Positions 1-64,000 of a stretch of DNA of 64,000 nucleotides are shown here, piece after piece (within the stretch, counting starts at the first letter, position 1; each line of letters begins with the position of its first letter). Under the pieces are notes generated by a model. The model had not been told where the DNA came from. It worked only from the letters and a program-made list of their open reading frames with translations, and ran no database searches. The DNA is from Hormiphora californensis (taxonomy: Eukaryota > Animalia > Ctenophora). Location of the stretch: positions 2,046,001 through 2,110,000 of the forward strand of contig CM035352.1 of assembly GCA_020137815.1 (NCBI GenBank), given 5' to 3'. A program made the translations under genes and the position numbers.

Positions 1-3000
1 AGGATAGCTCTGGTAGGACTGATAGTGAGAGAGGAATGGGTGTCAACAGGTACACTCTTTGAGGTGAGGACTGTTGAGTCAGGGTAGCTGGCAGTACACT
101 TGTAATCTCCTGCCGTTGAATTCAGGGTGACATTCTTTAGTTCCAACTCTGATTTCACCTGTCGGATCAAAAGGCTGTATAAAAGTTAAAAGACCGATCG
201 CTTTACTGAAAGACATGTACATTAGAAAAGTACTACATATATATTCGAATTTATGTAACAAACATTACCTTTAAAGTTTTGGAGAACTTCTCGCTTTTCA
301 CAGTTTCTGTTTCATCTTTTATCCACTTGACCACCACATCAGCTGTGTTATCTGTGTTGCTGGTGGCCATGCACGTTAACGTTATATCTGTTCCCTCTTG
401 GGCCATCCTGGGAACAGGCTGAGTTTCCATCCAAATTACAATGACAGCAAACTGGGAATCAATGGTTGTCTCATCTCCCTTATCATCTGCAGCTATCATC
501 CTGCAGGTGACTTGTCTGTCTGTCTCCAAGTCTGTCTGAGTGAGAGAGTTGCCTGTTCCTACTGTTGTGCTGCCTTCAAGCCATGTCAGGGAAGGTAATG
601 GAGTGTAGTCAGAGGCACTCTTAGCAGCTGTACACCGCAGGGTGACGTTCTTTCCTCGCTCTACAAAGTGTGTCCCTCCCCCAGTTAAACCTGCAATGTT
701 AGATAATACATCAACAAGGAAGTCATGTCATACTGCAAGACTGTAATGTCTGTTCGGAGAGGGTCTAGTCTTTTGAAAAACAGCAAGTGAGTTCACTAGA
801 TATAGTAGAGAGACAAGCAAGTACTGTCAGAGCATTGGCCTGACCCTATTCAAGTAGATTGTAACACCTACTGTAGGTAAGAACATTGAGTTTTGCGGTG
901 GTGGAGTATGAGTCCTCAGGCTGGACAACCGAGCAGGTCAAAATGGTAGAAGCGGGCAGACCCGCCAGAACGGATGTTCCTAGGACAAGATATGATGACT
1001 GAACACCGTTTGATACCGTTCCTGAAGAGGTAATCGTAGTCCCAACTGGGGCATTCGGCCATGTTATTGTTACTGGGTCGGTGATGTCTGTCACATTACA
1101 TGTCACTGTGACGTCATTGCTCGGCAGCACCCATCTATCAGTAGTTTCCAGCTCTGAAAATGTTGTGGGGGATGACACACAATCAGATTGAGTTTTTTGG
1201 AAGGAAAAGGTTAAAAATACACATGAAAATGAATTTACACGTCCTGGTTGAGTTAAATCGTGTGTTTTTACCGGGTTAGGACTCCCGAAGCACTTACCAA
1301 AAACGTCAAGTGAAACCTGTAGAGTTTGAGTTATTTCCCCAGAGGTTGCGCTACCAGCATAACTGTGATCACTTGTTACATTGCTCAGTTTCAGATACAC
1401 TTCCTGTGATCCACCACTAAAGATGCCAAGTTCGGTAGTACTGGCAGCTTGTCCATCCCAGGTGGCTGAATCGAGTGCCTGGCTGAGACCAGCTACAGTG
1501 CATGTTAGAGTTGGGGAGGATCCCTTTAGTGCTGCCGTGTCAGAACATGTCGTTGCTGTGCAGGATTTAAATGTTATATCTTTTAGCATGGATTTTAGGA
1601 ATATCTTGGTATCTTACTTGGTATCATATTGTATCGATATCTAGCTTGTTATGTTCTAACCCTCCTTTACATTCGCGTGGGGGCGAATAAGGCAATATCC
1701 AGCATGGATATAATTTGATTGGCTTGAGTATCAGTGTGGTGGCTTACTTGAGTTGCTTGACACATAAATTCTAAAATTCTTTTATCAACAATTCAATGGC
1801 TTACTGATTGAAAATGTCGTCAAGATCATCGTCTTATCAAGTGCACCATCCCCACTTCCGATTCTGCAAGTAACTTGGCTTGTGTCACCCAGTGATTTCA
1901 GTTTGGAGGCTGATAAAGTGAGAGTCGATGTTTGTTCCGTTCCACTGACAGCTTCATCTTTAAATGCGGTATCTGCTGAGCTTGTCAGACCTGCTCCCTC
2001 GATAAGCCATGTCACGGGAGCAGGAGTAGAGATTAAATCTGCTATCGAGCATGTTAGAGTTTGAGGCGATAGTTTACTCACTGATCGATCTTCTAATGTT
2101 ACATCTGAAACAAGATTTGATAAGAGTAGAACTGCCATGGGCGTGAACCCCTGCTGAAGACCCTATAGTATTAGCCCCGTGTGTATAGGGCCCATACAGT
2201 GTTAATACACACGGGGCCAATCCCTTAGCGACACCAGCACCGTAGTGAGGGTCATGATCAGTGAGAAACGAGATGTGACGAGTTGTTACACTAGTCCCGG
2301 GTGGAATAGTACCACTTGTTAATGTTAATTTGTTCAGGGATCTTACCAACGAAATCAAGATAAATTGGACTTGTCAGATCAGATTCGGGTGAATCTCTAG
2401 TGCAGGTAGCGGTTGCACTGAGATCGGTAGTTTGAGATGCTGAAAAGTCAAGCTCCACCTGTTTGTTTCCGTCCACAACGATATTGGTATAGATATTGCC
2501 ACTGTGCCCCGTGTTGGATATCTCGAGAGTGTTACACGTGTAACTAGATCCACCCCATCCCGTCAGGTAGGCCTTGATGGAGGATGAAGCGGCACTGGTC
2601 CCCGTCTCTAGGTATGCGTTCTCAGTCACCCAGTCTGTGAGGAGGAGTTGTATCATGTGTCGCATGGCAGGATCACGTATCAGAACCATGACGATCCAGG
2701 GTATAGTACTACAGACAACTGTATTTATGATGTTGAACATATAACCCACCAACTATGTCTAGAAGAACAGTTCCACCGACTTCATCTCCTGTGCTAAACT
2801 CTGCAGTGCATGTGTATGTCTCATCAGAAGTTGGGCAAGATGATATCGTTAGTATTGAAGTCTGGGAGTTGGCCTGATAGTTGTCATTTGTGATAGTGTA
2901 TCCTTCATCCAACTCTTTTCCTGACAGTGTCCATTTGATGGTAGATGGCTTGGTTGTCGTATCGAACTGGCATTGAACCAAACCTTTTTGACCTTCGCGA

Positions 3001-6000
3001 CACACTGTTGATACCACTTTTACATCTGTAACATTTTGTATGCATTGGTTTGACTGCAGCATAAGAAAGTAAAAATAACTTGATAGGGAGTATGAAACAC
3101 CACGCGGTCCTGGAACAAGTGTACTATTTGAAGATCTTACCGTAGTAATAGTACCGTGTGCGGCAAAAAAAAGGCCCCCCCTAGACCACCATAGTTGCCG
3201 ATGTGGTGGAGAGCTGTAACTTGGCAGGGTTGCTCCACTATGTCTATCTTGATCCTGACAGAAAAATCAGAGCTCTAGCTCAAAATTCATTTTCATGAAC
3301 GGAATGAACTTCTCCGTTCCTTCGATATGAGACCCCCTCATCATTCAGAATTTTTTGCCCGTCTTTGGCTAACGATTATCTTTGTAATGAGACCAATTTG
3401 AGCATAATCTGATTACCAGGAGAGACACAGTGGAGGGTTTTCCGACCGTCACTCCTGACATGTGATCCAGGCCCGGTCACGTGGTGAAAAGTGGGTTTGG
3501 GGTGCTGTTAACATGTCTCAATAACGGATTATTGCTCTCATATCCCTTGAATATCCCTCCACAATGCTCTCAAGTCACTTTGTGATGCTGATTGATTGGG
3601 TTCATGTCACCAGTTCTTGTCAAAGTTCTCAAGCGGCCCGTGATACGAGATCATTTCATCAAGGAGGGGCCATCTTGTGTCACTAATCAGCCTATCATCT
3701 CACATTACACTAGCCAAGGGATCTGGGGTATTTAAATCTTCAAATGTTCATCAAAATCATTCCCAATCGTTACTTGCAATGCATTTTACACCCGAACAGA
3801 GGAACTTCATCTGACTCAAGAAGGAAACCAACACCCTCTACCCCACCATCGAACAGGAGTTCTTTATCAAGTTTGGCCGCCTTCTTGAGCCAGATGAAGT
3901 TCCTCTGTTCGGGTGTAAAATGCATTGCAAGTAACGATTGGGAATGATTTTGATGAACATTTGAAGATTTAAATACCCCAGATCCCTTGGCTAGTGTAAT
4001 GTGAGATGATAGGCTGATTAGTGACACAAGATGGCCCCTCCTTGATGAAATGATCTCGTATCACGGGCCGCTTGAGAACTTTGACAAGAACTGGTGACAT
4101 GAACCCAATCAATCAGCATCACAAAGTGACTTGAGAGCATTGTGGAGGGATATTCAAGGGATATGAGAGCAATAATCCGTTATTGAGACATGTTAACAGC
4201 ACCCCAAACCCACTTTTCACCACGTGACCGGGCCTGGATCACATGTCAGGAGTGACGGTCGGAAAACCCTCCACTGTGTCTCTCCTGGTAATCAGATTAT
4301 GCTCAAATTGGTCTCATTACAAAGATAATCGTTAGCCAAAGACGGGCAAAAAATTCTGAATGATGAGGGGGTCTCATATCGAAGGAACGGAGAAGTTCAT
4401 TCCGTTCATGAAAATGAATTTTGAGCTAGAGCTCTGATTTTTCTGTCAGGATCAAGATAGACATAGTGGAGCAACCCTGCCAAGTTACAGCTCTCCACCA
4501 CATCGGCAACTATGGTGGTCTAGGGGGGGCCTTTTTTTTGCCGCACACGGTACTTACCCACGGCCGTTATGGCGAGACTGGAAGTGACAGTTGACTCTTT
4601 AAAAACCACAGACACATCAACCGTTGTATCAGCATCTGGACTATCGTAAGACAGCGTAGCTGCTGTTGTCGAGCCTACCTGGGTACCTGGAAAATATTGG
4701 AAAGTCTCAAAAATAAATTGAGGTTTAACTGTACTAAATCAGCTGTTTAAAATCACGATTCCCAAATAAAACATTTCTGCTAGTGTGGGATATATGTATT
4801 ATGTGAGGTACCCATGTTACCCCAGTGCCTCTACCTTCACACCCCAAAAAGTACACATCGCTAACCAGCACCATCAGATGGGGTCTGGATGTGATGATGC
4901 CACCACTGCATTACCTGAGATACTCCAGAGGTAGTTGGTCGGTGTGAGATGGTTGTTTGTTACTGCACACGACAATGAAATCTGTCCAGTCGCTCCCTTC
5001 TTGACAACCTTGTTGGCACAATTTACATCTGTAAGATGGGAAGAATGGCGGGAGTTTACATCTGGAATCATGATTGTAAAACCCTCTGATTCTCTTCCGT
5101 GAGAGAGGGGTACACTGTGCCAAAATCCAAATATATGACACTTTGGTCGTGTTTCATTTTACCTAAAACATCGATGGTAGTCGTGGTATAGTCTGTATTA
5201 GATGTAAAATCAAAACTGCAAGTAACCACAATATCGGTGGTTACTGTTATCTCAGCAGTAGATTTCCTATTGGTGGTACCCGTTAGCTGCTCATTACTGA
5301 ATACACCCCCGGACCAAGTTGCACTATTGATGGTGACAGTGTCAATGTCGCTCACAGTACAAGTGAGAGTTAGACTGTCACCCGCCTTCGCCGCGATCTC
5401 TGCTTTATGAGATACACCTGAAACAGTTTTCCTAGTTGTTTTGCTATGAATCTATATTTCATGCAGCACAAATTAGAATAAATGAAACATTGCTTTACAT
5501 TTGTAGCTGCTTACTCAAAAGGTCAACCTGAGTCTCAAGCTCAAAGTTAACGGTGGCAGTCTCGTATGATCCCTGGACAAACATCCAGGTGGTTTTTGAA
5601 GTGAAATCTTGTTCCATTCCAGCTGATGCGTACTGTGGCTGTCATGTAGCTATCACCGCTTTCCCTTTGTCTCCTTTTCAAGGCTCAGATGTGAGGAGTC
5701 GACTGTTCTGTGGGGTCACGGTTGAGGCTGATGCATCGACAAAGGAGCAACCGGACAGCGTTGAGTTGAAGGTTAAATCTCTGATTCCAAATGTGCCGAT
5801 TGTAGTAGATTGGGGGTTGTAGACAACCTCTGTAAGGGTTTCGTTTCAAATCATCCGTCAATTTTAACAAAACTATGATATATAATTAGTGTGCTACCTG
5901 CAGGAGGTTTGTTTGATAAAATATACCTGCTATTTCACCCAGAATCTCTGTGACAAGCTTCATTTGATGTCCCTGGAACACAGCTATACACTGCAAGGTT

Positions 6001-9000
6001 CGATCAACTGTGTTGTTCTTTATAACCAGTTGGCACATCTCTTTTGTTGTTGATCCTGAAACCTGAACGCAAGGAACTTCAATGCGCTGGCAACGGTGGT
6101 CATTCGACATCCCCCTCAAAATAACTCAAAAGCGCTGCCAACAGTGCAGTTATACTGCTTTAATACGCATGTTCTTGGTCCTCAATGATCACTAACCGCT
6201 GGTGTTGAAACTATATGGTTGCTGTCCTCAGTTATAGCAATATTCGCTTCTTTCCAAGAACAAGACTGGAGTTCAGGGTAATTCTCATAGACACACTGAA
6301 AGGTTGCGTCTTCACCCTTCTTAGTGACCGCCCGGTGAACCGTTTCTGAACCTGTAGATAGAGATTGAAAAATCGGTACCTCACATTATCACTGGTAGAG
6401 GTTATAGGGATCCCTAAAAAAGTTCAGTATTTACACAGCGTTTAGGGTTCCCTATAGAGGCTACAACAAAATGAAGAGCTTGAGCACCGTACCATTGTTC
6501 CCATGGTAACGAAAGAGGGGTCTACAGGATAATGAGGTGATGATAATCACCGCGGTGCTCAAGCTCCCATAATCTGAATGAGGGTCTTTCTGTTAACACT
6601 ACCTTGATATGCTTCTTTTAAATTTCCTGTCATGGTTCAAACGGGTCTTGACTTCTGTGACCGTTTTCAACCAATAGGGGTGGAGATGTAAAGTGTAAAT
6701 TAATTGGGGAAATGGGGGGGGGGTGCGGGGGTTTGGGGAATTGATGAGTCTCTGGGCATCAAAAACTCGAAAAAATGAGAAAAAAGAGTTAGAAAAAAAT
6801 TTGGAATAAAATAAAATCCTTCCTTTGTTTTCGTAAATCCAAATTTTAAATTCGATGGAAACCCCGCTGAGTAGAAGAATTACTCTCTCCCTTCACAAAA
6901 ACTTTTCCCCGATGTGAAAAAAAAGTCCAGCAGGGAAATTTCTACGGGTCTTCTCAGTGGATCCCCGTAAATTAGTAAAACCCGGTCACAGGACTCCAGG
7001 TACCCCTTTTTCTCTGTTTCCCCCTTTCTTTTTCTTTCTTTCCCCTGTCTTGCTGGGGGTTTTTTTTTCTCGTTCGTCTCTGGGGTTTTTCTCGTTTTGG
7101 GGGGGGACCCCCCTTTTTTCCCCCCCCCCCCCCCCCCCCTTTTTTTTTCCCCTTTTCCCCCCCCCCCCCCTTTTTGGGGAAAAAGGGGAAAAGGGCCCCA
7201 AAAAAAAAAGGGGGGGGGGGAAAAAAATAAAAAGGGGGGGGGAGAGAACGGGGAGAAAAGGGGGGGTTTCCCCCCGTCCCCTTTTTTCCCCCTTTTTCCC
7301 CTGCTCCGTTTTCCCCCTCTTGGGCCCTCCCCCCCCTTTTCCCCCCCCGGGGCCGCCCTTTTCCGTTGTTGGGGTCCCCCCCTTTTTTTTTCCCCTGTGG
7401 GCCCCCCTTTGCGGGTTTTTTAGGGGGGGGTTTGGGGGGGGAAAAAATTTTTTTACTCTTCCCCGGGCCCCCTTACAAGGCCGAAGAATGGGGGAAAATT
7501 ATTTTTTTCACCATTCCAATTTGCGAATTTTTAGGAAACCCCCCCACCACATTCCCCAAAGCCCCCCCCCCCCCCCCCCAATCCCACATCCCCAAACCCC
7601 CCCTAGGGGGAAAATCCATTGATGCCGACACCGTTTTCCCTGAAAAGCAAAAAAGTTTTAAAAAGAAAGACCCCTTCGATAGGAGCTTGAGCCCCGGGGA
7701 TTCTACCCCCCCAATTTCACCAGGGAACGGAGGGCAATTTTTTTTTGGAGCCCAAAAGCAGGTTTAACCTTTTTTCAAACTTGGCCCAAGGAGAAAAGGA
7801 TTAGTTTACATTTAAAACAATTGAAAATTTTTAAGAAAAAAAAAAAGGGAAAGGGAAAAAAAACCTGGGCTGATAAATTAAAATCAGAAAAAAGAATTTT
7901 ATAAAAGCCACCCCCGACGAAAAAGCCCCTCCCGGGGGGAAGGCCCAAAAATTCGCCACTTTTTTTTTGGCCTGGGAAGACGGAATGGGCTGAAAAAAAG
8001 AGCCAATCCGCAAGGGAACCCAGGGGTTTTAAATGAGCCAAACGGGAGGGAAATTTGGTGGGGGAACAAAGGGAAAGCCCAGGGGGGGAGGGGAAAACCA
8101 ATTTTTTTGGGGAAAGGGGCGAGATCCGTCCAGGTTGAGGCGATTTGTGCACGACTCGACAAAGGAGCAACCGGACAGCGTTGAGTTGAAGGTTAAATCT
8201 CGGATTCCAAATGTGCCGATTGTAGTAGATTGGGGGTTGTAGACTACCTCTGTAAGGGTTTCGTTTCAAATCATCCGTCAATTTGAACAAAACTATGATA
8301 TTAGTGTGCTACCTTGAGAGGTTCATTTGATAAAATATACCTGCTATTTCACCCAGAATCTCTGTGACGAGCTTCATTTGATGTCCCTGGAACACAGCTA
8401 TACACTGCAAGGTTCGATCAACTGTGTTGTTCTTTATAACCAGTTGGCACATCTCTTTTGTTGTTGATCCTGAAACCTGAACGCAAGGAACTGATCAATG
8501 CGCTGGCAAAGGTGGACGGTGGTTATTGGACATCCCCCCTAAAAATAACTCAAAAGCGCTGCCAAAAATGTAGTTATACGTTTTAGAAACTGATTTAACA
8601 CGCACGTTCTTGGTCCTCAATGATCACTAACCGCTGGTGTTGAAACTATATGGTTGCTGTCCTCAGTTATAGCAACTTTCGCTTCTTTCCAAGAACAAGA
8701 CTGGAGTTCAGGGTAATTCTCATAGACACACTGAAAGGTTGCGTCTTCACCCTCCTTAGTGACCGCCCGGTGAACCACTTCTGAACCTGTAGATAAAGAT
8801 TAGAAAATCGGTATCTCACATTATCACTGGTAGAGTTTATAAAGCTAGCGACTCAACCTTTTTTTTCAATTACTTGGCGCCAGAAGTTAAGAGACTCCTT
8901 CCGAAAAGATGCTTGCTGTGTTATCACTTATATCATATCTATGTTATTGAAATATTTTGAACAGCAAATAACAACATCACAAAAAGCAAGGAGTAAGGAC

Positions 9001-12000
9001 ATTACACAGCATAGATGGCAGCTAATATACATCACGAAATTCATTTAGTAATTTTATGTACACTAGCACACCCGCCTGACTGATGATAAACCCTCCCGGC
9101 TCCGCCGGATGGCCCTCTTTATTAACCCTTAAACGCCTATTTTTACTGTTGCCATGGCAACTGTATCGGTAATCATGAATACTGAACAATAAAGTTGATG
9201 TCATTATACCTTCTGCAAAGTTGTAGAAGACCATGGAGTCAGTGTAAACTGAGCCACTAACGGTGCATGTGTAACTGGTGGTCGTTCCCACTGTACCCAC
9301 ATCCATGGCTGATGCCTTTAGAGTCAGGGTAGCGGTCTGGACACCATTATTTAAGGATCCCTGGTTGATACCATGCATGTCTGTATCCGCTGTTATTTGT
9401 AAGTTGGATTGTTTGCTGGAGTTCATGATAAAAGTAACTTGTTTAGTTTCAGCAAAACCAGTCAATTTACAAGTTATGTCCTTTGTACCAGATGCGACAA
9501 TCATTGCATAGTCATCGCTTATATCAACGCCTGCAATTGATATAGTCCTTAAAATACGTACTCAATAGCCAGTATCTTCCTCTTCTCCGCAAATCAAGAA
9601 ATATTTGACTCACCTAAAACTTTAAGTTCTGCACTAGCCTCCACATATAATCCATTCGAAAACAGGGCAGAGCAGGTGAAGGTTATATCCTCAGAGGGAG
9701 CAGACACAATTGCAAGTGTAGTTGTCTGGGTGTCGACACTGAAGGTGTCCTTGGCCACCGTATACCACCCTGTTATATCTGTTACTGAAGTTCCGTTGGC
9801 AAAGGTCCAGGTGTAACTGTCCGGCTCAGAATCAGCAACGGTCAGTTTGCAACCAATTGAACTCGCTCGACCAATCTGGGCTTCTGATGCCACTCCCGCC
9901 AGAACTGAACAGAGTTGTTGTTATTGGGTTACTATGGCCTGGTTACTATGGCCTGGTTACTATGGTTACTATGGTGTTGACATCAACCTCTGAATCACAT
10001 ATTATTACCTGTATCCTTTATTGAGAGTGTAGTAACCTTTTCTACTGTTAATCCGCCCATGGTACAAGAAATCTTGGCACTCGCCCCAAGAGAAGTTAGT
10101 TTGCTAACTGATAAAGTTAGTGTTGATTTCATTTCAGTTCCACTAACTGTTACATCTTGAATGGTAGTATCTGCTGTAGAGACCGTTATCTCTGTTGATT
10201 CAATGTACCATGCGATAGTAGCAGGTGTAGATATGAGTTCCTTAATCAGGCAGGTTAGAGTAGCGGGTAGAGATTTGCTAACCACTGTCTCCGTGGGGAA
10301 TGTTACCTCTGAAGAAATTTCGGTTTAATTTTGGAACCGAGGTGTTACCAAGGTTTTCCTTGTCTTGCTCGACCCTGTTTCCCCGCACCAAAACAAGGTT
10401 TTCCACGAGCCCAAAATTAAATATAAACTAATCAACTAGCCTATGAAATGGATTGCAGAGTAAAACTGTGCATCACATTGCTCCCATACCTACAAAGTCG
10501 ATAACAGCTGCCTGAGTTACATCAGATTCAGGGGGGTTCCTATTACATTTACATTCCAACTGAGTATCAGCTGTTTGACCTGCCCCAACTGTTAGTGTAG
10601 AGACTTTGTTTCCATCGATAGTTGACGCTGCGAAGGTGTTACTCGAGTCCCCCGCACTACTCCATACTATAGCTTTACATGCAGACGATGAGTCTTGCCA
10701 GTCTTTGAGGGAGCAGGTGAGAGTGGTACCTGTCCCACTTTCACCTGATTCCAGGTAAAGACTCTCCGCTATCAAATCTGAAAATTATGGTAATCAGTAG
10801 ATACCAATCATTATTAATTGCATTGATTGCACCTGAGCTGTCTGGCGGTGCCGACCCGATCTGAGCGCATTGTCGAGAATTTAAATAAACGGGGTCTGGC
10901 CAGACAGGACCCTTAGGAACGTACCTACAATATCGAGAGTGGAACTCTGAACAAGTTTATCTCCGTTACTGAACACCGCCTCACACGTATAGGTAGTATC
11001 AACACCGGGACAAGACTTGATGGTTAGGGTAGCTGTCTGAGCAGAGAATCTAAAGGTCCCCTTACTCATTGAATAATCGTCACCCTCAATAAGCTCAGCG
11101 CCATTTAGGGACCAGTTGTACCCCGTTGGTTCCTCATCTGCCCCACTAATGGAACAAAATACTGCACCCTCATCTCCCTCCTGGCAGATCGCATCTCCAG
11201 CTGCAAACGCTGGGAAACATGTCGTTAGATAAGGGTATAATTATAAGGGTCACCAACAAGGCAGTAAAGGAATGAAATCTGCGTCACTGAAAGGAAGATA
11301 TATGTCATGTATACAGACTAGGAGATATATCCATCCTGTACTTACAGACTAGAAGATATATAATATCTATTCTGCACTTACAGACTAGGAGATATATATC
11401 CAGTGGATATATATCCATCCTGTACTTACCTACTACCTTGACGGTAATGCTGTCCTTGACAACTGCATCTCCGGGGAATACCACGGAAACCCCGTAGTTA
11501 CTAGTGGTGTCAGGACACGGTATTGATATTGTTGGCTCTGTAGTTATACCAAGGGATTCACCTGTTGTAGAGGTAGAATTTATATATCATGGTGTGTGGT
11601 CAAACAGACCTTCAATCAAAACTTAAAATGTTTACCAGTTTCCTCTTGCCAGGAAAAGGATTGGGGGCTTTGAGAGAGATCAGTAGGGTCACATTTTAGT
11701 GTCATATTAGCCACTATTCCAGACTGCACTATCCTGTTCTGACAGTTCACATCTTGAAAGAAATAAGTGATTAGGGCTAGGGCTGTTAGTAATGTGTCGA
11801 ATAGACCCCTAGCAGCTTGTAATAAATACAAGGGTTGTTATTCAGCTGTCTGTCACTATGATAATATTCCTAATTCCTACCTATGACATCGACACTGGTA
11901 GTCTTTGTTATGTTGTTCAGTGCGAACTCAAACAAACACGTATAGACAGTGTCCACAGTTCCAGTTATTGTGATATTCGATGATTTAGCTTTTGATACAA

Positions 12001-13888
12001 ACTCGGTTGACACCAGGTTGGTATAATCTCCACCGGTCCATGTTATCTCAGGTTCCTGACGGACTGCAGACACGCCACAAGATAGATCCATTGTTCCCCC
12101 CTTTGATACCATCCTGGTCTCGCTCCACTCAAACGCTGAACATGATTTCAACTTTGTGACTAATCTCAAGGGAGCCATGTTAGAGTATTGGCCTGACTCA
12201 TTTCTGTCAAAAAGAACCATGCGTTCGGTCAGAGCATTAAGGGGAGATTTAGATATTAGGTGTCAAGTGTCTTACTTGCGAGATCGAACTTTGAGCGTCG
12301 TTTAGTACTTGCAACGTATTCCTCCCCAATACAGTCGAAACTCCATATTATCTGGGCACTGAGGTCCTTTGTGACAGATATTATCCCTGATATCCTATAC
12401 CTAGGAAATCAAATCATCAGTAATTGTACGGTATAATTTGTACCAATTGGACACAATCGATATATTTCATGTAGTTTCAGAGATAGAATATATCTGTTGA
12501 GATTGCTGGGGGAGATTGCATTATACAGACAGCTGTATGGGGAATATTGCATTACTTGTCTTCGCTTGCCAGGTATTCTCGGGTCACATTCTTTGCTGAT
12601 ATGGGGCTCAAGGAACTATCATCGAGCAGGAGAAGACTTGCCCCAGTCACATTCGCCGCAAATAAGAAATCCTCACCCGTTACAACGTAGAAATCAGCCT
12701 CATACTTCCACTCGAACGCTGAAAAATTAATAATTTGAAGATTTGAAAATTTCACCTCGTTCTAGCCCTTCTATTGTAAGAGAGGGCAATTAAAGTAAGT
12801 ACTAACTCACCCACAACATCTCCTTTTACAGTCCGCTCGATCGGATCGACAGGGGCTACAAAACCAACTGTACAGTTGAATGTTTTATCTTCAACCAGAC
12901 TCTCTATCGATAGGGAACATTCCTAAATAACATTGCATGTGTTTGATACTAAGTATCTTGTTGTCTGTGTAGCCATGGCAACCTACCCCTCCCCATGGCA
13001 ACCCCCATCTCGTTGCTAGGCTACTAAAGGTATACCTGAGTTGCCTTGGCCAGGTTTTCTTCCAGTGTGATGGTGTACCCCGATGTACCAGCCACATCCT
13101 GCCCACTCATATCAGTCCACACGCAGGTGTTTATTGTTGGGTAATGATCGTAACTGCACGTGTAAACTGCCCCCTCCCCTTCTTCAATCACTGGCTGGGA
13201 CTTCCTTCTGATCCCTATAACATTGTGAAACATCTGTGTGAAAGTTGTAAAGCGAAAGTGAAACAAATCCATGTTGTATATGAGGCACACATCTCGTTTG
13301 TTTTACTTTCACTTTGCAAGTTTGGATGGGATGTAATTGCTAATTACCGGAGAAGAACATGTAAACGTTAACCGATTCCTTATAGGTCTCTCCCCCGTCC
13401 TCCACCTTGCAGGTATAGACAGATGTAGCACCAATTGTAGCGACATTCAGAGCAGAGTTCTTCAAACACAGTACTGCATCTTGGACACCATCACTGTTCC
13501 TAGTTCCCTGTGTCACTGCATGCATGGCTGTATCCACTGTTATCTCCAGACTTGTCCCCAGACTGGAGTTTAGCTCGAAGGAAACTGTTTGGGTGGTACT
13601 GAATCCAGTCAGGGTACAGTTGAGGAGGAATGTGGTGGGTTCCTCACCTTCAATAACAACGTCAGACCCACCAAATGACACGCCTGCAGAGGGATGGAAG
13701 GAGGTGTGGTACTGACAAACTTGCAAATCATTATAAAATGTGGAAGAGTGGAACGGCAAGCAGAAACTGTATCATAGCTGAGAGTGAAAAATGTAATATT
13801 GCTGAATGCTGAGACGAAAAAGGTACATACTGGGTGCTGCGTGAGTTGTTCCATTGCAAGCCAGGAGGACCAGCAGAAGATAAATCAT
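1..13888 (-). CDS. Multi-exon secreted or cell-surface protein with about 21 Ig-like domains; 3' end lies beyond the left window edge
   Basis: Exon 1 (13888-13831) encodes the signal peptide MIYLLLVLLACNGTTHAAP, then a GTATGT donor. Successive mostly phase-1 exons each carry an Ig fold (xTLTC...W...SxLTI...YTC), starting near 13683, 13214, 12718, 12136, 11752, 11208, 10777, 10308, 9905, 9530, 8785/6352, 5829, 5417, 5028, 3024, 2634, 2104, 1560, 1153, 690 and 158 (VKSELELKNVTLNSTAGDYKC, I-set like). One exon (5829-5515) is interrupted as assembled. Confidence 0.88.
3154..4550. mobile_element. 1.4-kb foldback element, Tc1/mariner-type, about 670-bp arms, TA TSD
   Basis: CCGTGTGCGGC... at 3154 and ...GCCGCACACGG at 4550 are flanked by TA on both sides. 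Arms 3154-3824 and 3880-4550 are nearly identical in reverse complement, with a 55-bp spacer. The centre encodes a transposase-like N-terminus. Confidence 0.9.
6407..6452. mobile_element. 46-bp minimal derivative of the GGGATCCCTAAAAAAG MITE, TA TSD
   Basis: Shares its first ~32 bp with the element at 55652 and ends in TTTAGGGTTCCC. Flanked by TA. Absent at the equivalent site of the duplicate copy (~8840). Confidence 0.75.
6700..8155. other. Homopolymer-rich low-complexity tract, probably low-quality consensus sequence
   Basis: Long irregular runs of C, G, A and T. The right end fades into a corrupted version of the sequence preceding 5736. Confidence 0.65.
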
Positions 13889-13939
13889 GATCAGAGTGAA
13901 TGTGTACAAGAGGATGTAGCACTTTGGTGCAAAGATGCA

Positions 13940-13946
<7 letters not shown>

Positions 13947-13988
<42 letters not shown>
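13947..13988. repeat. (GA)n microsatellite upstream of the Ig gene
   Basis: Direct reading. Confidence 0.95.
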
Positions 13989-13991
<3 letters not shown>

Positions 13992-14242
13992 AGAAGAAGG
14001 ATGGTTGTATGCTTTATCTTTACATGGTAATACCTTTTTGCTTATATTCCCGCCATTCCTCTATTATGTGTGCAAACCCATTGGTAAACCGACAAAGAGA
14101 CACCTGTCTGCTAACCACTCCTGTCTATACTACCTCCAGGAAGAATCTTATGGCCTTCTTCCGGCTTTTGAGAAGTTATTCTCTCAACAAACAACGATCC
14201 CCTTTTTACCCGTTTCACAAATTTCCTACCTCGTTACTGATA

Positions 14243-14380
14243 CAGTCGGACCCTGATTTAACGGGATGCTCGGATTTTGCCGGGTAAATCGCGTCGGGGT
14301 GCCCAGTATATCGGGGTCAAATACTGTTAATTTCCTATTTCGGGGGAAGATTATCCTCCAGGTAAATCGGGGTCCGACTG
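14243..14380. mobile_element. Tc1/mariner-type MITE (CAGTCGGACCC...GGGTCCGACTG), TA TSD
   Basis: TIRs and TA flanks are visible. Related copies at ~17879-18010, 19051-19160, 19750-19783, 21447-21596, 50130-50198 and 50528-50679. Confidence 0.85.
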
Positions 14381-14430
14381 TATCTTTATTTACGGGTTAC
14401 TTTTAATTACCTCATTACTTTTAGCTAGGT

Positions 14431-17400
14431 ATGGATACTAAATCTGATACTATAAATGTAGAAGATATTAACTGTTGGGGTTCAGTGCCCTCCCCTCAAC
14501 CCAGTCTCGGGTTAGATTCTGGTAAGTGGAATTAATGTCTGGAATGGCATTCATTTCAATTATTAAATTCTAACATGTTGTATCGACTCAACGTCATGTT
14601 TCACCGACGGAAGTACATGATCGGCTGTTTCTTTGAATTGTTCATACGGACACAGTGTCAGGCGTCTCAACTGTTTCTGTCTACTGTGTATTCAATATCT
14701 CTATCTAATATCTATCTCTCTACTAAATCTCTATTATCTCTCTACTAAATTCTCTATCTCTCTATTCTCAGTAAAGAATACAGTGGTGACAGATAATCTA
14801 GTGATACATGAGATAGGAACACCACCCACAACCCCCGACATGTCATACCTACCAGAAGGTATCGATTAGTTTTCATTCCCTCCTGGTCCAATTGTGTTAA
14901 ATTATTGACCTCTAATGGGGACCCCTTATCTCCCCTTTCACTCACTCCTAACACCTGCAACAGAGATCACAACTGAGTTGGAACCAGCAAGGGGAGGAGG
15001 GGAGGGACAGTACTTTCAGACCGATACCCAACTGAACAGCAAGATTGCAGTATGGTGTGGGAGCATTGCCAAGATAACTGCTGATGCGTGTGTGCTGCCC
15101 TGTACAGAGTTGCTGAGGGCCCGGCAACCAGCCCAGAGTAGGGCTGTATTTAGGGGGCAGCAGGAACTCCAACAAGACATCTTCAACACATTTCGTAAGT
15201 TGGTCGTTGTGTCAGGTGACTCAAACATTGTTAGTATGGTTACTAGGGGGGTGGTTACTAGGGGGTTTGTTTTGGGGAAAACTAACACTGTGTTTGTAGG
15301 TTGCACTAACACTCTGTTTTATGTTTAGGATGTACGACTGGGGATGTGAAGATGTACAAAACTACCACTTTACCTTACAAGTAGGTGTACCCCCCCCCCC
15401 CCCCCCGGTGTACCTTACCAGTAGGTGTACCTTGGTAGAGGGTAGAGGGATGTGTTTACAAGTAGGTGTACCTTGCTCGACCCTGTTTCACCGCGTCCCG
15501 CAAATTTAAAGGAGGGTTAGAACCACCTTGTTCCTAGTGTTATCAACCACTGAGTCTTCTCTGTAGTTCCCACATTGTCCCACATTTCAGATACGTTATG
15601 CTCACACCGGGACCCAAATACACCACTAAATACGAGTCAGCTTCTGAAATTACCCTCGTTTCATGCTACAAAAACGCACTGATCCTCGCCTTGTAAGTGT
15701 TTTACTGTTCTTCTGACCTATATCGGATATCCCCAATTGATCATTGTTATAACGCACAGGGAGCATGGTTTGGAAACTCTGGTTATTGGGAGGATACATA
15801 CTGAAGCAAAGGGATATCCTAACGCATCGGCTGTCAATATTGCACTACGTAAGTGGGTTGTAGTGTGGTTAAGTGACTTTTGTCATTATACATTAGGTAC
15901 ATTTATTATGCATTGTCCAATGGACAATTTGGACATTATCCATGACTGAACAATCAATGGCCAAATGCATCACATGATGGCAGAAAATGAGACATGTTTT
16001 CTGAGCGCGGTCCCCGAACGTTTCATTTGCATGGCACGTCGCGCGCAGTGTGGGAAAATTCTGTATTTTCCCGGTGTGAAATAGCGCTGACAAGCGACAA
16101 AGAGTTCCTCATTAACACAACGTCCCCCTCCCCCTGGTAGGTGTGACGCGTTTATTCCTGGAGCAACACGGGGATCTTTTTAAGAAGATTTGTTTCGTAT
16201 TGGAGACATCACATGACTTGGTAGGTAGGAATACTACTGTCTTTTTGCCAATATATTATGTTCATACTATTATTAACATTAAATAAAGCACAATTGGAAT
16301 GGTGCCAGCAGTGTGCAACTGTATTGCCGAGTATTGCAAACAATCTGAGGTGCACCATTGCCCATAGTTACCAGAGCAGGTTGCACGTGCAAGATGGTTC
16401 ATCATGGGTTGGCCACATTGATGCCTGAGTGAGATCGAGGTCGCGCAGCGACCGAGATCGATCTCACATCTAGGCCTCCGGCGCGTTATTGATTTTAGAG
16501 CAAACTTTTTCAAAGACCTGGCTGCAAGGAACTACTGAACCGATTTGCATCTCGTTTGTTGCTCCTGGCAGACAATTGTCTCTAGTTTCACGGAAAATAC
16601 CCGCGAGTATCAGCATTTGAGGAATAGTGGGTCAAAATTGACGCTAAACATGAGCAATTCTTTAAAGACCTGGCTGCAAGCTCCTACTCGGTCCTGGGAC
16701 AATCTGCGGGTACTGGGGGAATCGTCATGGCCTTGTGAGTACGGGAAAATACCCGCCGATTCATCACGATGCGAAATGAGGCCATAATTGACCTTTGAGT
16801 AGTGCTAGGTCAGCTAAAAAGGTCTCCAAAAACGGTCTATCACGCGCGATCTGCTGAAAACGTGCTTTATATCGCGCGCACGTGAGTTCTTGCTCTCAAC
16901 GGGCCGGCATCCTATTATTCGCGGAGCGAGAATAGGATGCGATGGATCCAACATCATGGGAACAAGCCCACAATTCTGCACGTGCATCTGTTTACCCTTT
17001 ACGTTATGCTTTCGTTACGATCAAAATTGTTTCTTGCAACATGCACAGCTGGGGCAGCTGCCCTGGCTATATGGTGGGCCTACCGACGAGAGGACAAGGA
17101 TGAGCCCAAGGATGACCTAACCATAACAGAAATTGAGAAATCCAAGGAGATTATTGAGGATACTGCCTTGGTAGAAGATGTTGCGGAGTTCACGGAGACA
17201 GAAGAAGTGACCATGATGGAAGATGAAATCGACATGCCAGGATCCGAAGGAGAAGACGATATTGACATGTCAGGATCCGAAGAAGGAGAGGATGTTGGAG
17301 GCATGTCCCGAGGTCAAAGCATGCTATCCCTCTCCACTTCTACCACCCTGTGTAATAGCAGAGACAGGATGATGGGATCCATGGGCCTCATTATTGAGGA

Positions 17401-20362
17401 AGAGGAAGAAGAGGACTCGGATGAATATGTATATGAGGAAGGTGAAATCCTGGTGATTTCAGATAGTGAGGACTCTGAAGAGAAAGGAGAGATTTCGGAG
17501 GCAGAGAGTGAAGGAGAGGTGAAAATAAATGAGAATCTGAATGTGGAGGTTCTGACACAGAATGTGGAGGTTCGTGAAGAAGAGCCCAGGTACACTTTCA
17601 ACGGGAAGTATCTTCCCTCCCCCACCTCCAAGGCAGATGACCTATGCCGAGTTTCGATCGCTCGCGATAGAAGCCGAGTGGCAGGAGGCGCTGGCACATG
17701 CCATGCGTATTCCTGATATGAGTGAATACTGAATTTTAGAATTTGACTTTTTATTTGAGATTTTATTGTAAGACGTGTAATGTAAAAACAACTGTATAAT
17801 GTATATTTTCACTTTCACTCTAACCCATGTAAAAACTGCTGTTTTAATTTTTCATAACGCTTCATTGGAGCTATTATACAGTCGGACCCTGATTTATCGG
17901 GATGCTCGGGGTAAAGGATTTTGCCCGGTTAATCGGGATACCCGGTATATAATCGGGGTGACCGGTATATTGGGGTGATATACCGTTAATTTCCTAATTA
18001 GGGGGACTGCATATCACGTGGTTGTGTAGTAGCTGTGGTTAGCTGCCCCCTCTCATGCAAAAGGTCCTAGATTCAAATCTCGGTCAGTGTCCCGACCAGT
18101 GTGTGACTGTAGCGGGTAGCCTTACGGTTGTGCTGTCTGGCGCCGAGACCCCACCTGAGCGCACTGTCTCGCGCTCAGATTATTTGAGAATCAAACGGGG
18201 TATGGCGCCGCCATACAGCGTTTGTGTGACAATAATCGGACGATGGGAGGTAAAGTTCTTGTCATAACTCCGTACCTTCTGTTTTCAGATGCACTATCAA
18301 GAGCTGATGCCGATATATTTTCCTCGCAACAGTACTGACTACATCTACCAATCCGTGTTACCAGCTGGGTGCAACTGGGGTGCATACGGGGAACCCATGA
18401 GAACAGGCCAGGACGGTTACATTCGTGCACAGTGTGAGTTACAATGGGTGTGAAGCAGCCAGGTGTGTGTAGCTGTTTTTTGTAACACGTTCTCTATCAT
18501 TATAGGGAGTACATCAGAAAAGTCTCTAGCGAGGACCCTCAAAATTACTCGAACTGACTTCGCCACAATGCGTGATGACCCAGACAGTGCCCGTCAACTC
18601 GACCAGGAACCTGACATGTAAGGGAGCTTTTAGTTGTACACCGGGGTGCTGCAGGAGAGAGGGTCCCTGTAATTCTATAGAATCAGATAGCGCTACCTGA
18701 GATCTAGCTCTATGTGTTCTAATGTTATTTCCGTTTTTCAGTTACAGCCAGCTGTTAAAGTGGGCCCGAACTGAAGACCTGACCCGGGTAGCAATGTGTC
18801 GGGCTGTTTACCAGAGTGGGTACAACACTAACGGACAGGCTATTGTTATTGTTGTTGGACAGCACTTTCCCATTCACCTCCCCCTTCACATTGTGGAATC
18901 TTATTATGTACAGGTTAGTACTTTTGAAACGTACAATAATTTAAATTTGATGTATTTTAGATGCGAGACTTTTGTGCTATAGCTGAAGAGCAGCCATGAT
19001 TGCACGCACGGCTCTGATCGTTTTACATCTCTCTAAATTTGTAGTACCTACTGTCGGACCCCGATTTAGTCGCAGGAATTGTTTCCCCCGATATAGGAAG
19101 TTAACATTATTTGAACCCGATTTAGTGGCACCCCGATTTAGTGGCAGGATTTTTCCCCTGCCCTATCTGGCGCCGCGACCCATCTGAGCGCACTGTCGAT
19201 TTGAGAATCAAATGGGGTATGGCGCCGCTCATACAGCCCCTGCCCGGGTGAATGCAAGTCTGCTCCTTCATAAAACTTTCATCTCACGCTTCGTTGATTC
19301 AACAGAGGAAATGATAAACACACATTGTGGCGCGCAATTACTCGCTGATAACACTTCCCACTATCACCTGAAACCACTTTGGGCGCCCTAAAGCCATGCC
19401 ATTGCTATGAAGTGGTAGAACGTCTTCCAAGCATGAAACTATTGTCACACTAGTGACTCGAGTTGAGATGCGGTTAAAGTTGAAGCACTTGGTAACCAAC
19501 TGTGGTCTACTAAGCAACTGCCTTGGTTGCCATAGCAACTGTCTTGGTTACCATAGCAACTGTTTTGGTTACCATAGCAACTGACTTAGTTACCTTAGTA
19601 ACCAACATCACATCAGCCAAAAAATGCTTTTTGAGCAATGAGCACAAAATTCATCAGGAAATTCAGTTTTGAAGCTTATTCATCAATCTTAAATCAATTT
19701 GTGGCAGGGAAACACCGCATTATGAATACATAATGCAATAATTCTTGTTTCTCCCGAGGATGCCACTAAATCGGGGTCCGACTGTACATTCTTGAATGTT
19801 GAGAGCTGTTGAGAGCTGAAGACTCCAGAAAGGAGAGACCCGCAGTATAGTGAGAAGATAATTACCAGCTCACAATTATACATCTTCAGGTGCTGGATTC
19901 GATCACAACAAAACCCTACTGCCTCGTGTATTTCCACACATGTTGCACGGGGAGAAGACGAGATTTAGAGTTCCTCCAGAGACTACTTAACAACTGTCCA
20001 TCAAGATACCAGAGTAACCTTACTAATGTGTATAGTGTACACGCTTCAACAATACATAAGGTTGGTTAATTTTCATGTGTCCAAATATGAACAGATCAAC
20101 TGCCAACTGCCGCCGACCCCGGACCCGATCTGAGATTTGAGATTCAAAACAGGGTCTCATGGCGACGCCAGACAGAGTCTGTAAATGTAATCCACCTGTT
20201 TAACATCCCATATTATCCCAGTTGCAATCGTGGATGCTATTTCTGAAGTTAAAGGATTTGAGGAAGAGGACTACGGAGTTGAAAACACTGGATATGTTAT
20301 TTAAATCTCTTCCGAGAGAGCAACTTCAGATACCCTCGTTCATTATTGACTATGAAGTATAG
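14431..20362 (+). CDS. GDAP2: Ganglioside-induced differentiation-associated protein 2 homolog (macro domain + CRAL-TRIO/BNIP2 domain), 12 coding exons
   Basis: Exons 14431-14521, 14772-14858, 14964-15194, 15329-15380, 15591-15692, 15760-15848, 16141-16220, 18289-18433, 18506-18617, 18742-18913, 19890-20060, 20222-20362, all GT-AG and phase-compatible. Motifs INVEDINCWG, LNSKIAVWCG, GPKYTTKY, KGYP...NIALR, YQELMPIYFPR, ARTEDL...AVYQSG, YCLVYFHT and QIPSFIIDYE parallel GDAP2. Confidence 0.92.
16431..16940. mobile_element. Hairpin-bounded non-autonomous element (Helentron/HINE-like) with two ~153-bp internal direct repeats
   Basis: Hairpin GGTCGC-GCA-GCGACC within 16431-16465 and hairpin GCATCCTATT...TCGC-GGA-GCGA...AATAGGATGC at 16907-16940. 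AAAGACCTGGCTGCAAG...GGAAAATACCCGC is repeated at ~16512 and ~16664. Confidence 0.45.
17006..17716 (+). CDS. Intronless 236-aa ORF nested in GDAP2 intron 7: N-terminal membrane anchor and highly acidic tail
   Basis: ATG 17006 MLSLRSKLFLATCTAGAAALAIWWAYRRE, then a D/E-rich region. Open for 711 nt and followed by AT-rich UTR-like DNA. GDAP2 is complete without it. Confidence 0.65.
   Translation: MLSLRSKLFLATCTAGAAALAIWWAYRREDKDEPKDDLTITEIEKSKEIIEDTALVEDVAEFTETEEVTMMEDEIDMPGSEGEDDIDMSGSEEGEDVGGMSRGQSMLSLSTSTTLCNSRDRMMGSMGLIIEEEEEEDSDEYVYEEGEILVISDSEDSEEKGEISEAESEGEVKINENLNVEVLTQNVEVREEEPRYTFNGKYLPSPTSKADDLCRVSIARDRSRVAGGAGTCHAYS
18133..18218. mobile_element. Short MITE family CTGTCTGGCG...CGCCA(G/T)ACAG
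   Basis: Related copies at ~10838-10907, 19165-19236, 20105-20175, 20919-21243, 21330-21430 and 63372-63454. Confidence 0.7.
19505..19602. promoter_or_regulatory. 21-bp tandem array of RFX X-box-like motifs in GDAP2 intron 10
   Basis: GTTGCCATAGCAAC (19526), GTTACCATAGCAAC (19547, 19568), GTTACCTTAGTAAC (19589) and a degenerate copy at 19505. Matches the X-box consensus; function not shown. Confidence 0.4.
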
Positions 20363-20627
20363 TAGTGTCACGTGATACAGTATATATCGTGTGGACTATT
20401 ATTATTAGTGTTTTGCCTTTTGGTACTATATATGGTCAGATATTGGTGAGAGATATGTGACGTTTTAAGTTGGCTGTTGAGAGAGTTTATTCCCAGTTTA
20501 TTCGTTTTTAGCCAGCTTTATCAATTTTTACACGCTTTTATGGAACATTTTAATTGTTATGTGGTCCGGGCTGATCAATGTGCTTACGAGTTTTTTACGA
20601 GATATTTCAGTTATATTATTATTAATA

Positions 20628-20807
20628 CACGGTCGCTTGTAGTGGGAAAACGGTAATGGAAAACGAAGATACAGTAAGCCGACGCGCAACCGTGACCAAT
20701 CAGGGCGCTAGTAAGTGCTGACACATGAACTTTTTGCCGCGCGCTATGCACCGTGCGCGTCTCCTTACTGTATTTTCATTACGGTAATTTGACTACAAGC
20801 AGCACTG
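20628..20807. mobile_element. ~180-bp MITE with imperfect TIRs
   Basis: CACGGTCGCTTGTAGT...ACTACAAGCAGCACTG. A second copy lies in the opposite orientation at 63661-63841. Confidence 0.75.
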
Positions 20808-21906
20808 TTAGTGATTTCCTTTTATTCCTCTCTTTGATTTCTGTAAAAAGTTTCTGTTTACCAATTGATTACATTTGACATGATGAAATCCATTGTTTTT
20901 TAATTACTCGACATGGAACTGTCTGGTGGCGCCCATGCTTTCATTCTCTGAAATCTATGTGGCATGTGCTGTGTTAGATACGGTCGGCTCCTGTCAGGCC
21001 AATGCTCTGACCACAGTTCTCGCGCGCTCCGAGAATGGGTCAGGCCAATGCTCTGACAGGTCGGCTCTTGTTGAGTAACAAGTCGGCTCCCCAGACAGAA
21101 ATGAACATTATGAGAACCGACCCGATCTGAGAATCAAAACGGCGCCGCGCTGTCAGAGCATTGGCCTGGCCCATTCTCGTTTCTCTCGCGGAGCGTGCGA
21201 GAACTGTGGTCAGAGCATTGGCCTGACAGGCGCCGCCAGACAGGCACACTGGATGGTAGGAATTTACCTTGCATCAAAAGGGACTATGATTCATATCCGG
21301 CCAGATCTGTCAGTGTCAGTGGCTGGGAGTGGTCCCGACCCCGATTTTGACTTGTTGATTCTGACAGGGCGCTCAGACCCGATCTGAGCGCACTGTTAAA
21401 ACGGTGTCTGGCGCCGCGCCACCAGACAGCTTTTCTTTGATCGTTAGTGTCAAACCACGATTTACCGGAACCTCGATTTACCGGACCCCAAAATTAGGAT
21501 ACTCAATTTCACCGTGCATCTCTATTTATTATGAACGCGTACGGCCGTACAATAACCCTTCCCTTCCCCCGAGCAGTCCGGTAAATCGAGGTTTGGAAAA
21601 TGAATAAATAAAACGCTGAATTTATCACATCATTAACATTTCAAATTTCAATCGATTGTCATTTTAGTTGCATTGACAGGTGCATTGATAAATATAAAAC
21701 ACGGCTAACACTTCTTTAATTCACAGTCTGAACCTTAACCAGAAGAAGACAACCTAGCTTCGTTACAATTGTACTTTAACTTATACTCAACAATTCGTTA
21801 CAGTAATTTTAGTAAAAGTCATGTAAAACTGGTCTTTGCCTTGGTACAAAAGATAACAAAATTCTGTTAGTGCTAGGGTCACAAGTTTTGCAGCTGCAAA
21901 TGCAGA

Positions 21907-24900
21907 TCAATAATCTAAGTCGAATTCATGTAATAAGGATGGGGGATCAGTTGCACTACTGAATGTCTGTGTACGAGGCAAATCTTCGTCTAACAATGAA
22001 TCATAAAACTCCTGATTTGGTCCACCACCTACACGCTGATCGTCCACCATTGCCACGTCATGATTTCTCGCCCTCAGTATACTCTTTAGTGTGCCCCTTC
22101 TGTAACGCTTCCTCCACGTCAAGTCATCAAAGAGTGCCAAAGAGTTGCTCATATAACTTTTATCTGGAGAGGGAGAGGGAGAGTTATAAAGAGGTACCTT
22201 TGGGTCCGCACAGACTGATCAAGTCGCGTGCTGTTCAAACGTGATCAAGTCACATGGACTGAGCAGATCTAATCAGCTTGGGACACAAAAAACTTTCAAC
22301 GACAAGGAACAATGTGTGATCAGTCTGTGCGGGTCCTTTATGTTGTCTATTTCTACCGTTTCTCTCACTCTCTTCCACTCTCTTTCTCTCCCCCTCTATG
22401 CCCATAAGGCGTGTGCGTGTGTCACTCCGAAACCTTGAGTATACTGACCTCGGCAGGCATAAACTTTGCAGCACGGATCCAGAGGGTCTTGTAGTATCAC
22501 TGGGTCTGGACAGTTAGGTCTGTTGTGTAGTAGACACCGCTGTCGACACCTTAACCCGCCCTGAAAATGTGGTTTTGAGGTCGTTGTTGGGTCCTTGCAA
22601 CCCCTGTGTGATACGGCACACGCCCCTCGAACCTTTTCTAAACGCGAAAACGGTTCTGGCGGATGCTACACAGGGCATTAAAAACAAGCAAACAAACCAA
22701 CAAACAAACAAACACGCAACTTTACCTGATAGCAATAGCAGATAAGATTACAGCCCATATCAAACTCTTCGCCATGCCGATAAAACTTGCCCTGGTAGTA
22801 ACAGGTGAACTTCGTATCTGAGGGGGGGGAGGAGGTTAAACGTGATGTAGGGTCAGAGGGGCCTGTAAGACAGTAATATCATATCGAGAAGGGTCCTATT
22901 ATACATAGTGTGGTTAACTGCCACTGGCATGGGTATAATATGATGGATAGACGAGGGAGCCGAATCTTAGTTACAGTAGTTTATAGAAGCTCTATCTGTC
23001 TATTATCTGTCTATTATCTGTCTATTATCTGTCTAGATATAAACTCACAGATGCAAGATACAGGTGTGAGAGTTGTAGGATCGTACCACATGGAGCTACA
23101 CGTAGCACACTTGTACTGAGCACACTGGGCACGGGAGTACGCGTCACACTTTTCTCCTGTCGAGAGAAAGGTAGTCAAGTACCTCCAACCTAAATAATAC
23201 TTAGGAACCGACCGACACAAGTAATCAACCAATCAGAACTCGTTATTTAGGTCACGTGACTGGTTTTCAGCCAATCAGGGACCAGTATTTCCTGATTCGG
23301 TCGGTGAGATCAATGCTCTGACAGAGCAGGATCCTTACTTCGACAGCTGTTCCGTACGCAGTACACCTCAGGGAGATTGTTGGGACAGTTCACAGTCACT
23401 CTAGGTCTTCTGTGTGAGGGGTCAGGGGGGTTCAGTCGGACACACCGAATATCCGTTACCCAGGGTAGGGCCCTCGTTCCTTTTATCTCCACGCCTGCAA
23501 GGGAATAGGGAATATAAAAAATAAGGATTAAGGAAGCACCATGTTAGGGAGCTATATAAGGAACTAGGGGAAGTTTCAGTAAACTGTGAAATGGATTAAA
23601 ATTTAACTATTCTACCCTTCCGATACAGAAAGAATTGACAGGCGAAGTTACCACGTACGATTGAATGCGTCGCGGAGTTAAAATACAACAATAAAACACA
23701 TTTCATAGTTCATACCTTGCTCATCTACGCACCAGCACTCTTTGGTACGAATATTGCACTGACGAGGGTAGTATTCACCAGTATCATCGCACTAGAAATG
23801 ATGATAGAACAATGGGTGAAAGATAGTATGGGGAGAAAGGGATCAGCGGGAGAAATAAATAAACAACGTATCGGCAGTTACTGTACTGCAGGAACCGACC
23901 GACACAAGTAAACAACCAATCAGAACTCGCTATTTAGGTCACGTGACTGGTTATCAGCCAATCAGGGACCAGTATTCGGTCGGTTCCTGCTGTACTGGAC
24001 AGTCTAGTGGACTGATAGGAAGTTTTCCGTACCTGTACAATTGAATAGAGGGATACTGGATAAAAGCCCTGGTAATCTTCCGCTGCTTCGATCTCCATCT
24101 TCTGGGTCCTTACACAGGGCGGATCATCTACACAAAGAGATAACGTTTAGATTTATCAATTATTGGTACTACCAATGGTAGTCATATTTAACGAGATATC
24201 TCACAAAAGACTGCATTACTCTTCGACGCGAACTGGGCCAATGGATAACTTACATCTGCACGTTTTAGACTGGTCCGATCTATTGAACATCTCACTAATT
24301 ACAGTTCCATTGAAGGGGTCCACACACCAGCACTGCTGCTTGTGGCACTGCTTCAGTTGATACCTGGATGAGTGGTGTGATCATGAGTAGTAATGACAAG
24401 TATCTCAATTCTCAATACACTGAAAAATGTCATCATTTTACTTTTCTGTGTCCTCCACATCACACTTCACAAAGTACTCTGAACCGAGAATCAGCTGGTT
24501 GTGCCGCTTTTCAATACAAGACAGAGGTGCCAGATCTATAGGGGATGGGTTGATGATGGTGAGAGAGGGGGATAAACTTTATCATAAAGAGATAGAGATG
24601 GAGAGACAGACAGAGACAGACAGACAGAGACAGACATAAAAATTACAGAGACAGGCAGAAACAGAGAATAGAGATGCAGAGCCAACTTGATAGGAGGGAA
24701 TGATGTGAGACGTGAGACATACTGATAAAGCAGATTGCACTGTCCTCTTCAGCTTCCTCTGGGAGCCTCCTGGACTCCTTACAGATACAGGATCCCCCGT
24801 CACACACGGTGTACCCACATCCTAGCTCACCAACTGGTAATTCACTACCTGCAATCAATTACACACTTCATAATATTGTTTGCAAGACCCTCAGCCCCCT

Positions 24901-27900
24901 AGCCCTACCTGGTAGATCGCGGTAGACCCCAGTCCCTCAGCCCCTGTCAGGCCAATGCTCTGGCCACAGTTCTCGCGCGCTCCTTATTTGAGAGAAATGA
25001 GAATATGGTCATGTCAGGCCAATGCTCTGACAGCTCGGCCCCTTATAGCAGTCCTACCTGGTAGTATTTCCCCGGTATGAGGTTCAACACACTGGCATGT
25101 GAAGGCAGTATAGCATTGCATCAGTTTGTAGGCGCCATCCTTCCCACACTCAGATCGGTAACAATTTTCAGGGTACTCAAACCGATCTAACAGGGAGTTG
25201 GGAGTGTTGGGAGTGTCTCATTATATCGACTCGATAACCGACATAATTCTGTAATAATCATTGTAATAATCATATCCAAAATAAACATACGGATCAGGGT
25301 CTAATGATAATATATAATTACATGATACAGATAAGTTAAACTTATCATTTAATGATACTGTCCCATCTTTCGACTTTCCGTATGTTTAATCAGGCTATGA
25401 AGCTATGGGGTAAATAATATGATATTGATATGATGAAACGAAATTTACTCACATAGATCTGGATTAAATATCGGAGGGCAAGCCTCATCTCTATCGACCT
25501 GGCAGCTTGTCCTTGTGTCCAAATTGTATCCACATATCATCTCAGAAAACTAAATGGAGTGAGGCGTTAATTATTCGTGAGTGATGAGGTGTTAATTACG
25601 TATCGATTAAGTGTTAATTAAGTATTAATTAGATGCTAATTAGATGCTTGTTATAATGTACCTCAGTAAATGTCCGGAAGGTGTTAGGTATGTTTCTACC
25701 ACTGTCCACAAACACACAGAAACACACGTCCCCTGAACACTGCCGAGGGTAGAAGTTCCCCACAGGGTCACAGCTCAGCGTCGTCTAAAGAGGGAATCCA
25801 TGGTTACCACAACTTGAATATGTATCCATAGTTACCACAACACGAATCTGTATCCATGGTTACCACAACACGAATCTGCAATCATGGTTACCATGCCATC
25901 TCTCCTAGTTACCTGGGCCTGGCAGGGTGTGGGAGGGTTAGTGGGTATAACCTCTATATGACCCTCCTCGTCACACACATATCGTCCTTTGTTGCCGAAC
26001 GAGTTAGGAAGTATTGCACCCGACCTATAAATAGTAACATGGATTATAATAACGAGTGGGAGGGTGGAGTTGTAATTTGTTTAGGGATCTACATCTCTGA
26101 GGTAACCTTCTAAAATAGGCACCACGTTTTATTGGGCAAACCTGACATTTGAACAAACCAACATTATCTACAATCTTGATCTACCGAACCCTCACAGAGC
26201 ACGTTCTCTTTGTAAAATATAGTGCGGTGTGAGTCGACCTGACACAAATCAATGCACACTTACGTAACGTTTACACAGAAGCATGTATCATCTTTACGGC
26301 ACTGGTTGGGTGCAAAGTTTCCATTGTCAGCGCATTCCAGGACCCTGGCACACTCTTGTTCGGTTGATGGAAGGACTAGTCCATCTCTATACTGATTTGG
26401 ACACACCCTCTGGTTGTGTCTGGAATATGGAGTTTGGAAAAAAGAAGGAAATAGGTTATATCAACCTTATAACAATAATAATGTGATTCCACTTGGTTAC
26501 GAAATGACCCTTCGCGCCGGCAAGGGAGGGGTAACTTCGTTACCCAAGTTCTAGTACCTGGTACAGAGAGAACGATCATCAAACTTGAGTTCACAATAGG
26601 GCATGGAACCACTCTGCTCTGTTCCGAAGATTGGGAATCCAGAGTCAGCATAGACACAGTAACAGACCCCACTTGAGCAGTCGGGGGTGGGGTACCATCC
26701 CTCCTCTGTGCATTTCTCAACTCCCTCCAGCTACAAATAGTAGTGTTATAAAGGGGGAACAAGAGGGGAGATGGGGAGGGAGAGAAGAAGAGGTGGAGCA
26801 GTCGGGGGTGGGGTACCATCCCTCCTCTGTGCACTTCTCAACTCCCTCCAGCTACAAATAGTAGTGTTATAAAAGGGGGAACAAAGAGGGGAGACGGGGA
26901 GGGAGAGAAGAAGAGGGGGAGCAGTCGGGGGTGGGGTACCATCCCTCCTCTGTGCACTTCTCCACTCCCTCCAGCTACAAATAGTAGTGTTATAAAGGGG
27001 GAACAAAGAGGGGAGAATAGCGGAGAACTGTATGAGAACTGAGAAGGGGGGGGGGAGGGGGTAAAAAGGAGGGAGGGTGTGAGTAGTGGGAAAACTGTGA
27101 ATTTCAAGGTGACCCACTTCTCTGGGCACTACAACTCTGGCTACTACAATTCTGGCTACTACAACTCTGGCTAGTAGCCACAGTTGTACACAACTCTGGC
27201 TACTAGGAGTGCATCTCTGGCTACCAAACGACCCCGCCTATGTATGCAACAGAACACCGACTCATTAGGTGATAGGTAGCTAGGTACACACTACGACGCA
27301 TTAATATACACGAGTTAGGTAATAGGTTATTGGTTTGCTGGATAAAGTACTGATAAGTTGAGAACATGGTGATTGCTTCCAGGCCAACCCCAAGGAATCG
27401 AATCCCGCCACTACAGCAACCTCCGCACCTAACAACACCAAGAGCTCTGACAACAACAGCGGAAAGACCGAGACCCTCCGTCGGCCGTCTACTAAGATAG
27501 TAAACGTGGACAGCGGATACTCGCCAGAAACGATGACTGATGCAAATGTCACATAGCTGTTACAGTTGTACTTCCGGGTAACATCACGTGATTAATGTAC
27601 TTCCGGGCCAGCCAAACGGAGTACATAGCGCGACGATTAATGTACTTCCGGGCCAGCCAAACGCAACGGTCTGTCAATTGCCCAATTACTTTTTATCTCC
27701 TCTCGCTCGATTTTCTGGAGAAAGGATATAAGGTCTAAATCCTCACTATAACCCCAAATTAGTGTGAGGCTCCCTCCGAAGTTCTTGGTACCCCAAGTCT
27801 CGTCTTCTCCATTCTCCTGTCCGAGGACTGCTGACCTGTCTTTGGTACAGGTACCGAGGCGAAGTTCGATCGTAGCGCTTCCTTCTTAGTTTGTCTAGAA

Positions 27901-30900
27901 TGACCAAGTCCAGTTTTAAGCCTGGATGGGGTTTTGTCTGTCGTATGTGAAATCCCAGAGAAATATGTTAGTAGCTCGTTCTCATCTCAAGCACGGTTCT
28001 GCATAGTTGGCTTCCACCCACTTTGATTCAGCAGGGAATCCGTAGTCATTGCACATTCCCCAGTGTGTTGTAGGGCGGCAGCAGAGACGGGCACAGCTAC
28101 AGCTACTCGATTCGTGTCTGTGCTGTCTAGTCTCCGTTGGAGAGTTTCGCGCGAATACGTTTGGATTGTTCCACCCGACTCGTTGTGTTCGTTAAAGATT
28201 ACGCACTTCCAGTCCACTTCCTTGCTCTTTCTCTTATGGCAGCTTTGATCCAGTTCGTGCGAAGGGCTTGATCCTGGGCAGCAAATAAATCGGTTCGGTA
28301 TATTGTGAGGCTTCTATTTTGTTGAGCCAGGCCCAGGTCGAAATCCAGGGTGTCCATTCCCCCTTCTCAGTCTGCGTTCAGGATCTGCCATGTAACACTT
28401 TGTCTTCCATTTCTCTACAAGTTCCGCCTCTAATCTTTTCCCTTCAGGGATTCTGCGTCTTCTGGAAGGTCCAGTTAGCATATCCTCAGTCTGCATTCGC
28501 GTGTGGAGGGCACGTATCCTGGGGGTCCGTAGGAAGTGTGAAGAATGTCACGAGTCCTTGTCTCTCCTTGCACAATGGAAATCTTCAATCCGCTGGAGGC
28601 CCTTCCTCCCAGTTTCATGCTGACATAAGTCGGTCAACGTCACGTTGTTTCTGATGACTCCTCTTCTCAGGATCTTCCTAGAGTAATCATATCTAGTCCA
28701 CTGGCTTCGGAAGTGGACCAGTCCAGTATTCCGGCACCGTAAGTATCACAGGTATTGCCCCAGTGGTGATTGCAGGATGAGGGGTTCTTGCCTTGCAGGT
28801 CGAGGAACAACAGTTCTTGACTCTTCCGAGTGTTATTCTATTTTGACCTTAGCTTTCATTTTCTTGATGTAGAATGCGGTCAACCTCCAGGATGCCGAGA
28901 CGGGGTGGGGGGTACTTATAGCATCCATCTGCCACCTCGGGTATTCTGTCTCCACTCGGTAGGCTTATTCCCTGCATCCGACTTCTGACTCCATCTACTA
29001 TGTATAGGGCTCCGATTTGGAAGACCAAAGGACATGTTGATGTCAGTGCTAAATTCTCAGGGACTGCCAAGAGTGTGGAGGTCATCTTTTTGAGCTGGCA
29101 TACAGGCTTAAGGTCGTCCAGGTATAGGCGGTGGTTAATCTAATATCGGATCTAGAGCTTTTGGGTAGATATGGTGTAGCCCTTCCTTGGTTAGTTAGGG
29201 AGATGGACAAGGGGACAAGCCGAAAATAAAGGAATCGGGAGACGGCGTCTCTTGGGAAGAGGCCCTCTCTTAGTGTATTGGGCACAGGAAGAGAGAAGCG
29301 ACGGAGAGAGAGAGAGAGAGAGAGGAGACGAGATGAGAGACGAAGCGAGAGCGAGCGGCTGCGCGATGAGAGCTGTTAGCGGCGAGCGCGCGAGCGCGAG
29401 CGAGAGCGCGCGCGCGCGGCGCGGCGCGCGCGAGCGCGCGAGCGCGCAGCGCGCGCGAGATGCAGGGGTAGGCCCACCCACAGCGGAGAAAAAGGGCAAA
29501 GGAACGAAAGCGGAACAAAGAGAGAGCAGAGAGAGCGAGAGCCCGAGCGAGACGAGAGAGAAGAGCGAGAGAGAGATGAGAGAGAGAGAGAGAGCGAGAG
29601 AGAGAGAGAGAGGTATGATAAGAAACAAGAAAAAAACAAAAACAAAAACCTAATAAATGGAACAAGTAGTTTAATATAATTATCAGACTGATACTCTCTC
29701 TCTCTCTCCTTCTCTCGCCTCTTCTTCTTCCTTCCATCTCTCTCTCTCTCTCTCTCTCTCCTCTCTCTCTTCTCTCTCTCTTTCTCTCTCTTTCTCTTTC
29801 TCTCTCTCTCAGGTAGTATATATAAACCACAGTAAACCACAGTTAAAATCAATTCAATTCTCGTTCAGCAACATCGACTATCCTCTTCGTACATTATGCA
29901 ATTCAAACACCCTGACACTGGTCTCCGACCTTTGAGTTTGTTATGCGCAATTTGCCAGGACGCTATTGATAATGTTGAAACCCCGCTCGCGGTTACCATT
30001 TGTAACCATTACTTTTGTGCAACTTGTTTGTTGCAATGGCTGTTGGTTCGGAGTGAGACGTCCAACTGTCCCTACTGCCGAACGAAGGTCAATCGCATCC
30101 GACTGGTTAGTTTCTTTTCTCAGTAAACAAAAGTAATTGTTTAGTAATTTGCAGTTAAGTTTGATTTTTTTTGATAAAGCAAACCGCCTGTACATTTTCA
30201 CGTATCGCGCGCTACCAAGTTCAATTCATGCTTTAAGGCAGCGGATTACGGGGGCCACTATCGGTTTGCTTTCTAAATCAGATTTGATTTATTCATTTCT
30301 ATCATTGCTCCCATCTTCAGGCGAGCTATGGGAAGTACCCTCATTGCACGGACGCGGGGAAGCTTCGTTTAATAAATGCTTATAGTTTTGAAAGAGTGAA
30401 TGGTACATTTGGGATTATTAGAGAGCTTGAAGAGGGAGAGTTTGAAGAGGGAGTTTATGGTACCCATGGTTAGAGTTGATGACACCATTCACCTCACCTC
30501 TAGATGTGGGCGGCGTGGTGTCACCTGACTACTACCATCGGAGGTGGTTACAGGCTATTAGAGAGAATAGAGATGAAGTCGGAGCAGATGTGTTGCATAG
30601 TATATACGAGGGAGAGAGAGTGTTCAATGAGGGCGAGAGAGAGAATGAGATAGGGAGCGAGAGTGAGCGAGATGTTGAGATGGTAGAGACAGACCAGAGT
30701 GAACAGCTGAGTGATACTGAGGATGAACAATTGAGTGATAGTGATGGAGAGAGTGTTATATTATTGTTATTATTATTATTATTATCATTATTATTCTATG
30801 GATTTCTTCCACAAAAAAAAATCTTGCATTCGTGTTCTTTGTTTGACGCAAACACACACACACACACAACAACTGTAACAGCTATGTGACATTTGCATCA

Positions 30901-33900
30901 GTCACGTGTTCAACTGTAACAGTCACGTGACCTGACTGTTTCAAAGGGGTTGAAATTCACAGTTTTCCCACTACTGGTGTGGACTGTGGATAGGAACATA
31001 AATCATTGTTCTAGGTTTGGTGATCCTACCTCGCATTTCGTTTTCTCCCTGATAATAATCAGCTCCTTGTCTCCATCTTCATTACAGGTAAATGTCCCCT
31101 TCGCTCCACTCGTCTCATGTTTCAAATCCCCCGTTCTCGGGTTGATGCACGTGCAAGTATCACCCTCACACTCCATCTTCCTGAAGTTACCCTCCCCATC
31201 ACACTCCTTATCCCACACACACCCCGGTAACATGTCAAAGGAGTTGGTAATGTCGAAATAGTATAACCGACACGCCTCCTCTTTCGCCCTCTGACAGTGG
31301 CCACGGGTGTCAAACTGCCTACTGCAAGCCGTACTTCCCCGAGTCATGGTGCCGGCTATTATTTTCCCCGTATCAACATACACACAGGCACAGAATCTAC
31401 CAAAGCACTGAGTTTCTCGATAGTAGTTCCCATCGCAACGCAACTGGTATTGGGACCTACACCTCTGAGGGAGGGAGTGAGACGTTGTATTGGGAGCAAC
31501 TGGTATTGGGACCTACACCTCTGAGGGAGGGAGTGAGACGTTGTATTGGGGGCAACTGGTATTGGGACCTACACCTCTGAGGGAGTGATCAGACGTTGTA
31601 TAATTGGGGGCAATTAAAAACTTTAAACTCTCTCTCTCTCTCTTGTGCACTTACTGATTTCCTGAGGGCCACATCACAGTGGACCTGGAAGGAGAGTCCG
31701 GTAGATCCAGGTATCCGGGTACCTGTATCTGAATCCAAACACCAACACACCTCCCCACTACACTGCTTAGACTCATACCTGTCGTTATAGTGTTGCACGT
31801 TAGTGTTGCACGTTAGTGTTGCACGTTAGTGTTGCACGTTTTATTAAGATCATACAGGCCAGGTGAATCAATGCATAATCATACTACTATTCATGATGAA
31901 ACTAACTGATACCAATTGTTTCTGTATTACCGTTCATCAGAGAGGCATTTGAGGGAGTTTAAACAGCCGTCTTTGAATCTCCACTCACTAGTTTGGGAGT
32001 TGAACTCCCTCTTACACTTGTTGAACAACTCTACAATACAGTTTCCTGGCGGGGGAATGTACTGGGGAGATTCAAGATTACAAATAAAACTGCGTGTGCC
32101 GTGCACAAAATACTAAATAAGGTACAATTAATTATCCTATACCTCTATCATCCTTGATCCTGGGACACAAGTGGTCCGGTGTGTCCTCCGAGAAGGGAAT
32201 GTACAGCCCGCTATCTGTATACACACACTGACTAACACCTCCAATAACCTGGGGATGTGTGTAACCATTTAGATGCAAATACTCAGGTGTAACCAATTAG
32301 ATGTAACGGCAACATTGTTACCGTGGTTACCATTGTTACCGTGGTTACCATGGTTACCATGGTTATTGGTTACCATACATCACGTAGGGTGCGCTCACCA
32401 CAACTGTTATACCTGATACGCATAGAAGCCTCCTGTATAATCACACTCAAGGATGTTCTGTTGGAGGCAGGCAGTGGGTGGTTGGCACTGACTCTTAGTG
32501 GCAGTGTTGTTGTCGTGACAGGTGAGCTGGCACTCTGGGCCCATTGAACCTGATACCATTGTACCATCGGACCGGTGTATACACCTGACAGAGAAAATTA
32601 ATCAGACTGTCCCTGACAGAAAGAGTTTACAAGACGCATATATCCCAAAAGTTTCTTAGAGATAAGGAGGTCAAAGTGGGAAAGTTTCTTATAGATTATG
32701 AGGTCAAAGTGGGAAAGTTTCTTAGAGATAAGGAGGTCAAAGTGGGAAAGTTTCTTAGAGATAAGGAGGTCAAAGTGGGAAAGTTTCTTAGAGATAAGGA
32801 GGTCAAAATGGGAAAGTTTCTTAGAGATAAGGAGGTCAAAATGGAAAAGCTTCTTAGAGATAAGGAGGTCAAAGTGGGTAAGTTTCTTAGAGATAAGGAG
32901 GTCAAAGTGGGACAAGTTTCTTAGAGATAAGGAGGTCAAAGTGGGAAAGTTTCTTGGAGATTAGGAGGTCAAAGTGGGAAAGTTTCTTAGAGATAAGGAG
33001 GTCAAAATGGGAAAGTTTCTTAGAGATAAGGAGGTCAAATTGGGAAAGTTTCTTAGAGATTAGCAGGTCAAAATAGGAAAGTTTCTTAGAGATAAAGAGG
33101 TCAAAGTGGGAAAGTTTCTTAGAGATTAGGAGGTCAAAGTGGGAAAGTTTCTTAGAGATTAGGAGGTCAAAGTGGGGCAAGTTTCTTAGAGATCAGGAGG
33201 TCAAAGTGGGAAAGTTTCTTAGAGATAAGGAGGTCTAAGTGGGAAAGTTTCTTAGAGATAAGGAGGTCAAAGTGAGAAAGTTTCTAAGAGATTGGAAGGT
33301 TAAAATGGGAAAGTTTCTTGGAGATTAGGAGGTCAAAGTGGGAAAATTTCTTAGAGATAAGGAGGTCAAAGTGGGAAAGTTTCTTAGAGATTAGGAGGTC
33401 AAAGTGGGAAAGTTTCTTAGAGATAAGGAGGTCAAAGTGGGAAATTTTCTTAGAGATAAGGAGGTCAAAGTGGGAAAGTTTCTTAGAGATTAGGAAGTCA
33501 AAGTGGGAAAGTTTCTTAGAGATAAGGAGGTCAAAGTGGGAAAGTTTCTTAGATATTAGGAGGTCAAAGTGGGAAAGTTTCTTAGAGATAAGGAGGTCAA
33601 AGTGGGAAATTTTCTTAGAGATAAGGAGGTCAAAGTGGGAAAGTTTCTTAGAGATTAGGAGGTCAAAGTGGGAAAGTTTCTTAGAGATAAGGAGGTCAAA
33701 GTGGGAAAGTTTCTTAGAGATTAGGAGGTCAAAGTGGGGCAAGTTTCTTATTATAATAGTAGAGTCGATAACTACATCGACCTCTCCCAATTGTTCCAGT
33801 TTTTGTCACATCTGTTTGGAGCCTCGACACGACCTCTAAACAGGTGTTACTTTTTCACAAACTGTTTTCATCTTGGTGTAATCAGCAGTTGAAATGTTGC

Positions 33901-36900
33901 TAATCATAACAAAAACCTGACTAAATTTTTTCAACTTGGGGTAAAACCATGGGTGTCAAAAGTTAGCTCTAAGTCCCCTGAGTAACCATCCGGAGACTCT
34001 AAGAGATATTTCAAGCCGTTCTCCTGTAATCATTAATCCCGGTAGAGCACATATTTGAGTATGGACGTACGTGCAATTGCCTACAACCTCAACTTTAATG
34101 TATAACGTTAATGTGCGTCTCTCTCTTTTCTCCCCCTTGAGAAAGAGTTATCTCGCGCGGCGCAACCGCACGTGCGGTTTTTCCAGAGAGAGTGAGAGAC
34201 ATACAATAACATGTAAACAGCCTGCCAGCGCTCACGTACGTCCGCATTGTATTTTTTTCTCCACCGGGATTAATGATTACGGGAGAACGGCTTGAAATAT
34301 CTCTTAGAGTCTCCGGATGGTTACTCAGGGGACCTAGAGCTAACTTTTGACACCCATGGTTTTACCCCAAGTTGAAAAAATTTAGTCAGGTTTTTGTTAT
34401 GATTAGCAACATTTCAACTGCTGATTACACCAAGATGAAAACAGTTTGTGAAAAAGTAACACCTGTTTAGAGGTCGTGTCGAGGCTCCAAACAGATGTGA
34501 CAAAAACTGGAACAATTGGGAGAGGTCGATGTAGTTATCGACTCTACTATTAGAGATCAGGAGGTCAAAGTGGGAAAGTTTCTTAGAGATTGGGAGGTTA
34601 AAATGGGAAAGTTTCTTGGAGATTAGGAGGTCAAAGTGGGAAAGTTTCTTAGAGATTGGGAGGTTAAAATGGGAAAGTTTCTTGGAGATTAGGAGGTCAA
34701 AGTGGGAAAGTTTCTTAAAGATAAGGAGGTCAAATTGGGAAAGTTTCTTAGAGATAAGGAGGTCAAAGTGGGAAATTTTTTAAAGAGATTAGGAGGTCAA
34801 AGTGGGAAAGTTTCTTAGAGATAAGGAGGTCAAAGTGGGAAAGTTTCTTAGAGATTAGGAGGTCAAAGTGGGAAAGTTTCTTAGAGATTTAAAGGAGGTC
34901 AAAGTGGGAAAGTTTCTTAGAGATTAGGAGGTCAAAGTGGGAAAGTTCCTTAGAGATAGGGAGGTCAAAGTGGGAAAGTTCATTGTTCAGACTGTCTGCC
35001 CTGGGTAACACAAGGAGAGAGATAATCCAAGAATAAACTCAGCAAGGTTCCTGTTGAAATTACCCCCCACACATACCAGCACAGTTCAGGGCTGGGGCAC
35101 ACTTTTGAGATGTATTTCCCATCAACAGGATCACACTTGTATTCCATACAGTTCTTATTGTCATAAACCCACGTGTTCAGCTCCCTGTTAAACCACACAC
35201 CACACACGTCCACACGCCTCTGCTGGCAGTGCGTGTAGACCACCTGGAAACAAACGGGATGTTAGCATGTATACCATCTAAAGAAACAGGAGGGTGGTAG
35301 ACCAACTAGAAAGAGTGGTGATGATTGTTGATCATCTCGCTAGTCGATCAGGATCACTCACAGCATATAATCAGTATACAGCATGATTTCTGTCAGCTAC
35401 ACATGAGCTAGTCGATCAGGACTTTTCTCTCTCACAACATATTACAGCATGTCCTAAAAATATTACCTGTTCCCCATCCTCCGTACACCAAAAGGAGTGT
35501 TTCACGCTCTGAGTGTTGGGTATTTGGACGCCACTCGTTACGTTGGTGCACCAGCATCTAGCTGTACTGTTATCGCAGTTCATGGGGAAGAATAGTCCGT
35601 CCGACCGGCAGCTGCAACAAGGGTTATATGTTAAATTCTCTGCATGATAATACAATGTATTGTTTAATTTATATTAATAGATTCAATAGACCCAGCTAAT
35701 GTCTAAAACCCAGCTAATGTCTAAAACCGAGTTTTGAAAAATGAAAACAGCCTTGGGCACATCACACTCCTCTAAATTCCCGTTATAGCGAGGTGCCTAT
35801 AAAAGATACAGAAATATCTCTCATGCTCACAGCCCGATGGTTCATCTCTTGTACTAACCTGATGGGCACACAGTTGGCCTCTTTCCGTATGGTGCTGGTA
35901 CCGGGGATAATGGACTTGGGACAGGCGTTGTACGAGCTTATCTGGCATTGTGTCCTGTTCTCCTTTACTCTGGGACAACTTCCTGGAACAGGCGTTTGTG
36001 TAACCATAGAAACCATGTGTCTGTGTAACCATAGAAACCATGTGAGTGTAACCAAGTGTGTGTAACTATAGTAACCATAGTAACCATGTGTGTGAATTGT
36101 GTAACCATAGTAACCTGTGTACCTGGATAAAAGATGCTCTCCGTATTCTCCATGATATCGCCTGTGTCATAAAACACACAGAAACAGAAGGCAGCATTGC
36201 ATTGAGTCGACTGGAAATGGCCGCTCTCATCGCATGTTAGAGTCTCCTGTTGCTTGCACGGTGTCATGGCCCTCCGGACCCCTTCCTCGTCACACCAATA
36301 CTCACCCCGACTAGAGAGGGAGGGATAGATAGAATTAAAAAGTTGGTTCACCCCGACTAGAGGGGGAGGGATATAGAATTAGAAAGTTGGTTCACCCCGA
36401 CTAGAGAGGGAGGGATAGATAGAATTAGAAAGTTGGTTCACCCCGAATAGAGAGGGAGGGAGATAGAATTAGAAAGTTGGTTCACCCCGACTAGAGAGGG
36501 AGGGAGATAGAAATAGAAAGTTGGTTCACCCCGACTAGATATAGTGGGAGACATCTGTTGATTATTATTCAGTGCACAATAGTCAGAGCATGCAGGCTCT
36601 TTTCTGAACAGAAGATTCTTAGGAAAGTTCAGAAAGTTCCGAAAGGATCCCCATATAATCTCATCCCATTATAATATTCTTTCCCCTCTTGTCTATTCAT
36701 AATTATCGACAAGAAAGAACATCAAAATGGTAGGTTAATAATCTCGTGTGGGGTGCTATCCTTGTTTTGTTCAAACGGGAGAGAGGGTCGAGCAAGGCAA
36801 CCTACCCATGAGCTTAATTAACAGCTCAGAAATAGTGAGCACGCTTACTTGAATGCCCGGTTATCGGTGAATTGCCCAAATCGAGGGTCAACGCAGTGGC

Positions 36901-39900
36901 ACAGTCCATGGCCATTTTCACATTGAACTCTCGTGTAGTTACCTGTTTGGAAGAAGTTATATGATAAACCACCTGATCCAATGAAGAATTCTATTCGGAA
37001 GGAGAGTCTCGCGGCATATGTCTGACTACATGGTTCGGAATATGCCGCGAGACTCTAACCGATCTCCTTACCATCACTCCGCGGCAGGCAACACCTCAAT
37101 CCTATTCGGAATGATTTCTACTCCAAATGGAAAAAAACAGAGTATTGTCCTCGAAAAACTTTTGTAATTACACCCGAAATATAGTAACCATTAGTTACAA
37201 ATGGTTACCGTTGGTTACCACTCTATAATATTTACCGTTAGACTGGCATGTGGGAACACTGCAGCCACTCTCATTCTCCCCACAGCCCGCATCCTCCTCC
37301 TTCTGGCACCCCGTCCTATTATCATATTGGAATGGGCATTCTGCCAGGTCAGCACTCACTGAGGAGAGAGTGAATTCTCACGGGGGGAATATGAAAAAAG
37401 GCTGAAGAAAGAGACTATCATGATCGTTCCGCACCGATATCCCATCACGATTATATCGGGACTAGGGAAAGAAAATATTATTATATGCATTATTATTCAT
37501 AAAATAGGAAACATAAATCAATTATTATATCGTTATTTACTTTGTAAATGTGGGACGATGCACCTGCAGAATTTTCGTGCAGATATAATCCCTTGAATAA
37601 TATTGGTTACGAAGTCACCCCTATTATTGCATATAGGGGTGACAATACCGCCTACCTAAAAATGAAAATTTACAGGACCTTCTCATGAAAAGTTATCGAA
37701 AACTTGTCTAAAACCTATCTAAAACGTATGGTACTAGTTTGTATAGTAACCAGGACCTGAATTCTACAGAAAGTAACGACCGGTAGCGATTCCACCACAT
37801 GTTTAACAACAGAGGTGTGTCGCATAACTCCTTATATGGGCATAAAATTCCAATCTTGTGGAATTTATTCTGACTCGACTATAGCTTAGTTATCAATGAA
37901 TCCACCTCTAATACCTTTGGAATGGCATTTTGCACATTTCTGAAGCTTTTTGTAGCCAAATTCCAGCATCTTCATAGTTTTCCAAAAACAAAAACAGTGT
38001 TAATGGCCAAAATATCGAAAAATTCTGGTATGTAATGGTAGCTCAGACAATTTCCTCGGTATGTTCAAAAAATTAGAACTTTCTGTTTTGTAGTTTGGAC
38101 ACAGGAATTTTTTTCCCGCCGTACAAGCGATATTATTACCCCTCCGTGAGCTAGCGCAGAGGGGTAATTTCATTACCAATGAATAATATAGGTTTCAAGT
38201 ATGTGAGGACACATGATATTATCATTGATAAACAGATGTACAAATTAATAATCGATATTATATTAATATAAAAACAAAAGTTGAAACACTCACCTCTTGT
38301 CATTACAGCTCCGTTATCAGCAAACACGCACACACAACCTCCATCACTGCCACACTGCCGCGGTATGAACCTTCCATAGATATCACACTCCATAACCTCC
38401 TGTCCTCTACACTCGGTCATCTGCAGTTTCTTACCCTCCCTGGTACACACAAAGGTACCCTCGCGACCCTGGGTCCGGGGGATAGCCTGCCCCGTTGTTA
38501 CATTGACACAGGAGCACTGTTGTGAGGTGAAACAGTGTAGTGGGACAAACTCCCCCACCTCTGTACATGGTACACATGATTTGGGATTGTTATTGTTAGA
38601 GCTGCATGAGTTAGTATCCCACTGTAGCTGACATGTCGTCCTATCATCCAACCTCTCCTTACACTCATCACCATGGTTACCCTGGTTACCATGGTTACCA
38701 TCACCCTGGTTACCCTGGTTACCATGGATTCTAGCTCCACTATCTTTATACACACACCAGCACTCCTTTCCATCACACTGGGTGTTGTTGTAGTGGCCCT
38801 CCGCTGTACAAGATGCCTGTGTATCTAGATGACAGGGCGTCTGTACCATCCTTCCCTCATCATCACACAGGAACCTTCCAAATCCACTGTGAGTGACGTC
38901 ATCACTGTGTGTGACGTCACCAGTAATGGGATGGACACAGTGACACACAGCACCTGTACACTGCCGTCTTACAAACATCCCATCTGCCGTGCACTGGACA
39001 TGACACTCTCCAGGCCTGTCTAGAGTTCTGGTCTGGTTGTTGATCACGCTCGGGCATGCCACATCACGTGATCTCTCACATTTGCTCCTGGTATCCTTTC
39101 TAGGGGTACACCCTGTACTGTTCACACTATACACAGCACCACTATCGGTATACACACAGTAGGCTAGACCATTTGGTGTTTGCTGGACAGGTTCAAAGAG
39201 CCCGGTGATATTGTCACACTCCAAAAGGGTCTGGTTAACACGACATGCAGTCAGCACGTATACACGTCCCTCTTGGGTACACGAGAAGGGCAGAGAAGGG
39301 TCTACTGGGGTGTCTGTCACAACTCCTGTTGTCATGTCAACGCAATAACACTCCTCACCACTGCATTGTTTGGGATGAAACATCCCCTCACTGGTACACT
39401 GAACAACACAACCCTGATCTCCATGACATCCGTCTCCATGACACACATCTCCATGACACTCGTCTTGCTTCTTCTCGCACCTACTCCTCAAATCATAGGA
39501 AGCGGAACAATCCGAATCACGGAGGTTGATCTTGCCTGAATCAACATATACACACACCATCTCACCATCAGCAGTCTGCTGCCGGGGTAGGAACAAGCCC
39601 TTCTCATCACACTTCAAGGCGGTCTGATTCTGACACCCTGTGGACGGAATAACTTCACCAGCTACCGTGCAGTAGAACGCATCATGGGAAATAGTGGGAG
39701 CGATAGCAGAACCAGTCTTGACGTCCACGCAGAAACAAATGTCCTGACCAATACATTGGCGGGCCTGGTAGAACCCTGTGTTGGTACAAAACTTATCCGA
39801 GTAATCTTTGTCACAGTTGAACAGCTCAAAATCTCCCTTCTTGTTGCACACATGGCCTGGTGTCCGGTGACACAAGGACCGTGGGTCAGCATCTTTAGAA

Positions 39901-42513
39901 CAGGCTGGGTTGGGGTAACCGGTGTCACGATACACACACCCTCCTTTCTGCTTCACCAAGAACTCCTTGCCAGTACACTTTAGGGAATCCTGATCCCTAC
40001 ATCCCTGATCACCGGGTACAAGTTCTCCCTTACTGCTACAGGTGAGTTGATGCGTTATATCCAGTTTTCGAGGAGAGGTGGATGTTAGTTTTCCGGTCAT
40101 GGGGTGAACACAAAAACACACGCCCCCAGGGAGGCATTGGAGGGGTAAAAACCTTCCCGTGGCATCATCACAAGCTAGCGGGGAGCACTCCTTTCCATCA
40201 CTTCCACTACACAGTGTTTCTCTCTGTTTCTGACACGGTTTGTGGGAGGTTGATATCAGCCCCTGCTCGCACTCCTTTGCTCCCCGTGACCCCGGTACTT
40301 TCTCCCCTGTATCTGCGTAAACGCAGTAACACGGGGAACTTTTAGGGCACACCCGTGATTGAAACACTCCCTCCTTTGTACAAGGGAGGCGTGTCTGGCG
40401 CTGACAAGGAGTAAGGGGTGTCGGTTCAAAGCTGGCACCGCATCTGTGTGTGCCCTTTTCCCAGGGCTCCCCCAGGACCTCTCCCGTTCCCTGGTTCACG
40501 CACACACAGGTCCTGTCCTTACTACATCGCTCAGCTAGGTAGCCACCATCTGTATCACAGAAGGAAGGACAAGAAGAGGTGAATCCAACCAATTCATCCC
40601 ATTTCATTGGACATTCTTTCTCCCATTGTACCTGACACGGGGACCTCTTGTCCAGTAGCATGCGACAAGTAGGTAGCCCATAAACTGATTCAGTACCCCT
40701 GACCTCAGCCCCGGTGTCATAATAAAGACAGGTACAGTATTGGAAGGAACACTTGAGAGGTGAGAACCAGTGTCCCGGATCATCAGCACACAGAGGACAC
40801 TCGTAGCACTTCTCACAACACGTCTTATCACAGGTATGGTTGTTGTTAACCTCTACCTGTACTCCCATATCGTCACAGTAAGAGGCAGTCAGGTTGGTGG
40901 TGTAGAGGGTGGTACTAGTAGTTGTGTTCACACAGGAACACGTGTTGTCATCACAACGGAGCTCGTGAGATCCTGGGGAGGGAATTTAATTAGGAATCTA
41001 ATTACGGGCATTTTCTATAACTATATTATAGCAGTAGATATCACATGTCTGTCTGTCTGTATATAATATCTGTCATGTCCATCTGTATTATATTTGTCCC
41101 AGTCTACTTCTACAGCGGGTAAAGTCTGCCAGTTAACTTACCACACTCGGCAACATCAGAGGTGAGGACCCCATTGCTGCCCTCCTTCTCACACATACAA
41201 TCCTCGTCACTACAGTACATTAGGAAACACCGATCTATGTTACAATGTGACTCTTCACGTGCTGCAGTGGTTACTCTGGTCTCACTAGTTCCATTTGTAG
41301 GAGGGTGGGTGGTTGTAGTAGTGTTTCCTGGGGTGGTATTAGTGCTGCTAACGTTCCGGTTATCAGATGTTGGTGTTGTAGTCGGCCCTGCTGGCACGGT
41401 TCTATTTCCTTCTTTCCCCGCAGTAACTACCTCGTTTATACCAGTGGTAACTTCCTCTTCTTCAGAGGCCCCTCCCTCCTCCTGAGTTGTCCCTTTCACC
41501 CAGGCTGGTTCCGTGGGTGTTGTTGTTGCTCTCTTCTCCACTGGTTCAGCGGCAGTTGTGACTTCTTGTTCAGCGGCAGTTGTAACTTCTTGTTCAGAGG
41601 CAGTTGTGACTTCTTGTACAGCGGCAGTTGTAACTTCTTGTTCAGAGGCAGTTGTGACTTCTTGTTCAGAGGCAGTTGTAACTTCTTGTCCAGCGGCAGT
41701 TGTGACTTCTTGTCCAGCGGCAGTTGTAACTTCTTGTCCAGCGGCAGTTGTAACTTCTTGTCCAGCGGCAGTTGTAACTTCTTGTACAGCGGCAGTTGTA
41801 ACTTCTTGTCCAGCGGCAGTTGTAACTTCTTGTCCAGCGGCAGTTGTAACTTCTTGTCCAGCGGCAGTTGTGACTTCTTGTTCAGAGGCAGTTGTAACTT
41901 CTTGTCCAGCGGCAGTTGTAACTTCTTGTTCAGCGGCAGTTGTAACTTCTTGTCCAGCGGCAGTTGTGACTTCTTGTCCAGCGGCAGTTGTAACTTCTTG
42001 TACAGTGGCAGTTGTAACTTCTTGTCCAGCGGCAGTTGTGACTTCTTGTACTGTGTTTGTTGTTGCTGTTTCTTTCTCCCCCGCTCCTTCAGCGGCAGTT
42101 GTAACTTCTCCTTCAGCGGCAGATTTCACTTCTTCTATCCAGTCCAGAACCTCCGTAGCATGAACGACATTATTATTGATCCAAACGGTCCAGTTATCTG
42201 TCTCATCTATTTCCTCAGTCCCAATTTCATTAGACAGCTCCTCTGGAGAGAATGGCCTGCCGATCTGAACCACATTCGCAGGGGAGGATGTAAATGTACT
42301 CCCAGCTAGGCCCAACCTGAGGGGAAAAGGGGGCTTGTTTTGAATTTAGATCATAATAATATCTTCTTTCCTAACCAAAGAAAGAGAGGCCCCTCACCCA
42401 AACAAGTTCCTAACCCAGACCGCCACGTGGCCTAAATATTACTACTCTAGATTCTAGAGTCTAGAACACACTCACCAGAAAGCGAGAACCCACCAACGAT
42501 TGCCTCTCACCAT
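21907..42513 (-). CDS. Giant secreted thyroglobulin type-1 repeat protein: signal peptide, mucin-like stalk, at least 25 TY repeats, VWC domain, C-terminal tail
   Basis: Exon 1 (42513-42476) + exon 2 (42316-41142) give MVRGNRWWVLAFWLGLAGS... and EVTTAAGQ repeats. The 2.7-kb exon 40972-38294 has 13 CxCV..TG motifs. Many further Cys-rich exons (QCNIRTKECWCVDEQG, QCHKQQCWCVDPFNG). VWC-like CYYQGKFYRHGEEFDMGC...CPDP...DPCCKVYAC at 22817-22449. Last exon ends TGA at 21907. No TM helix seen. Confidence 0.85.
22198..22340. mobile_element. Small MITE with ~20-bp TIR
   Basis: GGGTCCGCACAGACTGATCA ... TGATCAGTCTGTGCGGGTCC. Confidence 0.6.
23889..23989. mobile_element. hAT-type MITE with 8-bp TSD
   Basis: TIR CAGGAACCGACCGA/TCGGTCGGTTCCTG and TSD CTGTACTG (23881-88, 23990-97). 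A truncated copy lies at 23203-23305. Confidence 0.88.
26675..27016 (-). repeat. 3 x ~122-bp tandem repeat spanning a splice acceptor
   Basis: Each unit is a pyrimidine tract + TTTGTAG + the first 56 nt of the LEGVEKCTEEGWYPTPDC exon. Confidence 0.9.
27760..29280 (-). pseudogene. Decayed R4/Dong-like non-LTR retrotransposon (RT and C-terminal REL region)
   Basis: Across shifted frames: INHRLYLDDLK, CYKY...LGILE, RDVDRL...LGG, TWAWLNK, FAAQDQALRTNWIKA, IFLWDF. Many frameshifts and stops. Confidence 0.75.
29896..30126 (+). CDS. C3HC4 RING-finger ORF carried inside the Polinton-type element; possibly the first exon of a longer spliced gene
   Basis: CAIC...CNHYFCATCLLQW...CPYCR with all eight ligands intact. 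Candidate GTTAGT donor at 30106. Confidence 0.75.
   Translation: MQFKHPDTGLRPLSLLCAICQDAIDNVETPLAVTICNHYFCATCLLQWLLVRSETSNCPYCRTKVNRIRLVSFFSQ
31441..31587 (-). repeat. ~2.6 x 56-bp tandem repeat spanning a splice acceptor
   Basis: Unit = CTCCCTCAG + the first 24 nt of the exon RCRSQYQL. Confidence 0.9.
32648..34980. repeat. ~30-bp intronic minisatellite (GGGAAAGTTTCTTAGAGATAAGGAGGTCAAAGT-type), split by a foldback insertion
   Basis: Dozens of units at 32648-33750 and 34551-34980. Confidence 0.97.
33754..34552. mobile_element. 0.8-kb foldback element with ~294-bp arms inserted at a TTA of the minisatellite (PIF/Harbinger-like target)
   Basis: TAATAGTAGAGTCGATAAC... / ...GTTATCGACTCTACTATTA. 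Arms 33754-34047 and 34259-34552. The satellite resumes in register. Confidence 0.88.
36303..36539 (-). repeat. 5+ x 44-46-bp tandem repeat spanning a splice acceptor
   Basis: Minus-strand unit AACCAACTTTCTAATTCTATCTATCCCTCCCTCTCTAG|TCGGGGTG. Confidence 0.92.
37614..38170. mobile_element. Hairpin-bounded HINE/Helentron-like element
   Basis: Hairpins GTCACCCCTA...TAGGGGTGAC (37614-37643) and ATTACCCCTC...GAGGGGTAAT (38135-38168). Confidence 0.45.
41543..42055 (-). repeat. Coding 24-bp tandem repeat (EVTTAAGQ), mucin-like O-glycosylated stalk
   Basis: About 21 in-frame units in exon 2 of the TY-repeat gene. Confidence 0.95.
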
Positions 42514-42966
42514 GTCAGTGTCCTATTAGGCTACAAACATGGACACACTTCCTACACAAAAAGGCTGGAAAAACTGCTTTAAAGCTATATTTTACTGCTA
42601 AGAAAAATAAATAAATAAAAATAAATAAAAATCTTGGTTTAGGTTCTGCAAAAGTGCAAAAATCTTGGTTTAGGCTCTGCAAAAGTGCAAAAAAAATCCA
42701 AGTACTGCGTCAAGGTGGAAGAGTGGGGGGACAGGGCGGGGAAATGAGGGTCCCCCTCTTTGTGCAGCTCAAAATTAGGCATCTTCTCGGGTTGCAGAGA
42801 GAGAGAGGGAGAGAAAGATAGAGAGAAAGTGGGAGAGAAAGTAAGAGAAAGTGGGAGAGAAGGTAAGAGAAGAAGGGTGGCTCGGGGCGAAGTGATGGAA
42901 AAGATAAAGATTGTTAATAAGATCATTGATATGTTCGTTGATTGCCTAACTTACACCAAATTATAG

Positions 42967-42969
<3 letters not shown>

Positions 42970-43012
<43 letters not shown>

Positions 43013-43013
43013 T

Positions 43014-43085
<72 letters not shown>
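42970..43085. repeat. (GA)n microsatellite
   Basis: Direct reading. Confidence 0.95.
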
Positions 43086-43088
<3 letters not shown>

Positions 43089-43851
43089 AATTTGAGTCTT
43101 TGCTGATCAAAACTATGGATGCAGAGCCGGAAACTAAGGTTACGGAGGAGGTCGTTCTGAAATGGCGTCATTGTTTTCTTCACGTGCAATCATAATTGAA
43201 AGTCCAGGACAAAGGGCAAGTTGGATATAAGAATGAAAATGCAGAGAGATAGAGGGGGAGAGAAATAGAAAGACTGAGAAAGATGGAGAATAATAACAGT
43301 GACAGAGCAGAAGAAACGCAACATATTATTTTACCGCCTTCAATATTCATCCACAATTCACAAGAGTTTATGTTGAGTAAGGACTCGACAAAAGAATTCC
43401 GGCTCACATACACTGAACAGCCGTCACCTCTCTCCTTTCCAGGGACAAGGATCTCTCTCCCCTCTCTCTTTCTCTATTCCTTCCCCCTTTCTAACATGTT
43501 ACCCTATCAACATGATTAACAACAAATATATCTTACCCGAGTGATATTCTCTCTAAGATATTCATCATATATTCAGAATTTATTGATTGAATATATCACG
43601 TACCCTATAACTTTCGAGGTCCTCACCTATGATCATCATGTCGACGTGGCTGCTCTTATCTCCACTAACATTCCGTGAGGGGTGGAGGAGGATTATCATG
43701 AAACATTCCACTATGTGAAGTGAATATATTTATTAGGAGGAGAACTCATCACCCCTCTTCTAGATTAATCTTCGTGACGTGATACGTGTGTTACATAAAG
43801 TTTAAACAATATAGTTTCAACTGCAAAGAAAAGGAATAGGTTAACATTTAA

Positions 43852-44202
43852 GGGGGGGTGACACGTAACACTTTGTAACACTTTGTAACATGTAACGTGC
43901 ACAAAATATTTTCTGCACATGTTACAAAGTGTTACAAGCGTTACAAAGTGTTACAAAGTGTTACAAAGTGTTACAAAATGTTGCAAAATGTTGCAAAATG
44001 TTGCAAAAAATGCCCATTTTGTAACATTTTGTAACACTTTGTAACATTTTGTAACACTTTGTAACATTTTGTAACACTTTGTAACACTTTGTAACACTTT
44101 GTAACACTTTGTAACACTTTGTAACATGTAACGTGCACAAAAAGTTTTCTGCACATGTTACAAAGTGTTACAAAGTGTTACGTGTCACCCCCCCCCCCCC
44201 CC
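43852..44202. mobile_element. Modular foldback MITE built from 10-bp GTTACAAAGT units, TTAA-associated
   Basis: TIR GGGGGGGTGACACGTAACACTTTGTAACACTTTGTAACATGT. Internal 10-mer blocks alternate in orientation. TTAA on the left and ATTTAA on the right. Confidence 0.8.
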
Positions 44203-44357
44203 ATTTAATCACATTCACATGTTGTATCTCTCATTGCCCAAAAACTACCCAAATATATCATCCATATCTTGTCACACACACTTAAGTTATTTGATGAGAC
44301 CCCAACTCAACAAAAAGTGATTGTTCGTTCAAAAAAGGCTCTCCCTGCTCCAATACT

Positions 44358-47300
44358 CTAAGCTCCCTGTTCCTTCTTTTGGCTCATGGTGATCTTGTCT
44401 CCCAGGGAGAGAGCCATTCCCTGGCTCTTGGCCCGGATTCTGATGTGACCACTGAGAGAGCCCGATGTGGCATCTTGTTCAACACTGAAAGAGGGGGGAG
44501 GGTAAGGGATGGAGACTCAACACAAGAAAAAGGGGTGAGTTACAGAATCACAAGAAGACAAGTTATTACAGAATACAATTTGAAGACGATATAAACTTGA
44601 AAAATTGTTTGGCTGTGTGACCACTAACGCACGTGATAACTTTGACTAGCTACGTTCTGTATAAGAGGAAAGTGAAACAAAGGGACTCTATAAGATGTGA
44701 AAGGGAGTCCTATACCTAACGTTCGCCAGGGCATCTTCCCCAAAGACACTCTTGGCATATAAATTAGCTGCCAGGAAGCCACAATCCCCACTAAGAGCCT
44801 GGGTGGGCGTCAGACAGGCCATGTTAGTACACTTGAGAAGGTGGGATAGATAGGTCGTCATATCCGTTACATTAGTCTGGATGGCAACCTTGTTCTCCCA
44901 CTCAAACTCAGCCCACATCTTTCGGAACTCTGAAATGGGAGTAATATTGAAATTAGTATTCTTAGAATTCGAACTGAAAATAATCACACAACTAGAGAAC
45001 TAGTAGGGTCCCGAAAGGGTTTCACGCCCATGGCAACCGCTCTTATCAAATTAAATCAAATCTGAAGAATATACTAACCTTGGTCAGAGCAGTGTCCTGG
45101 AACAATATAGTCCATGATATCAATGTGAATATCATTGAGAACAACACAACTCCTATCACCACTAACACCCGTGATATCGTAGACAATGTTTCCAAAGATT
45201 ATACCAGTTTCTGTGCTTGCTACCTTCACCTGATAAGAAAAAAGGGGTTAATGGTTAACTTTTAATGTCATAAAGTTCATTATATGCAGTTGTGCGAGTC
45301 AGTGTACATTTTGTGTATACTAGAGTACCCGTTTGCTGGGAACCCGTGACCTGGTAAATGGTAATTTATCCTCATATAACCGGTGACATTTGTGTTTGAT
45401 TTTTAAAAGATTAATTAATTTGTTTGTTCCTTAGAGCAATGAGTCTCATAGTAGGAGCGCGTTACAATTTTGGCGAGGCGGGTAAATCATTTACTGTAAC
45501 ACGCGAATTTTCCCGAAAAAGCGCTGCTTTTTTACGCCGCACGCGGAACCTAGAATTACGCGCGCAGTGTAAAATTTTAAAATTCATTGTATTGGTTTAG
45601 AAGCTACCTTAGCAAAAGGACTTTTAAAGTGAATGTTCGTGGGGAACTCTCAGCGGCGATTGCACTAATCTGTGGAGTCCCACAGGGGTCCCTTCTTGGA
45701 CCTGTTTTATTTTTGCTGTACATTGAGGAACTTCAGGATATTGTTCGTCCCTATGGCCTAAAGATCAAACTGTATGCAGATGACTCTCAGATATACTTTG
45801 GACTGGTTCCGAGTGATGCAGAGGGGTGGAGTTCCAGTAAAAAGACCCTAGAGGATTGTCTCAAGAATGTCAAAACATGGATGGTTAACCATGGACTTAA
45901 GTGTAATGAGGACAAGACGGAGTTTCTACTGTTGGGAAAGACAAGCTCCTTGGAAAAGATGGCATTTGATCCAGAGATCCAGTTTGGAGGTTCGGTGGTC
46001 AGGCCTATGGAATGTAAGGGGACGACAGGAAAGACCCTTGGTGTTCTCATGGACCATCAGTTGACTCTTGAGAGACAGATATTCAATGTTAAGAAACAGT
46101 GTGGCCTTATGCTCAAGAACTTGTGGCAGGTCAACAAGTGTCTTGACAAAGATACCAAGATTATGTTGGTCAAGCAACTGGTCATTTCCCGGATTGATTA
46201 CTGCAACATCCTTTACTATGGACTACCTAAGAGGATATTGAGGTATCTTCAGAAGACCCTGAATTCTTGTGTGCGTTTCATTTTCAATCTTAAGGGACAT
46301 CAGGATGACTACACAGAATACTACAAGGAGGCACACATTCTACCTATTGAGCAGAGGCTGACTTTCAAGGCATGTCTTTTGGCGTACAAGATTGTACGAG
46401 GCACTGCACCCAAGTATCTGATGGACCTGGTCCCTCGTGATGACAATCCTGAACCTGTAAAACCTACCCGATCTACCTCAGTTCCAGATTTCTTCAGGTT
46501 GAAATATCCAAAGCTCTCAAGTGTAAATGCGAATTCTAAGTTAAGAAGGAGGAGGATCTCTGTATTCCTGCCGGAAGTGTGGAACTCCCTGCCATTGGAG
46601 TTAAGGTCTGTTCACCCTGTTGAACTCTTCAAGACAAGGCTTAAGACCCGGCTATTTAAAGGGATACTGACATGTTCAAAAATGTTTGACTTTTTCAACG
46701 ATCCTGGGTGTGGTAACTGGTTGGGAGATAAAAATACGATGAGTCGAAGTGCGAACTCTCTACTCCCTCTCGTTCTCAAGATACAGGGCCCCACCTTTTA
46801 TCACTTCTTAATTGGTTTGGGTATAGAGGGAGAGCCGTATTGCAAATTACATGTAAACATGAGTATGTTTATCTATCAATATCTCAACTTTCACATGCAC
46901 GATTTTGATCGGATTTTTTTCTGAAAGTCAGAAATGTTTAAAATTTTTAGTATTTTCATATGATGTATCAGAATCATAAATAAATCAGTAAATAAACAAG
47001 TAAACTTTGCAGTTTGAGGTGAACTGGAGTGAATTGTCAATTAGACCCAATTATGATCAATTAGAGCACTTTGCCGACCTCTGAGGACTTGTAAAAGTTG
47101 CTCAAGTGATTCAACGTATCAAAATTAGTGTGTAAAGTGCCCTCACACGATCTTTTAGCATTTCCATTTGAAAAATGCAATTATTGCCAATTAGACTGAA
47201 TAATGCTCAATTAGGACACTTTCTTCACCTCTGACGGCTTGGAAAAGCCGCTTACGTGATTCAGCGTATCAAAATTAGTGGGGATAGTGCTCTCACATGA

Positions 47301-48495
47301 ACTGATAGCATTTTCATGCGATAAGTTACAGTGACGATCACTTAGACCCGATTATGCTCAATTAGGGCACTTTCTCCACCCCTGAGCGCTTGCCAAAGTT
47401 GCTTATGTGATTCAACGTATCAAAATTAGTCGGGTATACTGGTTTTGCCTTTTATACCAATTAGTTGCCTAAATTTTTCAGTTTATACTCTCCTAGGATA
47501 CAATATTCATTTCAGGGCTGAATAGTTAATAACTATTGACTATGTTATTGACTGTGGGATAAATATTAACATCTTGATGTAAAATTGAGGAAGTACAGCC
47601 AAATTTTATTGACATTAGTTACTGAATACCATGATAATATTGTTCTAAGAAGGCATACATTTCAAAAAAATCACCGTCTTACTTAGATATAGTTCTATCT
47701 ATTCATGACAAGTCTAGAGACAAATGGAAACCAAAAACGGAAACTAGAAGTGGTCTTAAAGTTTTTAGAAAAAAAAACGGTCAAAATCGCATGTGTATTA
47801 GCTGAGATAATGACATATAAACAGGCTCGTGTTTACCTGTAATCTGTAATGCTGGTCTCCTCCTCTTACCCAAACCAATTAGTGGGTGTTAATATTTGGG
47901 ACCCCATATCTTGAGAAGTAGAGGGAGTAGAGAGCTCGGACTTCGACACAATGTATTTATTCTCTCAGATGATGTCATTGAGCAATGTTTTATTAAAATT
48001 TGAGATGGTCGATTTGAATATGTCAGTATCCCTTTAAGGAAGCTTTCGTTGATCCAGAGAGCAGTAGCACCTGAGTCATCTCGTCTTTGGGTCACTGGTT
48101 CTGTTCTGGTCTGGGTTTAGTGTTCCCCTTAGGCAGACGTTTATTTAGACAGTGTTATTCCTCATTACATTTACCGGGCTTGCAGTAATAGCCGCTGACT
48201 TTTTAATAGCTTTGAGAGCTGCTGTCTTTGAGTAGCATGAGAGCTGCTGACTTTGTAATTTAGCTTATTCAGTGTGAGAGCATTTTTATGCCTATCTAAG
48301 TTGGTTCGTATTTTATGAGGCCCGTTTTTTCATCAATAAAAGTCTATCTATGGTGTGTTTAAATCCAGATTTTAATAGTGTGTGTCATAAGTAAGGAAGG
48401 TGTTATAATTTAGGTATACCGCTCTGACGCTGAGCAGTGTCAGTCAAAATTCAGTTTGCTGGCCCTGTTTTGCCTGGGCGGTATACAAAAACTTA

Positions 48496-48532
<37 letters not shown>

Positions 48533-51500
48533 GAAAATTTCCTCGCCAAAAAAAAGTCGACGAAAAATTCCAAATTCGTGAATTTAGAATTATAAGAACT
48601 CCGGTCAGTTCTCATCTTGCCAATCCGTTTTCCGGGAACCCCTGGCCAAAGGACATTAAAATTCACATAACGACCAAGTTTCATATCGATTGGATAAGAT
48701 TTTGGGTGGCTACGGTGAAAAATATCGTATTTTTGGCATTTTTAACTTTCCCGACGCGATTTACGACCCTTAAACATTGAGTTACGGGAAATCGCTATCA
48801 TGTAAAATGAAGTTCAAACGATTCTCTTTCCCCACTATTGCGTTAGTTTTTTGATTTAGAGCCGTTTTCAGGGTCTTAGAAGCGTTTGAAAAATGTAAGT
48901 CTTTTTGTCGCAATGACGTCACCCCGTGACGTCACTGTTGTAAAGATCGGATCAAAAATCTGAGCCCGTACTTACACCCGCCTTGGTCCAAAGTACCAGT
49001 GTACAAATTTTCAGGGGTCTAGCTCAAAAACTGTAGGAGGAGTAGGGAGAAAACAATTATCGGACTAACATTTTGGAATTTATTATATGGATTTGTGTAC
49101 ATTCACCGCGCGCTATACACAATCCGCGCATTGATCCTTCCACGTAGCCAGGATTTAAGTCACCGCGCGTTACGTACCTGCGCTTTGGTGTTACAGAAAT
49201 CATTGCCTGCCAGAGTTATCGGACTGGGCTTGTCCACCAGTTTGAGATCGCCCAGTGTGGCAAGCTCAAGGGTGAGGTTTTGGAGGGTATCAGGGGTTTG
49301 GTTTACAACTAGGACGTCCAACACAATGTCGTATTGGTTAACGTTAATGTAGGCCTCGGCGTAGACTGGGTCGGAGAAACCAGTCAATTGATAGACCTGA
49401 AAATGAGAGGGGGTTAGAGAATGGGTGAGGGTTAGTGGGAAAGATTGGGTGCTAAGGGGAAGGAAGGGGAGCTAAGGGGATGGGGATAAGAAAAAAGAAT
49501 TCGAGAAAAGTGGAAGGAGTAAGAACTAGGGGAAGGAGTAAAAAGTCAACAAGAGTAAAACAAGGATGGTGAATAAGGGATGAAGGATCAGAACCTATAC
49601 TACTAGCCGGGGAAGGGGATATACTACTGGACATGTATTTACTTTGCTGAGAGCAGTGGTTGTAACATCAGACTCCCTCTTCTTCGTGCCCTCTGTGGCT
49701 TGTAGGAGAGACAGCTCTAGCTCATCAACTGCTTTGTTATCGTTCACACTGTGGAGACACCAGGAGTTACACCGACAGAGAGTCACACTGCACCTAGCAG
49801 TCCCCCCCCCCACACACAGTTATCCAACGCCCTCCCACTTGTAATAGTTGGACATACTTGACAAGATGAGAGAAGTTGATAAGAGCGTCAACATCAGTCC
49901 TAACGAGGGTCTTCTCAGTGTCAGTTAGCTCCTCTCTAGAGATGCTTCCTATCATGTCTTGCAGAGAAGACCTACATGCCCGAGTGAATATCTGCACTAG
50001 AAGCGGGGACCTGAATAAGGTGGAGATAATTGTTAATTGGACAATAAATTGTTTGAAAATGCTACGTAATTCCGCCTTTTATTTTGATTCGTAAATCCTT
50101 GGTTACTAACATCGAGTATCGACTACATACTGGTACCCCTATTTACCGGGATGCTAATATAGGAAAGTAGTATTACCCGGTAAATCGGGGTTCGACTACA
50201 CTATACTCGTCCCTCACCTATCGTTAATGACCCGGATACACAAGCTCAGCCAATCAACATCATCATCGCTGATTGGTTTCTTGGGTAGGGAACTCTTTCC
50301 AAGGTGGATGATAGAGGCCAGAACCAGCATACACTGAGCAACCAGCCGGTTCCGGGCCACCCCAGGGCTCTCCAATCTTAGGGCTATCTTGGTGAGGGAT
50401 GTGGCCAGGGCAGCTCCCAGGAAGAAATCTCCAGCCAGTAGGAACTTTCGGAGGGGAGGCTTATCTGAACAGGGAGGAGAATACGGGATTAGTTAATTAA
50501 CTTAATAATTAATGATTTAATTAACTACAGTCAGACCGGGCCCCGATTCACCGGAACTCCGATTTACCGGGAGGATAAACTTCCCCGATATATGAAAGTA
50601 ACGGTATTTGACCGCGATATACCGGGCACCCCGATTTACCGGGCAAAACCGAGCATCCCGGTAAATCGGGGTCCGACTGTAGTATTTTAGAGGATAATAT
50701 TTCCGGTGCAGAGCCCTCCCCTAATTATATTACCGTCACTAGTGGTAGTAGTGGTAGCCAGGGCAGATTGAGTTGCGTATGTTCCATCAGCTGTAACCCT
50801 GGAACTGGTAGTAGCAGCAGCAGGTTTACTACCATCCTCCCCTTCCCCTCCCTCTTGTGTGCTCTGAAATATTAATATTAATAGTAAACAATGAGTTATT
50901 GAAATAACGTGCTAGGTATTGATGTATATCGGTGGTAATTGTTTTATAAAGTTTACACTTTGCAAAGCTGTCAAAGCTTTGACAACTCCTAAACATTTGA
51001 TTCCTTGGACAAGATTCAAGATTGGGTATTACTGACAGTAATACTGAGCTATAACCTATGGATAAATACCTCTCTAATTTCAGTGTCAACAATAGGAAGT
51101 GGTCCAATGGATTCATTGACCATCTCCATAAAGGCCATTATCTGCTGCTCAGTCACACAATACTCTCCCAAGATCCAGAGACCAGCGTGGAGGACAGACA
51201 GGGATTTGATTCCCGGGAGAGAACTCAGTAGTTTCTCAATAATGGAGGGTTGGAGGTTCTCAAATCGGGCAACAGCCTCTCTAACAAACTCTAGAACACT
51301 CTCCGCTGCTTTCTGAAAACATCAATAATTAATTATCAACTGAAAACTGATTTAACCTAAATCTGGGACAGTACGATACTTGTACACCATGTCCCGCCAC
51401 ATCGTGACTTATTGAACAGCGCGGTATACATAATGTATTTACCTCGTTTGACTCCGATAGGAAGTCCATGAGGACCGGGACTACAATTTCAGCGGTTGTG

Positions 51501-53327
51501 GGGAATCTAACACCGCACTGGTGGAGAGCCTTAACCAACAGCTCCTGGTATGTCTTGGTATTTTCTAAGGGGGTAGGAGTGGGAGTGACATGATGACATA
51601 ATGACACGAAAGTATGCTGCTATCAATTTTTTAAAAAACAGAGGGAACTAGCTGGATAGACAGCCGGATAGATCTAACTGGAAAAGGATATTAAAAACTT
51701 ACGCTCCTTGTCGGTTTCATTGTATGTTCGTACCACCTCCTTTTTCAGCAGGGACACGACATCCTTCACATTCCTCAGGGAGATCAGGTTCATCAGGAAT
51801 TCAAGGGTCTTACGTCGCACCTCGATATCTGTAGAACCAAGGATTCTCAGTACATCCATCGATAGCTCTTGCTGAAAATGGGGCTAATTTAGTCTCCACG
51901 ATCTAGCTTCTAACCCACCCGTGACAGAACCCTGTGATATATGTATAAAACCTGATATATTTGCTAATTAACCAGTCCAAACTATCGTCACCTGTAAAGC
52001 GAGATCGTTCCTGTGATCAGACTGCAGTTTCACCAGTTTATCCAACACAACCAACTTCACATTGTTATCACTCTCGTGTACAATGAGGTCCACATAGCAC
52101 TTAGCAGCGGCCTTTACAGCGGTGGGGGTGGAGGAGAGGGTGACAAGAGTACCTGCTGCCTCATACCTCACACTGGCGGAGTTGCTGCTCAGTAGATTGT
52201 AGACCGTCCTGATAAACTTGGCACGTTCAGCAGGTCGGGCTTGGCACACTTTGTAAATTAGCTCCACGATGACCAGTTGGAGGATATCCCCAAATGATCC
52301 GATCTCATCAATGCAAGATTGTAAGTAGGACAGGGCACGCTGCTGGTCAGTGTGGATGAGCATGATGAACGCATTTCGTTTACATGATGGGTCTTGTTCT
52401 CCCTCTAAATAGGATTGGATCAGCTCGGGGGCGTCCGGTACCAGGAACTGAAAATGGGACAATTTGTTAATTGATCTGTAATATTAATATAATCAAAGGT
52501 GATGGAAATGAACGAGAAACAATAAAATAGGCTACATTTTCGGTTTACTTTCAAAAGTTCAAATATTTTTTATCTAATTAAATAAAGATCGACCAAGTAA
52601 TTCGTACCTCGAAGCTCCTATAAATGGTGTACAGTGCAAGGACAGCGTTTCTTCTCACATAGGAGTATTTATCTTCGAGACAAGATCGGATGGATGGCAT
52701 GAGGGGCTCCAGGAGTTCAGGCTCACGGAGCTTGCACAGGAACCGGAGTGTAGATCCACGGATAAACTCGTTAGGGTGGATCAAATCCTGACAGGGGATT
52801 AGATGAGTGAGACGTGAACGAAGGAGGGGATTAGATGAGTGAGACTTGGAGGACTTGGGGAGATTTATAGAATGTAAAAAATAATGAGTCTTCTTATTTG
52901 CTACCTTTCTGTACGCATCACACACAAGGATCATCTCAGTGAGCAGTTTTCCAGACGCATCTCGTTTGGGTACGATCTCCCAGAATATGTACAATAACTT
53001 CTTGATGGTGTGATCCTGTTCTGGCAGTACATACCGGATAACATGCATCAACAAACCGGGCAGCTTCTCACCCGATTGCATAAGGAGGATGGCATTCTTC
53101 AGGGCCTGAATCTTGGTTGCCACGGATTTGGTCGATTGAGCTGGTGTAGAGAGGAAATTAAGTTATGGGCATTAATACAACGGGGGCAACAGTTCACCAT
53201 ATAATCAATAATAACAACCATTATATAGGAGCTACGTACCGACTTCAAAGTCCTGCTTTATAAGCTGTTCAGTAGGAGTAGTGGAGAAGTTAACATTGAT
53301 TAGAACAGAGCACGGCTGATCAGTCAT
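44358..53327 (-). CDS. COPB1: Coatomer subunit beta (COPI), about 15 exons
   Basis: [12 protein letters not shown]..., [13 protein letters not shown]|[85 protein letters not shown]; stop TAG at 44360-44358. Confidence 0.97.
45587..48532 (+). mobile_element. 5'-truncated L2/CR1-group LINE (RT C-terminal half), split by a MITE, with a (TAT)n tail
   Basis: [53 protein letters not shown]. The frame resumes at 48038 ([14 protein letters not shown] 48072-74). (TAT)n at 48494-48532. Confidence 0.93.
46660..48033. mobile_element. Kolobok/T2-like non-autonomous element with TTAA TSD and long diverged TIRs
   Basis: TTAA-AGGGATACTGACA...TGTCAGTATCCCT-TTAA. About 260 bp of diverged inverted similarity. 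Three internal ~150-bp tandem units at 47041, 47191 and 47342. Confidence 0.85.
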
Positions 53328-54340
53328 GACGGCGCTATTCAGTAGAATGAGGTTAAATATTGAAAATAAGTTCAACAAGAATATTTGCACTATGTTTCCA
53401 TAGTGCTGCGTTTCCCTGACTTGATTTCATGTGATCTGGCGTCTAATTAGCTAATGAGAAAACGGACACTTGAGAGCGGATACATTAGCAGCGTTATGTG
53501 ATCTTCAAAACTCTTAAAAACTTGGTATTGAAGGGTTACATAGCAGGATGGCGCCATCACGTTTTTATTGATAAAGTTCATGGAGGAAGTTCCTGAAAAG
53601 CCGCACACACATAGTATTTTGGCTACGCGGCCTCACGTAGAGGAGGGTCTCATATGAGACAAATGTGGCTTTGGGATTTCACCGCGAGAAATCCCAAAGC
53701 CGCATCTAAACCCTTTATGATCTTTTTAGCACACGTGCTAAAACGATCATCCGGATGAATGTCCGAAGGGCATTCACCCGGGCAGGGAAAAAATAGGGAC
53801 GACATGTTTAAAAATTCTACAACAGTTGCTAGAACAGCCCCAAACTAAATATTGACTTTTATTAGATTTTTATTTCCCCAATTGGCAATTCGGAATTCCC
53901 ATGGTCATAACTCATATCTAGTTATTCTAGAGTCTAGGCTATAAATTTCAAAACTAGACAGACTTGGTCTCGTGACCGGCGAAGAAATTCTTTGTCCACT
54001 GTGTCCAGGAATCACTTCTCAGCCGGGATAGATCAAAGCAGGAAATCTGGACTCGCTCACACGAAATTGGAAAATTTTAAATTCTAGCCTAGAATTTCTA
54101 GGTGTCTTGCATTGTTAACAACCCACCGCCCACGATTTTCGCGGGTTAGCGCAGAGTTAGGGCCTGGTTAGGACTGAGGGTTATTTTTGGAGTTGTCGAC
54201 TGTTCTAAAAAACGGGGCCGAGACAACTAAAGTCTGTTTCAAGCGACTTGACCCGGAATTCTTGGAATTTGGCGCATTGCGCGTGTATTTACAAAGGGGA
54301 TATCCTGAATTTCCAGGTAATCCATGGAATTCTTGCTTGG

Positions 54341-55623
54341 ACCCGGAACTTTTGGGGGGAAAGCCAATTTCATCACCAATTGGTAGTCCAATGGGTACTT
54401 GATCACCAAAAAAAAGTTTCAATCTCAATTTTTAGGGGAAGTCACCTAAATTGGGCCTAATTGATTACAGGGTAATTACATGGTAAACCCAAACCGTAAA
54501 TCAACTTAGGAATGGAGTTAAGTAAAAAACAAGGGCACTAAAATGTGTAGCGTCTTCGCATTAGTGGGGTAGGTGCCGGAATTAAGTCTCTATCTCATCT
54601 GGTTAATGAGATAATTGGATAATTAGGTCAGCGCATAGCCGTTTTGGCCATATATGGCTATAGCCATGTTAGGAAAGGAGTAGAGACAAAACCGAGGGCA
54701 CTAAGATGATCAGCGTCCTCGAGTTAGTGGGGGTAGGTGCTAAAAGTAAGTCTCTATCTCATCTGGTTAATTAGATAATTGGATAATTAGGTGTGAAAAT
54801 AACCGTTTTTGGATGTATGGCTATAGCCACTTAGGAATGGTTTAGAGAATTTTCACTGGTGCCATCTTGTAGGAAATGGCCAAGTTATGGGGGGTCTATG
54901 TCGGACTTTTAAGCTCTATCTTCAACCGTTTAGCTGTTATTTGGCTTTAAAAGTGGTTAAATGGACAAAAAATGAGCAAAAAACGCACTAATTACCCCTT
55001 TTTTTGCCCATTTCAGCACCAAATAACGGCTAAACGGTTGAAGATAGAGTTTAAAAGTCCGACATAGACCCCCCATAACTTGGCCATTTCCTACAAGATG
55101 GCACCAGTGAAAAGTCTCTAAACCATTCCTAAGTGGCTATAGCCATACATCCAAAAACGGTTATTTTCACACCTAATTATCCAATTATCTAATTAACCAG
55201 ATGAGATAGAGACTTAGTTTTAGCACCTACCCCCACTAACTCGAGGACGCTGATCATCTTAGTGCCCTCGGTTTTGTCTCTACTCCTTTCCCAACATGGC
55301 TATAGCCATATATGGCCAAAACGGCTATGCGCTGATCTAATTATCCAATTATCTCATTAACCAGATGTGATAGAGACTTAATTCCGGCACCTACCCCCAC
55401 TAATGCGAAGACGCTACACATTTTAGTACCCTTGTTTTTTACTTAACTCCATTCCTAAGTTGATTTACGGTTTGGGTTTACCATGTAATTACCCTGTAAC
55501 CAATTAGGCCCAATTTAGGTGACTTCCCCTGAAAATTGAGATTGAAACTTTTTTTTGGTGATCAAGTACCCCTTGGACTACCAATTGGTGAAGAAATTGG
55601 CTTTCCCCCCAAAAGTTCCGGGT
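54341..55623. mobile_element. 1.3-kb foldback (about 600-bp arms, ~75-bp spacer), core of a larger diverged TIR element
   Basis: ACCCGGAACTTTTGGGGGGAAAGCC... / ...GGCTTTCCCCCCAAAAGTTCCGGGT. Outer remnant GTTTCAAGCGACTTGACC (~54236) pairs with GGTCAAGTCGTTTGAAAC (~56117). Confidence 0.88.
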
Positions 55624-55651
55624 TCATCCCAAATAATACATGAATTCCATA

Positions 55652-55943
55652 GGGATCCCTAAAAAAGTTCAGTATTTACACAGAGTTTACACAGTCTTTA
55701 CTCAGTCGTTACACCCAGAGCGCCCGCGCCGCTCTGGGTGTAACGACTGCGTCTTTCGCACTCGATTTGCAGCGTTTTCGGAAACTTTTTTCGCCGCAGC
55801 GCTCAATTTTGTCAATTGTGCAGCACACAATCCAATATTTTCTTGGAAAAAGCCACTGTGCGCAGCACGCGCCGCTCTGGGTGTAACGACTGAGTAAAGA
55901 CTGTGTAAACTCTGTGTAAATACTGAACTTTTTTAGGGATCCC
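55652..55943. mobile_element. 292-bp MITE with ~70-bp perfect TIRs, TA TSD
   Basis: GGGATCCCTAAAAAAGTTCAGTATTTACACAG... and its reverse complement, in the context TCCA-TA...TA-TGGA. Confidence 0.9.
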
Positions 55944-56150
55944 TATGGATTAAAGTCCATTTTTTTTCAACTGTTCACCCAAAAACTGAAATTTGATAAA
56001 AATTAGAATTTGGGTGGCGCGCGCTATACGTTAACATGTGATAACCGCGCAAAACAATTCCGCGCACGACTTTGGGGGGTGAACAGTTGAAAAAAAATGG
56101 AGTATAAGGAATCTTAGGTCAAGTCGTTTGAAACGCACTTTAAACGAAAA

Positions 56151-57020
56151 GGTAAGTCGGAAGAACCTGTCCGTTCCTCTCATGAGCGCTCATGAGTGTA
56201 TCATGAGTGTGTCATGAGTGTATCATGAGTGTATCATGAGCGCTCATGAGACGTTTTTAGGTGTTTCAACGTCTCATGAGCGCTCATGAGTGTATCATGA
56301 GTGTGTCATGAGTGTATCATGAGCGCTCATGAGTGCTCATGAGACCTTGCTCATGAGCGCTCATGAGACATATGTCTCATCCCATCTCTGTTTCAATGTC
56401 TCATGAGCGCTCATGAGACGTTTTGACCTACATGTGCTCATGAGTGTATCATGAGACATGTCTCATGAGACATATGTCTCATGAGACGTTAGGGTTATGG
56501 TTATGGTTGGGTTTAGGGTTGGGCTAGGGTTAGGGCTTTCCTTTAGGTCTAGGGACCTGTAGAGGGTAGGGCTAGGTCCAAGCCTTTGGGTCAACCCTAA
56601 CCCTATCCCTACGGGTCCCTAGACCTAAAGGAAAGCCCTAACCCTAGCCCAACCCTAAACCCAACCATAACCCTAACCCTAACGTCTCATGAGACATATG
56701 TCTCATGAGACATGTCTCATGATACACTCATGAGCACATGTAGGTCAAAACGTCTCATGAGCGCTCATGAGACATTGAAACAGAGATGGGATGAGACATA
56801 TGTCTCATGAGCGCTCATGAGCAAGGTCTCATGAGCACTCATGAGCGCTCATGATACACTCATGACACACTCATGATACACTCATGAGCGCTCATGAGAC
56901 GTTGAAACACCTAAAAACGTCTCATGAGCGCTCATGATACACTCATGATACACTCATGACACACTCATGATACACTCATGAGCGCTCATGAGAGGAACAG
57001 ACAGGTTCTTCCGACTTACC
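56151..57020. mobile_element. 870-bp near-perfect palindromic element, Merlin-like (GGTAA terminus, 8-bp TSD)
   Basis: GGTAAGTCGGAAGAACCTGT / ACAGGTTCTTCCGACTTACC, TSD AACGAAAA (56143-50, 57021-28). Arms are built of TCATGA repeats plus TTAGGG-like blocks. Confidence 0.88.
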
Positions 57021-57135
57021 AACGAAAATCCGGTTTAGTGGGGAAAATGGGGGGGTGCGCGGCGTCGTTTTTCGATTTGCGCGTCGGAGCGCGCTGCACG
57101 TTTTGTAGATTTTGAAAATTTTTGTCGATTTCGAA

Positions 57136-57954
57136 ATGGAACGTACAGATATCTTTGCAGTACTTGATATGAAGACACAGCGTGCGATGGAGCTGTGCTC
57201 CGAACCCGGTGCTTCTAGTTGGCTAACTGCTCGACCGCTGCAGAAACTGGGCCATGAGCTCAACCAGGTTGAGTTTGTCGATGCCATTCGGCTCAGATAC
57301 GGCTTCCACTTCCCGGACCTGATAGGGAAATGCGGCTGTGGGGCACAAAACACCAGTGACCACGCCTTGATCTGCAAGGTTGGAGGCTTTGATATGTGGA
57401 GACATGACCACCTTCGGGATACCTTAGCCGATATCCTTCGGTATGCGGGATTTAAACCCGTTAACACTGAACAGCCAATGTTGCCCTGTGACGGATTCAA
57501 CCTGCCAATCAGTGCAAATATCAAAGCCGAAGCACGAATGGACATAGTCTGTCGTGGCTTATGGTCTGACATGCAGGCCAGTTTCATGGATGTACGGGTG
57601 TTCCATCCTAATGCCCCATCCTACCTGAAGATGCCCATCACGAACCTGTATAAACAGCACCAAAATCAGAAGAAACTTGCCTATATGCGAAGGGTGCAAG
57701 AAGTGGAGCAGGGTTCCTTCACGCCCCTCGTATTCTCCACGTCGGGAGGTTTTGCCGGAGAAGTAGGGAAGGTTTTGGAGCGAGCGGCCAGGAAGATCTG
57801 TGACAGGCACAAGGAGAGTTACGCTGAAACCATGTCCTTCATCCGAGAAAAGACACGATTCAGTTTGTTAAGATCAACTCTTGTTGCGCTTCGGGGAACC
57901 AAGAGAAGGGTTGTCCCAGTCAGTGTGGAAGATGTAGACTTTCGAGACAAGTGA
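57136..57954 (+). mobile_element. CRE-clade non-LTR retrotransposon C-terminus (CCHC zinc knuckle + restriction-like endonuclease); open 272-aa frame, no RT
   Basis: GASSWL, EFVDAIRLRYG, CGCG...HALICKVGG...RHDHLRD, EARMDI..RGLW, FMDVRVFHPNAPSY, KKLAY, FTPLVFSTSGG. Confidence 0.85.
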
Positions 57955-58719
57955 GCAGAGAGAGGGAGTATGAGAGTATGACGGTGTGTGGGTAATTTAT
58001 TATAATTTATTGTTTTCTAAAATCTGTAAAAATCTCCAAATTTCGTCGTTTTCGTGATTTCGAAATTCCAAGCTCAATTTGACCCAGACTTTTTTAAAAA
58101 AGTGTGCATTTTTAAAAAAAAGTGTGCATTTTTGTTTTGACTTTTGCTTTCCTAAGAACGACTTCCCAAACAATAAAAAACCTTCGGAAAGGCGAATTTA
58201 TGATTCTCCCGTCATTGATAAGTAAAAAATGCCAGCAAACAGTCTATGGTATGCGATTGGTTGTCCTCTGACCGTCAGGCCCTATTTGGAATTCTGGAAA
58301 AAAAGGGCATATATGGCGTCTGGCGAGTACTAAACTTTGCAGTTACTATAAAATTGATGGAAGAGGTGGAGTTGGAGGGTTATGTGAATAAAAAAGGTTT
58401 GTTCTAGCCTCTAGGTATTGACTTCAAGCCACGGCTCTCTTTTCATTTCTTCCCCTTCTTGTCAGCACGGGTCCACTGACAGAAGTGTCAAAATGGGTAA
58501 TGGGCTACCAAAAACGAATTTCTAACGACCAAATCCCATTCAGGAGTACCTCTGGCTATTAATTAATTAATGTGCCACCACCGGGCACCGAGAGTTACGA
58601 TGGTGTGTTCGACTACCACATGCGGCATGGGACAGTCCACTTCTTCTGTTGACCCTCATCTGGATATATCTCCATGATAGGTTAGTGTGTTATGCGTACA
58701 GCTACCCCAAGCGCCACTA

Positions 58720-60437
58720 CCCCTTCCCTTCCCTTCCCTTCCCTTCCCTTCCCTTCCCTTCCCTTCCCTTCCCTTCCCTTCCCTTCCCTTCCCTTCCCTT
58801 CCCTTCCCTTCCCTTCCCTTCCCTTCCCTTCCCTTCCCTTCCCTTCCCTTCCCTTCCCTTCCCTTCCCTTCCCTTCCCTTCCTTCCCTTCCCTTCCCTTC
58901 CCTTCCCTTCCCTTCCCTTCCCTTCCCTTCCCTTCCCTTCCCTTCCCTTCCCTTCCCTTCCCTTCCCTTCCCTTCCCTTCCTTCCCTTCCCTTCCCTTCC
59001 CTTCCCTTCCCTTCCCTTCCCTTCCCTTCCCTTCCCTTCCCTTCCCTTCCCTTCCCTTCCCTTCCCTTCCCTTCCCTTCCCTTCCCTTCCCTTCCCTTCC
59101 CTTCCCTTCCCTTCCCTTCCCTTCCCTTCCCTTCCCTTCCCTTCCCTTCCCTTCCCTTCCCTTCCCTTCCCTTCCTTCCCTTCCCTTCCCTTCCCTTCCC
59201 TTCCCTTCCCTTCCCTTCCCTTCCCTTCCCTTCCCTTCCCTTCCCTTCCCTTCCCTTCCCTTCCCTTCCCTTCCCTTCCCTTCCCTTCCCTTCCCTTCCC
59301 TTCCCTTCCCTTCCCTTCCCTTCCCTTCCCTTCCCTTCCCTTCCCTTCCCTTCCCTTCCCTTCCCTTCCCTTCCCTTCCCTTCCCTTCCCTTCCCTTCCC
59401 TTCCCTTCCCTTCCCTTCCCTTCCCTTCCCTTCCCTTCCCTTCCCTTCCCTTCCCTTCCCTTCCCTTCCCTTCCCTTCCCTTCCCTTCCCTTCCCTTCCC
59501 TTCCCTTCCCTTCCCTTCCCTTCCCTTCCCTTCCCTTCCCTTCCCTTCCCTTCCCTTCCCTTCCCTTCCCTTCCCTTCCCTTCCCTTCCCTTCCTTCCCT
59601 TCCCTTCCCTTCCCTTCCCTTCCCTTCCCTTCCCTTCCCTTCCCTTCCCTTCCCTTCCCTTCCCTTCCCTTCCCTTCCCTTCCCTTCCCTTCCTTCCCTT
59701 CCCTTCCCTTCCCTTCCCTTCCCTTCCCTTCCCTTCCCTTCCCTTCCCTTCCTTCCCTTCCCTTCCCTTCCCTTCCCTTCCCTTCCCTTCCCTTCCCTTC
59801 CCTTCCCTTCCCTTCCCTTCCCTTCCCTTCCCTTCCCTTCCCTTCCCTTCCCTTCCCTTCCTTCCCTTCCCTTCCCTTCCCTTCCCTTCCCTTCCCTTCC
59901 CTTCCCTTCCCTTCCTTCCCTTCCCTTCCCTTCCCTTCCCTTCCCTTCCCCCTTCCCTTCCCCTTCCTTCCCTTCCCTTCCCTACCCTTCCTTCCCTTCC
60001 CTTCCTTCCCTTCCCTTCCTTCCTTCCCCCTTCCCCCTTTTCCTTCCCTCCCTTCCCTTCCCCTTCCCTTCCCTCCTTCCCTTCCCTTCCCTTCCCTTCC
60101 TTCCCTTCCCCTTCCTTCCCTTCCCCTTCCTTCCCTTCCTCCCTTCCCTTCCCTTCCCTTCCCTTCCCTTTCCCTTCCCTTCCCCTTTCCCTTCCCTCCC
60201 TCCCTTCCCTTCCCTTCCCTTCCCTCCCTTCCCTTCCCCTTCCCTTCTCTTCCCCCTTTCCTTCCCTCTCCTTCCCTTCCCTTCCCTTCCCCCTTCCCTT
60301 CCCTTCTCTTCCCCTCCCTTCTCTTCCCCTCCCTTCTCTTCGCCCTCCCTTCTCTTCCCCTCCCTTCCCTTCCCCTCCCTTGCCCCTCTCTCTGTCCCCC
60401 CCTTCTCTTCCCCTCCCTTCTCTTCCCCTCCCTTCCT
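58720..60437. repeat. (CCCTT)n pentanucleotide satellite, ~1.7 kb, degenerating distally
   Basis: Direct reading. Confidence 0.98.
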
Positions 60438-61627
60438 CCCTAAATTCTCCCTAAATTTATCCCTAATTTATCCCTAATTTATTCCTAATTTATTCCTAAT
60501 TTATCCATAATTTATCCTTAAATTCTCCCTAAATTCTCCCTAAATTCTCCCTAAATTCTCCCTAATTTATCCCTAATTTATCCCTAATTTATTCCTAATT
60601 TATCCCTAAATTCTCCCTAAATTCTCCCTAAATTCTCCCTAAATTCTCCCTAATTTATTCCTAATTTATTCCTAATTTATCCCTAATTTATCCCTAAATT
60701 CTCCCTAAATTCTCCCTAAATTCTCCCTAAACTCTCCCTAAATTCCCCCTAAATTCTCCCTAAATTCTCCCTAATTTATTCCTAATTTATTCCTAATTTA
60801 TCCCTAAATTCTCCCTAAATTCTCCCTAAATTCTCCCTAATTAATTCCTAATTTATTCCTAATTTATCCCTAATTTATCCCTAAATTCTCCCTAAATTCT
60901 CCCTAAATTCTCCCTAAACTCTCCCTAAATTCTCCCTAAATTCTCCCTAAATTCTCCCTAATTTATTCCTAATTTATTCCTAATTTATTCCTAATTTATC
61001 CCTAAATTCTCCCTAAATTCTCCCTAATTTATTCCTAATTTATTCCTAATTTATTCCTAATTTATTCCTAATTTTTCACTAAATTCTCCCTAAATTCTCC
61101 CTAAATTCTCCCTAAATTCTACCTAAATTCTCCCTAAATTCTCCCTAATTTATCCCTAATTTATTCCTAATTTATTCCTAATTTTTCCCTAAATTCTCCC
61201 TAAATTCTCCCTAAATTCTCCCTAAATTCTCCCTAAATTCTCCCTAAATTCTTCCTAAATTCTCCCTAAATTCTCCGTAAATTCTCCCTAAATTCTCCTT
61301 AATTTATTCCTAATGTATCCCTAATTTATCCCTAATTTCCCCTAATTTCTCCCTAATTTCCCCTAATTTCTAAATTCTACCTAAATTCTCCCTAAATTCT
61401 CCCTAATTTATCCCTAATTTATCCCTAATTTATTCCTAATTTATCCCTAAATTCTCCCTAAATTCTCCCTAAATTCTCCCTAAATTCTCCCTAAATTCTC
61501 CCTAAATTCTCCCTAAATTCTCCCTAAATTCTCCGTAAATTCTCCCTAAATTCTCCTTAATTTATTCCTAATGTATCCCTAATTTATCCCTAATTTCCCC
61601 TAATTTCTCCCTAATTTCCCCTAATTT
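60438..61627. repeat. 10/11-bp satellite (CCCTAAATTCT / CCTAATTTAT)
   Basis: Direct reading. Two unit types alternate in blocks. Confidence 0.97.
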
Positions 61628-63121
61628 GGTAACTTCTTCTGTTATTGTAACCCCTAATCCACAATTCCCTTTGTAGGTGTGATTAGAGGAGTGGTGACTG
61701 TAATCCTTTAAATTGTTGGATTCTTGCTATTTAATTGATGAGAGACAGGAAAACACAGCTATATATACCGCAAAGTGATGGAGCACATCTTGGTCCAGAT
61801 AGATCAGCCATCGGGTGTATCTTTTGCCCAGCTTATTATACTGTTTACTTCAATGGACTGTTTTTTAATTTTTATAGATGTGTGATGGGGGGAGGGCTCC
61901 CGTATTAAAACCTTATTTCCGAGAGTGCTCGGATGTACATGATAAATGCGCTCTCTGTCGCCAAAAGTACACTGTGCTATAAGGCACTTAAAACAACCAA
62001 TTACTTCAGTAGTGTCCTCTCCCTCAGTCTTCCTCTGAACCCTCGAAGTGAAAGAGTGACACTCCTCGCCATGGAAAAAGATAATCTCAAGCGAATTTAA
62101 CTCACAATCTTTGTATCTTTGTTCCGCAAGAAGCGGGAGAATTCTCTCTTGTATATAAATGTGATGATGTTTTAAATTGTTTATGTTTTTAATATATTTG
62201 CAGTGTTTACCATTTTATTATCCATATCAGTTTAAGTTACTGGTAAACAAATACAATGAATAGTGTCGTTGAATAATTAAAACATGTGTGTAGATAATTA
62301 TCTGTCTTTCTCTCTGTCTCTCCCTACCCCTCTCTACCTCTCTCTCACCCTCTTACTCGATTTCTATCTCCATTCAAACATGTTTTAAACTGTGAGTTTG
62401 ATATCGGATTACTGAAACCTTGGAAATGGTCATGAAATGAGGAAGAAATTATCAAACATGATTTAGACTATAATTGCCAGTGCTCTGTCTGGATGAAATC
62501 TGTCCAAAATAAGGTCTACTTTCCTTGCGCGCGATAGTCATAGGTCTTGCGCGCGATGAAAGTAAGCATTGTTATCGTTCTAAAAAGACGCGCACCCATG
62601 CAAGGCGCCCTAGGCTCAAAAGCCTAATTTGAAACCTATTTTGATCAAATTTTAAACTGTATCTTGTGAACACATAAATTTAAAACACTAAGGTTTTTAC
62701 TAGACTCAAATCCGATCTATCAATCAGAAATAAGAGGCATTTGTCCGTTTAACTGGCAAACAGGGGTTTAATTGGCTTCAATTAGTCATTTGACCCGGGT
62801 ACAAACACTTTTTGAAAAATTTTTTTCCACAGATCTGTTCATAAACTACCCTTCTTCACTCCTGAATAGGTCACAAAAACGTGCCTTTTTGGGGGGGTAT
62901 TTTCCCCACTAGTTGTACTGGATAGGATTGCGACGCGCATGCGACGCGCATTTTTCTAATGCAGCGCAAAAAGTTTTTAATTTTTGCCGTTCGCGTTGTC
63001 GAAAAAAAATTTAAGTCTTTCAAAATCATTTTGGTTTTTCATTCTTGAACTAGTGACCTAAGGATTGAAGACTCAGGCCTCAGAAGAGGACTCGATATGT
63101 TCCTCGTCTGGCAGCTCTCAC

Positions 63122-63285
63122 ACCTTATTTCAAACGTGCATATCTCCGGTTCCTGATGAGATAAAGACCCGAAATTTGGAGGTTATGCTGTTATGAAGAA
63201 CTTGGTATGATCTTCCTAGCCTAACCTCCTAGTTTCAAGTCTCTATCTCATCAGGAACCGGAAATATGCGCGTTTGAAATAAGGT
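63122..63285. repeat. Imperfect ~64-bp-arm inverted repeat, probably inside a larger DNA element
   Basis: ACCTTATTTCAAACG...GGAGGTTA / TAACCTCC...CGTTTGAAATAAGGT. Shares AAGTCTCTATCTCATC with the 54341 element. Confidence 0.7.
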
Positions 63286-63371
63286 CAAAAAGACCCCCCT
63301 CTCCCTTGAATAAAAAATCCGACTTTAAACAGTTATCAGGAAGTTTGGACTTGAGCCCCTTCAATTTTAGT

Positions 63372-63454
63372 CTGTACGGCGGCGCCATACCCCATTTGAT
63401 TCTCAAATTGGGAATCTGCGACAGTGCGCTCAGATGGGTCGCGGCGCCAGACAG
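63372..63454. mobile_element. CTGT...ACAG MITE with 8-bp TSD
   Basis: TSD ATTTTAGT at 63364-71 and 63455-62. Same family as 18133. Confidence 0.75.
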
Positions 63455-63660
63455 ATTTTAGTCATGTCAAGCCAATCAGAGGCCTTTTTTCGAAATCTAG
63501 GCCTCTGATTGGCTCGCAAACCGAAAAATGACCACAAATGAAGGGGCTCAAGCCTAAACTTCCCGATAAGAAAGCTTATTCCGGTTGCGTTGGATTCGTC
63601 TCGAAAAGGATATTCAGAAAAGCTCATCTCCGTGCTCCTAGGGGTTTCAGACCACAGTCA

Positions 63661-63841
63661 CAGTGCTGCTTGTAGTCGTATTACCGTAATAGAAATACAG
63701 TAAGGAGACACGCACGTTGCATAACCCACAGCAAAAAGTGCATGTGTTCAGCACGTACTAGCGCCCTGATTGGCCACGGTTGCGTGTCGTCTTACTGTAT
63801 CTCAGTTTTCCATTACCATTTTCCCACTACAAGCGATCGTG
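63661..63841. mobile_element. Second copy of the 20628 MITE (inverted)
   Basis: Reverse-complement similarity over the full length. Confidence 0.75.
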
Positions 63842-64000
63842 ATAGACCCTAGCCGACGTCCAAACAATAAGTGGCACGTCCCAGGGTTGGTTGACAGGTT
63901 ACAAAACTCGATTTATTAATTACAATTTACCTGGTAAGAGTTTGCTTTATATAACATCTCATTTTTGGTAGTGTTGGAGACGATAAAATGATTAGGAGAC

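What the first reader, a model, noticed from the sequence alone, without database searches (positions are those of the whole stretch)
27082..30975. Miniature Polinton/Maverick-ended element carrying an intact RING-finger gene inside a host intron
Seen: 26-bp perfect TIRs starting AGTAGT, a 6-bp TSD GGTGTG, a second inner 36-bp inverted repeat, an intact C3HC4 RING ORF (29896-30126) antisense to the host gene, and an acidic ORF (30476-30760) that may be a later exon. Known: AG-repeat termini with a 6-bp TSD are the signature of Polintons, which normally span 15-20 kb and encode pPolB, integrase and capsids. None of these genes is present here. Inference: a non-autonomous, cargo-carrying satellite of a Polinton (about 2 kb without the nested LINE) that spreads a putative E3 ligase.
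Basis: partly seen in the sequence, partly recalled or inferred. Interest (0 to 1): 0.8.

Follow-up and report, generated by a model that had tools for sequence, protein, structure and literature searches.

The report
Polinton-ended mini-element carrying a RING gene
A 3.9-kb insertion in an intron has the end sequences and 6-base footprint of virus-like Polinton transposons but none of their genes, so it is likely moved by a Polinton elsewhere in the genome; it carries a RING-finger gene predicted to encode a ubiquitin ligase, related copies exist, and this copy is likely damaged.

Summary
27082-30975 has perfect 26-bp terminal inverted repeats with (AGT)2..(ACT)2 ends, a 6-bp target duplication, a second perfect 36-bp inverted pair and a complete C3HC4 RING ORF. 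It lies antisense in a small intron of a thyroglobulin-repeat gene. No Polinton core gene is present. Short-read contigs show the right end joined to this flank in two samples and to other flanks in one; RING depth is about 1-5 times the host exon. So it is a small mobile family.

That second frame is broken in the window copy but continuous in other copies. The LINE piece looks error-laden, and its junctions are unverified. Selection on the RING is not shown (5 nonsynonymous, 3 synonymous changes). No autonomous partner could be sought because no genome is held, and expression is untested.

Best reading: a non-autonomous Polinton derivative with a RING cargo gene, mobilised in trans (0.6). 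It is a new variant of a known kind. Interest 0.45.

The parts
27076..27081 (.). left target-site duplication (6 bp)
27082..27107 (+). left terminal inverted repeat, 26 bp, (AGT)2 start
27108..27533 (.). 426-bp segment between the two matched parts of the left arm; holds a 15-bp tandem block (27120-27205) of a very abundant repeat that also occurs elsewhere without the TIR
   Evidence: (bin depth about 160-180 times the host exon; X5 record 9 matches 27112-27195 inside a 596-base contig)
27534..27569 (+). inner inverted repeat, left arm (36 bp, perfect)
27570..27663 (-). three CCGGAAGT motifs and a CACGTG box (ETS-like and E-box-like; labels recalled), with a 29-bp direct repeat
   Evidence: (3 of 4 such motifs in the 64-kb window lie here)
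27740..29285 (-). fragment of a non-LTR retrotransposon (RT C-half, thumb, zinc knuckle, restriction-like endonuclease motifs in order; R4/Dong-like by recalled motifs); many frame breaks; boundaries approximate
   Evidence: motif order; no Pfam, PDB or homologue hit; multi-copy family, no exact single-copy contig among the 16 pieces shown, zero cover 27701-27852
29819..29868 (+). TATA-like box (29819-29826) and an in-frame candidate acceptor (AG 29867-29868) upstream of the RING ATG
29896..30126 (+). C3HC4 RING ORF, 76 aa; candidate phase-0 donor at 30106
30106..30320 (+). predicted intron of the cargo gene
   Evidence: donor and acceptor both phase 0; 4 of the 12 indel rows shown fall here, none in the RING exon
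30321..30473 (+). frame A: 50 aa after the acceptor, no ATG of its own, no known family
30430..30470 (+). frame break of the window copy between frames A and B (mutation or assembly error); other copies run through
30446..30889 (+). frame B: conserved core, then acidic stretch (36% D/E), then (TAT)n at 30759-30795
   Evidence: core depth 13-24 times the host exon
30869..30904 (-). inner inverted repeat, right arm
30950..30975 (-). right terminal inverted repeat, 26 bp
   Evidence: contigs branch exactly at 30975
30976..30981 (.). right target-site duplication
31030..31430 (-). host exon upstream of the intron (thyroglobulin type-1 repeats); upper boundary approximate
26551..26730 (-). host exon downstream of the intron; its acceptor and first codons are triplicated in a 123-bp tandem repeat (26675-27016)

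Best explanation
This is one insertion of a small multi-copy element with Polinton/Maverick ends and no mobility genes, likely copied and inserted by the polymerase and integrase of a full Polinton elsewhere, and it carries a likely two-exon RING-plus-acidic-tail gene predicted to encode a ubiquitin ligase that is likely disabled in this copy. Shown: ends, TSD, lack of core genes, other insertion flanks, presence of this junction in two samples, intact RING exon, frame break. Inferred: mobilisation in trans (a retroviral-type integrase would make the 6-bp TSD), splicing from 30106 to 30321, E3 activity, and later arrival of the LINE piece. It sits antisense in an intron, 54 bases from the host donor, so it would be spliced out of the host message.
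For: Ends and TSD equal the (AGT)2//(ACT)2 plus 6-bp signature given for Mavericks in PMC8097293. Contigs branch exactly at 30975, and two X1 contigs continue into other sequence there (loose ends, agreement 0.67). The RING contig in X1 is 5 times host-exon depth, 1.1 times in X5 and 2-3 times in X6. The junction to this flank is in X1 and X5, two samples (records 8 and 15; 30 element bases each). Donor and acceptor are both phase 0 and frame A has no ATG. Indels of other copies fall in the predicted intron, none in the RING exon (12 of 14 rows shown). In near copies and in one more distant X5 contig, frames A and B are continuous, the distant one with conservative and silent changes (read by eye; frame arithmetic). 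The RING aligns best to RNF4 among solved structures, E=5e-11, and keeps the Ile, Trp, Pro and post-Cys Arg that bind E2~ubiquitin (roles recalled).
Against: No autonomous partner was seen: no genome held, 0 TIR matches in viral, metagenome and prokaryote collections. The matched ends are short (26+36 bp, interrupted) for a Polinton (long TIRs recalled). TSDs of the other insertions could not be checked. RING changes between copies are 5 nonsynonymous and 3 synonymous of 8 shown, against 77% nonsynonymous expected at random: no clear purifying selection (40 of 89 rows visible). The parts differ widely in depth (RING 1-5 times, frame B core 13-24 times, 15-bp block about 160-180 times), so the element is a mosaic and the RING form is a minority. 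Contig depth is only a rough guide. The RING ORF also has its own stop and could be a last exon or a one-exon gene.
Confidence: 0.6

Rival explanations
1. The mobile unit is Polinton-derived, but the RING is a passively captured host fragment (Pack-type cargo) that drifts and does nothing for the element.
For: RING changes look close to neutral; RING depth is far below that of frame B and is near single-copy in X5; no close relative of the RING anywhere.
Against: None of the 8 changes shown hits a zinc ligand, no indel is listed in the RING exon, and the frame downstream of a matching acceptor is kept open in other copies. The numbers are too small to decide.
Confidence: 0.2
2. It is a non-autonomous element of a cut-and-paste family that also makes 6-bp TSDs (hAT6, IS3EU), not of a Polinton.
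For: Both families make 6-bp TSDs (PMC12730594); short TIRs and subterminal tandem repeats fit cut-and-paste elements; no Polinton was seen.
Against: IS3EU ends are TAYGG..CCRTA and hAT ends begin CA or TA (recalled); the ends here are (AGT)2..(ACT)2, the Maverick motif.
Confidence: 0.1
3. It is an immobile relic: a full Polinton inserted here and later lost its core by deletion, and the other RING copies lie in full Polintons as an accessory gene.
For: Nematode Mavericks carry intron-bearing cargo genes near a TIR (bioRxiv 10.1101/2022.07.12.499685); frame B has many more relatives than the RING; no contig links the left and right halves in another copy.
Against: No trace of any core gene in 70 frames, although deletion relics usually keep some (inference); both arms and the TSD are perfect.
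Confidence: 0.08
4. The arrangement is an assembly artefact.
For: The LINE piece and the microsatellite tract look error-laden, and 27701-27852 has no cover in 2 of 2 runs.
Against: The right junction is in contigs of two samples, and an artefact would not make a TSD. At most the LINE and microsatellite middle is in doubt.
Confidence: 0.02

Closest known systems
Autonomous Polintons/Mavericks (PMC8097293, two passages read; PMC6431247, passages)
   Same: (AGT)2..(ACT)2 ends, terminal inverted repeats, perfect 6-bp TSD.
   Different: 3.9 kb; none of the conserved intronless core ORFs; short interrupted TIR; cargo gene likely has an intron.
Cargo-carrying nematode Mavericks (wasp, krma; bioRxiv 10.1101/2022.07.12.499685, passages read)
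   Same: Host-like, intron-bearing cargo gene next to a TIR.
   Different: There the cargo rides in complete or partial Mavericks and is a protease or kinase; here it is a RING gene in an element with no core genes. No horizontal transfer was tested here.
Non-autonomous Polinton derivatives (Kapitonov and Jurka 2006 and Repbase, recalled, paper not held; Tlr1 sometimes so viewed, PMC5499653, one passage)
   Same: Polinton ends without the replication genes; dependence on a helper.
   Different: No RING cargo in such an element turned up in four paper searches (search listings only). Repbase itself could not be searched.
RNF4 and other C3HC4 RING E3 ligases (PDB 4ap4, 4ppe)
   Same: All zinc ligands, same spacing, the short motif before the first cysteine is shared with RNF4.
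   Different: Only domain-level likeness (best single-domain library hits 43-53% identity); no SUMO-binding region seen; activity untested.

Membership tests
Polinton/Maverick (autonomous) | TIRs with (AG)3 or (AGT)2 end motif | tested here: met
Polinton/Maverick (autonomous) | perfect 6-bp TSD | tested here: met
   one insertion only
Polinton/Maverick (autonomous) | pPolB, integrase, ATPase, protease and capsid ORFs | tested here: not met
   69 of 70 frames without Pfam hit, the other is the RING; longest frame 190 aa and low-complexity
Polinton/Maverick (autonomous) | size of about 15-20 kb (recalled) | tested here: not met
   3894 bp
Non-autonomous Polinton | same TSD length and first 11 terminal bases as an autonomous element (Repbase rule, PMC4455052) | not testable with these tools
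   no genome held; 0 matches; only the first six bases match the published motif
Non-autonomous Polinton | several insertions with different flanks | tested here: met
   two X1 contigs leave 30975 into other sequence; this shows other right ends, not whole copies
Non-autonomous Polinton | other whole copies with own 6-bp TSD and the same cargo | not testable with these tools
   contigs too short to link the two ends
IS3EU | TAYGG..CCRTA ends with 6-bp TSD | tested here: not met
hAT6 | hAT-type ends (CA or TA start, recalled) with 6-bp TSD | tested here: not met
   ends begin AGT; 6-bp TSD of hAT6
C3HC4 RING E3 ligase | eight zinc ligands in RING spacing | tested here: met
C3HC4 RING E3 ligase | E2-dependent ubiquitin transfer | not testable with these tools
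   E2-binding residues present by alignment (roles recalled)
R4/Dong-clade LINE (nested piece) | RT followed by zinc knuckle and restriction-like endonuclease | tested here: inconclusive
   motifs in the expected order by eye; no database hit
R4/Dong-clade LINE (nested piece) | intact 3' end and own TSD of a fresh insertion | tested here: inconclusive
   motifs stop near 27750; 27701-27852 has no read cover

The most novel reading that the evidence does not exclude
A satellite family of miniature Polintons has dropped every viral gene but keeps a spliced RING-plus-acidic-tail ubiquitin ligase under selection, using it, as some DNA viruses use their RING proteins, to remove host silencing or defence proteins or to take over its helper Polinton.
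Probability: 0.25. Interest if true: 0.75.

Novelty: new variant of a known kind. Interest (0 to 1): 0.45.

Why it matters
If a helper is found, the element shows that about 60 matched terminal bases are enough for Polinton integration, which narrows the cis needs of a system never reconstituted in the lab (recalled). It would also add a ubiquitin ligase to the cargo that Polinton machinery spreads, here in an element with no viral genes. The weight is limited: non-autonomous Polintons and cargo-bearing Mavericks are known kinds, this scan's notes list many such elements (109 findings for 'Polinton non-autonomous'; unchecked), and this copy looks damaged.

Tried and rejected
Genome search: no genome held.

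TIR patterns: 0 matches in viral, metagenome and prokaryote contigs. The 15-bp repeat block: 0 in metagenome and viral contigs. These collections would rarely hold animal DNA, so the blanks say little.

RING homologues: 0 of 1 and 0 of 9 candidates. The library search gave 777 generic RING hits; none of the best 150 matched the element outside the RING exon at E below 0.01. Of 8 viral loci, 7 are RING-level matches at 33-37% identity, and the 11-residue exact match L008 lies inside a phage terminase-like ORF, so it is chance.

Expression: no RNA holder listed; run X8 covered neither the element nor the host exon, so it is uninformative.

The X5 'joint' 27107-27534 has the same depth (647.1) as the right-end contig and is that contig laid on the left arm, not a deletion allele. 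A high copy number for the left terminus was rejected: the estimate from X1 is not matched by X5. No structure or complex was predicted. Kapitonov and Jurka 2006 and Krupovic and Koonin 2015 were not held. The search for R4-clade papers gave 0.
Full report
Observation. The stretch 27082-30975 is bounded by perfect 26-bp inverted repeats that begin AGTAGT and by a duplicated GGTGTG. The TIR occurs twice in the window and never in 100 shuffles. A second perfect 36-bp inverted pair lies 426 bases inside the left TIR and 45 bases inside the right. The RING ORF 29896-30126 has all eight C3HC4 ligands and scores E=2e-10 on Pfam zf-RING_2. The other 69 of 70 frames of 35 aa or more have no Pfam hit. 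The window is eukaryotic DNA with introns; the organism was not determined.

Host context. The element lies in an intron of a minus-strand gene made of thyroglobulin type-1 repeats. The donor at 31029 is 54 bases from the element's end. The acceptor is triplicated in a 123-bp tandem repeat; only the copy at 26730 leads into a full repeat, and the intron would be 155-399 bp without the element.

Is it a family? No genome is held, so I laid contigs of public runs (6 of 8 listed runs hold part of the stretch, two samples). In one search (4 of the 8 runs), contigs branch exactly at 30975. One continues into this flank in X1 (485 bases, no difference) and in X5 (4 substitutions, one 3-base insertion); each has 30 element bases, one short of the tool's bridging rule. 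Two X1 contigs continue into unrelated sequence. Against the host exon, the RING is about 5 times deeper in X1, 1.1 times in X5 and 2-3 times in X6; the core of frame B is 13-24 times deeper. On the left (2 runs), 27160-27487 is 9-13 times in X1 and about 4 times in X5, and the 15-bp tandem block is about 160-180 times and occurs elsewhere without the TIR. Contig depth is only a rough guide and the tables are cut (20 of 83 and 12 of 111 loose ends shown). The reading is a low-copy RING-bearing mosaic built from parts of larger repeat families, with this insertion shared by two samples. Whole second copies and their TSDs were not seen.

The cargo gene. The RING ORF has a phase-0 donor at 30106. 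A good acceptor at 30320 opens a 50-aa frame (A) in phase 0 with no ATG of its own. Frame B, which ends in the acidic stretch, overlaps A in another frame. In the window copy A stops at 30473. Contigs of other copies differ in length between 30430 and 30470 and run from A into B, and a more distant X5 contig keeps the same frame with conservative and silent changes (loose end at 30466, read by eye). Four of the 12 indel rows shown fall in the predicted intron and none in the RING exon; some contigs have further indels in the acidic stretch. So the family likely encodes RING, a short unknown domain and an acidic tail, and the window copy is broken, by mutation or by assembly error. Against this, the RING ORF ends in its own stop after a short hydrophobic tail, as RNF4 does (recalled), and has an in-frame acceptor upstream, so it could be a last exon. 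The 8 RING substitutions shown are 5 nonsynonymous and 3 synonymous with none at a ligand; random change would give 77% nonsynonymous. Selection is neither shown nor excluded. The RING has no close relative; RNF4 is the best of 37 solved-structure matches.

The middle. About 27740-29285 carries, on the minus strand and in order, motifs I recall from R4/Dong-clade LINEs, spread over all three frames. No database confirmed this. The family is abundant in the reads, but none of the 16 pieces shown matches this stretch exactly at single-copy depth, and 27701-27852 has no cover in either run. The letters are probably long-read errors, and neither junction is verified.

Mechanism. Shown: a clean insertion with Maverick-type ends (PMC8097293, two passages), no mobility genes, other right-end flanks. 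Inferred: the ends are recognised by the integrase, and perhaps the protein-primed polymerase, of a full Polinton; the element is copied and inserted with a 6-bp stagger; intact copies would express a spliced RING ligase; this copy is tolerated because it is intronic and antisense. Other 6-bp families fit worse: IS3EU ends are TAYGG..CCRTA (PMC12730594, passages) and hAT ends differ (recalled). The Repbase rule for assigning non-autonomous elements needs an autonomous element with the same 11 terminal bases (PMC4455052, passages); this could not be tested.

Known and new. It fails membership as an autonomous Polinton and is a probable, unconfirmed non-autonomous one. Intron-bearing cargo in Mavericks is known from nematodes (bioRxiv 10.1101/2022.07.12.499685, passages). 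Non-autonomous Polintons are known (recalled; the 2006 paper is not held; one phrase search gave 1 paper). Four searches for Polinton plus RING or E3 gave 3, 2, 0 and 0 papers, none on this subject by title and abstract start. Repbase and supplements were not seen and may hold such elements. Notes from this scan list many Polinton-ended elements with other cargo and one Maverick gene with a RING; these are unchecked leads and only lower the surprise. No look-alike of this sequence was in the notes.

Verdict. Observation confirmed; interpretation partly supported. Non-autonomous Polinton derivative with a RING cargo gene, damaged in this copy: 0.6. New variant of a known kind. Interest 0.45; 0.75 if a selected, expressed ligase and a helper Polinton are shown (probability 0.25).

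Noticed in passing
window 26675-27016: A 123-bp tandem repeat triplicates a host splice acceptor and the first codons of the exon; the middle copy runs into a stop after 44 codons, so mis-splicing is possible.
   Followed up: partly
window 29868, loose end in X1: One contig has, just before the RING 5' region, a stretch resembling the acceptor and first codons of frame A (21 of 23 bases by eye), and depth over 29866-29970 exceeds the RING core: a rearranged relative may share this part in another frame.
   Followed up: no
window 27108-27244: Start of a very abundant repeat (about 160-180 times host depth in both samples) with 15-bp units and a partial reversed unit; family not identified.
   Followed up: partly
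window 16886-17716 (+): Intronless 276-aa frame with a hydrophobic N-terminal segment and a long acidic region, antisense inside the Ig-repeat gene region; only a sub-threshold Pfam hit.
   Followed up: no
window 251-13771 (-) and 25832-42345 (-): Exons of Ig-like repeat proteins (by eye) and a long thyroglobulin-repeat protein with a 944-aa frame (8 Pfam repeats) and a Thr/Ala/Glu-rich tandem region.
   Followed up: no
window 3276-4428, 33794-34512, 54406-55558, 55646-55949, 56151-57020: Several other inverted-repeat elements; 56151-57020 has 21-bp TIRs and an 8-bp TSD.
   Followed up: no
window 45581-46924 (+) and 57109-57954 (+): Open reverse-transcriptase frame (Pfam RVT_1) and an open C-terminal frame with zinc-knuckle and endonuclease-like motifs (recalled, CRE-like).
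   Followed up: no
window 51968-53162 (-): Exons of a coatomer beta-like gene (Pfam Adaptin_N; name recalled from motifs).
   Followed up: no
window 6880-8308 and 58571-60477: Homopolymer-rich, error-like sequence and a long (GGGAA)n tract, signs of unpolished long-read segments in this assembly.
   Followed up: no
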